From Amoebophrya sp. A120 (lineage: Eukaryota > Protista > Dinoflagellata): a stretch of DNA of 64,000 nt. Below are positions 1 to 64,000 of the stretch, piece after piece. The translations under genes were made by a program, and so were the position numbers. Where the stretch lies: NCBI GenBank assembly GCA_905178155.1, contig CAJINV010000001.1:6233860-6297859 (forward strand). Direction: 5' to 3'. Positions within the stretch are counted from its first letter, which is position 1. Each line of letters opens with the position of its first letter. A model generated the notes under the pieces. That model did not search any database, was not told the origin of the DNA, and saw only the letters and a program-made list of their open reading frames with translations.

Positions 1-663
1 GACGAAAGCTGGATGACGGACATTACCGACCTGGCCACCTGCACGCCGATGACCAGGCCGTACAGCACCTCGGCTGGTTGGACCTACAAGGGGAGGGAGG
101 TCACGAATCCCTGCATTGCCCTCCCCTGGCTCGACAGGCGCGCCGGGAACGAAGTTCGCTTCAACTACTGCGAATTGGTCCCGGGTGGTTTCGAGGGGGA
201 AGGCATGCGGTTCGACTCGTGGACGCTGCCGCCGGACGCAGACAAGGTCCTCGCCGCAGCGGAATTCGACAAGTTTACTAATTGGAAAGGTGGGCTCCTT
301 ACAGCGTTGCCGATCCGTGGAGGCGTGCGGTGCGAGGACGCGCAAGCTATGAAATGGATCCAGGGCGCGAGTGGGTTATGGGGACGACCTAGTAGTACTA
401 TTAGGGGTGCCTCTACTGCTTCACGAGATCCCATGGTGGCCTTGAGAATTGAACTCAGCTCCGACTGCCCCGACGACATCACGTTCTCGGATTTTAGAAT
501 GCAAGACAGCTCGACTACTATGCACGGAGGGCAAATAAGCACGGATCAGTCCTTCGCGCAAAAGAACGCAGATTCTTCTGGCGCAAATGCAGCAGCAGCA
601 GCAGCAGCAGCAAAGAAGTCGCCTCGTCGTCCGAGCGGGGTTGGTGGTATTGTGTTTGTGTGA
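1..663 (+). CDS. 3' part of a hypothetical protein (5'-truncated by window edge)
   Basis: Frame open from base 1 to TGA 661-663, GC-rich coding-like composition, (GCA)n poly-Ala near the C-terminus, followed by a T-rich 3' region. No family recognised. Confidence 0.7.
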   Translation, partial: DESWMTDITDLATCTPMTRPYSTSAGWTYKGREVTNPCIALPWLDRRAGNEVRFNYCELVPGGFEGEGMRFDSWTLPPDADKVLAAAEFDKFTNWKGGLLTALPIRGGVRCEDAQAMKWIQGASGLWGRPSSTIRGASTASRDPMVALRIELSSDCPDDITFSDFRMQDSSTTMHGGQISTDQSFAQKNADSSGANAAAAAAAAKKSPRRPSGVGGIVFV

Positions 664-1514
664 GTAGTTTCTTCGTGCTGTAGTCGGAGATGCTGTTGCT
701 CTCGCCCATCTGATGTTTCTTTCTGTTTTCGTTTTGTCTTTTTGATTTTGTTTCAATTTCATACATATGACGATGACCACGACGTTATCATCTAAAGGTA
801 AAGGTAAAGGGTCTGTATAAAAAAGTTTGAGTTTTTTAAAATCGTTGTTGTAGAAGCGTGTGAGTTTGTTTTTCATTCTTAACGCATGGCATTACTGAGT
901 CAACCCTTTGTTTCATTTTGATACCCACCCGCCCCGAAAAATTTCGACTTGTCTAAAGACGTAGCTGTCTAGAGGTCACCGCTGATCACCACCCCCGACC
1001 GATCGACGGAATAACAATAATCCCCGAGACTTCATTGCGATTAGGATTACAATTGCGTTTGAAATTGAATTGCTTCACCAAGAAAACTTCTTAAGTGATA
1101 CAGCGTGAGCTTCGTTTTTCAGGGCGCAAAGTGAATGAGCGCGTGTCCCTCTGAATGTTCTTGTTTTCGTCTTCTGTTGCCTTCAAATTCGAAAATATGA
1201 GAACGAAAAGAGACGAAGAGCGACGAGAAGAGAGAAGATCAAGATACGATGTTTGTCGTCGTGACCAACCACGCAAAAGAAGTGGTGACGAGCAACTCGG
1301 GGCTCCTTCTTTACGTGTTCGCGTCTGGGGCTTGGCGGCACGCAAGAAGTGGAATTGAGAGCAAAAGCGCATCGTACTTGAACTATTGAAAACAGCAACA
1401 AGCAAATTACCTTGCTTTCATCTGAATGAATGGACATGGAGATAGAGGACGATTCTACTTGTACTTCACAAGACAACTCTTAGCAATCTTCATCTATGCT
1501 GGTCAAACTGTGCT

Positions 1515-1892
1515 TTGGCGGGCGTACAAGTCGTAGGTGAACTTCGACAAGACCGAGAATTTTCCTTCCTTCAGAAACAAAACGAAATAAAAGTACACCT
1601 CCTCGTCCCGTCGAAACAAAAGAAAAATAGAGCGGAGAATGCTGTTCAAGATCTTCGCCGGGCTCTACTTGCGGAAATAGGTCTGCTCATGGGTTTCAGT
1701 AGCCCGCCCAATACGGCTCCTTACACCGCACAGGGTCCAGAAACTACTTACCTGAGCCAGCAGCAGTCTGCGCACCAGCAGCAGTCCTATCAGGAAGGGT
1801 CGCGTCCGCGTTCTTATTCCATGAGCTGGATCGACGAGATCGTGCCTCCCAATGAGGAGGAGGACGACCAGGAGAACTTTGAGTATCAATAG
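1515..1892 (+). CDS. Probable terminal exon(s) of a hypothetical protein
   Basis: From ~1630 the ORF reads as Q/S-rich then acidic (NEEEDDQENFEYQ*) with coding-like composition. Upstream exons could not be resolved. Confidence 0.4.
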   Translation: MAGVQVVGELRQDREFSFLQKQNEIKVHLLVPSKQKKNRAENAVQDLRRALLAEIGLLMGFSSPPNTAPYTAQGPETTYLSQQQSAHQQQSYQEGSRPRSYSMSWIDEIVPPNEEEDDQENFEYQ

Positions 1893-2103
1893 TTTGGTAC
1901 AAAAGAAAATTGAATATCTTGATCAAAATAAAGCCGTAAATCTTCAATCATTGCACCACGCTTTGCTGCAGCTGCACTTCTACCAGGCACGTTTTATTCA
2001 TTCATCAAGATCAAAGTTGAGGTTCAAGTAGGTGTGTTGAGACGAGCTCCTCTTCTCATGTAGCGGTTCGATTGCGACAACACAATTCTCATACATTTGC
2101 AGC

Positions 2104-5093
2104 TTGTCGCCGACAAAATTGGGTGAGTTCCTGACCCGGCCGGGGACGACACCGGTTCCCGTGCGTCCACACGCCGTCGATGGCATCATTGAAGCTGCTC
2201 GGGCGAAACCCTCCGGACTCAGTCGTCGGATGAAGTACCGCGCGCGTCCACAAAAACCGGGATGTAAGAATATGATGAGCTCCTGCATTTTCCACCCTAA
2301 TTTCACGTTTGTGTGAAACTGTAAGTGTATGTTGATGTTGTCTGTTCGCACGCAAACAAATACATTGCGTTGCAATCTCAAATGAACAGCTTCCAATGTT
2401 TTCTTCGACGCGTTGGATTACTCGGCGGGCGAGAAAGTGTCACCACGAAAAAAGCAGCTCGCTCTGTTCCACTTGCAGAATCCAAAGAAAAAATTCCGGC
2501 AAGCAGGTAAGACACGACAATAAAGAGTAGTAAGTACTTTGTTGTGCGTTCAACGTGTTGCACAACTTGCATGCATCCATATGTTTCAAGTCCGCTTGCA
2601 GCTCTGTCTTAGCATTGATTCTGGGATCTCGAGCGATCTCGTTCGTCCAGACACATTGACAGTTGTTCCACTTTATTTTCAGGTGCCTCTTCCTCGGCAA
2701 CTTCAATAGATCCGAACCGCGTCCTGTTTTCCTCGCACGTCGATCGGCGCAGCCTCGCGACACGACAGGGCATGGGGCGTCGAGCGCGCAGCAGCACCGC
2801 ACCGGCCGGCGATCTGGTTCGCGACGTGGAGTTTTCGCTGCACCAGGAACTGCACCTAAACGGCCAGCCAGAAATCGTTGACGAATTTCATTCCAGAGGA
2901 TTAACGTTTCTGTTGAACCATCGGCGACCGAAGGAGATGAAAGCAGTGGAGCCGGACGGCCACATCGATCTGTCCGCCGGGCCCTCGCAGGAACTATCGC
3001 AGGAACTTTCACAGGAACTGCCGACGAGCAACGAGGTGTCGCAGGAGCTCGCCGCCCCGGGAGCGGAGTTGGCGAGCAACAGCAGCAAAGGCAAAAGAGG
3101 CACGAAACAAGCAGGAGGAGACCCGCTGAAAGACGCCACAGGCTCGATTTCCACGAATGAGCGCAGTACGGTGTTTACGGAAAACAGCACAACTCTGACG
3201 GAAGGCGCGACGACTACCATCACGGCCACGATCACGGAGGATGACGTGACCGGCGGCGCTGCTAGTTCGATCGCCGGTGGTGCGGGAGCTGCTACATCAC
3301 ACGGTCCGCGCAGTATGACCGCGGCCTCGAACGCGACGCGATCGACTTCACGCGGCGGCGTAGGAACGCGAGGCAGTAGTCGTGGGTTCTTGTCTTCCAG
3401 TCAAACGGTCAGAACGAACAAGAGCATGTCCAGTACGGCGACCAGTAGTGATCAAAACGCGATGAACGCCAAACGGGCCTCCACGGCGGGCAGTTCTTTG
3501 ACGGCCACGACGGGGCTGCCGAGCACGGCCTCCAGCACCACTCGGCGTGGGCCCGCGGTGGGTTACTACCACTCGGAAATCTACAAGCAGAAACCAAGCA
3601 CCACGGCGGGGACCGTTGGCGCGAAGCTCACGGAGGAAAGACGAAAAAACGAACACCACCTGCACCACCAGGGCCGGTTGCGCAGCGAAATGCTGGGCAT
3701 GATGCTGATGGGCGGGAGTGGGTATGACCACGGCCGCGTGTTGCACTCGTCCCAGTCGAGCACGACCGCGTCGGAGAGACGGTCCCTATTCCCGCCGTCG
3801 AGTCCCTTCGAAAACGCCCCCATGACCATCACCTATCACGACGTGGGCAGTCCCAGTCCGGATATGAAGAAAAAAATGGCGCAAACGCAGCCGGTACAGC
3901 AAGAACCTGGTTCTTCATCCCAAAATCCCTTTTTGAGCCCTCCTGGCACAGCCAACAGCAAAAGCAGGTCTTTCGCCTCTCCGCAGAGTCAGTTCGTCGC
4001 GGAGCGGCTCGGGCTGCCGTCCACTGCTTCGCCGGGCACTTTGGCGCTGGAGCAGCTCACCTCCGAGCACCAGCAGATGGCGCAGCAGCAGCAGCTGCCT
4101 TACAGCTGGAATTTGATGACTGACGCGCAACTACAGAAGGACGGGAATGCCCTGTACAACAGTTTGATTCGTCCTTCGTCCAAGCAGGCTGTGGTGCGCC
4201 CGTCCGACCTGCAAGTGCACAACTCCCGAGGCGGCTCTGGTCGAGGCGTGTTAAACAATTCCGCGCTGCAGGACCCTCGCGTCTCGAAGGTGACCACGCT
4301 GGGCAAGTTTGCCACCCCGCCCGGCACCCAGGAAAAAACTTTGTTTCGCAAGCGCGCAATCCGCAATCTCGACGAAGCGATCGATTTTACCGAAGCAGCA
4401 GATTACTTGAATGAAGAGGATGAAGGAGCGGCTCTTCCTCACTCCGCGTCGAAAAAGAACCCAGAAATAAATACCGCGGCGAACAAGCGAAGCTACGTTT
4501 CATCTCCGCCGAAGAAAGGACAGCAAAATGTTTTTGTCTCCCCCTCCAAGGCCTTTCCGGGCGCCCCCCGCACTTCCGGGACGGCAAGCCGCCCGTCGAC
4601 GCGACAGAGTCTAGGCAGTAAGCGGGCGAAACTGGTGCAACAGTTGCAGAACCAGCACACTGCTGCTGAAACCAAGGAGGAAGAACACGACGATGTCGCC
4701 GACGTGGAGGCGTTGTTAGGCGAGCTGGACGAGGAACAGCACAATAAGATGTTGATGAAGCCAGGGACTGCGCCGGGGAAAATGCTACGGGGTGGCAGGA
4801 ACAAGGAAAATCAAGGAGCGACTGGCAGTTCTGGAAATAACGCCGCGAAGCAGGGCGGAAAAGGTAGTGCTGTTGGCGGGCCAGCGACTTCCAACAAGAG
4901 CAATCCCTTCAGCGAGTTCAAATCTGGCTCGTACTACCAAGACTGGCAAAGTTTGGAGAACTCTTCGTTGTACAGCGTGAGTCGGAACGGACCGCGACGC
5001 GGAGAAGACATGCAGCAAGGCATCTCAAAGTTGCGGACCAGGCACCGGACCGCGCTGGAAGGGATTTCCAACAACTTCAATGTCGTCTTCTAA
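2104..5093 (+). CDS. Low-complexity S/T/G-rich hypothetical protein, spliced (5' end uncertain)
   Basis: GT-AG introns 2264-2389 and 2507-2682 join ORF 2104 in frame to the 773-aa ORF ending at TAA 5093. An AG at 2102-2103 suggests a further upstream exon. Confidence 0.75.
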
Positions 5094-7796
5094 GATAGAC
5101 TGTGTGTGTCTACTGCTCGAACCAAAAACACAAACTGGAACTGCTGCACTTATCGAGCTGCTGTTGCTCCGCTGTCCTCTCTTTTGGTTTGTTGATAATA
5201 ATCGCGCGACCATCAGCAGCTACAGCTTTAAATTTTGTCAGAGTTAGTTTCTTTGAGTTGAGAAGCACGCTTAAGCGTAGCGTTGCTACCTGCCTAGACA
5301 ATTGTTGCCTATCATTTTCGAATTGAGCACGAACAACGCCACTATCTAGCGAGAATTACTAAAAATGCGCACGTTTCAGATTTTTACGAAAACTGTGAAC
5401 AATGTCACATCGCAAAGAAGCAGTTACGAGTTAACTTTTTTTGTCTTGTTTCAGGAATAATCAGAAACTGGATTTTACGATCAACAGAACAAATTGATGA
5501 GTCAGTCGTGCTGTTCAGACAGCATCATTTTTAGCCAGAAATGCAAATGTTGTAGTGACAGACAGAATTTATACTCGAACAAGAGGAGAAGATTCCGAGA
5601 AAATGAATTGTTTGATTGACCAACAAATGCTTTGTGCACTCTTTTTTATCATTTGATCCCCCTCCTTTTTTTGGGTCCAGAAAAAAAAAATAAAATATCA
5701 CGCAAGGAGAAAAGTCAAAGCTGTTAAGGAGAAAAGTCCTGCCAAGGAGAAAAGTCCAGCCAAAAGAAAAAAGTCCGAGCGTGCAACAGCTCGCGCGGTG
5801 TGGGGACTGGTCCCGCTCTTTTTCGTGAGAAGTGGCATCGGAGAAAGTCACCGTGACAAATTTCGCCCCTAGCGTTCAAACTTTCTGTAGCGTGTCCCAA
5901 CCTCCGCACTTGTTAGTCGGGATGATTATGTTGGGGGCGCACGAAGTAGGGCAGTTTTTGCGCCCCCGCACCAGTGCAAGGGTTTCCAACCAGGTATGAA
6001 AGTAATGGCGCACGGGTGCGCGTTTCGTCGATTTCTTGCGACGATACTTTTCAGGCCGCAGGATGTTTGGATCTATTTTCACCAAGAATCTGCGCGATTC
6101 ATCGGCCCCCTTCTCAATTCCGAGAAGGGGGCGGATGGCGGATTCTGGCTGACGTTGCTCCCGGTCCCGCATCCCGAAGTCAAGGGGCTGGCTATCGGAA
6201 GCTTTGCTCGGAATGAAGATAGGCCTGGTGGTGGGTTTTGCGTTGTGTTTGGTTTTGCGCTTTTGCACCGACGCGGGCGGCGATGCCTCGTTGAAGTAAG
6301 AAAGGCGCAAACCCAGACCCGGCGCCCGCAAAAAGCGGAAGCCAGGGAGGGCCGCGAAAAAAATCTCCGCGCGCGCTGCGCGCGCGGAGAGAAGTTCTTG
6401 CAGCCGAGCCGCAGGCCGTGCGGGCTTCGAAATGAGCGAAGGGGGTTCGGCAAACTCAACTCCCCGAATTTGCCACGCGCGCAGCGCCTTCCTTGTGGGG
6501 CAACTTCTTCTCCGTGCGGCGCACGCGCGGCCCGGCCCCTCCCATTCATATGGAACGCCTAAAATTTTTCTCGCGCGCTGCGCGCGCTGGCTGCCCGTCC
6601 CCTCTTTGTTTCTCTTGGCCCGTTTTTTGCTCACGCGGGGGCCTCCTTGCTGCAGGGGACGACAAAAAAGTTGTCGCGCGCAACGCACACAGCCTTGGGC
6701 TTCCTTCTTTGGGGGGCAAGCCCGTGCAGAATCCGCTTTGCGCAAGCGGCCTTTGATGTCCGTGCTTGTGTGGTTGGAGGGCGCCTGGTATTTTTTCCGC
6801 GTACCAGGCACGCAGCCTAGCCTCGTCGCCTTGGGGGGGGGAGGGTCTGAAAGATCTCTTTCGCACACCGTGCACGCGGAAGCGCACCGAGCTGGCGCAA
6901 TTTCCCCGGTGCGTCTATTTTCTCTGCGTGTGGGGGGAGCCTGCTCTGATTTGCTGCTAGCCCGGCGGAGATGGGGCAGCATGGCGTGCGCGCGGTGGTG
7001 CTGACTCTGCTTGCGCGGCACGGCAAAGGCGACGCGCGCGCGGCCCGGAATTTTCTCCGGACCCGCGGCCCTGTTCCCAAAACCGCAAAAAAAAACTTCT
7101 TCGCGCGCTGCCGCGCGCGCGTGCGAATTCCATTGGCCCGCTTGCCTGCGCCGCCGGCGAAGGCCACAAGCCGTACGCCCCCCCTGCTGTCCTAGGCCGT
7201 GTGGGCGTTGCTGAGCGATTTCGTTGTGGGGCCTTTGCCGGGCTGCAGCGCGTGGCACATGGGGTACCGGCTACCCGAGGGAGGCGCCGTGTGTTGCCCT
7301 AGGGTGGTACTGGGGGCGTGCCGCGAGTCCTTGGCGCGGCGCTTTTTTTTCGCTTTCTTACTGTCTTTTTTCCCGCAGTGCTGTGTTTAGCATAGTGTAT
7401 TCTGGCTAAGGATACCCTGGGAACAGCTCACGCGGTGCCAACATAAGTCCCAGGCTGGCTGTGGAGGTGTTTTTGGTCTCGCGCAGAGAATGGCTTGGTG
7501 CAGGACGCTGGGCGTTTTTCCCGTCGCGCAGTGTTTAGCATAGGGTATTCTGGCTACCCTGGGCGCGGCTTGCCCAGGATAGGTGCGGGTCTGTAGGTCG
7601 ATTTTTGCCTCTGAATGTAGCGGGAGGTCGCTGAGTGTAGCGTAGGGAGAGGCCCCGTAGCAGGGGCCTGTGCCCGGAGACCGTTTTTTTTGTGCCCTGA
7701 ACGCATTCGCCCCTCGTTTTCTCTTTAAGAAGTCCGTTTTCCCATCATCTTCTTCACGATGTCGGGGCTTCTCGAGATTTCCTTCAGAAGGGGACA

Positions 7797-8040
7797 TTTG
7801 GGAAATCCTTTCTCCTGGGCTTTTCGCATGATTTCCTTTGGGAAATCCCTTCTCCTGGGCTTTCCGCATGATTTCCTTTGGGAAATCCCTTCTCCTGGGC
7901 TTTCCGCGTGATTTCCTTTGGGAAATCCCTTCTCCTGGGTTTTCCGCGTGATTTCCTTTGGGAAATGCCTTCTCCTGGGCTTTCCGCATAATTTCTTTTA
8001 GGAAATCGCTCGCCCCTGGGCTTTCCGCGTTATAGGAAAT
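7797..8040. repeat. 40-bp tandem repeat, ~6 copies
   Basis: Unit TTTGGGAAATCCCTTCTCCTGGGCTTTCCGCRTGATTTCC starts at 7797, 7837, 7877, 7917, 7957 and (degenerate) 7997. Confidence 0.95.
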
Positions 8041-8220
8041 CTCTTCCTTAGGAGCCGGCCGCTGATCTCCGCGTCAACACGTACTGGAAGCAAGCTCCTT
8101 CTGATCTCCACTGCGAAACAGAGCGGAGACGAGCTCGGTGGCTAGGGTCTGGGTGGGATAGGGCCTGTCATAAGTATCGCGGTTTCTCCTTTGATATGGA
8201 TCAGAGGGTCCGCGATGTCG

Positions 8221-8317
8221 GACTTTTCTCCTTTGATATGGATCAGACGACTTTTCTCCTTTGATATGGATCAAAGGAGAAAAGTCCGGACTTTTCTCCT
8301 TGCAAAGGAGAAAAGTC
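8221..8317. repeat. Cluster of alternating inverted repeats (palindromes)
   Basis: GACTTTTCTCCTT and AAGGAGAAAAGTC alternate. 8274-8301 is a perfect palindrome and 8249-8286 a hairpin. Confidence 0.9.
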
Positions 8318-8352
8318 CGCTGGATTGATACCAGAGCGAGCAGCTCCTGGTC

Positions 8353-8520
8353 CAAATCCTTCTGTTTTTGCTTCAAATCTTTCCGTTTTAGCATCAAATC
8401 CTTCTGCTTTGGCATCAAATCCTTCTGCTTTAGCATCAAATCCTTCAGCTTTAGCATCAATTCCTTCTGTTTTAGCGTCAATTCCTTCTGTTTTAGCATC
8501 GATTCCTTCTGTTTTTGCTT
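8353..8520. repeat. 21-bp tandem repeat, 8 copies
   Basis: Consensus unit CAAATCCTTCTGYTTTAGCAT; on the minus strand it translates as (MLKQKDL)n. Confidence 0.95.
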
Positions 8521-9048
8521 TTTTCTAAATATCACACATGTTGTGATATCAGCAGCGCAATCGACTTTTCTCCTTTGGTCCTGTGATATCACGTGATATC
8601 ACGTGATATCAAAGGAGAAAAGTCTTTTTTCAAAGTTTAAAGACCCTTTTTTAAAATGAAACAACCGAGTTGCAAGAGTTAATTCCCGCGGCTTGCGCAT
8701 TGAATTGTGCCGGTGCTTTCTACACGCACTTCGGTTTGTTACTTGATGTTCGTGTTCCGGACTGTTGAGCAAGAGGCTCAGTAGGCAAGCGGAACAAAAG
8801 ACATGGCTCTTCCAGCATGTCGGCATTGATGAGCTTGTAACACATGGAGGGCTCCGGTGCTTGATCGGCCACACTCGAATTCATATCAAGCGGTAAACAC
8901 CACGAGAGTCGAGCCGTAGCCTTGCTCAGGTTCAGGAAAGACAAAGAGATGTAAGATGGGGTGGTGAAGGCGAGGGGCTGTGGTGGACGGGACTGCGGTC
9001 ATCTCAGATAAAAACGGTTTCAATTCCTCCCGTCCTCGCCCGCCCGTC

Positions 9049-11478
9049 ATGTTGCGCTTGGATGTTGTTTTGTCTGCCTTGCTAGCGGCCGCGCCATATG
9101 CTTGCCGCGCACGGCAGCTCGTCGACGTCGCCGGTGGAAATAAAACACCCAAGCTGCAGCTGCACCAGGCGGCGGCAAGTGCGAGCGCCCATCCCCTCGA
9201 GCATGCGGTGGCGATGTTGGCAAAGATGAAGGAGGAAGCCAGCGCGGATATGCAGAGCGAGGCAGTTATGTATGCGACATATAGCCAATACGTGACCGAC
9301 GAAACCATTCGGCTGAACAGTACAATCAATGATCTAGGGGTGCAAATCGAGGCCGCAAACGCCGAGGCGGCGAAGCTCCGCGCGCAAGCGGAGTCGCTGG
9401 ATCTGCAAGTACTTCTAAATCAGTGCCAGTGCAGTGTTTGCCTTTGTGCATACAAGTAGGAGCTGCTTCACCAGGTTTTTTGAGAAACTTGTTTGTATGG
9501 CAGTAAAGTAGTGGTTAAAAGACGACGAAATTCTCTGTGAAGAGGTCGTGAACTTTCGCAATAACACCTCGCCATCAAGGTAAACGAGACCACGACTGAC
9601 CTGGAAAAGACCAAGACGGAAAAACACGATATCGATGAGGAGAACAATGCGAGAATCACCCAGTTTCTTGAGGCGGAAACGGATTACCGCAACGCGATCT
9701 ACATGATTGAAAAGGCCATCGCGCACCTGAAAGCACGGGAAATTACGGATAAGAACGAAATGGACATCAAGTACGCAGAGCCGCCGGGGGTTGTCGGCGC
9801 CGCGCTGCTGCAGCAAAAGGCAAACATTTTAGCGAAGATGAAATCCTCAAGCAGTTCCTTTTTGTCCAACCTCGCGAACCGGCTAAAAGACCTCGTGTTC
9901 GGGCCGTTGAAGCAAACGAGCTGGATCGAGAACCAGCTGCAGCTACTGCAAGAGAAAGTCAGCTTGCACGCGAAAAATTTCACCGACACCGCTTCCGTGC
10001 TCGTTACTCTACGTGATCTCCGGGCGAGCTTCGCGGACGAAGTCGATGCGTTGGTCAAACAGGAATCGGCGGACAAACTCGCGTGGCAGCAGACCAGCCT
10101 CGCCCTGGGATTCGAGATCGAGAAACTGGAGCGCGCCATCAAGGACGCCACGGAGGGGGCCGCGAGCATGCGCGCAACAGCAGGGGAAAAAGCCGCGGGC
10201 GCGATCGAGGACGCGCAGACGCAGGGCGATTTGATCACGACCTTAGACGAGCTCGTGGCGCAGGGAAAGTCAAAGGCCGCACAGTTCACGGAGCGGCAAG
10301 CGACCAGGCAGAACGAAATCGCGGCGCTGACAGACGCGGTGTCTATCTTGTCCAAGCCGATCTCCTTGATAAGTACGAAAAGCGGACAAGAAGAACATGG
10401 TGTTCGTATCGCCAAAGAAACGAAAAAAGTGGTTTCCTTGCTGCAAGTTTCAACATCGAGCACGAAGAAAACAGCGGCAAAAGAATCCGTGCAAGAAGCG
10501 GAAAGCCGTGCCACTAGCATTGCGTTTCTGAAGGAGAAGAACTCGAAGTCAAATTCCGTGCTAGCCCTGGTGCAGAAGAGTCTAGCCGCCCAGGACCCGC
10601 TCGCCAAGGTGAAGGCGATGATCACGGACCTGATTACGCAGATGGAGAAGGAGGCCGCGGAGGAGGCCACGCACCACTCCTGGTGCGACACCGAAGTGAA
10701 AAAGACCGAGGCGGACAAGGAAAAGGCGGGAGAGGAGGTGGAGCAGTACTCCCAAAAAATCGCAGAAGTGTCCGCCACACTGGAGCGACTGCAGGCCCGC
10801 GTCCCGAAAATCAAGGCCAAGATCAACGAAACGATGACGGACATCGCGGAACAGGGCAAAATTTTCACGGACTCGCAAAACCAGATCAACAAGGAGCTCC
10901 ACGAGGTGATGGAGGCGGAGAACGCATTGCAGGACGCCCTGGCGGTGCTGCAACAGGTCTACGGTGCTACGACAGCGGGAGCCGCGCCGCCGCCAAATTT
11001 CTTGCAGATGAGGAAAGTTGCTGTAGGGTCCATTCGTTCCCAAAACAAGAACGCGAGGGATGCGCCGGAAATCTTTGACGACAGCCCCTACACCGGGCAG
11101 GCAAGCGGTGGCGGCGCCGTGGACTTTCTGCAGTTTCTCCTTGGAGAGTTCCAAAAACAGAATTCGGAACTAGTCGCGCAGCGCTCCGACGAGCAGATGG
11201 AGCACACGCGGATCGTGAGTGAAATGCAGGCGTTGCAGCAAAAATACCAGTCGGATTTGGGGGAAAATCAAGCGACGCAATTGACCAAGCATGGCGAGCT
11301 GACGGGCGCGCAATCGGCCAAGCAAACCAGTGCCGCCGCGTTAGCCGCGGCAAACGCGTACTACGCAGAACTGACGCCGAGCTGCATTGCGGTCACTGAT
11401 TTTGACGAACGAACGAAACAGCGGCAAGACACGATCCAGTCACTGCAAGAAGCCATGGAGATTCTGCAATCGCAATAG
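9049..11478 (+). CDS. Secreted acidic coiled-coil protein of the abundant dinoflagellate-type 'FLQ/WCD' family (possibly extrusome/trichocyst-matrix-like)
   Basis: Signal peptide MLRLDVVLSALLAAAPYACRA; GT-AG intron 9409-9579 joins ORFs 8980 and 9703 in frame; motifs DPLAKVKAMITDLI..EAAEEATHHSWCD, YTGQASGG, YYAELTPSC; ALLQ/SLLQ/NFLQ linkers. Confidence 0.8.
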
Positions 11479-12532
11479 ATAATTTGATAATAAATTGTAA
11501 TTCTTTTTTCCATTTTCAAGCGATGGGGATTCATTTCTTCGCATTACTTGTTCGGCCGTACGGCAGTGACACATGGCGTACTACGCTGGCAGCTCTCCAG
11601 AACATTAAGTTGTAAAATGGAGAAAAATTATTATCAAAACCAATACCAACCGAAGTTGCACATCGGTATCGGTTTTTCTGCCTGATGTTGCAGCACTGCT
11701 TGTTCGCCCACAACATAACCACAATCCTGTGGACTTACTTTGGAAGTATACATTTACATTCACATTAGAATAAGAAGGAGCTTGCTCGTTCAGCGAAAGT
11801 CGTCGGCAATAGATACGCTGGTAGTTTGTGTTTGGCTTTGGCTTTCATCTTGGTTTTTCTTGTTGTGCTCGTTTTTTCTTCTCCGTCAAGACGGCGCCTG
11901 CTTGTTGAGCGGAAAAATAGGAAAGGAAGTCCAAAATTGCCTTGAAGGCACCCCACGGTCTGTGTGTGGCTCTCGTACTGTGTGCTTTTTCAATTTAATC
12001 TGCATCCCGTGCTGCAGCCCGATGTGCTGCCCCTCCCGTGGTATGCGTCTCTCTTTCAAGTGTGAAGTTTTTAGTGAGCTGGAACTTCGCTGGTTAATGA
12101 TAGGGCTTGTCTTTATCGAGTAAAACAACTCGAATTCTGGTCCCAGGGTCCCTATCCGTTTCGTAGTGCCGTCGGCTCTGCCAACGCATCTCACTCATGT
12201 GGAAGGCCATGTTGGTTATCGAGCTGCAGTAGGCAGATTCACGACGAGGAGCAACTACTAGAAGTAAGTGGATTTTTTCTGCACAGTCAGCTGGTGAAGC
12301 ACGGCGTGATTTGTTTTCGTCAACGACGAACTTTCTGTCTCGCTCTCCAGCGGGCAGCGGCAGCGGGACCAGCAGAAACAACGCATAATTTTGCAGTGTC
12401 GGTCGCTCAAAGACCAGGCACGCAAGAACGAATCGACTCCTGCGCTTTTGGAAGCAACATTTGAAGACTGCCCCCCGTTCTCGATTTTGTGGCTCTATCT
12501 TGATAGCCAGCGATACGCAGAGCACCAGCACT

Positions 12533-15049
12533 ATGTTCCAGCAACCCGGGACGACCTCAAGGTCGTTGTCTCGGCCGCCGTTGCAGACGGGACATCTTGT
12601 GGCACCGCAGCTGCAGGTGAGACAAAAAGCATGTTTGTCGTTCTTGTTCCCGTCGGACGAAAAGAAAATGAAAATCAAAATGTTTGTTTCTTCTAAGTCG
12701 CCACGAGAGAACAAAAAACAAAAACTCCAGGTGCCCCAGATGGGTTTCAACATGCAACCGCTTTTCGGTGGCGGGTACCCGACCCTCGGTTCTGCTCAGA
12801 ATAGCCGGGTTGCAACGCCTTTGCAGTACGCAGCAAAGCCCTCGCAATGTTTGTCGGCGTCGCAGAGGAGCGTCCACATGGTGCAGCACCAGCAACCCGC
12901 GCAATTACAGCACAGTGGGCCGGGCGTGCCTGTCGTCGGTCAGCACCACGCGGCCGCGGTGCAACAAACCAGTGCAGCGTCGACGCGCCAGCCTCCGCTG
13001 CCACCCTCTTCTTCGCAGAGAGCGGGTAAGATATTTTTAACGAAGATCAAGATTTTTTACTCATTGAGGTTTCATCTGTTACAACTACATGAGGGACTCA
13101 TAATTGTCGAGTCCTAGGTAAAAATGTTGGATGCCTTAGCATATCACCAGAAAGTAGATGGTGTGGCTGAACAAAACAAAATAGGCTCCGCAGCTCCAAT
13201 ACCGACGTCGGCAGCAGCTGCTGCGTCCAGCGCTCAACCGCAGCACGGTATGCGGCCGCCTAGTGGCACTGGCACCGTGCAGCAGCGCGCCGGTGGGTCG
13301 TCTTCATCAACCAAGCCAGCAGGGTATACGTCGAGTAGCAGCACGCCTGGAGCCACCACATCGCAACAACACCAGCGCCCTGCTACTGCTGGGTCAACGA
13401 TAGCAGCAAGTGCCGCTAGTACGCAGCACTACCAGCACCAGCAGACGATGATGCACAAACCGAGGACACCTGGGATGGCGAGCAGCAGCACGATAATACA
13501 CCAGTCGCGCGGCGGCGGTGGCGGAGCACCACCACCAACATCCGGCAGCACAAAACCCACCACCGGGCCACCAAAAGTGCACTCGTTCACGAGCAAAGAC
13601 GCCTCCTGCCAGCCGCGGTTGCAGACGCTAAACTTCAACCAGCGCCACCCACCGGTGCCGCCGCCACAAAAGCTGACCGCGAAAGCCAAGGTCGAAGCGA
13701 CAATTGCGAAAATGAAGCGCGAAGGGCCGTTGCCACCAGATAAGATACCGGGCGGGCAGCGCGCGGCCATAACTGTTTTAGACGGAAAGTACGTCATTCG
13801 TGGGCCAAAAGCAGTGCTAGACTCGTTGCGGAAACACCCTGTTTTGGCGGAGATGAGCGAGAAAGATGCCGTCGCGTATTTTGCTAGTTTGACATCTTGA
13901 TCGTGCAGCACCACTTTCGTGACTACAACTAACGTGCAGTTTTCTGACTTTTGATGCTGTATCTGCGGTTTTTTCTGGAAACCCCAAAGGCTATGGATCT
14001 GAATATTGAAAGGTGGTGCGAGGACGGCGCGCCTCCGAGCAACACGCTGATCGCGCTAGATTTCGATAAGACCTTGGTAAAAAACTTCCTCTGGGCGGAG
14101 CTAGGCGGCCTTCAAGGAGTTCAGGTAGTTTTTGGGTGCACTTGCATTTACTATTACTTTTTGTTTGTAAGAACCTAAACCTGTCGTGCCTGGTGCATGA
14201 TCTGGATCAGTCGGCAAGAATGGCTATGACATCTTGCTGCGGGGGCATTATCAATGAATTCCGTTTCCGAAATGACCAGCTACACCAAATAAACCACAGA
14301 TCCAGAAGGCCAACCTCGCAAACTGGGTTCGAGAGGGAAAACTGCTCGGCCAAGCGTTCGGAGGAGAGGACCGAATAGCCAAGCTGCGAAGAGTCATTGA
14401 AGCCAGGCATGCCAGGGGAGACTTCGTCTGCATCTTGAGCTCAGGTATTGATTGTTCAAGCAGTCAAAACGAATCGAGCCTCCACCTGTATACCCGCTAC
14501 TCTCCGAGTCCGAGCTTTGATGAACTAAATGCATATTGATCTCAAGCTTGTGAAAGAGAGTGATACTCCTGCAAGATCAAGAAACACACACTCAGGTTTC
14601 GCGCAAGTGATTAAGATCGCTTTGCAGCACGTTGGCTTGTCCGATGTGTTGCCACAGGACCTGATCTTCGGATGCGACACGCAGCCGTATGGAATCAGTA
14701 AGAGCTCGCGTTTGGCGAAGCTGAAGGAAAAGCACCAGAGGGCGAAAGCTGTTTTAGTGGACGACGACCTAAAGTACTCGACATTCAATGCAATGCTGAT
14801 CTCGTTGTAAGTATGTATCAGCACGAAGTCACAACTGTTTTCCACCACACTCATGGCTATATTGCACTCGCTAGGTTGCAGAAAAGTAGCGTTCATATTT
14901 CGTAAATCCTTCTTCCCAAAAAAATTTGCAGCTACTGCCGGCAGGCCGTGCAGCAGGGTCACAGCGCAATCTGGGTAAAGGACGGACAGGGTATCGAGGA
15001 CGTGGAAATGCAGAAGCTTTTGACAGACTCCTTTGATGTGAATTTTTGA
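12533..15049 (+). CDS. HAD-superfamily hydrolase with long disordered Q/S/P-rich N-terminus
   Basis: HAD motif I ALDFDKTL, motif II CILSSG, motif IV VLVDDD. Introns 12617-12730 (GT-AG), ~13025-13118 (non-canonical register needed), 13883-13989 (GC-AG), 14125-14299, 14445-14595, 14774-14931. Stop TGA 15047-15049. Confidence 0.75.
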
Positions 15050-15479
15050 GACATCACTAACTAACTATAACTTCCACGTCTGAGCAGTTGTCAAGCTCAA
15101 GAAGAGCTCCCGAACTCCCGACTTAATTTGCGGCGACCTCGTCAGCGTCAGGGGGGGGAAGCTTTAGTGTGCAGCAGCACTTTTTTGAAGTTCACAGCCT
15201 TCTTCACCTTTGACATTTATCTTATCAGCACGAACGTTTGTTTACTTTGGCGATTGCAGCCATCACCATGCCAATAAAAGTCTCAGTGCTCATATGCTTT
15301 GCTGCAGCCGCCTCCACAACAGATCTGACGCAGTTTTGGCAGGTGAAGCATTAGTTAAAGGTAGTTGCGCGTCGTCGTGTATGTGACGCACATGGAAGGC
15401 GAATTTAGCAGATTAAAACGGAAATTCCATCGACGACCAGACCACCAAGAAATCGATCAGGGCAGGAAGCCAAGACATT

Positions 15480-17000
15480 TGTGTTCGGAATTGATTTACG
15501 CGACGAATTTACGGCATGGCAGCCACAGTGCGCTTCGTTTGAGCCTGACGGCGAGGCGGCGCCATGGGCATTTGTTAGGCATTTTGCACCGTTCTCGTCC
15601 AAGAGAACGCCACGGGCCGCAGTGTTCGCGGCAGGCCTCCGAGCTTCTGCGCTTGCCTGCCCAGACTTAGCCGGGAGCGCGTCCTCCCTCGCCCCCCGCC
15701 TTGGCGCCCCCAAGTACGCGGGGGCGGCCGCCTGCAAATGCGCAACCAGGGCCGACCGTGCGGCGCAAACGAAGACGGGCAGGGCCAAGACTTGCGCGCA
15801 CCGGCGCGGGAGCTACGGCCCAGCAGGGTGGCGATTTGGACCTGGGCGGGTGTGTTGCTTGTTATTTGGCCGGCCCACCTGCGGGACCGACGCGCCTTGG
15901 AAGGGTTTCAGCCTCGACGGCGCCCCTTATGCGTGGCCTGCGAACTTGGACGACCCCAGGCGCTACAGCGCGGGCGGATTTTTTGTTTTACAACGAAGAG
16001 CGAGGCCGGCCGGGCCGGCGAGCTAGCAGTGGCGCGCCAGCGCCGCAGCTGATAGCCCCAATGTAATTGGCGGCGCCATTGGTGGCGCAGGCGGAAGCCA
16101 TGGCGCCCAACTTCGCCGCGGCCGGGCGGACCGGGGCGAAAGGGGCCGCCGCATTGCAGAACGCCGGCGGCATTGCGGCGGGGGGGGGCCGGCAGCCCGC
16201 GGGGGGGCTTTGGTTTGTTCTTTGGCGGCGCGCGCCCAGCGCCGGAGGAGTTTGGCCGCCCGCCGGCCCCCCATTGCCCGCTTCCTTTCGGAGAAGTCCT
16301 TGGCGGCGTTATGGCGTGGAAGCAGGGCGGCCCAGCCAAGGGGGCGAGCGCGACCTGTATGGACGGTTTCGAAGTGGAGCAGGGCCCGGCCGAGGGCAGT
16401 GAAGCGGATGGATCGCAGCGATCGCCAATGCCGCCCGCGTTTCGAAAGCGCCGCAGGGAGATTGAGGGCGGTCGGCCCTGCCGGCCCAAGCATGCAGGGC
16501 CGGCCCGGGGGCCCAACAAGCGGCCCGGCGGTTTTGGCGGACGCCCGGCCCCCCTTTCATTCGCGCCGGCCGGCGCTATGGCCCGCCCCCGGCCCGCCCC
16601 CCGCCGGCACCCTGGTTGTTTCTCTTCTCCTTCCGCCGGCCCCTATTCTATTGCGCCCGCCTTTGGCGCGGCAGGCACGCAAGCACCCACAGCACACCGC
16701 CCTGCGGGCTGAACAGAACCGGCCCCGGCGCGCCGGCCGGCTTGGGATCGGGCGCAGCAGTCTGTGGGCGCAGCTGGAAGGCCGCCGCGCCGCTGCCCCT
16801 TGTTCTTGCTACCGGGCTGCTAGTGCCGGGGGCTGGTGCTGTCTAGTAACGTAGTGCCGCCTTGCCGTAGCTGGGCCGGTAGCCTGCAAGGCCAGTTGCA
16901 TTTTCAAGATTCGGCGCGAAAGAGCCGGCTCGGCTCGATTTGATTGCGTGTCAGCATGTCTGGGGCCTGGCCTCCCTGATCCCTGCACGTAGGATTGATT
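15480..17000. other. Very GC-rich degenerate segment (repeat or pseudogene remnant)
   Basis: Abrupt rise in GC with GCGC, GGGG and CCCC runs. The overlapping Ala/Arg/Gly/Pro-rich ORFs on both strands show no recognisable domain. Boundaries are approximate. Confidence 0.5.
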
Positions 17001-17356
17001 TTCGCCAAGCACGTCGTGTGTGTTCTTCTTAGTATTTTGAAGATGATGAGCATGAAATCGCCGGAGACGCTTGGCGGCCCATCCCGTAAATAGTGAAAAG
17101 CTTCTCCTTATTGGGCCAGCGCCGCACCTACTTCTTCACTTTTCTTTTTCTTGCCTCCGCTGTCATACACGGAAACTTCAAACACTATTCCGCGCACGTA
17201 TCAATTTGATTGTGTGTCGTGTCTTTTGACATTGACAATCGTGACTCAGAGGAGGAGAACCAACGACCCAGCACAAGTATCCTGTCGCACTTCAGAGTCT
17301 GAGTCTACGTCTACATCTGTTGCTTAGCATAAACACCGACTAAAAATATAATCATC

Positions 17357-17593
17357 ATGGCGTACGGTCGACGGGGTTTGACGCTGCTGTTACTGCTGGC
17401 ACTTCTGCTGGTGGTGTACGCAGCGACGAACAGTGTGTATTGGATCCATTGGATGGTGCTCGCGATCTTCATCGGCATGCTCTACATCTGCGACTTGGTC
17501 TTTCTCGGTGATGGCGCGTTCGACTTTGATCCGTTCTACGCGTCATACGCCAAGAAGACCGAGCCCGACTACTTCTCCCAGAAAGTCGGTTAA
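17357..17593 (+). CDS. Small two-TM membrane protein (78 aa)
   Basis: ATG after an A-rich leader; two hydrophobic helices (LTLLLLLALLLVVYAA; WMVLAIFIGMLYICDLVFL) followed by FDFDPFY. A spliced 3' extension towards ~18095 is possible but unsupported. Confidence 0.75.
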   Translation: MAYGRRGLTLLLLLALLLVVYAATNSVYWIHWMVLAIFIGMLYICDLVFLGDGAFDFDPFYASYAKKTEPDYFSQKVG

Positions 17594-19097
17594 GCAGTTA
17601 TTTGTTGTGCCGAGGAAAGATATTCGAATTTTTACACGACTTTTTTACGCCATGCTGTTCAGGGGTGTTGGGCATCAACAGGTTGGTGACTGCTTTCTTC
17701 GCCGCTGGCGGTTTCTGCGTCTGCAACCACGTTTCCGCCTTGTACCTCCTCCAGCGACGAAGCGCATTGCTGGACATAATTCGGAGGTACAGTAGTTAAA
17801 ATCCCCATCTACTTAGTTGTGAGTTGTTTCCACTAGTTTACTGTGAACGTGAAGGTTAAAGAAGCGAAACCCGAAGTCGTGTTTTTCTTTGAAACACAAG
17901 CACGAAACTGACTCTTACCACAGGTACAACATGCGCAGTTGTAGGGACTGCACCAGCACCAGAGCAGGAACCGTATCAGGCGGCAGAAGTAACCGACCAT
18001 GTTGGACGCCCTTCGGCGTGGTTCATCACTCCGTTCATCGTTCTTTCGAATTATCCTTGCCAAGCTGCATCTTCGGGATTCGTACTCGAAAATAGACCGA
18101 ATGAAGATGTGTGTGGCAATTTTTCGTTGATTTCTTGTGCTGTTTTAGAAGTAAAAAAGTTTACCCTGAGCTGGTTGCGTTACATAGCAGCTTGCTGTTG
18201 CAAGTCAACATTCCTCCAGCCAAGCGTCGTGGCAGATCATGAATATGTTCCTTTTGTTGACAAGAGTTCCATCTACACCTTTCTCGGTCGGCAGTTTATC
18301 TCACGAGTCTACTCTTTCTGCATTGCTGCTGGGCGCGTCTTCCTCGTCCACTTTCAAATCGGTTGCAATCTTCAATACCACGGACGGTCTCTTTCGTTTT
18401 TCACTTTTCACGAGCGACCACTTGACCCTGCACGGGGAGGTCGTCAAGCGTATAAAGATGCAAACATTCTGTATCTAGTACAAACATGGGCGCATTTTTC
18501 GTGTGATCCATCTACTCGCTCCTCTCGTGATTTGATAGAGTCTCAATGCCTTAGGCTTTCCTTTTCCAATGTTTTAGTCAGTGTCTCTGTCTTTCCGCAA
18601 GGGTCGGCATTCGTGGATGTAGCTGCAAGTGCAAGTATTCGTCGAAACGTTTTTTTCTGCTGTCACACTCGTGGTCGTCATGGCGAAGATCTCATGCCAA
18701 AGCCAAACTGGTTAGAATTCACCGTGTAATACAAACTGCGGCAAAAGCATAGGCAAAAGCTGCAGTTGCCTCCTACTTACGTTTTTGAAGATCGTAGCAG
18801 AGCTTTTCGTTTCACTATCGTCGATCTTCATGTCCTCATCTTTGTTTGTGCATCATATTCCATTTTTCTTTTTGATTCGTGGAAACAGCTTTTTTTTGAG
18901 ATACCTCTCGCGGGACGGGGTTCCCGGGTGAGGTAGGAAGGGGCGGTCGTTAAGAGTAGGACACCTTAGTTAGTACATTAGAAGTTGGGCTTTAGGATTG
19001 TTTTCCGCCTAGGTTTTCTTGTAGTCTCGAGTCTCATCGCATTATTTTTCCGTTCTCATTACACTTAGACTTACCCAGCACCTTTGGAAACGCAAAC

Positions 19098-22000
19098 ATG
19101 AACGTGCTTCAGAACATGCGTATGTGGTCCGATGCGGGCTTCACGGAGGACCAGAAGCGGAAGCAAAACGACCTGCTGGAAAAGTCGAAAGCGCAGCTTC
19201 CGAAGCTCGGCCGGGCGTTCGACTTGAAGCACGAGGAGGGTCTGAAGAACGCGTACATTTTGAAATCCCGAGCCAGCGAGGCTTCCACCCGCACTCCCTC
19301 CGCGCGCAGTGAGATCAGCTCCCGCTATCCCACGAAAAAAGTGTTACAGTTACACATTTGTAGTCAATTCAGCAACACAAATTTCTCTGCATGAGCGAGA
19401 AAACTTGTAATGCAGAAATCCTACGGGAAAACGCCTATGATACGAGGCTTCTATGAGTATCCGGCATGACAGAGCTTGTCTGTCTTGCTTGGCCTGCAAC
19501 GCAATGTGTAACTGTCACACTTTTTTCTTGCGATACCCGCCCGGCAACCTCCTCCGGTGTGATGAGCACGCGCGCAACGACCCCCGCCGGCGTCTCGATG
19601 AGTATGAGCCGCGCGTCTTCTTCGAGTCCGACGAAAATGGGAACGAGGAATAGTGGGGCGTTCGCCAGGTCGGGCTCCAGTTCGAGAATGCAAAGCGGAA
19701 TCAAACGAAGCACCACTGTCCAGGCTGTCGCAGTGGAGCACGAACAGTATGTGGAGCAAATGCAGGCCTTGGGAGTGAACACCGACACGGATGTAAGTCG
19801 GCCCGGAACTGCGCCCGCCGGCAGTATATTTGGCTCTCTCAGCATGAACGCTAACCCATCTTCAGGAACAACTTCTTCAATGCGCCCGGGGTCCAGCATG
19901 AACTACAGTAGGTCCTCTAGAATAAACAATTACAGCACCAGTATGACCGCGAGCCGGTCTCAGTCCGCTTCAACTCGCGGAGGCGCGTCCAGCAGTGCCG
20001 CGTCCATGAGGTACAATTTTGACGCAGAAACCTTGGAAAAAGCGGCGGCACGCCACGACCAGAAGCGGAAGCTGCGACTAGGCGGGCCACGGAACCCGCT
20101 TTTCGAGGGGCACTGGCAGGTGTTTAAGAAGCAGTCGGTGGTTTCTTTGGAGCGAGAATACAAGATCGCCAGTAAGAAAAAAGTGGAGGAACGGAAGATC
20201 GTGCGGGATGCGCATTACGCGTTGGAGAGCCGCGAAAAGGGGCTGAACATGCCTCCGGAGATGCCGAGCACCGCCCGAGAGATGGCGATCGTGCGCGCGC
20301 GTCGGTGGCGCGATGAGGTTATGCGGCGGCGGATCCGGGACGACGTTGCGTCATTGTTCAACATGAATGATTTGATGCGCGACTTCGAGAAACGGGTCAA
20401 GAAGGTTCGGGAGAAACTTCTGAAGGCCCAGCTCGACCCGCAGATAATGAAAATTGCGGAGGCGCTCGCCGCCGCGGTGCCCACCGCAAATACTGCGAGT
20501 ACACCAACCGCCAGCAGTGGGAATCTCCTTCGGTTGCTCCAGGGAGACGACGACGGCAGGAACGCAGAGTTCTTGGATTCCATCGCTCGGCAGTGGCCGT
20601 ACGGGTACAAAACGGAGCTGTTCAAGTGGCTCGGGCGGTTGTTCAAGGGCGTGATCGCCGTGGAAACCGGCAGGAGTACTAGCCAGGACGAAAACAACAA
20701 AGCGGTCGTAAAGCAGACGAAATCGGTCCTCAGTCTTTTGAAAGCGAATCCGAAGCACGCGGGGCAAATTCAGAAGCTGTTCGCGATCATCGACCGGCAT
20801 TTCTTGCCGAAAGAGGAGGAATACATCGAAGATATCGACGAAGAGGCGGAACTGCTGAAGAAAAAGGACTTCAATCTCGAAGCACGGTTAGATGTGAAGG
20901 AGAAGCAGCGCATCGACGACATGCTGGCGCTGAAGCTGGGCGTGCATGCACCGAGGTGGAAGGGTTTCGGCGAGCCGATCTACGGCAGTCCGCAGTTTTA
21001 CGGCCTAGCGCCCGAGCCGGAGCCGCCGGAAGCGACGCCGGTGGTGTTGTCCGACACGAAAGAGTTCGAAAAGCGGGGCTTGGAACTATTCCGCAGCAGA
21101 CTTACCAGCTTCGGCACGGCGCAGGACGAGCGCAGAAACAACCAAGAGAAGGCGCGCGACGTGTACACGCAACTGCAGGAGGAGTCCGATTTCTACCGAA
21201 ACAGGAAAGTGCCGCCCTGCGCGTGGAACGCGAACGAGACGCTGCTGGGTTCCGTGTGGTACGTGGATTTTCTCTGGGAGGTGCTGGAGAAAAAGTCGTT
21301 GCAACTAGAGCAAAAGAAGGAGTTCGTCCGCTTGATTGCGCAGCAGCGTGCCATCGCGCGACGCGACCGGGACGTAAAATCTACGGTGGAAAACGTGGAG
21401 CTGTTCCCCGCCCGGCAAACGATGTTGGAACCGCTCGCGAAGGGGAAAGAGGAGACGCACGAGGAGGCGCTGGAGCGGATCCAGGTCAACGTGGACCTGC
21501 AGCGGGCGCGGACGAAAAAGCAGCTGTACCTGCAGCGGAGGCGGTGCCAGACCTCGCTGGGCCTGCTTTTCAACCGAAAGATCGACATGCAGGCGCTCCA
21601 GGGGTACCTGGCCCGGAACAAGTTTGGGGACGTGGACCAGTTCCTCAAGAACTTCCGCGAGTCCCACCCGAACTACCACCGTCCAGAATCGGCGGGCGGA
21701 AGTCTCCCCGGCGCCGAGGAGTCGGTGTCGTACACGATGGGCAAAAACATCTACCGCAAGTTGCACGAGGGCATGGATCAGCTGAAAAAGTCGAAGGCCA
21801 TCCGGAAAGGAGCCGCGGGGGTATTGCAGCGGGCGCGGAAGCGCTCCAGCAGTCGCGACGAGGAAACGACCGGGGACGAGGCAGCGGGTGAGGACGCCGC
21901 GGATGTCGGTCCGATCGCAAAGAAAAAGTACATCAAATCAAAATTTTTTTATTCGTGACTTTTTTCACGTGCCTTCAGGTTCAGGTTGCTATGATTGTAT

Positions 22001-25000
22001 TTGTGTCACAGGCGACGGGGCTCTGCGCTCCGTAGTTTTGTAAAATTTCATTGAGCCGGCGAAGGACTAACTGGCAGCGTTTTCACTACTTTCAGGCGTA
22101 GCCAGGACAAGGCTGGTGCACGGTACCTGCAGAAGTCAAGTCTCGTCGTGCCACGCGGGATTGTGAAAGCCTTGGTGGAGAGCAAGCACTCTGTAATGGC
22201 GATGATGGATAGCGGCGAAGAGACACATGACATGAAGGACCACCGGCAGAAGCGGCTGCTGGCCATGCCGAAGAGTGACCCGGTTCTGAAACAGCACCTG
22301 GAACGCGTTTTCATGAAGGTCTTCGCGCAGGAGATGAAGGCACGATCGATCGTCTTGACCGAAAAGCAAAAGTCGGGGTCTCCGTCAAGCACCGCTGAGG
22401 TACGAAGAGGAAGAAAGCGCTTATTGTTATTTCAACAAGATATGAAATTTGATTGGTCTCGTCTCTACTTGTTAGTTTTGCTGGCACCACGCAATGTCTA
22501 CTTCTCAACTAAAATCAAAATGCAAATCAGATCTCCACCTCCAGCATCACTTCGATGTTGCACCAGCTGCGGCACCTGGACGTGTCCGAGAAGCGCATCC
22601 AGCAGTGCCAGCAGATGGGCCTCTGCAACAGCGACTCCATGACGTACGACGAGTGGACGCAGTTTTACAACATGTACTGCCACTTGGAAATTGAGGACCT
22701 GGCAGTTTTGTTCCACCAGGCTGTCCGCGCGCGCCGACTGCACTCCGCGGCCATGCGGGCCTTGATGGATGACAAGCCCGACCTCGAACCGGTTCTGGAC
22801 GTTAAGGGGTTCTTGGCGTTGTTGATGCGCGGAAACAGCTGGAGCTTGCTCGGGGAGTCGTATTTGAACGACCTTGTGGAGGCGATTCGCGGGATCTTCG
22901 ACGATTGCGCTCCAACTACGCACAAAGTACACGTGCTCCGCGAGGAGGAGGAGGACGAGGAGGACATGTTGGGCGCGAACGTGAAGCTGCCGACCAGTCC
23001 GTCTTCGCCCGGTGGAGCTAGTGGTAACGTTATGTCGTCTACATCCCCGGCGAGCAGCACCAGGAAGACGAATTTGCGTCTCGGTGGAGGCGCAGGGGAG
23101 GTTGATGCCACTGATGAGGACAACGAAGACGGCGAGGAACAACCGGATGGTGCGTCGAAGCAACCGACCACCGGTGCGGAGTACGCAATCTCTTCCACGA
23201 TGAACCGACCACCGGTGCTGAGCAAGCGACGAGACAGCAAAACCTTCGTGGACGAAAACACGGGCGAAGTGTTCGAGATCGTGGAGCTGCGGACGATCAA
23301 CTTCGGGCAGTTCGCGCGCATGTACTACTACGCGGTGAAATCGCACGGGTTCAGTAGGGACGAAATGTCGGAAATCGAAGACGCTTTTGAGAAATTCCAT
23401 GCGAAATTCCAGCTCGAGGCAGCGGAAATCTCGGACAAGGTGCGGAAGCAGAAAGAGAAAATCAGGTTGCAACGCCGGTTCCAGATGCAGAGCCAGATCG
23501 GGCTGGAGTTCGACCCGAACGCGACCGCCTCGGAAACGGAGGCGGAGTTGGAGATGCGCATGCTGACGCAAGAGGAGAAGCTGGAGCGCTGGGCGGTCGA
23601 GAGCAGCGAGCGTGCGGTGCTGATCAACGTGAAAAAGAGCATAAGGCCCATGCTGAATTGGCTCGGGTTTGCGGCAGAGGAGCTCCCCGAAAAAGAGATT
23701 GACAAGCGGTTGGCGCAGGTTGTCACGCACGTGGGTGCGCAAAACAAATTCGGTACCGTAGACCTGGATGGACCGATTGACTTGATGCGCAAGATGCTCG
23801 CGGAGGGAACGGTAGTACCCCTTCCGAAGAAGGAAAGCGAAGCCCTGGCGACAGTTGCGGAAGAGCAAGAAGTTGAGGACAAGGCGGACGCAGGTTCGTT
23901 CTCGCTATTTTGCTTTTGGTTTTGACTGCGTAGTTGCTCTTCGCCGCATAAGATTATCTCGTGGTTATGTGTACAACTAGGGTAAGTCTAAGTGTCGAAG
24001 TAGAAAAGCTGAAGGGAAAATATCTGCATCCTCATGATTACAGTCTACGGTCGTCGCCCCCAATCGGGGAACAAGCCTTCCAAGATCCAGGAAGCCAAAT
24101 ATCTGCCACCGGAGGGCTTCTGCTGGTTCACTTTCCCGCAGACGGTTTACGCTTTGTCCTTGTTCCGGGAGTACTTCGCGCAGTCCGTTTGCGACCGGTT
24201 TATGCAGGCGGACGTGGACGGATCGGGCGGGGTGGACAGCGAGGAGTTGGCGAACATATTGTCGGTGGTAAACCAGAGCAGCGTGACGCAGGAGTTCCTG
24301 CAGGATTTGTACACGGACATCGGGAAGGACCTCGACGACGAGTTAACGTTAGAGGAATTCAACGAGGTGTACAAGTTGTACCGCACGCGGGCGGGATTTT
24401 CCAACAACGAGATTGTCGAGTTCCACGCGGCCTTCGACAAGTTTGCCGAGCCATTGAGTAAGTTAAAGCGAATCGAGGAAACAAAGAAGACAAAGCTGCT
24501 GTCACTCGTCAACAAAACCGCACCGCCCGAGGGGTCTGGAATGGCGAACGGACATACGAACGGTGCCGGTGCTGCTTCTAACGGCGCGGCCAACGGAACC
24601 ACCGCGGCAGCCGCCAGCGCGGCAAGCAGCCCCGGAGAACAAGAAGCGGCGTCAGCAAGTCCAACCTCTCCGCAACAGCCAGCTGCCGCAGTTGAGCAGA
24701 CAAAGAGCCGCAGGACGACTGCCAGCTCCGGTCACCAGCAACAGCAGCAGAACAAAAAAACACCGGGCGCACGCGGCGCTGATTCAGCGACTTCGAGCGA
24801 AGATGACGAGCAGGTTCTGGCTGACATGCAACAGGACCCGAATCTTCGCGGATCGAGAAGGAGCAGTCTGGCGACGAGCATCAGCGCAGGCGGCGGCGAG
24901 TTTGGTGGGTCCAGACCAGGATCGCCCTCCGGCAGGCACGTGAGCATTATGGACGTTCCCGGGAGTCCTCGATCGAGAATGAGTGGCAAAGGGGTGACCA

Positions 25001-26522
25001 CCAGCCAAATTTTTGGCAGCGCGTCGGGTGCGGCCTTGCTGGATGATGAACAGGACCAGGCCTGGATTGACGACATGCTGTTCGATCCGGAGACCATGCG
25101 CACGGTGAAGGACAACAAAAGCACAAAGCACATGATGAAAATGGGCTTCATGAAGCTCAAATTCGCGCGCCACTTGCGGAAAGCGCTCCAGGCAATCCGG
25201 CAAAGACCCGCACACCTGCAGCACGGCGGGTTGCAGCAGGCGCGGCACGATGAGCGCGACCGGGGGAACATTCAAAATAAGCAGGTGCTGTTTCTTGCGG
25301 TTTCGCAACTCGACAAGGTGTTCCGGTGGCTGGGCTACGACGCGATGCCGGACTATTTGATCCGAAAATCGGCGGAACTGGGGATCGACTTCGCGGTGGA
25401 CCGGTATGACTTCCTGAAAATCGCAAAAGCGGTGAAGGACGTGATGCACATGTCCTTCTCCTTCCGCTGGGCCCAAATATCCCACCTGAACCCCTTGGAC
25501 AACCAACGGTATTGCACCTTCGCCAGCTTGACGTCGATGTTGAAGGGGTTGGGTTACGCGACGTCAGTGGCCATGGCCAATCGGGCGGCGCTGGAAACAT
25601 GTACAAGCAACGAACAGACTTTCATATTCCAGATTTTCTTTGTTGAAATTGAATTTTCATCATCTCAAGTTTTGTTTATGATTTTCAAAATAAAAATGAA
25701 ACGCAAAAAATAAAACGAGGTCCCGCTCTGGATTGGATTCTGAACCGCGAGAACATCGACCCCGGCACCCTTGCCATGATGACGGTGAGCGAACCCATCG
25801 CGTGGCCCACTGACTTGAGCATGGTCCAAAATGAGGAGACGCGAAAGATGCTAAAGACGAGGCAGCGCGTTACCCAGCAACGCGCGCAACTATTGAAGAA
25901 CCGCCGGAGCAGCAGCAGTAGTGCCAGTTTGGGCTCGCATGACTCTATGCCAGTCGCAGCAGCCGCAGCTGTTCCGGTAGAGTTAGCAGACCGAGTAGAC
26001 GGTGAAGATTCATTTGACGTCGATCGGCAAGTCACCGAGGAGGTGGATGACGAAAACGAAATTCCAGCCCATCTGCCGGTCTTTGACCCGCGCGCGACCG
26101 CAACGTCTGTGAACTTCGATCCGGTGAGCACGAAGCAGGATTTGTTCGAGACGGTGTTGAAAGACAAGTGGATGTCGGAAAAGCAGTGCCGAGACGCGTG
26201 CAGCGCCGCACGAAGAATGGCGAAAGAGAACTACCAAAAGTACAGCGGGTTCTCGGACGTGGAAGTACTGGAATTCAAGCAGCAGTTCATGCGGCACGCG
26301 GTGCGGGTGAGCGACTTGACCGAGGACCGGGCGCTCTTCGGGTTCGGCCTCCGGAAGGTGCTGCTGGACCTGTTCCCGGATGCCACGCGAGACCCCGCGG
26401 TACACGCACTCATGGCGGATGTGCTCGATGCGGTGGACCGGGACCGGTCGGGAACCATCGACTTCGCTGAGTACCTGCAAATCATGCGGGTACACACGGA
26501 CGCGAAACAGAATCTGTTGTAG
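19098..26522 (+). CDS. Large (~2,200 aa) multi-EF-hand calcium-binding protein
   Basis: Six ORFs join in frame via the element-intron (19321-19540, 215 bp removed) and GT-AG introns 21928-22095, 22400-22530, 23894-24043, 25601-25719. EF-hand loops DVDGSGGVDSEE and DRDRSGTIDFAE. Confidence 0.8.
19326..19535. mobile_element. MITE-like introner element (TAT...ATA, TSD CCCGC)
   Basis: ~33-bp TIR TATCCCACGAAAAAAGTGTTACAGTTACACATT vs TATCGCAAGAAAAAAGTGTGACAGTTACACATT; CCCGC at 19321-19325 and 19536-19540; removal gives EISSRPATSS in frame. Confidence 0.92.
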
Positions 26523-27630
26523 GAGGATGTGGATGAAATCATGTTGCGTTCGTGATGGTGATGGAATCGGGAAAAAAACTCACGTTGAGCATGAGGCACA
26601 GAAGTAAATGAAATCGCTACCGAGGTGTACTAAGTTTTTCATGCAAGAAGATGAATAGATGATAGAACATACAAGGAGTACATGTGGAAGTACCGATGTT
26701 AATCGATGTGATTTCAGAATTTCAGTTTCGACTAAAGTTTCATTTATCAAAAGTCAAGCGTTCTCTGTATGCGAGTTTCATCTTAGATTCAGTTTCCTGT
26801 AATGTAGTTTTACGAAAATATGCACAATGCGATCGAAATACACGTAATCGTAATACTAGTTGTGTCAAGAACTGTATAAAATTTTTGTGATGTTTGGTCA
26901 TATTCATAAACTGTTTTGTTGTCGTTTGTGGTGCTTGTTGTACTTAGGTTTGTGTATCATACTGCTTTCCCTGGGACTTCTGTAGATCGTCGCACTTTTT
27001 TCTGTACACTAGAGCGATTTGCACGCTCCGCGTTAGCGCGTAATATCATTTGTAAAATTCAAAATACAACGAGGAGGAGGAGGACGCAGATGAGATCCAT
27101 TTGAAGGATCAGTAAAGCCTCAAATAAGCCAAACTTGCAGTTGCGCTTTGGCAGTTCTATCGGATGTCAACATAGAGATACTAGTGCGACGAGGAGCGAA
27201 TGCGAAACGGGAGCACTTCACGGAGTGAATAGGTACAGACGCACTTGGATCTTGGAGTGCGTGGGGGGAGGCTTTAACAGGTTGTCCAGGTGTAAAACAA
27301 GACATATGTGGGACGAGCGCAGTTCAGTTTCTATTTCATCTCCTGTCATCAAAGTTGCAAGCTCCGGCCGTGCATCAAAGACAAAGAAAAGGAAGGTGAC
27401 AATTATGCGGAATGAAGAAAAAATAAAAAAGTAAATGACCACGGCAAGAGCGACAAAGATCCAACTACTTTCCTTTTTAGTTCATGAGTAGAGGTAGCAA
27501 CATCATCAAGGAAGTGTATGTTTGATGTGACACTGACATGATGGCGCCGACGAAATCTTAGTGGTTCAGTGGACAAGCTCCTGTACCGCGACTCCTTCTT
27601 GGTTGATCCTCGAAGGCTTCCGAGGACAAG

Positions 27631-30600
27631 ATGGCGGACGATTCGGCACAACACCCCGCCTATCCAACTAAGCCTTGCCTCGCCCCCGCACTCGACTTCT
27701 ATAACCACGGCTCGAAAATCAAGATGCAGATGAAAAAAAGCAGAATGTCAAGATGCCATTGAACAATCAATGGCCGCACCACAGTTAGAGGTACTGTTAG
27801 TGGCATGATCGGCTGTCAGCTGCATGCCCGAATAAAATAGCCACAAGTGGGTGCGAGGGTAGGGGTTTTGATTGACTTGGATACCGCCGGGAGCACGATG
27901 CTCAATAAGATGACAGCGGAAAAGGTGCCCGCTCGGCAAAATGCGGAGCGGAAAATGGAGGATGGCAGCGAGGTGAGCTCGAGTTTTTACATGGGGGAGT
28001 TTGAGGTGTACGGCACCATGGATGAACCTTTGTCGAAATACGGTCCCCACACGCACTTCAACTACAACCCGATAGCCTTAGCCAGTCCCTTTGTCATATG
28101 GGAGTGTCAGGATTGAAATCGTCAAAGTTGAAATGATTTGTCATGCATAATTTATGCAGAGGACGCATTTTTCTTATTAAAATGCGATGCAAAAAGTGAC
28201 TCTATTGCAGAGGACGCACGGAAGGCAGATTATAGTCCTGGCAAGGGTCAAAAGGTGGACTGCTGACTTGCATGACAGAAGGCAGCTCTTTTGCCCTAAA
28301 CCGCGTGACAGACTCGCTTCCAGGACCGCGAAAATTTGTCATGCGCCGACTACAAACTGTAGGTCTAACTGGTATCGATTTTATGCATGACAAACTATTT
28401 CAACTTTGACGATTTCAATCCTGACACTCCCATATGTCATCGGACGGGTCGCACACACCATGTTTGCCAGCTGGGAAGTCTGGAAAAACGTCTTGATCGT
28501 GTGGACGTACTAAGATGATTTTTTCTGTTTTTATTAAATTCTCGGCCCGGGGCCGGCGCCGGGCACGAATATGATCAAGAACCATCTTCAACATAAGAAA
28601 ATAGTTGATATGGACGAGACGGATTCCCAGCATGCATAGTACGGTTGTGATTTTGTTTTTGATAAAACTAACTAAAAAGATTGATCAGGGAAATGAAAAG
28701 AGAAAAAAAAACCGCAGTATCATGGTTTTTGCCGCGGTCACAACTGCCATTTTGACGAAGGACCCGAAGCTATCAAATGCAAATATGTCTGGGTCCTCTG
28801 GGACATTGCAAGATTTGTCATGCTATAGTCTGGCGTGACTCTGAGCTCTGCATTGCATGGCCGCGGAGAGCTCCTCCTCCCTGTCATGCAAAAACGCAGT
28901 TGCTCATGCAGAACACGCAACTCAGAACCATGAAAAAAACTTGTCATGCTTGGCAGCGCATTATAGTGAGCTCACTTCTCCCTTCCTTGCGTCACAAGTT
29001 TCCACACCCAGACATATTTGCAATGCATAGAAGCACGCACAGGATCACGAGATCTTGGACAAGATAATTGCGTTTTTCCGAGCTTTCATTGCGTTTATGT
29101 TGGGTTTATGCAATACAAATTTCCCGTACATGTACAACATGCATCAGAAATTTCACAACCTTAGGAGTAGAAGCAATTTGTCATGCTGCTGAGAATTTAA
29201 GGAAAAGTTTGTCATGCAGAGACCGCATCTCTATGTGTACGGGAAATTTCCTGTGGATAGGGTTTGTACGTGTCCCACGCCGCTGGGAGGTTCCACACCA
29301 TCGTGAACGAAATCATCAACTTATTCGACCACATTCGACAGCTGCAAACGGACTTAATCATGTACGGTGTCCCGGAAAAGGAGCTGCATATCGTGAGTGA
29401 TGTTGTTCAACATTTTCAGCTTATTTAGAAGCTTTTTATCACGAACACGATGGCGCTTGTTGAATTGCATCGTGCTGCTCCCAACTGAAGATTGATGGTC
29501 AGTTATAAACTAACTCAAACATCAATACAATATCAATCTACAACAGATCGAGCGGTACGGGGTCCTCTCCATGCGCATCTTCCACCAAGAGCTGAAGGAA
29601 ATCCACAATGACCCGCGTATGCGGAAGCAGGAGTGGAGCTATTTTTTCGACGATCTGGAGGAAAAGGGGTACCTGCAAGAGAAGGCGGAGAGAACGAGCC
29701 TCGAGAACAATCTAGTTGAGTCCAACGCGGACTGCTCCACGCTGTGCTACCTGTGGATCCAGAACCTCCTCATGCGGCTTGCAGTGGATGGCTACGTGCC
29801 GCCGCCACCATCGCCATCATTCAACCAGCTAGTAACCGAGGGGAAGCGCCAACCGCTGGCAAGTATCCAGCTGTGCAAACAGCTCACCGCGTTTCAGATG
29901 CCGTTCGGGTACTACATAAGATGACTTCTGCGTAGATATCGTTTGATTCATCTTCGAGTTCAGCGAATTACATCCAAGAGCTCGTGGTTTAGTTAGAAAA
30001 AGACCTGCTGGAGAAATGTGTTCATGCTAGTACACCAGCGTTGGCATGGAGTTTCAGTTACAGGATGCTGCACCCGCTCCTGACCAAGAATAAATTGAAA
30101 ATCATTTCAGCTACGCCCACATGCTAGCAGTGTTGATCCACTTGAACAACTGGCTGATGGGTCTTTCCGCCGGAGTGGCCATGGGCCTATGCATTTTGCA
30201 AAACAGCCGCATCGCTTACACGCATCTTGACATGCTCATGCAGGCGTATCAATACATAAAATTGAGTGCTGGGATGACGATGAACATGAACTCAAGTAGC
30301 GAATAAACGCTGGAGAAAGGAACAAGGGCATGCAGCCTTGTTCATCATGGGATGCCATAAGAAAATCTTAGGGAGGAAAAACAAGGAAGCAGTTTTCTTG
30401 AAAATAAAATTATCATGTCCACGAAGAATAAATGCGGCAGTTTTGCAAAGGATAAGGCTTTAACGTGAGCAACTTTGCGCGACAACTGTTCAAGGAACAT
30501 CGTTTTCCGATGACTCCGATAACGAATATCTCGGCCAAGTTCCTGTACGGGGGTCTCTTCCCCTTCTTCTTCCAGGGCTTCTTGCTTTCGGCGCTGATGA

Positions 30601-30963
30601 TGTCGTCGCCGTCCCTATCATGAGGAAAAAGAACCCCGTGCCAGCCCCGTGCCCGTACTTCTAAAATACATTGACGCTTATCATGCTGGATTAACGATTA
30701 GCAAGCTTTAGCAAGAAAACAAATGCAGCAGCAGATGCATAAGCATCTGGATTGGTTGTTCTGGCTGCGTCGGGACTGCCGCGGGTTTTTCCTTTTGATA
30801 GTCCCACCATTTACCGATCGCCCAGATGATCCGCACTCTGGAGCACGACCTGCTCGCGCAAGAGCACATCGCGAAGCACCCGCACCTGTGGGATCGCCCC
30901 TACCTGAAGCCGCCCCCGGAAGACAAGAAGAAAAAAAAGAAGGATGACTCGGAAAAAAAGTAG
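27631..30963 (+). CDS. Bestrophin-family anion channel, ~11 exons
   Basis: Reconstructed protein contains FIAFMLGLYVSHAAGRF, RYGVLS, QMPFGYAHMLAVLIHLNN, PFFFQGFLLSALMMSSP. Five element-introns plus GT-AG introns 28507-28717, 29393-29546, 29909-30110, and an ambiguous region 30244-30523. Stop TAG 30961-30963. Confidence 0.85.
27661..27883. mobile_element. MITE-like introner element (TAT...ATA, TSD CCGCC)
   Basis: Ends TATCCAA...TTGGATA with weaker subterminal complementarity; CCGCC at 27656-27660 and 27884-27888; removal gives MADDSAQHPAGSTML; in-frame stop if retained. Confidence 0.85.
28097..28434. mobile_element. MITE-like introner element (TAT...ATA, TSD TGTCA), youngest-looking copy
   Basis: ~54-bp near-perfect TIR (TATGGGAGTGTCAGGATTGAAATCGTCAAAGTTGAAAT..TTTGTCATGCATAA); TGTCA at 28092-28096 and 28435-28439; removal gives ASPFVIGRVAHTMF. 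Confidence 0.95.
28771..29029. mobile_element. MITE-like introner element (TAT...ATA, TSD GAAGC)
   Basis: 24-bp TIR TATCAAATGCAAATATGTCTGGGT vs TATGCATTGCAAATATGTCTGGGT; GAAGC at 28766-28770 and 29030-29034; removal gives KDPKHAQDHEILDK. Confidence 0.92.
29107..29259. mobile_element. MITE-like introner element (TAT...ATA, TSD GGGTT)
   Basis: TIR TATGCAATACAAATTTCCCGTACA vs TATCCACAGGAAATTTCCCGTACA; GGGTT at 29102-29106 and 29260-29264; removal restores the bestrophin motif FMLGLYVS. Confidence 0.92.
30616..30800. mobile_element. MITE-like introner element (TAT...ATA, TSD GTCCC)
   Basis: TIR TATCATGAGGAAAAAGAACCCCGTGCCAGCCCCG vs TATCAAAAGGAAAAACCCGCGGCAGTCCCG; GTCCC at 30611-30615 and 30801-30805; removal gives MMSSPSHHLPIAQM. 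Confidence 0.9.
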
Positions 30964-32228
30964 GCGACACGGACTGTCGCGCAAATCACTTGCTTAAAAA
31001 TACAAGTGACCATCGGGCGGGTGGGAATCAAGAACGAAGGACGAGAATTTCGCCGTCCGCAAGAGGAGCCTACATGGATATCTGTGGTTGAGTAAGACTG
31101 ATGATCTTTCACTTTAACTAAAGTGCCGCCAAGAAAAGAACAAAGAAATCAAAGATTCTTTGACGTCGTGTCAGAAAAGCTCACAGCAGGTTCAAGAATC
31201 GAAGTTGCGCCAGGCTTTGAAGGTGATGTAGCAGTGTTAATACAGATGCACATGTAACAAGAAAATCGCACTCGTCTCGCTTTTAGATAGTCTTCCTAGA
31301 AGATACGCATGGGAATTGTAATCGAATGAAACACACGAGAAATAATTGACAGACGCTGGTATCGTGGCATGATCATGATGAATATGTACTCTGTCTTCAA
31401 CATCAAGTACACACACAAAACTTTAACTTTAACTTTGTCAACAAGCCTACAAGGCAAAAAGTAGTCGTAGTCCTTCTTTTCTTCAACAATTTGAGAATAC
31501 AGCAAAGCAAAGTTTTTCGGTGTTACGTGTAGGTTTTTAAAGGTCTGCTCAGTCGCAGCTCTACCAAATGCAAATGACGTTTCGTTTTTTATCACCAAAT
31601 GAGCCTGTAAAATTCTTCACTCCAACTTCATAACGAACGCTTCTAAGAGATTAAGGTAAATGTGAACAGCTGACGAGAAGGAAACGCCTCGAGGTTCGTC
31701 TTGGTATTTTGTGTTCCCTCTCGTGGAATTGCTAATCGTAGCCTCGCAACGTCGACGAGGAGTCTAACAGGACACACTAAGGACCACTGTCGGTCGTGTA
31801 TGTTGGAAGCAGATTCAACAGATCGCATGCTGTGTAAGTATGGACCACGCGGACCAAGATATATAGTGCGTGGAAACGAAGGAATGCGAATGTGACGAGG
31901 AAGAAGTACTAGAACCTCAAACAACGCCCGACCTTCTTCAGATGCTTCAACTAGGCGAGGCTCCACGTTTCTACTTCGGTCTTGACTAAACACTCCCCGC
32001 AGCCCGCGGCCACCAGTGCACCTCCTTCCTCGTATTCGTTTACCGCAGTACTACGAGTGTACAACTTGAGGTTAGTTTATACAGGTGACAAGATTTATTT
32101 TAGACATGATTTGTCTCCAATGAATTGTCAATCCCAGTTTAAGTCTAGCCCAGCGCAAGAAAGATCTTTCCTGTCAGGCTTTTTATCCAAGAAGAAAAGG
32201 AACAACGCGGGCAAGCGCAAGAACGAAA

Positions 32229-34098
32229 ATGGCAGCAACGTTCTCTACGAGTAAACAGGTGATAATTCCTGAGGGCCGCGGCCGGGTGCGAAATTTTGTT
32301 GGTACCGATGCGGGCCAAGTGACGCTGTCTTCGAAACACGACCTGGGTCGCGTCGAGCAGGACTGGTCAGAGTTTGACCAAACGCGAACGCTTGTCAAGG
32401 GCGCAATAACGCAGGCGGTGCGCGATTTCCAACAGAACTCTGCACACGAAAGTTCAGGCAGCGTGCCGGTGCTAGTCCGCCAGGACGATTCCCTAGATTC
32501 CACCGCTGCTGCAGCGGGCGCAGGCGGGGGAACAAATGTCAAGCCGGGAGGTATGCTCCGAAGACCTTAGAAACAGGAGTTTGTAATGGTTTGATCTTGC
32601 TCGAAGTGCCAGTGTCGTGTCTCTTTGGAAACTTCTTGATGACTTCATCAAGTTCCTGCACAACAGAGCAGCTGCACTCTCTCATAGTTATCTTTGTCCA
32701 TGATTCACTCAGGCCCTCATGCTGCCGTTGGCCGCAAGCCTAAGACCGGCGAAAAGTTTGACCCCGACGCGTCCTACAGTTACAGCGAGAAGTTTTACCA
32801 ACCGGGAAAAGGCGGTGGCTCCCGGTCACACAACGTTAGCCAGGAACTTTCTCGCAGCAGCTGCAGCACGCAGTACGTCGGGCAGGGCTCCGCGAGGAGG
32901 CCGCACAAGGCCGGTCCCGCTCCGGGACAGTATCAGTGGAAGGACGAAGTACACTTGACAAGACCCGGGCAGTTCAGCATTGTCGTGCCGGACCGTAGCA
33001 AGCTAGATCCCAATGTAAGTTAAAGTCTTCATGAGCTGCATTTACAACTTGATCTTGATTTCCATACTCCTTGCATTGCTGCTTTCCCTTTCCCTGAAGA
33101 TTCTAATCGCGGTGCTGGATGTGAATCCCGAATTCAGATGAAAATCTATGTCGAAATATCCCTTGTCGCAGGTTGCTGCCTGGGTATCTGCAAGCACAAG
33201 CGAGACGTTGAAGCCACCGCCGGGTGCATACGGTGATCTTTCGAAAATAAAGCCGCAGGGTGGGGCTGTGAAACTCCGCACAGTGTCTCTCGGCGCGTCC
33301 AAGGCAGAACGAACGGCGCCCATATGAAAGTGGAGAACTGCAGCTCTCCTCCCCATCCGCTCTCGAAGGGCATTGACATATTGAAGAAGATCAAGGTATT
33401 GAACTACAAAAAAGCAACAACTCGCGACGCAATCACTGCCCAGGTCAAAGCTCTTTGATGCAAGCCAGGGGGACGAGGGGGAGTCCGAGTTGTGCACTTT
33501 CATATCCGAAGGCTTTCAGTAACGACCTGATGTACAGACTACCGCCGCTGTTTGGAACTTGGAGGCATCCCACAATTCACGTCGCACAGGGTTTCTCCGT
33601 CCAGAGCTGCGAGCGGAAATTCCTATCGTATTCATTTTCCTAAGCACTATTTACTTAATAAGATTTGTTAGATCATGATGTTCCCTTTCGAAATCGAAGC
33701 GTTGGTGGTATGCAAATTATGTCAATGAAACTTTGATTGCCTGCTAAAGATTTTCCCAATCCTTCTAAATACTTATGCGTGGCACCTTTCCCAACTGTAT
33801 CTGTTGACAGTGAAGCATACAAGTCCAAATAAAGTAGAAACCAACGCAAGCTCAAAATCTTTCCAGCGCACGCGAGGACAGTTGGTTGCCGCTGCAGACC
33901 AGTAACCAGACGCCGGGCCCTGGAGAGTACGCGAATCCACGGTGGCTGGAAGGAAAGAAAAAGAGCACGCTGCTCGGCCACTTTCACAACCCGAAGAAGG
34001 GCCCGGCGTTCGGGCGTCGTATCGACAACTTGTCGACGCTGCGACCGTCCTGGATTCCAGACACCTTCTCGGTACGGCACTTCCGGAGTATCACGTAG
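32229..34098 (+). CDS. SHIPPO-repeat / ODF3-like (flagellar) protein
   Basis: Repeats PAPGQY, PPPGAY, PGPGEY. GT-AG introns 32551-32712, 33015-33171, 33260-33443, 33628-33866 keep the frame to TAG 34098. Confidence 0.7.
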
Positions 34099-35310
34099 GA
34101 ACTCGAACTCGTCGATTGGCCCGCATAATTCTCGCTGCTTGCGCCTTAGCAGCGTTTAATTATGTTTGTTTCCATTTCCTCCAAGTCCAACATGGGCATT
34201 GTAATTGTATGATGATAGGCGCCGGCTTTCTTCTGTCACCAGCAGAGCCAACTTACAGCAAATGAACCTGCTGCTCGCGGAACAGTTTCTGCCCCTGTGA
34301 CTGTGTGTAAGATTCGCATTATCGTTGAGTAAAGCAAAACAGAAAACAGAGAGTCGAATCATGCGACACCGCATGCGAGAACAAGAAGGACGAAAAGGAA
34401 GATCATTTGATGTTCTACACCTGGAAAAAGCCTCCAATATTGGCCGTTTTTTTGTCATCAACGCTTCCGACATCAAAAACAAGTCAAAGTTTGGGCTAAG
34501 AAAAAGAAAACCGGATATTAGTATGGGTGTGCTTGTTTCAGGTGCGCATTGATTGGTCGTCAGTCGGTGTAGTTTTTCGTCCGCCGTTGATCTGCTAATT
34601 TTCCGCGGCTCCTCCAAGAACTTTCCGTTCATCAACTACATCTTTTGCTGGTCAGAGAATCACTATTATGCCATGATGGTGCTATTTTTGCTAGTCCTAG
34701 TGGTTTCGCCCCGTGGTGTCGTGGCCTTTGTTTTTTCGCTTTCGCATTCGTAGGTGTCGTGATGGTGATGATGCATAAACAAAAACGAAGGGTCATAGTA
34801 TGAACAGTCGTTTTTTTTTGTTCAGGTGTCTCCTGGTCGTAAATTGAATCGGTGGGTTTTTTGTTTTGATTGATTGCACACCTATTGTTGCTGACGCCGT
34901 CGACAGAAACATCTCTTGAATGTCAGATGTGTCTTTTGGTTTTGCGAGTAGAGTACCCACCCAGCACTTCTAATCAAAGACAAGGAAACAGAAAGCGCCT
35001 AAAAACCGCCGCAGACAGCGCAATGGAATCCCAGCAAAACATATAACAGATACAGAAAACACGCGTCAAACTGAAATTTTGCAAAAGGAAAAATAAGAAT
35101 AACAGCAACGGCTTCATCTACTTGGCCTTACGTTACAACTGTGCTCACGGTTACCACGCTTAGTCGTTTTATTCAACATTCGGTCTACGTCTCCGTCAAC
35201 ATATCTGCACTTCAATAGCTCGTCGTGATCGTGACAGGCCAAAATAAAGCTATCGACTCTAATAAAAGATACTGCTCATCGATCCTCGAGATTGAAAACA
35301 GATTTAGAAA

Positions 35311-37085
35311 ATGACAGCGGCAACATCTTCTTCCGCACGTGGAGGGAGCAAGGGCGTTTCCCCGCGGCGGGGCGGCGGCACGCCGCGATCCCAGGGCGCC
35401 GGAGGTGGAGCGGCGAAAGGAACCGCTGACGACAAGAAGGCAAGCAAAGCAGCCGCAGGTCAGGCCTTAACAACGCCAACCTCCACTCCGCGTAGTCCCA
35501 CGGCGAACAATCGTGGAAGCGGCTGGGACCGACTCACTAGTGACAGTTCAACTGCCACTTCTCCGCTGGAATCCGCCCTGGAGATGCTGAAGCACCCGGC
35601 CGTGCTGATTGTTCTGGTCGTGGTTCTGGTTGTCTTCGGCCCGTCCCAGCCGCTCACGCCCGAAGCGCAGGACCGGATGGTGAAGGCCATTGTGGAAGAG
35701 CAGAACAGCGGGAAGTTCGCTTCCACGGAGGACGTGCAGATCCTGGAAAAAAACCTCCACTCTGAGATGGACAAACGCGCCACGACGGAGGAAGTGCAAA
35801 CTCTGAAAGACAACCTGCAGGACGACCTGCGCGCGGTGTTGGATACACGAGTGGCAGAGGTTACCGCTGCAAGTACCGAGACTTTCACCCAGTTTTCCGA
35901 TACCTGGGGCTCCTCTCTGTCGAATGTCACGGTAAGCTGCGCTGGTGGTGGTGCTCCTGCTGTTCGTTTGATTATTGCATGCTCTCGATATTAATGACAT
36001 TTTTATCATAATCAAAATCATGTGATATATACTAATACTACACACCCACGATCATGTTTTCATCGACGATCCACCACAGGAGAATGTCGAGAGCTTGACT
36101 TCCCGGGTGACCTCGCAACAAGAGAGCAGCGCGAAGCAAAGCGGGCTCTTGACAGAGCTGCAGGATACCATCACGAACTTGCAAACCGAAGTGCAGCAGT
36201 TGCGCGAAAAGCTAGCGGAGGTGCCAGCGCTGGTCACAACTTCTCACGAAGGGGCTGGTGCCAAGACCTCTCGTCCTGCTGTTGGCGAACACTCGGAACC
36301 CTCCCCAGCAACATGCGGTGTGATTTCATCCAACACGGCAGTCGCGCGCCTGAACTGGGCCTCGAGGAGCCTCGGCGCCGCGATCAAGAATGCCAGCCCG
36401 GCCCGGGGCGTCGGCACGTGGCACAAACCCCTGAACCTGGTCGGGCAATTCGTGCTCCCGCAGGAAACCCTCGCTAAGATGACCCTGCGAACCAGCAAGA
36501 CGGCGGACGAACTGTTGCTGCCGACGCCACCCATTCCCGGCGAGGCGTTCTCAACCAAGCTGCCAGGTAGTGTTATTGCAAGGCAGGATGAACGTCTTCT
36601 TGGTTCTTGTATGTCATGTGCGACACTTGCTTCTTGAAGCTATGCGTTACAATTACAACTTCTACAGCTGTTGTAGCCCCCCGTGTCACCGCTAAGTCAC
36701 TAACTACCAGTTTACCAGCATTGAAAATGATGAACCGTCACTTGAGTCCAACATCAAACTTCCAGGCTTCGTGCATGTGAGTCTCGGCCTACCCCTGTCT
36801 CGCGTGACCAAGGTGGGCCTGCGCCACCTGATCCCTGCCCTCACGCCCAACCCGAAGTCGGCGCCGCGGGAGTTTTCCGTGCAGGCAGTTTCGCAGAACA
36901 AGACGGAGAATGAGCTGGAGACACATCAGAAGAAATTTAACTTCGTGTTCCAGGAGACGCTCGGGCTGCAGGTGTTTGACGTGCAGTTTCCCTCTCCGGT
37001 AAAGGAGTTGCGATTCGACTTTCACTCCTCCTGGGGGACCGACTACGTCACCCTGTTTCGACTCGAAGTTTACGGGGAGGTGTAG
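35311..37085 (+). CDS. SUN (Sad1/UNC-84) domain nuclear envelope protein
   Basis: Basic N-terminus, TM (AVLIVLVVVLVVFG), coiled coil, then NWASRSLGAAI, SAPREFSV, WGTDYVTLFRLEVYG. GT-AG introns 35932-36079 and 36567-36765. Confidence 0.88.
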
Positions 37086-37595
37086 GTCGAGCAAGGACCT
37101 AGCTTTCTTGCACTCGAAAGCGAAAAGAGGATCGCAAAACTTGTACAAAATCCATCTAACAACATGATGTAAAGTTTTTTTCGAAGCGAGCCCGAACCTG
37201 TGTCGCTGAAGGGCTTTTTTGCAACACCCTGCTGACCTGTTTCTGTGCTGCTGGTTGTATGATTTATTGTTTGTGCAGCAACATGATGAAGTATCAAGTC
37301 GAGCGTCTGGTTGCGCTAGCTCGCATTTGTCACACCGCGCACACCTGCCGAATTTTGTTTTTTGTGTGTAGCTGTTCGCCGTCGAAGTTTTCTTCTAGTT
37401 CATTGTCCAGTCGTCAACGTCATCCTGCCCCTGCATGCTATGTATTTTTCGGTGTCTACTGCTTGTGGTGTTTCTATCGGGAGATAAGGAAGAGTAAGTT
37501 TTTTTGGAACAGGTCGAGCGTTCTTCGTGGATCCAATTTGATGTCTTGCAAAGAAACTGAGTGGATTCTGAACTCCGCCCATCAATTTGTCCAGG

Positions 37596-39569
37596 ATGCG
37601 AAGGAAAACGCCTCGTGGCGTTTTGTTCCCCAGTTACTTGTGGTTGCTTCTGCTCAATTACGGTTCGACACTCTACTTCGGGGCGAAGGCAGCAAGAACA
37701 CCGCCTCAAGGGGCGATAAGTATCTCATCCGGCAGCACGACAAAGGATAAGGAGCAGGAAAATGATGTCGGCGTCATCAGCGAAAATGCAATCGCCTCAT
37801 CTTCACGACCGCGACAGACGTCCGAGACACTCTTCAAGTCGATCCCCCTGAAAGACGTGCAGGATGTCCAGTTGCAAGTCGAGGTTGGAATAGGCCAGCC
37901 AGCACAGAAGTTTAGTCTGGTACTGGACACCGGCTCCTCCGATGCTTGGGTGTTCGCGAAAAATTTCACCGTTCCGGCCAGCGTGGAGAGCACCGCGCTT
38001 GCCGTCGAACCGAGGACCTTCGACATTGCCACTTCAAAAACTGCCAAGCCGTGGTGGCATGATATACGGACAGTAGAAGAAAATCATGGAGCTGTATCTT
38101 CTACTGAAGGAACGGATGCGCACGCCTCGAGAAAAGCCGCGTTCACCAGAACGCCCACCCGTGTGGAGTTTCGCTATGGCGACGGTAGTCGTGTGGAAGC
38201 TTTCGCTTTCACGGACACGCTGGCGTTGGAAACGACGGACGTACTTTCCGCTGCTACGAGCCTGGTCGTCCCGAACCAATTTCTCCTTGCGGCGGATAAA
38301 ATGACGAACCGAAACATAGGCCACGCGATGCACGCCGACGGGGTTCTGGGGCTCGCGCACTACTTCGAGGACGTGATCGGGCCCCGACCGCGCTCGGCCA
38401 AAACGTTCATTCACGCGCTGTTTGACCAATACCCAGACCTGGATCGGCAGTTCAGCCTCTACCTGCAGCCAGACGCCAGTCTGGACGAGAAGGTGAGTAG
38501 TACTAGTGTCCTTGCAGATGAGGCAGAGACCGACGAAAGAAGCACAGGGAGGTCGTTGTCTTTGACATCAGCTACAGCTTCAAAAGCAACGGTCAAGACC
38601 ACGACCACGAGCAAGAAATCCCAGCTCTTCTTCGGAAAAGTCCCACTTGCGGAAGTGTTCCAAGCCGAGGCGAAGGGCCACGACGTGGAAAAACTGATGC
38701 GATTCGGGCGGAAGTACTACATGGACCGCACGGACCTGTGGATTACCTCCATCTGGTCGCTGGGGTGGAATGCGCAACCGGCGTACACGTTCACAGGAGG
38801 TGGGGAGGTCGGCGCGCCCGCCCTGATCGATTCAGGTTCGAGCTTTCTCGTCGTCTCCAGCACGGTGTTCGACTCGTTGTTCGCGAGTAAACTCGACGGA
38901 GCACCTTTTGCGTTAACCTCGACGTCGGGGACAACTTCTTCCGACAACACGCCGACCCTCCAACACGCAACACCAATAGCAGGAAAAAACCACCACCACC
39001 AGCCTCCCCCGCTTAACCTGCATTGTGAGCCCTACCCCGGGAAGGACAGTCTCCGGATTTGCGACTGCCCGGCAGACGACGCCGAGAAAAAGCAGCTCCC
39101 CGCCCTCGTCGCGAACCTCGTCGACCACGAGGACCAGCTGCTACCGCTCTGCCTCGCGCCCGACGAGTACTTGGTGAAGACAAACCACCCCGTCACGGGC
39201 GAGCCGAAGTGCGTGCCGGCGGTGGAGCGCGGCTCCTCGACGCAAGCGGTGCCGGTCATCATCGGCTTGGTGTTTCTGCGCACTTTCTTCACGCGTTTCG
39301 ACTTGGATCGGCACCAAATAGGTTTCACGCGCATCCGGAATCACGATCTGGCCGCGCCGTGGTGCGGTCCAATACCCGCGGAGGGCGTAGCGGAAAGTTG
39401 GGTCGATTATTTCCTCTCCGCGTACTTCTCCGAGCAGGTTGTCTACTTAACCGCAGGGGTTTTATGCGGCGGAGCGATGTTTGCAGTCGCGAATCTCGTG
39501 CACAAAAAGTGGTGGCGGGCCAGGCAAGGAGGGGCCGCTGCGTCCTCACCGGCATTGCTGTTGGAGTGA
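37596..39569 (+). CDS. Membrane-anchored pepsin-family (A1) aspartic protease
   Basis: N-terminal hydrophobic segment; LVLDTGSSDAWV, flap YGDG, DGVLGLA, ALIDSGSS, IIGLVFLR; C-terminal TM; intronless. Confidence 0.93.
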   Translation: MRRKTPRGVLFPSYLWLLLLNYGSTLYFGAKAARTPPQGAISISSGSTTKDKEQENDVGVISENAIASSSRPRQTSETLFKSIPLKDVQDVQLQVEVGIGQPAQKFSLVLDTGSSDAWVFAKNFTVPASVESTALAVEPRTFDIATSKTAKPWWHDIRTVEENHGAVSSTEGTDAHASRKAAFTRTPTRVEFRYGDGSRVEAFAFTDTLALETTDVLSAATSLVVPNQFLLAADKMTNRNIGHAMHADGVLGLAHYFEDVIGPRPRSAKTFIHALFDQYPDLDRQFSLYLQPDASLDEKVSSTSVLADEAETDERSTGRSLSLTSATASKATVKTTTTSKKSQLFFGKVPLAEVFQAEAKGHDVEKLMRFGRKYYMDRTDLWITSIWSLGWNAQPAYTFTGGGEVGAPALIDSGSSFLVVSSTVFDSLFASKLDGAPFALTSTSGTTSSDNTPTLQHATPIAGKNHHHQPPPLNLHCEPYPGKDSLRICDCPADDAEKKQLPALVANLVDHEDQLLPLCLAPDEYLVKTNHPVTGEPKCVPAVERGSSTQAVPVIIGLVFLRTFFTRFDLDRHQIGFTRIRNHDLAAPWCGPIPAEGVAESWVDYFLSAYFSEQVVYLTAGVLCGGAMFAVANLVHKKWWRARQGGAAASSPALLLE

Positions 39570-40022
39570 GACGTAGACGTTGGGCGGTGAGCTTGACGGG
39601 ATGAACTTGCTGCAGATTCATTTTTAATCGTTTCATCATGCTGCAAAGACTTTTACCACCAGAATCAAGCTTGCTTCTTACGCATCAACGATGTGTCAAC
39701 ATGTTGAAGATCCAAAGTAGCTGCGACAGAGGTGGCGAACCGGACTGGCCTCCTGGTAGCGGAAAAAAATGTTCCGGTCTGGGGCCATGAAGAAAAACGG
39801 CAACCACCAGATTTCGGTTTGCAGCAAGAACATTATTTCACTCATCATCTACTTCATCTGCTATGCAGCAGCACTTTCACGGTGTGTACATTCTGTTCGG
39901 TTGTTGGTGTGTATAGTCATCAAGATGTCGTGAGATTCATTTTTTGGTCACCGCCTAGAAGAGGGTCTAGGGCTACCTAGTTGAAATCCGTGGTCGTCCT
40001 CCTCCAGTGAAAAGAAAAGAAG

Positions 40023-43000
40023 ATGGCGCGGCCTTTCTGGCGTATGTTGCTTTATCATGCTCTTGCTCTCTGCATCTATTTCTCCGCCGGTGGAGATGCA
40101 GGTGAGACTCATAGTGTTACGGAAGAGAGAACACCGGCGCAATTCACGTCAACGTTTCGACCGCAGGCCACCGCTAGGGTGCCGGCGTCCTCTGCTGCAG
40201 CACCAAGAACAGTTCCGAGCAGTCGAAAGGCTGAGGACTCATCGACGACGAAAGAAGCCATCGCTCGAGCGCAAGAGCCACTAGGTGTAGATGTAAATGA
40301 AGAAGAAGCTCCTGCGCAAGAACACCAACAGCGACAGCACCTTCGAGCGCCGCCGTCCAGCACCAGCACTTCTTCGCCTGCTGGTACTACACCATCATCA
40401 GCTCCCCCACCACCTCCCAACAAGAACATCCGCTTAAAAAGTTTTGCCGGTCTGCACCCGCACATGCACGAGTTCATGGATTTTTCGGACGAGTACGGGC
40501 GACAACGCATTTTTCGCGGCACGAACTTGGTGATCAAAGGTCCGCCCTACCTTCCCTACCGCGAAGGGTTCGACCGAGAGGTTTCCTTGGTCAAAAGAGA
40601 CTACGAATTGATGAAGAAATCCGGCTTGAACCTCATCCGCCTCGGCGTGATGTGGGTGGGCGCCCAGCCAATCGACCGAAGTAGCTGGAACGAGACCTAC
40701 TTTTCTCAAACGGCGGAACTGATCGACGAAGCGAAGGAACACGGCATTTTCGTCCTCGCCGATATGCATCAGGACTGCTACGCCGAGGCTTTTTGCGGCG
40801 AGGGCATGCCGGCCTGGGCTTCGAAAACAAACCACTACGAGTTGGAAGATACTGTTGCAAAAAATCGCAATAGTGGAAATATCATCGAAAAGACACTCTC
40901 CAGCGTCGAGAACCAAGTCAATAAAAACATCTTCACGGATTACCTCGACAAGTTTCCCCGTCCCGTCTACCCCGAATTCACGGAGTTTCAGAATTTCACC
41001 AATCCCTTCTACTTCAACGGAGTGATTCCCTACCGCAAGGACTGCGGCGCCCTGGACAACCATTTGGGGAATGTGCAGGCCTCGTACGCCGCGGAGGCGA
41101 CCGGACAGGCCTTTCAAAACCTGTACCAAAACGGAGACGGATTGACGGACGCGTGGGCGGCATTCTTCAAAAAAGTGACGGAAATCACGAAGCCACGAGA
41201 CAACGTGCTAGGTACTTCTTCAGCTTTCTCGATCCGCCCGAAAACGAAGAGAATGAAATTCCAAGTCCAACCCTAGTAATGTGGCTTTCCGTTTCCTCGT
41301 GTTTTTTTCCTGGTGCTCTGGAACACTTATCTCTTTTCTTTTTTGTTCTGGGTTTTGCCTACACCCTCCCTCTTCTATTCATCCAGGTCTTGAGCTTCTG
41401 AACGAGCCGTTCGCGGGGAACATTTACACGAATCCGATGCTCGCCATCCCCCGGTTCGCCGACGCCTGGAACCTGCAGCCGGCGTACGACGTCGTCGCGA
41501 AAGCGATCCGGGAGGTGGACGAGGAGGAGCTGATTTTTTTTGCCGGCGTCACCTGGGCCGACATGGGAGACCACGTAACCTACAACGGGTTCAGCCATCC
41601 ACCGGGAGGGCATGGCTACAAGGTATGATCACGAATTCCCGTCGATCCCACATAATTGCTTCTTCGCATAAAGGTAGAGCCGTAGCCTCGCACAGGGTGA
41701 GCTTTCCCAGCATGTCAAAAGCGAATGCATCATGTTCATTCGCAACTTTATCACTATCAGGATCGCAGTGTAATGGCGTACCACTACTACATGCCTCCGC
41801 AAGAGACGAACTCCAGCGCCAACTACTACCACAACTGGGTGGTGCCCAACGCGGAGCGGCTCGGCACGGCGCAGATGATGACGGAGTTCGACCGGGGCAC
41901 TCCAGAACAGGACTTCCAGCAGTTCGAGCGGGTGGGCGTCAGCTGGGCGTGGTGGGAATGGAAAAGCTACTGCAAGAACACGGAAAGCTCCAAAGACGAT
42001 CCCTCGCAGTTTGCCGCCTGGGGAAGCTGCAAAACCGGGTACGGGGGCGTGTTTCCGGTACTATAATTGGCTCATGTATAAAAAAAAAATGCCGCGTCCA
42101 GAGCGGTTCCAAGTAGTAGTTATGGCGCAGCCCCCTTCAGTTTTTTCTACTCCTACAGCAGATAGACAATCACCCACATTCGAATGGTCGATGTTGTCAT
42201 GACAAAACCCAACCCAAAAACAAATATCACCAACAGCCCGACAACGACAAGCCGGTCCTCGGGCTGTACAGCAAGCTGGTTCGGATGTACCCGCAGGCGA
42301 TTCAGGGCGTCTTCATCCAGAGTTTTTACAACGTCACCAATTTTCAGCTGGATTTCGAGTTCACGCTGGATCCGGAGATCTGCGCGCCGACGGAGCTGTA
42401 CATCGGTTCCGTGTACGACACGGGTGAGTACAGTGCGGTGGAGGTGAAAAAGACTCTCCCGCATGTCTACGACAGTGCCTTTTTCCACCGAAAAACCGAT
42501 AAACGGGAAGAAAATAAGGACAGACAGATCGAGGAAAGGCTAGTGGACGCGATCTTCGAGAACGAGGATGTGTTCCGCATGCCGTTGGATGTAGTTCACG
42601 AGAACCTCGTCAACTCAGAGGCAGGACAACGACCCGATGCATCACAACGAGAAACAGGAAGTACAGAAACTGAAACGAGCCGACCGAAAGCATCAACAAC
42701 CACGGCAGGCGAGCTGGTGGTGCATGTTTCACCGCAGGGGGCGTTGAAAAACGAGGGCGTGAAGGATTTGATCCTTTCCCTGCGTGCAGCAGACGGCGTT
42801 CCGAAGAACACAATCGTGAAAATGAGAATTCAAAGACGGTTTTTCGTGGATAAGAAGGAAATCGACGAAAGTACAGCGGCGCAGGAGTTGATGCAAGATG
42901 CAGTGCTCTTGTCGACTGCACCTGGACCGAGCTCGTCTTTCATGAAAGCAACGTCATCGAGGGCTCGACACCACGACGACCAAGGAAACTCTTTAACGAG

Positions 43001-43277
43001 TCGAGCTCCGCAACGGGAACAGGTGCTATCGCCAGACTTCTTCAAACCGTCTAGGCCGACTGCATTGGACCGGCAGAAACTGCGCGACGTTCTCACGGAT
43101 GAAGCCTGGCGATTCTTTCGTCAAGCAGCGCGAGACGAGAGGTTTCCCCCGGTGCTAAGAGAAAACCATGATATGCCCACCACGGCGAGTGAGCGCCTGT
43201 GGGACGCTACTAATATTCTGGGTACTAAAGGGACGACACCGCCGTCGGCGGAATACGAGCTTGAGGTTTACAATTAG
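40023..43277 (+). CDS. Secreted GH5 endoglycoceramidase-like glycoside hydrolase
   Basis: Signal peptide; GRQRIFRGTNLVIKGPP, NLIRLGVMW, DMHQD, acid/base LLNEP, YHYY, nucleophile MTEF, WAWWEWK, RMYPQAIQG. GT-AG introns 41212-41386, 41623-41760, 42058-42236. Confidence 0.9.
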
Positions 43278-44366
43278 GATTAGCGGAAGACGTTGAGGTC
43301 TAGCAGAAGGGGGAGCAGGAGCATACATGAACATAAACCGCAGCTCCACGTGCATTCGACGTCGTGGTGCTCATCCTTGTACGGTATTTTTGCAATTTAG
43401 CATGCAATTTGTAGCTGTTTCCTAACAAACGAAAAAGAGAAATTCCAAAACGAAATCGTGAACAAGGAGAAAATGAAATTGAAAATACTTAAGTAGTCTA
43501 CGTAGCTCGACGTGGTCGTGGTCGATGCCTTTCTTTTGTATCATACGTTAGTGAAAGTTGAATGAAACAATTTGAAAATAAGAACTAGGTAGAACACATT
43601 TTTAGAAGTTGTATGGTTCTTGTTTAGCACAAGTGCCGTCCGGATTCTAGTCCTACCACTGCTGTTATCGATGTGTGAAAATACGCAGTCGCAGAGAAAA
43701 CGACAAATGAACCCCGCACGTGCAGAAAATTGGAATTGGTGCACTTGCAATCAAATAATGAATAGAAATACAGCATACCATAATACCTTCGATGTTGAAG
43801 CTGTGTAATCAAAGACAAAGACATTTTGGTTTTCTAACTTTTTCCCCATCAACGCAAAAGGGTCTTCTCTTTCTCTTGTGTGGTCGAACGTTAACGCACC
43901 GCAGCGCCAAGGAGCACAGTCAAATACAGTCGTATGCGTACTACTAAATGAGCCTTACGCGGAAAATTATCCTTTTCGTTGTGAAGTTGTTGTTGTTCGC
44001 ACTGGCCAGCCGCACTTTCTTCAGCAAGATCAGCAGCAAATCATTTCTATGGTTCCTCGTGTGTGGACGTCTTGACTACAGAGGGAACATATTCGATGTA
44101 GTTCGAGCAGCACCAGGAGCTCTACCAGATTGCTGTGAGCGTGGCAGGTGGTGAAAAAACGCCAACAGATGTTTACTTATGTCATAAGTAAACATATTTT
44201 AAATTTGTTTCTAAAAATGGCAGCAGAAGTAGATGAATTCGACGTGATGGTGACTGATCGTAAACTAACTTAATAAATCATTACTTTGTTCATAGCAGTA
44301 ATCCACCGCCAGGGCCGGGGCATCGGTCTTTCTTGAACTGATTACAATACGAATCGAAGTTTCAAC

Positions 44367-45563
44367 ATGGCTGCAGTACAGGAGCCATCTTTCGCGGACG
44401 CAACTGCTGACACCGTAGCTGCATCCCCGGCCTCACTAGATTTCAGAACAGACGAAGAAGTCCCTTCTCTCGCCTTTGGTAGATGGGTCGAGAAGCGTGT
44501 GGGACACTTCGCAGCGGATTTAGAGTCGCGAGTGCGCGAAGCCGCTGAACAAAACAGAACAGCGATCGCGCAAGAACCATCAAGAACTGCCGAGATTTTG
44601 AACAGAGGAACGATGCTGGTGGAAGAGATTGCACCAATCGTTGATGACATCAAATTTCACTCCATCTGTGTAGAACGTGCACGACTTGGACATTTTTGCA
44701 GCGTGAGCGATATCCATGCGCTAGACGCTAACGTCAGCGATTGCGAATTCTTCGCATGGATACAGCCTGTCAAAGCCGAGGATGCAGACACGACGGGCGG
44801 CAGCGTGGTCAGACCTGACGCAGACCCGGACAGATGGATCTGCGGCGACGCACTCGAAGTCTGGGAACGCACCGAGGAGCCCGACCAGGGTCCCCCGGGG
44901 CTTACCTATCGAGGTGTTCGCGACGGCGACCTCGGCGTACGAGGATTTGACTCGTCGATAAGCTTGTCCATTGCACAGGACCAGTTGCGAATGTGGATGG
45001 CCGTGGTGCGACGGCGCTGGGGAGCAGCCACGCCAGTTCCCAACCTGCCCGCGGAGATTTTTCGCAAGATCAAGATGTATCTCCGACCCGTCAGTAGTGT
45101 CCTGCTGCAGCCGATGTACCTCGCTAGTGTCGCGGTGGCCAAGCGCCAGCACGATTTGGAACTCCTGCTCGCCGTTGGGCTCGCTCACTACCTCGACTCC
45201 GCGCACAATCTTGCTTCGAAAAGCTACGAAGTGAAGGGGGAGTGGTTTACGTCCAGTGCTCACAGCGATGTTCGCGTGCCGGGAAACACCGTCTTTACGG
45301 TGATGCTATCTGGAAAGTTCTTCTCAGTGGAGGGGGCGGACATCTGGCCGAGCGCTAGCGAGCAGCAGTTGACAAGTTCTAGTGCGTGGAACACGAAGCG
45401 ACAAGAGGAAGTAGAGCAAGGCGATCCGTTTGTCCGACCATCCGAAAGTGAGGCGACGTATGAATCCATCACGAAAATTCTGCGTACATTTTTCGAAGCA
45501 AAAGGCTTGAAGTTCACTCATGACGAGGAGGAGCGGCAAAAATTCACCATCTCGTGGGCGTGA
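44367..45563 (+). CDS. Unknown ~400-aa protein, tandem paralogue 1 (internal F-box-like motif)
   Basis: Intronless ORF; shares WVEKR, QDQLRMWMAVVRRRW, DPFVR, LRTFFEAKGL..KFTISWA with 46255 and 49899; motif NLPAEIFRKIKMYL. Confidence 0.88.
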   Translation: MAAVQEPSFADATADTVAASPASLDFRTDEEVPSLAFGRWVEKRVGHFAADLESRVREAAEQNRTAIAQEPSRTAEILNRGTMLVEEIAPIVDDIKFHSICVERARLGHFCSVSDIHALDANVSDCEFFAWIQPVKAEDADTTGGSVVRPDADPDRWICGDALEVWERTEEPDQGPPGLTYRGVRDGDLGVRGFDSSISLSIAQDQLRMWMAVVRRRWGAATPVPNLPAEIFRKIKMYLRPVSSVLLQPMYLASVAVAKRQHDLELLLAVGLAHYLDSAHNLASKSYEVKGEWFTSSAHSDVRVPGNTVFTVMLSGKFFSVEGADIWPSASEQQLTSSSAWNTKRQEEVEQGDPFVRPSESEATYESITKILRTFFEAKGLKFTHDEEERQKFTISWA

Positions 45564-46254
45564 AGCAACTTAATCTGCTGCGTTGCTTCTTCGAGATCGA
45601 GGTAAAGGCTCTGCAAAGAAAAAACTGGAACTGCAGCTTCAGCTTTAATCGACGTTGATGTCATCTTTTACTCCCTGGCTTTTGCGAACGAGAGAAGCGA
45701 AGGTCTACCTCCAGTACTCGCGTGGTTGGTTCGCGTGACCGTAGGTGGAAATTGCGACACACCGTGACCGTGTGCAGCCACAGCTGGTGCTTCCTTGCAA
45801 ACTGACTTCGTGTTGCGAACTACTCGACGAGGAAGAACGATAAAAATTAATATACCCTTTCAAAATGCAGATCAAGAAAGCGGCACTTTTCATTCTATTG
45901 AAGGGTCGTTGTTGACAAAACTCTTCCTGCTCGCGTACTTAAGTACATGGCCAGTGGAATTTAGATTATATTCGGATCCTCGGCACTTGCAGTGTTCGTC
46001 TGAATTTTTGGTACATCGCGATCATTCATCTCCGCAACGCAAACGAACCAGACAAACTGCTCCTGCACTCATCGCGCGGCTGCTCCGCGGTCTACTTCTT
46101 TCGCGGTTTATTGATAGTGTTAGTCGTTTTTGTCGTCCAGCTCCAGGACTAAACGCTGAATTACCTCAATTCTCGCTTTCCTATCCTTGCGATTTCAAAA
46201 GGCTAAGCGCCTGGATGGAAATTTAGAACCTCTACTACCAGCTATTGTTCCAAG

Positions 46255-47472
46255 ATGGCAGCCCAGGTTCCGGGGACGGAGGAGAAGGAGCAAAGACCTG
46301 TATTGAGGAAGCGGATAGTGCGCACAGACATACAAGTTCCTTCTTTGGTTTACGGGCGGTGGGTCGAGAAACGCTTCGAAGAATTCTCTGCTGGACTTAA
46401 GAAGTATCTGCAAGATGCAGCGGAGCAAAACAGGAGAGCAATAGCTGAAGACCCATCCAAAACTGCCGAAATTCTGCAGAAGGGCGCAACGCTAGCAGAA
46501 GATGTCGGTACTGTTGCGGACGACTTTTACCACCACACCTCTTGTGTCAGGAGCGCTAGACGAGGAAAGCTTTGCTGCGTGGAAGACCTCCTAGATGAAG
46601 ATGATGGAGCGGAAAGCGACGCTTTTCATTGGATTCCGCCCAAGCGGCACCCCGCCTGTCCGCCCACGCACTTGGTTGCGTATGACAGCAAAACGCTAAA
46701 AGAAACCAGCCGGGCCATATCCGGCGAGGTCCTCGAAATCTGGGAGCGTAAGGTAGATGAAGATCATAATGACAACGCGGGCCAAGAAGCAGGTCGAAGG
46801 CAAGAGAGCCCCCGTCTCGTACTTGAGGGTAAGAGGCAAATAAGTACTACTGTAGTGTCCCGTCTAAACTCATCCATTGTGCAGGACCAGATGCGGATGT
46901 GGATGGCGGTGGTGCGTAGGCGCTGGGATACAAAGGCGCAGGTTCCAAACCTTCCGTCAGAACTCTTCAGCAACATCGCAACTTACCTGCGACCCATCGC
47001 GAGTGTCATCTTGAATCCCATGTACCTCGCTAGCGTCGCGCAGGAGAAGCGCGCGCGCGATTTGGAAAAGCTGCTGGAAGCTGGACTCGCTCACTGCTTC
47101 GAAGCTGCTCACAATCTTTTTGACAACACATTTGAAGCGGACGGCGAAGTGTCTTGGTCGAAAAACGAGAACGATGTGCGCGAAGAAGGAAACACCATTT
47201 TCACGATAAAGCTGGCGGGGAAGTATTTTTCCGTCGAAGGCGAAGACATGTGGCCCAGCAAAAGCGAAGAGCAGCTAGTGAGTAGTCAAGTCTGGGAGGA
47301 AAAACGGCAGACGGAGATGAAAAGCAGCGACCCGTTCGTAAGGCCATCCGCAACTGAGGCGAAGTATGACAATATCGTCTCCGTCTTGCGCACGTTCTTC
47401 GAAGCAAAAGGGTTGCAGTTCACTCAAGACGAAGACGAACGGCAAAAATTCACGATCTCTTGGGCCCCCTGA
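46255..47472 (+). CDS. Unknown ~400-aa protein, tandem paralogue 2
   Basis: Same conserved blocks as paralogue 1; motif NLPSELFSNIATYL. Confidence 0.88.
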   Translation: MAAQVPGTEEKEQRPVLRKRIVRTDIQVPSLVYGRWVEKRFEEFSAGLKKYLQDAAEQNRRAIAEDPSKTAEILQKGATLAEDVGTVADDFYHHTSCVRSARRGKLCCVEDLLDEDDGAESDAFHWIPPKRHPACPPTHLVAYDSKTLKETSRAISGEVLEIWERKVDEDHNDNAGQEAGRRQESPRLVLEGKRQISTTVVSRLNSSIVQDQMRMWMAVVRRRWDTKAQVPNLPSELFSNIATYLRPIASVILNPMYLASVAQEKRARDLEKLLEAGLAHCFEAAHNLFDNTFEADGEVSWSKNENDVREEGNTIFTIKLAGKYFSVEGEDMWPSKSEEQLVSSQVWEEKRQTEMKSSDPFVRPSATEAKYDNIVSVLRTFFEAKGLQFTQDEDERQKFTISWAP

Positions 47473-49898
47473 AGAAGATATTAGTGACTATCACGTAATC
47501 GCTTTGGCTTTCCCGACGCCGACGAGAGTACTCCAAGTATGTGCTGATCAATCGGCCGGCTTTTCTACAGCGAGTGACTCACATCGTTCTTCAACTTGAC
47601 ATTAGAGACAAGTGCAAGTCGAGAGAATGAAATAAAAAGATATTTATAAGAATATAAAAACGCTCGGTCCGCCTCCGCCCGGCTCGTGTTCGGACACCGA
47701 CATCACCATCAGCGGCAGTTGCTTTCTTGTCTGTGGAATGCCAACGAAACCGAAGCTCAAAATCGTGAGCAGAAATATGAATCACCGAAGCTCGTCGAGA
47801 TCGAAGTCGAACGTGAGCAGAAATGTGGTGAAGAGAAATATGAATGCGTACAGATTTCAGATTCGTTCTAGTAGACGAGGAGTCGAGGTGTGCAGGTTCA
47901 ATCTTTCTAATATAGTATAGAGTCTCGTGGCCCAATCTATCTTTCTCAGGTCATTCGATGTGTCGTCCTACTTCGAGTTTCATTTTGCGCCATGGCTGTT
48001 CCTTCTTTCGGTAAAACTTCGGTTTGGATTTTCATTTCTAGTCACGCTAACGTTAATGTTAGAACTTGTGCGTTTCAACTTACCTAGACTTAGTTCATGA
48101 GCTACAACATCGTTCTGAATAGAAGTAACAAACAAATTCGTTGATAGTCGTTGAACTGTGTCCACCGGGTTTGCAGAGAAATATTGTGCTATTCTTTTAG
48201 AGCAAAGCAAAGATTAGAATTTTGATCGTATGGGGAGGGCTAGCTGAGCAGGATAGAGAATCTCGATTTCGATATCTGTTTGCGTATCGCGGTTTTACAG
48301 CGTTAGCGCTCGTTGTTCGATTGGCTAAAGCAACACACAAAACCAAACAGATTCCACAGTTGGGGCAAAGGATGGGGTAGTGGAGTAGGTAGCTTAGATG
48401 TCCACTGCGCCCTGATGCCCCAACAGACTCAACGACGTTCTCTATCTGTTACTAGCTTGGTTCTTTTTTGGCGGGGTTTTAAATAAGAAGGGCAACGATA
48501 AAGATGTCGCTAGTGCGTGACTCCTAATGTTCAAGAAGGCCTTTTTACGTTGTGAAGTACTTCTTTACAAATGGACCCAAAATAGGAGACCTAAGGTTCG
48601 GGCGTGAATTTCTTCACCCAGCTTCTGCTCCCTTCCTTGAGTTGCTGCGGTGTTGAAGTTTATGCCTATGCTCGACTGCGCGGGAGGGTTTTTGCCTTAC
48701 CCCTCTAAGGTCTCGGGGATCACGCTGCCACACTGTCACCAAACCCACGCCGACACTGCCAAACAGACTTTTTGATATAGAATAAAAGAGCCACAAAGAA
48801 GCATACTGCAGGGGGAAGGGAAAAGGCTTGCAGCTACCCAAAAAGCGCGGCCAAACATATCAGAGGGCTTGCCTGGGGGTAGTTTCTGCACAAGTGCCGC
48901 GCTTGTGTATTTATATCGCAGTAATGAAGTAGAAGAGCATGGGCACGATGGTCAGCAATTGCCCCCTTCTCTGCCTTCCTCCTGTAGCAATACTTCCAAA
49001 AAGAGCCGACGCACAGCCAACATTCCGACGCGCCCAGCCATGCATGTCGTGGCACTTGGAGGCCCCAAAGATTGCTTCTTCAAAACTCACAAGTGTGAGT
49101 TGAGATTTCCCGACCTTTAGGCTTAGCGTTTTAGGCGTGTGGGGCGGGTCAGTGGGCCACTAGGAGGAACAGGCACAGAAACACCACCAAAAAATGGAAG
49201 AGCAGCGTAGCGCAAGCGATGTTGCACTACTATGGTCGTCGCCTCATTTGCGCAGCATACGAGCAGGCAACCTGGTGGTGTGACTCACTGCCTACTGACC
49301 GATGTGAACAACTGTAACATCGTCGCGAGGAGAAGGGACGAGCAGTCTGGAGCCGCAAGGCAAAGGGGTCAGATGGCATTTACGAACCACGAATACGATG
49401 CCGCGATAGAACAAGGACGACGAGCCTGGATCATCTCTTTTTCCGATCTGAAGTTGTCTATGTGATATTTCGCTGCGTTATCTTTGTGATTTGTATTTAA
49501 AAAAAAAAAAAAATCTTTCTAACATTTTTTCGCCTCGACTTTGTTTGTGGGCAGTTCTGTTCACTGGTGATTGGCACTGAAAATAGATTCGTCACACCAT
49601 GATCTGCAGCTAGTACACTGATTGGTTTTTGTGGACCGTGACCCCGCGCCAATGCCATTGTTGATGAGTAAAGATACAGGATGCGCCCGCGTCATCGTAC
49701 AAGAGTCGCTATGTATGGGCCTCAGCAGGTGGTGCAGTTCGTTGGGAAGTTGTGCTCTCGTTTAAGTTTCTGGCTCTACCAAATAATGGTGAGCTGACAC
49801 AAATAACTAGGTGCTGTGATAGATAAAAGACACCACTACACTCCGCAATATCTCACTCCTACCAAGCTACGCTTGTTTTACGATTTTGATCGAGCAAC

Positions 49899-51104
49899 AT
49901 GGCCGGAACCGTACCACCGACACGAATTATACTAACGGAAGAAGAGGTCCCGTCGTTCGCCTACGCTGAATGGGTCGAGAAACGAGTCGGAGATGTTGCC
50001 GCAGGACTGGAGAGGCGGGTGCGAGAAACAGCAGAGCAAAACAGGCTAGCAATTTTGCGAGAACCCGCAAAAACCGCTGAAATTATGAAGAAAGGAACCG
50101 CGCTAGTCGAAAATAGCACCTTCCTCGTGGACGATTACCGGCACCACTGCACTTGTCTTCGTAGTGCGCGAGAAGGAAAATTCTGCCACATCGACGACAT
50201 ACAACGCGACAAAACGACCCACGAGACCTTTGTCTGGCTGCCACTAAAGGCGAGAAAAAGCGCCGCCGCGGCAGACGAGGCCGACGCTGGTGATGTTGCA
50301 GCCGCTGCCGGAGTTGATGCAGAAGGTGCTGTAGGAGAAACAGCGGGAGCGGATGAACGAGAAAGATGGCTAAGCGGCGAGGCACTAGAAAATTGGCACC
50401 GCAATGACGAGAACAGAAACCGCGCACTACCCAGACACGACCCGGACGTACTTGTTCGCGACGGCTTTCGCTGGTTGGGACCGGGCTATGCCCACCTAAG
50501 TGGCTCCATTGCGCAAGACCAGTTGCGAATGTGGATGGCGGTGGTGCGACGGCGTTGGGAAACAGAAGCGCAGCTTCCGAACTTTCCCAAGGAGCTCTTT
50601 CTCATCGTTCGAAGGTTTCTTCGACCTGTCGGCAGTGTCATACTGAACCCCATGTACTTGGCCGTTGTAACGGAGCGCAAGCGGACGAGTGATCTGGAGC
50701 ACCTGCTTACTGCTGGGCTCGCTCACTGCTTGCAGGCGGCGCATTCTCTGGGCACGACCAACGAGAAAGAAGTGGCCGGAGCGGTATCGTGGTCTAAGGA
50801 TGCGACGGAGGTTCGAGCACTGGGAAACACAATAGTCACTGTGATGCTAGCAAACAAGTTTTTTTCCGTGGAGGGCCCGAATATGTGGCCGACAAGGACC
50901 GAAGAACAGATTACAAGTAGTCGCGCGTGGAACGAACTGCGGCAACAGGAAATAACGGCACGGGACCCCTTCGTGAGGCTATCCAAGAACGAGGCGAAGT
51001 ATGATAACATCATGTCCGTCCTGCGCACATTCTTCGAAGCGAAAGGGTTGAACTTTACTCAGAACGAAGAGGAACGTGAAAAATTCACAATCTCGTGGGC
51101 CTGA
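49899..51104 (+). CDS. Unknown ~400-aa protein, tandem paralogue 3
   Basis: Same conserved blocks as paralogue 1; motif NFPKELFLIVRRFL. Confidence 0.88.
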   Translation: MAGTVPPTRIILTEEEVPSFAYAEWVEKRVGDVAAGLERRVRETAEQNRLAILREPAKTAEIMKKGTALVENSTFLVDDYRHHCTCLRSAREGKFCHIDDIQRDKTTHETFVWLPLKARKSAAAADEADAGDVAAAAGVDAEGAVGETAGADERERWLSGEALENWHRNDENRNRALPRHDPDVLVRDGFRWLGPGYAHLSGSIAQDQLRMWMAVVRRRWETEAQLPNFPKELFLIVRRFLRPVGSVILNPMYLAVVTERKRTSDLEHLLTAGLAHCLQAAHSLGTTNEKEVAGAVSWSKDATEVRALGNTIVTVMLANKFFSVEGPNMWPTRTEEQITSSRAWNELRQQEITARDPFVRLSKNEAKYDNIMSVLRTFFEAKGLNFTQNEEEREKFTISWA

Positions 51105-51854
51105 ACATACCTCCTGATCAGCTTGCGTATCCTACGTATTTGTTTCCCGACACGACTTCGACTTTTGTAAGTGCTAAGTGCTAGGCATACAACTGTGACT
51201 TACCGTTTATTTCGCCTGCTTGAAATGAGAAAGACAAAGAGAAATATGAAGATGAGAAACTACTATTGACGCTGTGACGGCCGCAAGGATTGCACCGTGT
51301 AGCGCCTTTTTTTTTTGGTGTTCGGACACCGAGGAGGAGGACTGCTATTGCTTCCCAGTAATTGTAATGGCAGTGAAACGGAAACCGAGGCTCGATCTCG
51401 AATGTGCCGCACATTCAGGTGAAGAGGAATATGTGCAGCTATTTCGGGTGCAATTTGAATCCACTACGTAAAGGTAAACTAAAAAACGCGTTGATGCCTC
51501 GTCTTAACAACTTGAAGTAAGTGAACTTCATCGAAGTGAAAGTGGGCGTTGAAGACTTGTATCGACATATTAATTTCTGCAACTGCACGTCGTGCCTGTG
51601 CCAAATTCAAATTGATTTTGATGATTCGTTCTTGGAGCGCGCGGATAGAACAGGAGTCGGTCTGCGTGCAGCTGCATATTGTGCAGCCGCACCATGACGA
51701 CCATCCTTGCTTCAGTTTCTGTTTCGTTGGAACGGTACGTAGTCGAAGAAGGCTTGGTACACAGTGACTTTCGTTTTGATAGAAGTGTGTTTTGTCATCC
51801 TCGTCCAACTCTTAATTGGAAGGTAATATCACTAGAAGTAGGTGGTCTACCAAT

Positions 51855-53357
51855 ATGATGAACGTCGATCGCATCATTAAGCATCGCGCATCCATCGCGA
51901 GCGATCTGCAGAAGGCGCGCGACACATTATCTGCCTCACTTCACCCGACTGGCGACCCCTCGGCCGCGGGCGGGAGCGGGTGCGCAACCGCAGAAGCAAG
52001 AGAAAACGAAATTGGAAATCCTGATCGGGTCTCCAGCACCTCCACGTGTGACACGACAGTAGATGATCAACTAGACGCTGGATCGTCGCTTGCGTCTTCC
52101 TCAAACGCGTTGAATTCCGCTAGCAGTCCAGACGGCTCTACTTCGTCGCGGTCAGTCAGTGCTTATGTGGCGCTTTTTTCGATCTTCCTCCTATTCTACA
52201 GCAACCTGTTTTGTACAGGAGCTGGTATTGGTGGAGCGCCCGCGACGGTGGTGACAGAAGGACCTCATCTTCGCGATTTACAGACAACCGAACTTCTTGT
52301 AGACGATGAAGACGGTTTCTTTGCCAGCGCGTTCAAGCACGTCCTGCGGCGGTTGAACTTGTACTCCGACCCGGTGCTCTGCTCCACCATCCCGGCGCCG
52401 GACGGAGTAGCCGTTGATCCTCCTGACTGCATTCCCTGTCCGGACCAAGGCACTTGTCGGAACGGAACGCTTGTCGCATGCGAGGCGCCTTTCGTGGTGG
52501 TGAAAGCTCGGACGTGCGTCAAGGACGAAGGCATCGTCAACAGAGCCGCACATTATGCGAGCCTGCTGGAAACGGAGCTCGCTTGGATGAAAGGCCGGAG
52601 GGAATGTCTGCCGGAGGGGAAAGAGGTACGAATTACAAATGATCGTTTGAGGGTTAAGACCATCGATCAAGATCATCATGCAGTATTTCTTATAGTGATT
52701 ATGTCGTGTATCATGCAGGCATTCATCCCAGAAATATTGACTTCGCCCTCCAAATAAACTTCACAGACCGTTGACCGCAGCGAAGCTTCGGAGTATCTGC
52801 GCGAGAAAATCTCAGACGATGTTTGGGACGACGCCGCGTTTGCACTGCTTTACGCGCCGCCGAACAACAAAACTGATCTCGCCAGGATAATACCACCAAC
52901 CCTTCGGCGAGACGACATCCGTGCCGGTACTACCGTGTTCGTTTCCACCCGAGCCACAGTGCCGCTTCTGTGTCGGGCCAAGCTGCTTTTCTGGCACTAC
53001 GTTCCAACACTGCTGCTGGGTTTGTCCTTACTTGCGCTCTTCCTCCTTTTCCTCAAGCGGGAGGCGCGAAAGCGGTGGATCAGGGAAACTCTGATTCGGG
53101 AGGTGGAGAAAAATACAAAAGTGGAGCCGGTGTTGCAGGGACTTAGTCTGGAGGATCTGCAGCTTCTCACCGGGGAGCCTGACGCGGAAAAGATGCTTGT
53201 GATCGTCGAGGAAGCAGAGAGAAGGGGAAAAATCTCCCGCGATGTTGCAAACGGGGCGCTTTTCTTCTACTGTCAGCGGATTGCGGACGAACTCGCACCT
53301 GCGAAAGAAGTGAAAGTGGCACACGGAATAGGTGCTCGGAAAGTGCAATTGTGCTGA
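51855..53357 (+). CDS. Man1/Src1(Heh1)-like inner nuclear membrane protein
   Basis: TM1 (YVALFSIFLLFY), luminal CIPCPDQGTC..LVACEAPF..CVKD, VPLLCR before TM2 (FWHYVPTLLLGLSLLALFLLF). GT-AG intron 52626-52766 is in frame. Confidence 0.78.
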
Positions 53358-54093
53358 CACGGCTGGAAGGCCACGCAGGTGCGACGTGACCGCCGCATCT
53401 CTATTGATGAAATTTCGATGAAGATTTGAATTAGGTTCTTATGCTTACGCAAGAATGCACGACAGCACGGACACTCTGTATGATTACGACCGAAAATCGT
53501 GGGCAGGGAGGTCGAAAGGAGCTGCGCGCCTACAGCGTTTCCAGTCGAAAGGAGCTGCGCGAGTAGCTAGGTCGCGGTCGTGCTGCAAACCCGTGATTGG
53601 TTACCCGGCGCAAGGTTTTCTTTAAAGACGTCGTACCCGGCACGGAAGTACGACGAGAGCAGTGTTCGCAAAGTTCCCTACGTATTTTGTCGAGGATCAT
53701 CGTGCACGTGCTTTTTGCAAATCTTCAAGACGTGTGTCAACTGCTGCCAGGAGCTCCTTGTTCATAATTCATAAGATGATCAAGATCTTTCTGTGTTTGT
53801 TTTGAGGAAGATCAAGCACGAGATCAGACACGGCGAAACTGACTGGACGAGTTGATCAGCAGACGTAAGAATGCAGTGGCCTCCTGCTTTACTTGAGGGC
53901 ATTTGCTATATCTATGTGTGAGATGAGTCACAGGCTGCGGCTCCAGATTTAGGTACTAAAAAAGCGTAGCTTAACAAGCGCTACGTGTGGAGATCTTGTT
54001 GCGCAAAGCAAGTGCTGCATGTCGGGGGAAGAACAAAATTCGAATTTGTTTCTGTTCTCGTCGTTCCAGCCCATTTGAAATAGGCGTAAAAGC

Positions 54094-55335
54094 ATGGCCC
54101 AACAGATGAGCAGCACCTCGAGCATGGACTGTGTCCTAAACCTGCGGCCTCCGCTCGTCGCGGGCCCAGATTTCGTTTCCGTCATACAGGAGCTCTACGG
54201 TGCAGACGAGTACGGCAGTTTGGTCTTCGAAAAGTGTCTGCCCTCCGAACGCGACCGCAATTACCTGTATCGCAAAAGGGACCACTCGAGCGGAGCAAGT
54301 GGCAGTCGTGTGGTGTTCAAGATTTCCAACCAGGGGGACTCCTTACAGTTGCTGTCGGCGCAAACGCAAGTAATTTTGCATTGCGGGAATGCAGGAGCGC
54401 CGGTGCAGCGTGTGCTTTCGAAAATAAAGGCACAAGAAAGCGATATGGCTGCGACTTCGACCACAAAAGCGGCCCACGCTTGTTTTCCCCACCAGGACTA
54501 CCTGACTCCACTGTTGCTTGAAAAAGACACTGTGGCGATTGCAACGAAAGAGAACAATGCAACTCGTTCTGATTCATCAGCACCGCCAGCCGGTACCGCA
54601 AGAAATACGTTCTGGGCCCGGCTCTTGACTTTCGTAGAAGGAGACGTTTTGTCCGCGGTACCGCCGACGACAGAGATCTGGAAGGAGGCAGGCCGTGCCG
54701 TGGCTCGCGTATCGGATAGCCTCTGCGATTTCTACCAGAAGTGCAAAGATATGAATGATGTTGCAGCGGAGCTGCATGATGGAGGCAAAAACACGACCTT
54801 TCAGTGGTGGAGCAGGCTGAATGAGGACTTCGAGTGGAACTTGCTCACCTACGAGAGGACGATAACGAAGTACCTCCCCTCCATCACAGATGAGGCAAAG
54901 CGTAAATTTGTCGAGAACCTAGTACAACAGCACGGTAAAAGATGGCGACAACGACCTGAACTAGTCCTCGCGCACGGGGACCCCAATGACAACAACCTTG
55001 TCGTCACACGCGAGGGCGAGGTGGTTGTTCTCGATTTCGGGGATTTGTGCGCTTCGTTTCCCTTCGCGGACGCGTCTGTAGGGGCTGCGTACGCACCAAG
55101 CGAGGAGTGTGCAAAAGCGTTTGTCAACGGGTGTATGGAAAAATCTACGTCGTTGACAAAAGAGAATGATCCAGATATGATCGAGGAGAGGATCCACGCT
55201 TGGGCCAAAATACGACGTGCGACCAGTGTGTGTATTAGCAGCTACCAAGCACAGCAGCATCCGGACGACGAATATCTGCAGTGTTCCGCAGATCAAATGT
55301 GGAGGACACTCGGGTTTCAGAGCGAAGGAAAATGA
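54094..55335 (+). CDS. APH/choline-kinase-fold phosphotransferase, hydroxylysine-kinase-like
   Basis: LPSERDRNY, VFKISN, RLLTFVEG, EWNL, Brenner-type HGDPNDNN, LDFGD; intronless. Confidence 0.85.
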   Translation: MAQQMSSTSSMDCVLNLRPPLVAGPDFVSVIQELYGADEYGSLVFEKCLPSERDRNYLYRKRDHSSGASGSRVVFKISNQGDSLQLLSAQTQVILHCGNAGAPVQRVLSKIKAQESDMAATSTTKAAHACFPHQDYLTPLLLEKDTVAIATKENNATRSDSSAPPAGTARNTFWARLLTFVEGDVLSAVPPTTEIWKEAGRAVARVSDSLCDFYQKCKDMNDVAAELHDGGKNTTFQWWSRLNEDFEWNLLTYERTITKYLPSITDEAKRKFVENLVQQHGKRWRQRPELVLAHGDPNDNNLVVTREGEVVVLDFGDLCASFPFADASVGAAYAPSEECAKAFVNGCMEKSTSLTKENDPDMIEERIHAWAKIRRATSVCISSYQAQQHPDDEYLQCSADQMWRTLGFQSEGK

Positions 55336-56401
55336 TTTGTTGATTTATTTTACATCCACGGAAGCACAACTACGATGATATGGAAACACGAAACAAGCAA
55401 ACAAGCTCACGTGTTAAGCGAAAACACAAAAAACTGCCCTCTGACTCCTGTGTAGGAATGGCTCACTTTGATAACGCCAAGAGATGTAAAAAACGTACGA
55501 AGACGAGGGCTCGAGGCGGCGATTCTTGCTCCGCGAATTACACAGGCTCGACTTGGCCGCGATCAAAGACTGAGCCGAGCCGCTCTCTTTGCTCGTCGTA
55601 CTTTTTCAACCCGCCACAGGCTGGGCCTGTGTTTCTTGTAGTGGCTATGGTTGAGAAACCAGGAGAGTGGTGGATCCATTCGCGTGAAACTTCTATGTCG
55701 AGAAACTACAATGAGCGCGAAACGAACATGGTTCCGGAGTTTTTTGAGAAGTAAGGATCGCCTCAGAAATATGACCGCGATCGGTAATATTCAGTCGTTG
55801 CGTTCCTCGTACATCTACATGAGTTTTATCGTCAAAGAGATTGACTCAGCAACTTGTTGCAGTCTCTGCGAGCAGTTTTGCTTTGACTGCGACCATTAGA
55901 AGATGCCTGCAAAAAAAAATTTAGCAAGTAGTGCTAAAAGTAAAAAGGGCGATCATAAAAGTAAAACAAAGAACAACAATAAGAAAAAGAATAATCTTAA
56001 TCCCGACGTGCTATTGCTAAGAGGAAACAACGCCAAAAGAAATGAAGGAGCTCAGCGAGGCCTGCCAAAGAGCGGCTTAGAGCAATGCATACGCAAAGAT
56101 TATTCCAGCAACTGACTTGAACAATTACAATTTATTCTGCTTTTCGTCTGTGACGGTGTTATTTTTTCAAATTTAATGTCCATGAATACGTCTATCCGTA
56201 TCTTTTCGTTTTCTCATTGAGATTTTTTTCAAAATAAAAGCTGAGCTCGAAGTTTGAGTTTCCTATTTTCCGATACGGGCCGGGCGTCTTCTGTTTTTCC
56301 TACAGGTGGATACTTGTGTAGAGTAGCTGCCTTGTACTTGTTCACCACGGACCGCTCGTTTCTGTGATTGACCCCGCCGATCCCCCCGAACCGCTTCCGC
56401 G

Positions 56402-59400
56402 ATGCCGGAGTTGTTGAAAAGCGAGGTTGGTGTCGAAACCACTGCACAACCAGCAAAACCAAAGGAGCCGGCAGCTGAAGAAATCCAGAAGTCCTCGCCC
56501 CCAGCTGCAGTCACGACAAAAGCAGAGGCTGCTGCCGAAGCACTTGCTGGCGAAGCTACCACTGCAGTCGAGGCGGAGCTGCAGAATAAGCCGTCGTCGT
56601 CGTCAACATCCGGCAATGTTGTGGAGGCCCACGCAGAGGTTCTGGATCAGAAGCAGGAGTTGTTGCAGAAGAATCAAAAAGAGGACATCGCATCAGGAGC
56701 TGCGCGAGAAGATGATCATCCAACGAAACAAGTGAAAATGGACGGGGACACCAAGGACAACGGAAATGGTCAAGAACAAGCTCCACCCGCGAAGCGACCA
56801 AGAGGCAGACCAAAGAAATCTGCTCTGCCGCAACACCAGGAAGGAGGAAATAAGGCAGGAGCACCGGACAAAGCAGCCGCGGCTCCCAAAAAGCCTTCCA
56901 AAATGAAACAAGCTAAAAGTAGCGCAGGATCAAAAAACAAATCCGGCGACGCAGCAGCTGATCCTGACATCGAGATGAAGGGCGAGGTAAATGAAAATCA
57001 AGACAACGATGAACAGGCGGACGTCACGAACAAAGACAACAAAAATCGGGAGGTTTTCATGAAGCCCGCCGGCGATGGCGACTCATCCTCGGACGACGAC
57101 GAGAAGCGTGTGGTGAACGGCGGAGAGGAGGCTGGTCGGCTCTCTCGAGTGGAGGAACGACCGCCCGCCAAGGCACTCCCGAGAAACGAAGACAAGTGGA
57201 ACACGTTGAAGAGTGTGGCGGAGAAAGCGCAGGACTGCCTCGACCGAGAGAACTACAAAGACTTGGAGGCGTATTTTCTGGAATTGTGGAAACAGGGCAA
57301 GCAGGACGAGATGTGGGGTTTCTGCGAAACACTGCTGGAAAAGCACAAACACACCTTCCCCGTTTCCGCAGCGAGAAACAATGTCTATGAAAGCTCCAAG
57401 AAGGAAACGGAAAAGTCAAAAGCGCGGACCTTCTACAACTTAGGGCTAGTCAATCACCGGCCGGTGGGGAAATTAGCGGCCGAGATGGAAAATAAACCGG
57501 CGAAGGAACTGGTATAAATGCAAGCAGGTTGCTGCTTCTGTTGATGTTGATCAAAGTTTTTTTTTGTTGTTGACGTGTCGCAATCTTCATTGAGACCACA
57601 ACCACCTCGTTCTATGATGCCCCTGCGCTCTTGGTCATTTCATCTTGTTCCCATTCTCATCTTCAGGCGATCGCCCTCAACGCTGCAATGACGGTCTGCA
57701 GACTCGCGGGCGACGAGAAAGAAAGCGGTGAAAAGCTGTTTTGGCACAGCGGAATAACGTTGAATCTCAATGGCACCACCCGCGTGCATTGTGACAAAGG
57801 CAATCTCGGAAGAAGCCGGGCGGCCGCGTTTGGGACTTTTATCGGTGGCGAGACGCTGATATACGATCCAGAGGGCACCCAATGGATGAACGTAAAAGAC
57901 CGCCGAAGCCTGGCCTGCGTCCGAGAACGGGGATGGAACGCGTGGAAGCACGGGCTGGAGCCACTAGTGCTGCGGATCAAAGGTATTAAATTTGTAACGG
58001 GTTGGTCTTTTGCTTTTTCGTGGTCAGCCCGCGTGGAGCGGCCCTTGCTCTTCATACATTCGTGAATGCGCGCACTGCTGGGCGTGCCGGCGCAAGGCGC
58101 AGAAGTGTCGTTGCTTGGTGTTCTCATGCAAGTTGTGCTCCAATGTGGATGTCAATCTAATGGAGTCGAAAACTTTTCATGACAGGAACCGAAGAAGTGA
58201 TAACCGCGGACCGCGAATGGTTGTCAACAGACGCGGGAAATTCCCTCTACAAATCTGAAATACAAATGCCGTTTCGGCGTGCCGTCGTATTTCATAATGC
58301 CCCGGATTTCGAAGGACCGCTGCCGCATTGTACTGCGCCCGCGTTTCCTCCGTGCTGGGCAGAGGACGGCGAAAACCGCCCGGAGGCGTTGCGGGGGCTG
58401 AAGCTGTTCGGCGAAGACATGGACGCGGATGACCTCGACCGAGTCATCAAGTTCTGCGCCGACAACCAGGACGAAATGGTCAAACTCGGCTACACCAGAT
58501 ACGTAGCAGTGTCCTACCCACACCAATGCGCGACCACGTTCCGCATCGCAAAGGGCTCCCCCGAGGCCGCGGCTACCTACGGCTTCGCGCGGCTGTGCGA
58601 CCCGCGCTACGAGGCTAGCAGGGTGAAGCTGGAAAGTCTCTTTCGCGAAGAGATTACGAGGGACGGCGCGGGCAAAATTTCGCTGAAAGAGCTGGGAATC
58701 GCGGGGCTTGCTGGCGAGTGGAAGGGCGGCAAGGAAAATTTGAAACCGGACTCAGTGAAAGACAAGGAGAAGGAGATACGGGAAACCACGGAAAAGAAGA
58801 TCGCGGAGGAATTGAAATTGGAGCCGGAGGCGGTGCGGAAACTGTTAGCAGACACTACCAAAGATTACACGTGGAAGTACGTGGAGAACCGCAGTGACAC
58901 GTGCCCCGTACTGCTGCTCGACGACCTGCTGATCGAGTGGGGTATCGAAGACGCAATCAAGGAAGAACGAAGGGAGCGGATTAAAAAGCGGGAGGAAAAG
59001 TTGAAGGAAAAGGAGGAAAACAAGGACCCGAAAGCGAAAGTCACCGTGCCAGCGGCACCAAAGGACGAGCTCGCGTACGTGGTCGGCGTAAAAAGAACGC
59101 TCAGGGAAATGCTGAGAACGTTTGAGGGCAGGGTATAAAAGTTTCGCTTTTCATGGGGTTTTTACATATCGGAATTGGTGTTGCAGTAAAGGTTTTGTAT
59201 ATTGCTTCTCCAAAAAGAAAAGAAATGCTTTTGGGTTTGTGCCATAGCCTGCAACCCCAGCTACAGAAGCAGAAGCCTTTGAAATCTTCTAACAGTGCTT
59301 CTCGCTACCACCACAAGTAGAAGAGTGAGTCACTGCGACTGGTGGCTCACTGTCAATAGCGACGCCTTTACGACCGGTGGCTCATTGTCAATATTGACCG

Positions 59401-60499
59401 GTCGTGGTGCACTGTCAATGCGGTGGCTCACTGTCAACAGCGGATCCTGCGCAAATGAGTGATAGTTGGTTCTTCGTTCTCAACATACAAATAATACAAT
59501 GCTAAATTACAATAACTACAGACCATCCCCGAGTTTGCTTCTGGGAACAACCCCGGCTACATTCCGTGGCGCGATTACCCACCCAAGTGGTGGTGGCGAA
59601 AAGGGACGGACTTGAGCGCGGTCAAGGCCATGTATGTGAACCACTACAACAAGACGCAAGTCGTCACGGCTGGCGCAGCACCAAACCCCACCATCGTCGG
59701 CCGGCTGCGGGACTGCAGTGCCTGGAACGCCACGGAGAAAGGGCAGACGGGCGCGCGACTGCAGATCGAACAAAAATTCAACGAAAATGTCGAATCGAAG
59801 GAGACGGCGGCGGAAATCAAATTGCGCGAAGAACTGCAGAAACTCAAACGAGAACGGCGTGGGAAGCCCGAAGCAAATAACGCAGAGGAGACGAAGAAAC
59901 TGCAGGAGGGCGGCGAGCTTGCCGACGGAGAAGCGGAGCAAGCTAATCCACCAGCCAAGAAAGCCAGAAAAATGGCAACTGCTTCCATGAAGAAGGTGAA
60001 GGCGACAGTTGCGGGGGGAGAGAGCAAAAAGGATGCTGCTGAGCAAGACGTCGAGATGCGCGATGTAGTTGCACAGCAGGACGGTATGGGCGAGCAGAAT
60101 CCAGACGAGAGCGCGAATAACGTTGGGGCCGCTGACCGAAAGGATGTTGAAGCTCCTACTGGCGGTTCGTCAGCATCATCCTCTTCGTCAAGTTCATCTT
60201 CATCATCCAGCAATACAAAGCAAGCCACATCCTCGAAGGATTCGTCTGTGTGTGGAGTGGGCGACGCGGAAAGAAAAGGCAAAAATTCTGAAAAAGACGC
60301 CGCGAAGCCGAAAAAAAAAGCAAAGAAGAACCAGGATCCACCGGAAGGGTGGTACCAGCCGACCCTGTTCGAGTGCTTTGCGAAATCGAAACCCAATCCT
60401 TCATCTGTCGATCCCAGTCACAAATCTGAAGAGAAAAACAATCCGTCCGACGCCGATCACCACAACAAGAAGGCCGATGCTTCTCTACTCGAGTCCTAG
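56402..60499 (+). CDS. AT-hook + TET/JBP-like 2OG-Fe(II) dioxygenase with C-terminal PIP-box-like motif
   Basis: Four ORFs join in frame via GT-AG introns 57512-57666, 57983-58185, 59133-59521. AT-hook KRPRGRPKK; HCDKGN..GTFIGG (HxD 57787-57795); distal PHCT (His 58326); RYVAVSY (Arg 58497); QPTLFECF (60356-60379). Confidence 0.75.
59341..59438. repeat. Four imperfect direct repeats inside an intron
   Basis: GGTGGCTCACTGTCAA-like units at 59341, 59376, 59404, 59422. Confidence 0.85.
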
Positions 60500-61365
60500 G
60501 TAGGATTTTGCGCAGCTTCTCTCCGGAGCCGCATGCTTACTGCGGTCAACGAGCGGGAACGTGAGGCCTGAAAGTCCCATTGCTATAGTGAAATTGTATA
60601 TTGAGTTTTTTTTTCTATGTTTTGCTTTCAAGAACCAACTAATTCAACTCTCAAAATCACCATGTAGTTCTTGACGTCAACATCTAGCACGCAGTTCTTG
60701 ATGTGCAAATTCCGCACATCGACCGCAGCTCAACATCATTTCTGTCGCGCTGGCGAACCAACGCAGAATTTCCCTTGCGCAAAAAACTGTAGAGTCACGA
60801 TTATTTGACTGCTTGAGCAGGTTGAATCTGAAAGGTGGCGCTGAACGCCAATACTGCAGCACATGCCAGAGCGCCGGTCCCGCAGTACTTTTGGAAGGTG
60901 GAAAATGACTTTTTGCTTCTGGCCACCGATTCCCCTGTTCCTATCGTATCTGCGTCTGAGTAATAAAACAAAGAATGACCCGCAAGGTTTACGATATTTT
61001 GACCGGCTAGCTAGTTCTAGCTGCTAGTGTGCGAAGAATGTTGACGAGGAGTGAAGGCAGAATCACATGAAGTCGGAAAGACGAGTGATGATCATGAGTG
61101 AGGCTGCAGTGTAGCGAAAACAAAAGACAAGAGCGAACACCTGCTGCGTCGAATAGGCGTTTCCTGTATGGAGTGCTCTATTCAGTTCTCTCCATGATTC
61201 CTGCCCTTCGACCCACCTTCAATTGAGGCTACCCGTAAGAAACAAGGGCAGTGAGGATTATGATTATCGGTAGTACGGATAAGTAATTATCCGAGCCTGT
61301 GACGGTTGCGTCACCTTGCTTCTTCATCTTCATTTCGTTGTAACCTCGCTACGTCGACATTTATC

Positions 61366-62957
61366 ATGTCGGGTTGTTGCGCGGGGCAGATCAACAAAGA
61401 GACGCAGGACCTGTGCGACTTTTCCGGGTGGACGGCCAGAAGCCAGAATGAGTTCTACGATGTGTGGCGCTTGCGGCTGAAGCCGATGCAGGGAAAGACC
61501 GCCTTGATTACCGGCGCCACCACCGGCATCGGCCGGAAGCTGGCGGAGGAGTTCTCCCGGTTGGGAGCTACCGTGATTATGTTGAACCGGCCCTCGGAGC
61601 GCGCGGACACAGCCCTCGCGGAAGTTTCCAAAATCGCTGCGCTTGCCGGAGAAACCTCTGGCTCGAAAATGGCCGCTGGAGTGCATCATGTCGACTGCGA
61701 CCTGCAAGAGTTGGAGTCCGTTCGGGCAGCCGCTGAACGAGTGGTGCAGCAATTGGCTGGGTCAGGGTCAGAATTGAAGGGCATTGACTATTTGATGCTC
61801 AACGCGGGTTTGATGCTCACGGAGGATAGAGCCACACCGGACGGGTTCGATATACAAATGCAGGTACTTACGGGCGTATTTCTTCATCAATTTTCGCAGC
61901 CAGATTTTCAATAGAAGCAGACATCTGCTTTCTATTTGTTCGTGAGGATTCAGACTAGAAGGAGAGAGTCCTTTTTCTGAGGCGGGGTCGCGGTCGTGCT
62001 ATTGGTGGGGCCTTGATGTTGATGGAAACTTGCAATCACAGTGATAATTTTACCATTTTACAACTATCACCATAAAAAAATCGAGCAGCTACCCATTCAG
62101 GCGATAATGAGACTGAGAGGTCGTAAAAGGGAATTCTAAGCAGGCGAAAACGCCGAACAGAATAAATTCATGATCACCATAAAAAAATGCAGGTGAACCA
62201 CCTTTCTCAGTTCCTGTTGACCAAGTTGGTTTGGAATCTGGTGGAACTTGCGGCCACGACGCGCGGCGACTGCCGTGTCATCACAAATACTTCCACTGCC
62301 TACCTGTGGTCGTCCTGCAAAATTTTGAGCCCCTGGCCCTGCTTTAGCAAGACCATTCGTCCCAAGTACATGCAGAAAAATGGCGGGAAGCTAGGCGGGA
62401 ACTTCGGTTTGCCGCTGGCCCCGTTGGGACCGCGGATGTACCGCTATGCGCAATCCAAGCTGGCCAACATCGTTTTTACTGCGGCGCTGGACGACCGCGT
62501 GCGCAAAAGCGCGGTGGTTGGAGCTGGTGTTGGAGTGGACGGCGCAGACAAGAAAGCAGAGGGAGGCCCGAATCCGAAAATTCGCTGCATCACAGTGATG
62601 CCGGGAGTCTGCATGGAGACGGAGTTGCTTGCCGCGTCGAAAAGGGGTAAGGGGGGCGGGATGCGGGAGCACTCCAAGTTTCTGTTCAACCTCGGCGGGC
62701 ACGGAATCAAGACTGCCACTATATGCATGTTGATGGCGGTTGTGCATCCGGATATCGAGAGTGGCAGTCTCGTTGAACCGAAATACTGGCACAAGCTGCT
62801 TATGATGGGTTTCGGCCGCAACCATACCCACGGGCCGCCCATGGTGCCGGCGCGGAAGGCGGAGGCGCCGCATTTCATGACGGCGGAAAAAAACAAGGAA
62901 CTGCTTTGGAGCTGCAGTTTGGAAGCCGTCGGCGAAAAAGAATTTGACATTGCATAG
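61366..62957 (+). CDS. Short-chain dehydrogenase/reductase (retinol dehydrogenase/WWOX-like)
   Basis: TGATTGIG, CDLQEL, LNAG, DGFDIQMQVNHLSQFLLT, YAQSKLAN. GT-AG intron 61864-62192. Confidence 0.92.
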
Positions 62958-63907
62958 TACGTATGGCGACGACGTTTCGACCTTTTTATCTCGTCTCTGG
63001 ATCGCGGTTATTTTGCGTCCGTTGTTTCAACAAGTCAGGATCTAGCATTGTGCAAATTTTTCTATAAATTGTCCTGACATCGTTTCTACTGGTGTTCTTG
63101 CACTGGTGAACCAACAACTTAAAAGGCTTACCCTTTACTGTAAAGCAAAAGCAAAAAAACGCGAGATATTTGTTTCTCACTGTAACAGCAACGTCGAATT
63201 GAAATCAGTCGGTACTAGGGACGAGGAGTGTTGAAGTAGTAAGCTGTCGGTGCTTCGTGGTGATCAGCCCTCTTCCGTCTCACGACCTAGTGTCAGTCGT
63301 TCTCTCGGTCAGCTAGTACAACATGGTAAGGATCAAGACATCGGTGTACCCCAATTTTGTCCGTTGATAATTTTGCCAGAACGGAGATGTCACTCGTCCT
63401 TTCTCTGCTGATGGTGCTTCTACACTCATTTCTTGTACCAGCATGTAGACGTACAAATACGACTCGGTTTCACCAAATAGCGCCAGCGTCAGAGATGTGT
63501 CGGTGCCTCTGCAACACAGTTTTCCCAACTTCCATGTCGTCCATCGGTTGTGCTCGTCAGAATCGCGATAATATGTCGGTTACGGTTTCTTCAACATGGC
63601 TGACAAACAAGTACCGTCGGTTTTCGACGCGGTTCTGTCATTGAGCCTGACAAAAATCAATATTCTTCACCCACACAACTAAAACTCCACAGTACGTATC
63701 CTATCGCTAAACTACACTTTCACAATCTGAATCTTCACTTATCACGTCAGACCCCCATTTATTTCTTTCGCTTTCTGCTTTTGACACACAATGAATTCCT
63801 GGCGCCGCGGAGGCGTGTAGTACAACCATCGTTTTAATCCGATTTTTTTCTTGAGTCGCCCCCTGTTGCTTGTGCGTTTGCCTCCCCCTTCCAAAACCAA
63901 AACCAAA

Positions 63908-64000
63908 ATGTCGCATATCCGGGCCAAGCCTCCGAGGCGGCCCACCGGGGGACCGTCAATCGTAATCCCGCGGGGGGCACGGACTTCCTACCTGCAGCCA
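63908..64000 (+). CDS. Probable start of next gene (truncated by window edge)
   Basis: ATG after an A-rich leader (AACCAAAATG); GC-rich frame open to the window end. Confidence 0.4.
   Translation, partial: MSHIRAKPPRRPTGGPSIVIPRGARTSYLQP

Follow-up and report, generated by a model that had tools for sequence, protein, structure and literature searches.

Exact removal from RNA of TAT...ATA introners in Amoebophrya sp. A120, probably at one fixed register

Introduction

How an intron can be removed to the base when it carries no splice signals is the question raised by a stretch of DNA from Amoebophrya sp. A120 (64,000 nucleotides, hereafter the window), in which short elements that start with TAT and end with ATA interrupt coding sequences. 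Tens of thousands of elements are concerned. As the first-pass annotation of this DNA had noted, repeat-flanked introners have been reported in Amoebophrya, and the parts of the literature consulted settle neither how they are removed nor which transposase moves them. In the sections examined of Farhat et al. (2021), 29,850 repeated introns of A120 were grouped into 1,954 families, and the position of their borders was left unknown (PMC7789003). These introners were described there as hairpins with a mean length of about 240 nt, RNA support and no coding capacity, bordered by direct repeats of 3-5 nt and with a repeat start made up of TAT, seven bases and AAA. Gozashti et al. (2025) distinguished 58 introner families in A120, and in 32 of the 58 family rows most are DNA elements with terminal inverted repeats, of unassigned superfamily, 100-400 bp in length and with mixed non-canonical ends (PMC12130899). 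One A120 family, number 38, has integrase-like homology (PMC12130899) and is a lead for the mobiliser, with no link here to TAT...ATA ends.

Results

The elements and their anatomy

The six elements listed by the first-pass annotation (E1 to E6, Table 1) had been described correctly in their coordinates, lengths (153-338 bp), TAT and ATA ends and exact 5-bp duplications. Terminal inverted repeats, which had been claimed for each of them, are present in all six, but that of E2 is weak (16 of 30 positions matching, with a score of 3, below the cut-off of 6). The count of six was incomplete, as E7 and E8 had been overlooked; E8 was predicted by a sequence scan before its splicing was seen in RNA-derived contigs. 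The direct repeat at the borders is exact over 5 bp in six of the eight elements and matches at 3 of 5 positions in two. Pairs of TAT and ATA up to 400 nt apart with an exact 5-bp flank were observed 10 times, against a mean of 1.49 and a maximum of 5 in 100 local dinucleotide shuffles, and such pairs with a terminal-repeat score of at least 6 were observed 5 times, against a mean of 0.02 and a maximum of 1. Scans for TAT..ATA pairs without the duplication filter gave mostly noise.

To call the six elements a family, as had been done, overstates their relatedness: blastn found no match among them, and what they have in common is their ends and a short motif. The published repeat start (TAT-N7-AAA) is found at both ends of E1, E4, E5 and E6 and at one end of E7, while E2, E3 and E8 have TAT alone, without the AAA part. 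All eight elements are clustered in three adjoining genes (window 19000-34100), and window 34100-64000 yielded no further strong element of the TAT...ATA type. A search of the window against Rfam returned no matches. Elsewhere in the window, five genes with Pfam matches lie on the plus strand within 35308-62957, and at 15400-17000 the G+C content rises to 71%, with many frames open and no second copy of this region in the window.

Table 1. Elements, host genes and other genes of the window, with the exon positions joined in RNA-derived contigs
Feature	Position	Strand	RNA joint (nt skipped)	Description
E1	19326..19535	.		210 bp, from TAT to ATA; belongs to a high-copy family; 33-bp inverted repeat; duplication (19321-19325 / 19536-19540) exact
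E2	27661..27883	.	27655 to 27884 (228)	223 bp; inverted repeat weak; exact 5-bp duplication; low copy
E3	28097..28434	.	28091 to 28435 (343)	338 bp; belongs to a high-copy family; 54-bp inverted repeat; duplication exact
E4	28771..29029	.	28765 to 29030 (264)	259 bp; exact duplication; end would be AG at register -1
E5	29107..29259	.	29101 to 29260 (158)	153 bp; exact duplication
E6	30616..30800	.	30610 to 30801 (190); runs X3, X5, X6	185 bp; exact duplication; low copy
E7	30188..30454	.	30183 to 30456 (272); runs X3, X5, X6	267 bp; duplication matches 3/5; additional to the six listed earlier
E8	33323..33504	.	33321 to 33509 (187); runs X3, X5, X6	182 bp; duplication 3/5; beyond the span annotated earlier
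Host gene of E1	19098..26522	+		EF-hands in downstream frames; linkage of all exons in one gene inferred; RNA contig cover partial
Host gene of E2-E7	27631..30963	+		encodes a bestrophin-like protein of 436 aa; its 10 exons are separated by six elements and three GT-AG introns
Host gene of E8	32229..34098	+		E8 and three GT-AG introns; 409-codon open frame once spliced
Sad1/UNC	36696-37082	+		Pfam match
Aspartyl protease	37572-39566	+		Pfam match
Glycoside hydrolase 5	40011-41273	+		Pfam match
Phosphotransferase	54079-55332	+		Pfam match
Short-chain dehydrogenase	61303-61911	+		Pfam match

Copies elsewhere and a shared internal motif

The repeat of E3 was found at 13 loci in one assembly of a metagenome collection. 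These relatives were found by the repeat alone; 12 of the 13 have an exact 5-bp duplication, and all 13 occupy different target sites. A wider scan of the loci gave 56 elements, of which 34 have a duplication matching at 5 of 5 positions and 20 at 4 of 5, a count that is biased because the scan favoured duplications. At these loci, an open frame of 673 codons is obtained when 4 elements are removed, and others of 571 codons with 6 elements, 517 with 5, 441 with 8 and 553 with 3. Copies of the E3 type lie in genes in both orientations, and at the loci, too, the elements are clustered, with up to 8 per gene. Orientation was assigned to 34 of the 56 (22 were dropped), which together with the eight of the window gave the 42 oriented elements used below; in these, positions 11, 12 and 13 are A in 30, 29 and 40 elements. 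The depth of DNA run X1 in bins with E1, E3, E4 and E5 was 7,709-35,358 (23,272 over E1) against about 26 elsewhere, and was near this baseline for E2, E6 and E7, although depth is not copy number.

The first-pass annotation had taken the elements for MITEs, and they do look like non-autonomous DNA transposons: as in MITEs, they are short and non-coding, with inverted repeats, a target duplication and many dispersed copies. No transposase was found in the window or at the 13 loci. A look for long copies encoding a transposase had been suggested as a check; one long copy, with ends of the E4 type (L001:1672-2926; 1,255 bp, about five times the usual length), has no frame longer than 98 codons and gave no Pfam match in the 4 frames tried. 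Two of the repeat patterns had no matches in viral contigs.

The motif GCAT(G/C/T)ACA occurs 43 times in sense and 49 times in antisense in the 42 elements, and 11 of its 14 matches in the window lie inside the 1.8 kb of elements. It is present in the four high-depth elements (E1, E3, E4 and E5) and absent from E2, E6, E7 and E8, which are spliced, and for this reason we read it as what looks like a candidate mobility signal, which would also serve as a handle in the search for a transposase. The possibility that it is a branch point was considered and rejected, because the motif is strand-symmetric and is missing from these four spliced elements.

A separate intergenic stretch of about 2.9 kb (window 5696-8624) carries a 13-base repeat three times at its left end and seven times at its right end, in both orientations, with tandem arrays of 40 bp and 21 bp inside. 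Its ends may be TAT and ATA, with a 4/5 flank match, which could be due to chance, and it is possibly a longer transposon. Its 463-codon minus-strand frame has no Pfam match, and none of the 13 loci contains the 13-base repeat.

Removal from RNA and retention in DNA

The elements break coding sequences, as the first-pass annotation had stated. Removal of E1 together with 5 nt gives 881 open codons, and there is a stop at codon 98 when the element is kept and at codon 84 when the element alone is removed. In the bestrophin-like gene, splicing of all elements gives the 436-aa product, and keeping any one of E2 to E6 reduces it to 43-386 aa. The spliced product is identical to the public protein P0001, which its source labels as Amoebophrya sp. 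A120, and aligns to the A25 protein P0002 at 277 of 422 positions; at four of the six element junctions it aligns without gaps to both P0002 and P0003, and at a fifth to P0002. The Pfam Bestrophin match of this product (E 0.001) is under the curated cut-off, and the likeness is weak. For the host gene of E8, one exon was scanned and gave no family match.

In seven of the eight elements the sequence skipped in the contigs is exactly the element plus 5 nt; the junction of E1 had no RNA contig cover. A single contig of run X3, with a depth of 244, contains the skips of E2 to E7 as well as those of three GT-AG introns, and since the exon lengths sum to the coordinates of this contig, no bases were inserted. 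Runs X3, X5 and X6, seen as contigs only, represent 2 samples from 1 study; their RNA nature is an automated guess, there is no cover between genes, and we took them as RNA because six GT-AG introns are skipped in them. The RNA check that had been proposed for the elements thus found, on contigs, exact removal without GT-AG and without cryptic sites in five of the six claimed elements, E1 being uncovered. The statement that no register gives GT-AG or GC-AG also held: each of the six elements has 6-7 equivalent registers, and neither pair of ends occurs in any of these. The broader statement that the elements lack a canonical 3' splice site held for five of the six at the register inferred below, but not for E4, which would end in AG. 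It is almost certain that the elements belong to the known A120 introner class and are removed at the RNA level.

Structure-guided splicing had been inferred by the first-pass annotation with excision from DNA as its alternative; precise removal at the RNA level was confirmed, and the alternative was not. If the elements were excised from the DNA of expressing cells, in the manner of the internal eliminated sequences of ciliates, their transposon anatomy and the precise restoration of the target would be explained, but two ungapped DNA contigs of run X1 (19506-28122 and 29117-31400) pass through E2, E7 and E6, no X1 contig has an empty site at the six skip joints checked (among the joints listed), and a DNA contig of run X9, from a separate study, runs from exon into E7. 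Since the elements are retained in DNA contigs, bulk excision from DNA is not supported, and we consider it highly improbable, bearing in mind that rare excised forms would drop out of contigs and that the assembly may itself have been built from X1. Alternatively, the genes could be broken and the skips could have arisen when reverse transcriptase switched template across the hairpin, between the direct repeats. A hairpin plus a direct repeat is the known anatomy of such artefacts, and the elements have it. However, only 1 base is shared at the skip of E8 and 3 at that of E7, the intron-covering contig has a depth of 3.2 against 244, and the protein is conserved with its orthologues across the junctions, so that hardly any credence is left for template switching.

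The register of the cuts

The true cut sites of such an intron are masked by the duplication, within which the borders can slide, and imperfect duplications reveal them. Register -1 denotes an intron from one base before TAT to four bases after ATA. Exact duplications permit offsets from -5 to 0, and to +1 in two elements, whereas E7 permits -4 to -1, with -3 reading GC-AG, and E8 permits only -1 and 0, neither of which is canonical. The one register common to the seven RNA-tested elements is -1. A single fixed register at -1 is probable, on the assumption that one register serves all elements and with two informative introns (E7 and E8). The intron at -1 consists of the last target base, TAT...ATA and then four target bases, and its ends in the eight elements read CT-CG, CT-GC, AT-TC, CT-AG, TT-GT, CT-CC, CT-GC and AT-CG. 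Register -4 with a TAG acceptor where the duplication starts with G (three of six elements) was also considered and is excluded by E8. The kept copy inferred from mismatched duplications without RNA was uninformative (15 cases), and the mismatches were not clustered by position.

It is rather unlikely that there is no single register and that the cuts slide within the duplication, with canonical-like ends being used where they are present. Such sliding would agree with the GC-AG reading of E7 at -3, with a cut of E8 at -1 or 0, and with the legend to Fig. 3 of Farhat et al., which describes the splice sites as varying in position with respect to the hairpin (PMC7789003). On the other hand, -1 fits all seven tested elements, and each imperfect junction appeared in one contig form in three runs, although minor forms may drop out of contigs. 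The case for a fixed register would be weakened if E7 were an ordinary GC-AG intron at -3, as E8 alone leaves -1 or 0. Among the predominant site pairs of Table S4, 9 of 9 in A120 start with NT and 9 of 9 in A25 start with TT (PMC7789003); these pairs fit -1 but depend on the choice of the aligner and are not independent. Literature searches, with most subscription papers outside their coverage, returned no report that fixes the register, or of lariats or circles, in Amoebophrya. If the -1/+4 geometry is fixed, without preference in the flanks, it predicts the junctions of lariats or circles, which would distinguish a relaxed spliceosome from a second system.

Discussion

Splicing signals and the mechanism of removal

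With the introns cut at -1, G is found at intron position +1 in 8 of the 42 oriented elements and AG at the end in 4 of 42, and neither G nor AG is favoured in the flanks. GT-AG or GC-AG would be possible in any register in 2 of the 42 elements, and the branch-point-like sequence YTRAY turned up in 13 of the 42 tails, where shuffles gave 21. At one of the 42 (L010:2297-2613), the insertion target makes a perfect GT-AG intron at -1. End-to-end pairing is predicted for all eight elements of the window (16.6-25 expected pairs) against fewer than 1 expected pair in five of six GT-AG introns, and the donor-like end of the elements is buried in the predicted stem. For the GT-AG intron at window 28507-28717, too, end-to-end pairing is predicted, with 14 expected pairs, and this intron is possibly an old element. 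Two of the six confirmed GT-AG donors read GTATGC and GTATTC. Go-back joints were seen at none of 6 joints, in contigs, which cannot show the absence of circles.

The best explanation, which taken as a whole has about an even chance of being right, is that introners are kept in DNA and removed from RNA with guidance by the hairpin at fixed offsets, likely by a relaxed major spliceosome. A cut-and-paste transposase making a 5-bp staggered cut would insert the elements into exons in either orientation, and this putative enzyme would recognise the TAT end and the repeated internal motif. Pairing of the two arms is predicted within the pre-mRNA and would draw the exon ends together. The intron at -1 would start with N-TAT(G/C), which is donor-like with only position +1 free, and would end in four arbitrary target bases; since these last four bases are arbitrary, the 3' cut would have to be measured from the end of the element. 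One duplication copy's worth would depart with the intron, and therefore the protein would be unchanged and exons could tolerate many insertions.

Whether the spliceosome catalyses this removal is, in our analysis, close to evenly balanced. A relaxed spliceosome is slightly favoured because its components have been reported, because the end at -1 is like local donors, and because Fritillaria provides a precedent. In the sections examined, 83 spliceosomal proteins out of 89 were found in A120, as were U2, U4, U5 and U6; U1 proteins are listed in Table S6, and 15% of the canonical introns have the same anatomy (PMC7789003). Against this reading are the scarcity of G starts, of AG ends and of YTRAY, and the position of the donor-like end within the predicted stem; the conservation of TAT at both ends is explained by transposition alone, and guidance by the hairpin is weakened by the one GT-AG intron that likewise folds end to end. 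A Euglena-like pathway with the same register is a close rival because no selection toward G or AG is seen in the flanks and because the predicted stem encloses the donor. In that pathway, which we consider possible though somewhat doubtful, a nuclease independent of the spliceosome would measure from the hairpin and leave overhangs of 1 base and 4 bases, after which the exons would be joined by a ligase, as has been proposed for the nonconventional introns of euglenids. We know of no such enzyme, which counts against it, as do the local-donor-like end, the listed U1 proteins and the canonical introns of the same anatomy. The absence of preference for G at +1, a terminal AG or a branch motif (n=42), the base-exact removal, the strong predicted pairing and the tolerance of both orientations all argue for it. 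It is also supported by the introns of euglenids, which are delimited by inverted repeats lying at fixed offsets and can be released as circles (PMC12501133, PMC11282704), and by A120 itself, in which U1 snRNA was not detected (PMC7789003). The more general proposal that most Amoebophrya introns are removed by a spliceosome-independent, ruler-like pathway, which would cut at -1/+4 from the TAT...ATA hairpin and ligate the exons, is unlikely in our estimate; if true, any insertion of one transposon lineage, with its ends, motif and 5-bp duplication, would be silent in the protein.

Comparison with known systems

The elements are A120 introners of the class already described, and their novelty had been overstated by the first-pass annotation, since A120 introners are published and the host gene was already public with the elements removed. 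Nothing separates them from the introners in the sections examined of Farhat et al.: E1, E4, E5 and E6 match the published motif at both ends, and here, too, the ends are joined by an inverted repeat (8-20 nt or longer), which is weak in E2 (PMC7789003). Beyond those sections are the pointer to register -1, the uniform 5-bp length of the duplication and the motif common to different families. This analysis adds E7 and E8, a constraint on where the cuts fall that can be put to the test, and a candidate motif for mobility.

Expressing nuclei of ciliates no longer carry the internal eliminated sequences in their DNA, whereas the A120 elements are kept in DNA contigs, and a U2-type spliceosomal intron has a GT or GC donor and an AG acceptor, a pair of ends possible in 2 of the 42 oriented elements. 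The nonconventional introns of euglenids likewise have inverted repeats near their ends and slidable direct repeats, with no GT-AG, and their fixed offsets were found, as here, from introns that cannot slide (PMC12501133, PMC11282704). However, the euglenid signature, N3CDG...CHGN5-6|R (PMC12501133), is unlike the N-TAT...ATA-NNNN of A120 at -1, and circles have been shown for euglenid introns (PMC12501133, PMC11282704), whereas the introns of A120 are known here from contigs only. A term search of PMC13149111 and PMC13326754 returned no mention of Amoebophrya. The introns of Fritillaria borealis are, like those of A120, derived from MITEs, with inverted repeats, duplications and efficient removal (PMC11282704), and in the sections examined the non-canonical introns of Fritillaria are handled by a modified spliceosome (PMC13326754). 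In the sources as consulted, F. borealis has the preferred ends AG-AC and AG-AT and a duplicated U2AF, whereas the A120 elements show no preference beyond their own TAT.

Follow-up and report, generated by a model that had tools for sequence, protein, structure and literature searches.

Gene structure and transcription

The window analysed here, a stretch of 64,000 nucleotides from Amoebophrya sp. A120, carries a forward-strand gene whose four exons join in frame to give 1,116 codons and a stop, and hence a protein of 1,116 amino acids (Table 1). All three introns have GT-AG borders. In run X3, one contig of 4,093 nt spans 55947-60786 and omits exactly these introns, and the identical three joints occur in contigs of runs X4-X6; the four runs come from a single sample of a single study, and X3 was taken as RNA by its predicted run type. 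No run registered as RNA was listed as containing the gene, and the three raw-read RNA runs X9-X11 contributed no reads to it, a blank that has no bearing on its transcription. The original prediction of a gene split over four open reading frames is thus borne out, and the exons, whose lack of co-transcription had been named beforehand as refuting it, were found co-spliced in one transcript contig. The truncated spliced-leader motif, searched for as a 12-mer, was absent from the whole window.

Table 1 Features of the gene and its transcript, in window positions
Feature	Position	Strand	Remarks
Transcribed 5' leader	55933..56401	+	Transcript contigs start at 55933-55947
Four upstream ATGs in the 5' leader	56042, 56085, 56176, 56182	+	
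Exon 1, residues 1-370	56402..57511	+	Low-complexity N-terminal arm, then first helices of the dioxygenase domain
Invariant residues R325, G348, R353 (exon 1)	within 56402..57511	+	Family alignment
AT-hook-like motif KRPRGRPKK, residues 131-139	56792..56818	+	Pfam PF02178, E 0.064, below cut-off
Intron 1, GT-AG, 155 nt	57512..57666	+	Transcript joints
Exon 2	57667..57982	+	T401, N403, H411, D413, N416 and conserved GxFxGG hairpin
Predicted iron ligands H411 and D413	57787-57795	+	Exon 2
Intron 2, GT-AG, 203 nt	57983..58185	+	Transcript joints
Exon 3	58186..59132	+	H523, helical insertion, last strand, start of second conserved folded region
Predicted distal iron ligand H523	58326-58328	+	Exon 3
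Last strand, R580-V584-Y586-H588	58497-58523	+	Exon 3
Intron 3, GT-AG, 389 nt	59133..59521	+	Transcript joints
Exon 4	59522..60499	+	Second folded region ends near residue 905; disordered tail follows
PIP-like motif Y-QPTLFECF, residues 1069-1077	60353..60379	+	39 residues before the C-terminus
Transcribed 3' untranslated region	60500..60859	+	Contig ends at 60786-60859

A family of Amoebophrya proteins outside the Tet_JBP profile

By sequence, the gene is a member of a small family of proteins from parasitic dinoflagellates of the Amoebophrya type. Its named relatives are without exception Amoebophrya proteins, fall into three paralogue groups and are only 22-59% identical; none of the 18 matches was named as a core-dinoflagellate protein. 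We left out P0019 as a repeat artefact, and did not count P0002 (a frameshifted version) or P0001 and P0012 (fragments), all three of which belong to the gene of P0003, the closest orthologue. Relatives were absent from GenBank phages (three weak matches, E 1-4), from the 35 pattern matches in viral contigs and from the 68 in prokaryote genomes, and exon 3 compared with longer proteins gave none among 7,994 candidates scored, while metagenome contigs contained at least one (1/592 among the matches listed). A scan of the gene and of 28 other open reading frames of the window brought up no partner of the J-binding, SNF2, ParB or glycosyltransferase type.

Profile searches do not place the family under Pfam PF12851 (Tet_JBP), which was matched neither by the 18 proteins at E<=1 nor by the exons at E<=10. 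No dioxygenase was detected with Pfam, PHROGs or NCBIfam, and sequence searches of the PDB were blank or returned chance or low-complexity matches. Matches in the Atlas all scored below 0.9 and have the strength of leads, among them one at 0.82 to a cluster in which 27% of members carry PF12851; the Atlas search with the second folded region was blank.

Conserved residues of the putative catalytic site and base pocket

The motifs named in the original prediction lie where it had put them: NLGLV at residues 346-350, HCD at 411-413, H-C-T at 523-525 and R580-x5-Y586. Among family rows with a residue at the position, H411 and D413 are kept in 12/12 and H523 in 14/14, so that the HxD...H iron triad is present, and R580 (13/13), the last-strand candidate for binding the C5-carboxylate of 2-oxoglutarate, is followed by Y586 (13/14) to complete the R-x5-aromatic motif. 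Two invariant residues, R325 (10/10) and R353 (13/13), are candidates for the arginine that binds the C1-carboxylate of 2-oxoglutarate (R1261 in human TET2, R224 in NgTET1). From Asp to distal His there are 104-139 residues in most members, and from His to Arg 52-81. At the identities seen among these relatives, conservation of the putative catalytic motifs exceeds chance.

A second set of residues, T401 (12/12), N416 (12/12), V584 (14/14), Y586 and H588 (13/14 each), resembles the base pocket of TET2, whose residues are named in PMC8256090 and PMC11804724. The distance of 15 from T401 to N416 equals that from T1372 to N1387 of TET2, and V584-Y586-H588 is spaced as V1900-Y1902-H1904, these equivalences being set by motif spacing and not by residue-level superposition.

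Basic tails and a PIP-like motif

Of the N-terminal AT-hook that had been proposed, the R-G-R-P core stands (KRPRGRP at 131-137), but the PF02178 score of 13.6 bits falls short of the cut-off of 17.4. Such RGRP cores occur at differing positions in 5/11 long family members (shuffle p<=0.003 each). The proposed C-terminal PCNA motif held up in a similar way: QPTLFECF is present at 1070-1077, but a Cys replaces the aromatic residue at position 7, so that the motif departs from QxxLxxFF and is filed as PIP-like. Two orthologues satisfy the canonical pattern, P0003 with YQPSLAVWF and P0005 with YQPKLDLFF, 41 and 48 residues from their protein ends and with chance probabilities by tail shuffling of 0.0006 and 0.0004, respectively. 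YQPxL...F is common to these two and the window protein, at a similar distance from the C-terminus and behind basic flanks (the 25 upstream residues carry a net charge of +4 to +6), and the orthologue tail is predicted to be disordered (pLDDT <50).

The motif is found in 3/11 long members, equivalent to 3/5 of the window's clade, and is absent from the other 8/11; both A120 copies in that clade are without it, and its distribution on the tree gave no significant clustering (140/500 shuffles as low). One aromatic is missing in 43% of confirmed PCNA ligands (PMC6881253). In mouse Tet1, a PIP-like peptide failed to localise to sites of replication, and a PIP consensus was found in neither Tet2 nor Tet3 (PMC9440122). 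Judged from these sequence patterns, functional docking on PCNA through the predicted tail motif is probable.

Fold and class of enzyme

The domain model, built for P0003 and not for the window's own protein, reached a pLDDT of 90.9 and a pTM of 0.89, and both insertions in the dioxygenase domain are predicted to be folded. With it, Foldseek on the PDB placed human TET2 in rows 1-5 (E 2.8e-4 to 1.1e-3), followed by ALKBH1 and CMD1, and VIA-align over 48,161 chains ranked NgTET1 first (Z 10.9, rmsd 3.3, 169 aligned), with CcTet at Z 9.0, FTO and TET2 at 8.7 and prolyl hydroxylases at 8.0-8.3. A second structural comparison gave NgTET1 at Z 11.0, CcTet bound to 6mA DNA in fourth place (Z 9.7) and FTO level with TET2 (Z 8.7-8.8). 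TM-scores stand at only about 0.3, and NgTET1 outscores FTO and prolyl hydroxylases by just 2-3 Z units. The best named viral fold match was a JBP1/TET oxygenase. In the whole-protein fold search, all listed matches fell on the dioxygenase domain and none on the second folded region. A TET/JBP-like double-stranded beta-helix fold is thereby supported for the orthologue model, and where a non-nucleic-acid dioxygenase as best structural match had been named as refuting, DNA-base dioxygenases rank first.

Taken with the model, these results make it very probable that the protein is a DNA-base oxidase. It is highly unlikely that the TET likeness reflects a shared jelly-roll fold only, in a dioxygenase of proteins or small molecules or in a non-catalytic chromatin scaffold: the scores of the prolyl hydroxylases and the lack of a TET/JBP match at the sequence level are in keeping with such a role, but the fully conserved metal ligands argue for catalysis, and a pocket of TET pattern, together with the AT-hook-like cores and PIP boxes, speaks for DNA.

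A different nucleic-acid base is also conceivable, the enzyme being a CcTet-like N6-methyladenine demethylase, a repair enzyme of the AlkB/FTO type moving along with PCNA, or a modifier of RNA. The ranks of CcTet on 6mA DNA, of FTO beside TET2 and of ALKBH1 next after TET2 in Foldseek would fit this, Drosophila TET has been reported active on 6mA despite mammalian-type pocket residues, and substrates may differ between the three paralogue groups. FTO nevertheless trails NgTET1 by about 2 Z units, and the last strand ends in R-x5-Y-x-H, in agreement with TET, whereas AlkB enzymes have a second Arg at that end; we regard these substrates as distinctly unlikely.

Substrate and proposed mechanism

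Within the preferred class of DNA-base oxidases, we tentatively propose a predicted TET/JBP-type Fe(II)/2-oxoglutarate dioxygenase for which thymine in DNA is a possible substrate. H411, D413 and H523 would bind iron, and 2-oxoglutarate would be held by R580 together with either R325 or R353. The flipped base would stack on Y586 and be read by N416 and H588, and the 5-methyl group of DNA thymine would be hydroxylated to 5-hydroxymethyluracil (hmU). The basic tails with their AT-hook-like cores may hold the DNA, as may the second folded region, and docking of the PIP-like motif on PCNA would allow nascent strands to be re-modified after replication. Thymine as substrate and PCNA docking, taken jointly, are rather doubtful.

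Homologues in core dinoflagellates hydroxylate thymine, and in NgTet1 an Asn at the pocket position doubles activity on thymine (PMC4678852), while it is the combination of Asn, Tyr and His that gives TET2 its preference for 5-methylcytosine (5mC), which counts against a thymine reading. The hmU data behind the earlier claim come from core dinoflagellates, whereas the gene's named relatives belong to Amoebophrya (Syndiniales), for which our literature search found no hmU measurement; a 2019 review likewise lists no 5hmU data for basal dinoflagellates (PMC6723414).

A TET-type 5mC oxidase that makes 5hmC or further DNA products, perhaps also behind the fork, would account for the invariant Thr, Asn, Val, Tyr and His, which match the 5mC-reading pocket of human TET2 by spacing, and for the best solved matches, TET2, NgTET1 and CcTet, all of which act on 5mC; 5hmC, of unknown source, is also present in core dinoflagellates. 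Pocket residues alone, however, do not predict substrate (PMC8256090, PMC11804724), and the library of solved structures gave no thymine-specific JBP domain for comparison, and therefore the ranking cannot separate the substrates. CpG is not depleted in the window (observed/expected 1.11, and 1.04 outside long open reading frames, a ratio that is a weak proxy for methylation), and literature searches brought up no paper on DNA methylation or a DNMT in Amoebophrya. On balance, we consider a 5mC oxidase unlikely; were it correct, the gene would be a sign that Amoebophrya parasites modify cytosine by a system so far unreported.

Returning to thymine, when and how dinoflagellates came to swap much of it for hmU is an old question. 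Syndinian parasites lack a typical dinokaryon; that they own a thymine-hydroxylase family in which one clade, wired to PCNA by its PIP box, serves as a maintenance writer of hmU in the manner of DNMT1 for 5mC is a doubtful proposition. If true, the mark would predate core dinoflagellates and the work would be split between fork-coupled and free paralogues, and a working PIP box would explain directly how the mark is restored once DNA has been replicated. The family, missed by standard annotation ('unnamed protein product', no Pfam match), supplies candidates that are named, expressed and present in Amoebophrya strains in culture, and the gene opens a way to test DNA modification in early-branching parasitic dinoflagellates.

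Comparison with known systems

The family is likely of the known TET/JBP kind, from which two insertions, an additional folded region and a probable PIP box set it apart. CryTJ1 of Crypthecodinium cohnii and AmpTJ1 of Amphidinium carterae (PMC11572971) are alike in dinoflagellate lineage, in HxD and H...R motifs and in the likely reaction, but came to light when searches were iterated starting with PF12851, a profile that has no direct match in the Amoebophrya family. CryTJ1 has a mass of about 59.5 kDa and carries HRD, whereas the window protein has 1,116 residues and HCD; the main texts on CryTJ1 and AmpTJ1 mention neither Amoebophrya nor PCNA.

Naegleria NgTET1 (PDB 4lt5, 5cg8), the best structural match, shares the last-strand V-x-aromatic-x-H but has Asp234 at the position of the family's Asn. 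It is small and without the long tails or second folded region. R224 of NgTET1 lies five residues ahead of the HxD His, a place where the Amoebophrya family lacks a conserved Arg. The catalytic domain of human TET2 (PDB 4nm6), the top Foldseek match, has the same spacing of Thr, Asn, Val, Tyr and His and, as in the Amoebophrya family, a jelly roll split by insertions; identity is about 11-12%, and no Cys-rich zinc region is evident in the family. With kinetoplastid JBP1/JBP2 and the phage thymine dioxygenases (5mYOX clade C, PMC13229309), the proposed shared reaction is post-replicative thymine hydroxylation, and JBP1 carries an Asp where the Amoebophrya family has its Asn.

Gene structure and transcript

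The prediction that one gene is split over four open frames was borne out: spliced at GT-AG boundaries, they yield a coding sequence of 3,351 nt for 1,116 amino acids. A single 4,093-nt contig from sequencing run X3 spans 55947-60786 with 0 mismatches and lacks precisely the three introns, contigs from X4, X5 and X6 carry identical joints and show the neighbouring genes spliced too, and run X1, which contains the DNA in unspliced form, may be where the window sequence comes from. The gene is real and spliced. Since X3-X6 represent one sample, classed as RNA only by a tool's guess, their contigs speak to the existence of a spliced transcript rather than to its level or stage. Four ATGs precede the start codon in the long transcribed leader, which also has an acceptor-like CTACAG that the contigs leave unused. 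As read by eye, intron 3 repeats a 16-nt unit (GGTGGCTCACTGTCAA-like) about four times in degenerate form.

Positions of features in the window
Feature	Position	Remarks
Exons, + strand	56402-57511, 57667-57982, 58186-59132, 59522-60499	In-frame join at GT-AG
Second conserved region	58659-59132 + 59522-59863	Residues about 634-905
Transcribed leader	55933-56401	About 470 nt
CTACAG	Near 56300	Within leader
16-nt unit copies	59341-59438	Intron 3
APH-family phosphotransferase, upstream	54079-55335	PF01636, E 3.4e-15
Spliced short-chain dehydrogenase, downstream	61369-62957	PF00106, E 2.7e-13; 329-nt intron in contigs
Loose or divergent contig ends	49300-49520	
Aspartyl protease and split glycoside hydrolase family 5 gene	37572-43277	PF00026; PF00150, PF18564

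An Amoebophrya protein family

A search with exon 2 returned one relative, whose cluster includes the full-length closest orthologue, P0003 of Amoebophrya sp. AT5.2 (47% identity over 901 columns). Of 1.84 billion proteins, 18 matched a shallow profile of two genes, P0003 and the window exons, at E<=0.001; they include four from A120, three from AT5.2 and two from A25. One look-up named eight of ten relatives, all Amoebophrya (A120, A25, AT5.2), and another none of six; phage and prokaryote searches yielded no relative. The named relatives point to an Amoebophrya-like syndinian, rather than a core dinoflagellate, as the bearer of the window. We set aside the match P0019, a repeat artefact. In trees the long proteins form three groups, all of them drawn from several strains, and the window protein pairs with P0003 (support 99/99) within a five-member clade (100/99). 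The gene model of P0010, an AT5.2 paralogue, lacks the HxD segment; either the copy is dead or an exon was modelled wrongly. A distant member, P0016, lies on a eukaryote-like metagenome contig (L001:5896-8721), downstream of an ORF that may resemble IFT172.

Catalytic core and predicted fold

Every motif named in the original prediction is present in the spliced protein. Across 14 alignment rows, which exclude the short or poorly aligned P0017, P0018 and P0020 (denominators are rows with a residue at the position), H411, D413, T401, N403 and N416 are each conserved in 12/12, H523 and V584 in 14/14, R580 and R353 in 13/13, R325 in 10/10, and Y586 and H588 in 13/14. Family-library and PDB sequence searches did not recognise the dioxygenase domain, likely because of two insertions, which separate D413 from H523 by 110 residues and H523 from R580 by 57.

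Modelling of the orthologue's domain (P0003 residues 78-449, 18-row alignment) gave a pLDDT of 90.9 and a pTM of 0.89. Foldseek placed TET2 structures at ranks 1-5 (E 2.8e-4 to 1.1e-3, TM about 0.3), followed by ALKBH1 and CMD1, and the best named viral fold match was a JBP1/TET oxygenase. VIA-align against 48,161 chains ranked NgTET1 first (Z 10.9, rmsd 3.3, 169 aligned), ahead of CcTet (9.0), FTO (8.7), TET2 (8.7) and a prolyl hydroxylase (8.3); a second structural comparison and a whole-protein model agree with the TET-like ranking. The lead of NgTET1 over non-TET enzymes is real, but its margin is only 2-3 Z units. We consider a TET-like fold predicted for the window protein, and a role outside nucleic acids very unlikely.

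Base pocket and substrate

In two papers, the hydrophobic pocket of TET2 comprises T1372, V1900 and Y1902 (PMC8256090), and its 5mC readers are N1387, Y1902 and H1904 (PMC11804724). Both spacings recur in the family (T401 to N416, 15 residues; V584-Y586-H588, in steps of two), which sharpens the earlier case for a TET/JBP signature and is stronger evidence than HxD...H...R by itself. As to substrate, the pocket match cuts both ways. The family carries the residue set of 5mC-preferring TET2, and JBP1 has Asp where the family has Asn (PMC11804724). Yet Asn at the pocket position doubles thymine oxidation in NgTet1 (PMC4678852). CpG is not depleted in the window (observed/expected 1.11, or 1.04 when long ORFs are set aside), which speaks weakly against dense methylation of CpG. 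We regard 5mC as rather unlikely. Lineage favours thymine because CryTJ1 and AmpTJ1 produce 5hmU after replication, according to PMC11572971 and preprint 10.1101/2023.11.30.569493. Both pocket papers state that pocket residues alone do not predict substrate (PMC8256090, PMC11804724). Another base is improbable. Thymine is our tentative first choice, at somewhat under even chances, and iron and 2-oxoglutarate chemistry would act on a flipped 5-methylpyrimidine, most likely thymine.

Tail motifs and a second conserved region

The family tails cannot be aligned; the models predict them to be disordered. The pattern Y-Q-P-x-L-x-x-x-F occurs in 3 of 11 long members, all of the window's clade, 39-48 residues before the C-terminus and downstream of a basic stretch. 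In P0003 and in P0005, another relative, it fits the strict PIP consensus (p 0.0006 and 0.0004, respectively, by shuffling of the tails). The PIP box originally read in the window protein survives as a PIP-like motif, but with Cys at position 7; its shuffle p of 0.0004 applies to a pattern relaxed after the motif was seen. Among the 11 long members, the motif is absent from the clade's two A120 copies and from both other groups. It is probably ancestral in the clade, since it occurs on either side of the first split. Outside the counted pattern are the degenerate PIP-like stretch QKTFADFGF in the tail of P0016 and VYSWFK in the relative P0006. PMC6881253 gives 43% as the share of confirmed PCNA ligands in which one aromatic is missing, and cautions about false positives; in PMC9440122, a putative PCNA-binding peptide of Tet1 failed to reach replication sites. 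Conservation of the motif makes a PCNA tether reasonably probable. PCNA would then recruit one paralogue group to nascent DNA, restoring the mark, and the remaining groups would act without the clamp.

The proposed AT-hook is present as a motif but scores under Pfam's cut-off. RGRP cores occur in five of 11 long members, two N-terminal and three C-terminal (shuffle p<=0.003 each), a placement consistent with a mobile DNA-binding motif. Downstream of the dioxygenase domain, a second region, in which certain Gly, Pro, Arg and Trp residues are conserved, is predicted at medium confidence to be folded in the orthologue; it has no match in Pfam or Atlas and is a candidate DNA-binding module.

Relation to known enzymes

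TET/JBP-type thymine hydroxylases of dinoflagellates have been published, which makes this a known kind of enzyme. What sets the window gene apart is its lineage, together with two insertions, a further folded region and what is likely a PIP box. We found no published description of the Amoebophrya family in literature outside most subscription papers and the homologue tree of PMC11572971; the family would be less new if that MMETSP-based tree contained a sequence from Amoebophrya, as it may. Searches pairing Amoebophrya with DNA methylation and TET, or with DNMT, found no paper; those with hydroxymethyluracil listed reviews and a genome paper; those combining TET/dioxygenase, PCNA and PIP box gave unrelated papers; and in a wider search none of the 20 listed out of 100 bore on the question, judged by titles and abstracts. 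By term search, 'methyl' and 'dioxygenase' have zero occurrences in the main text of the Amoebophrya genome papers PMC7789003 and PMC12005148. PMC6723414 describes 5hmU data as lacking for basal dinoflagellates. Through this gene, basal parasites become a place to test how DNA modification arose in dinoflagellates, though its substrate and PCNA tether are both putative.

Flanking sequence

The flanking phosphotransferase and dehydrogenase have no evident link to DNA modification. Further upstream lie the protease and glycoside hydrolase genes, and a stretch where several contigs are loose-ended or divergent, which suggests a repeat with copies elsewhere in the genome.
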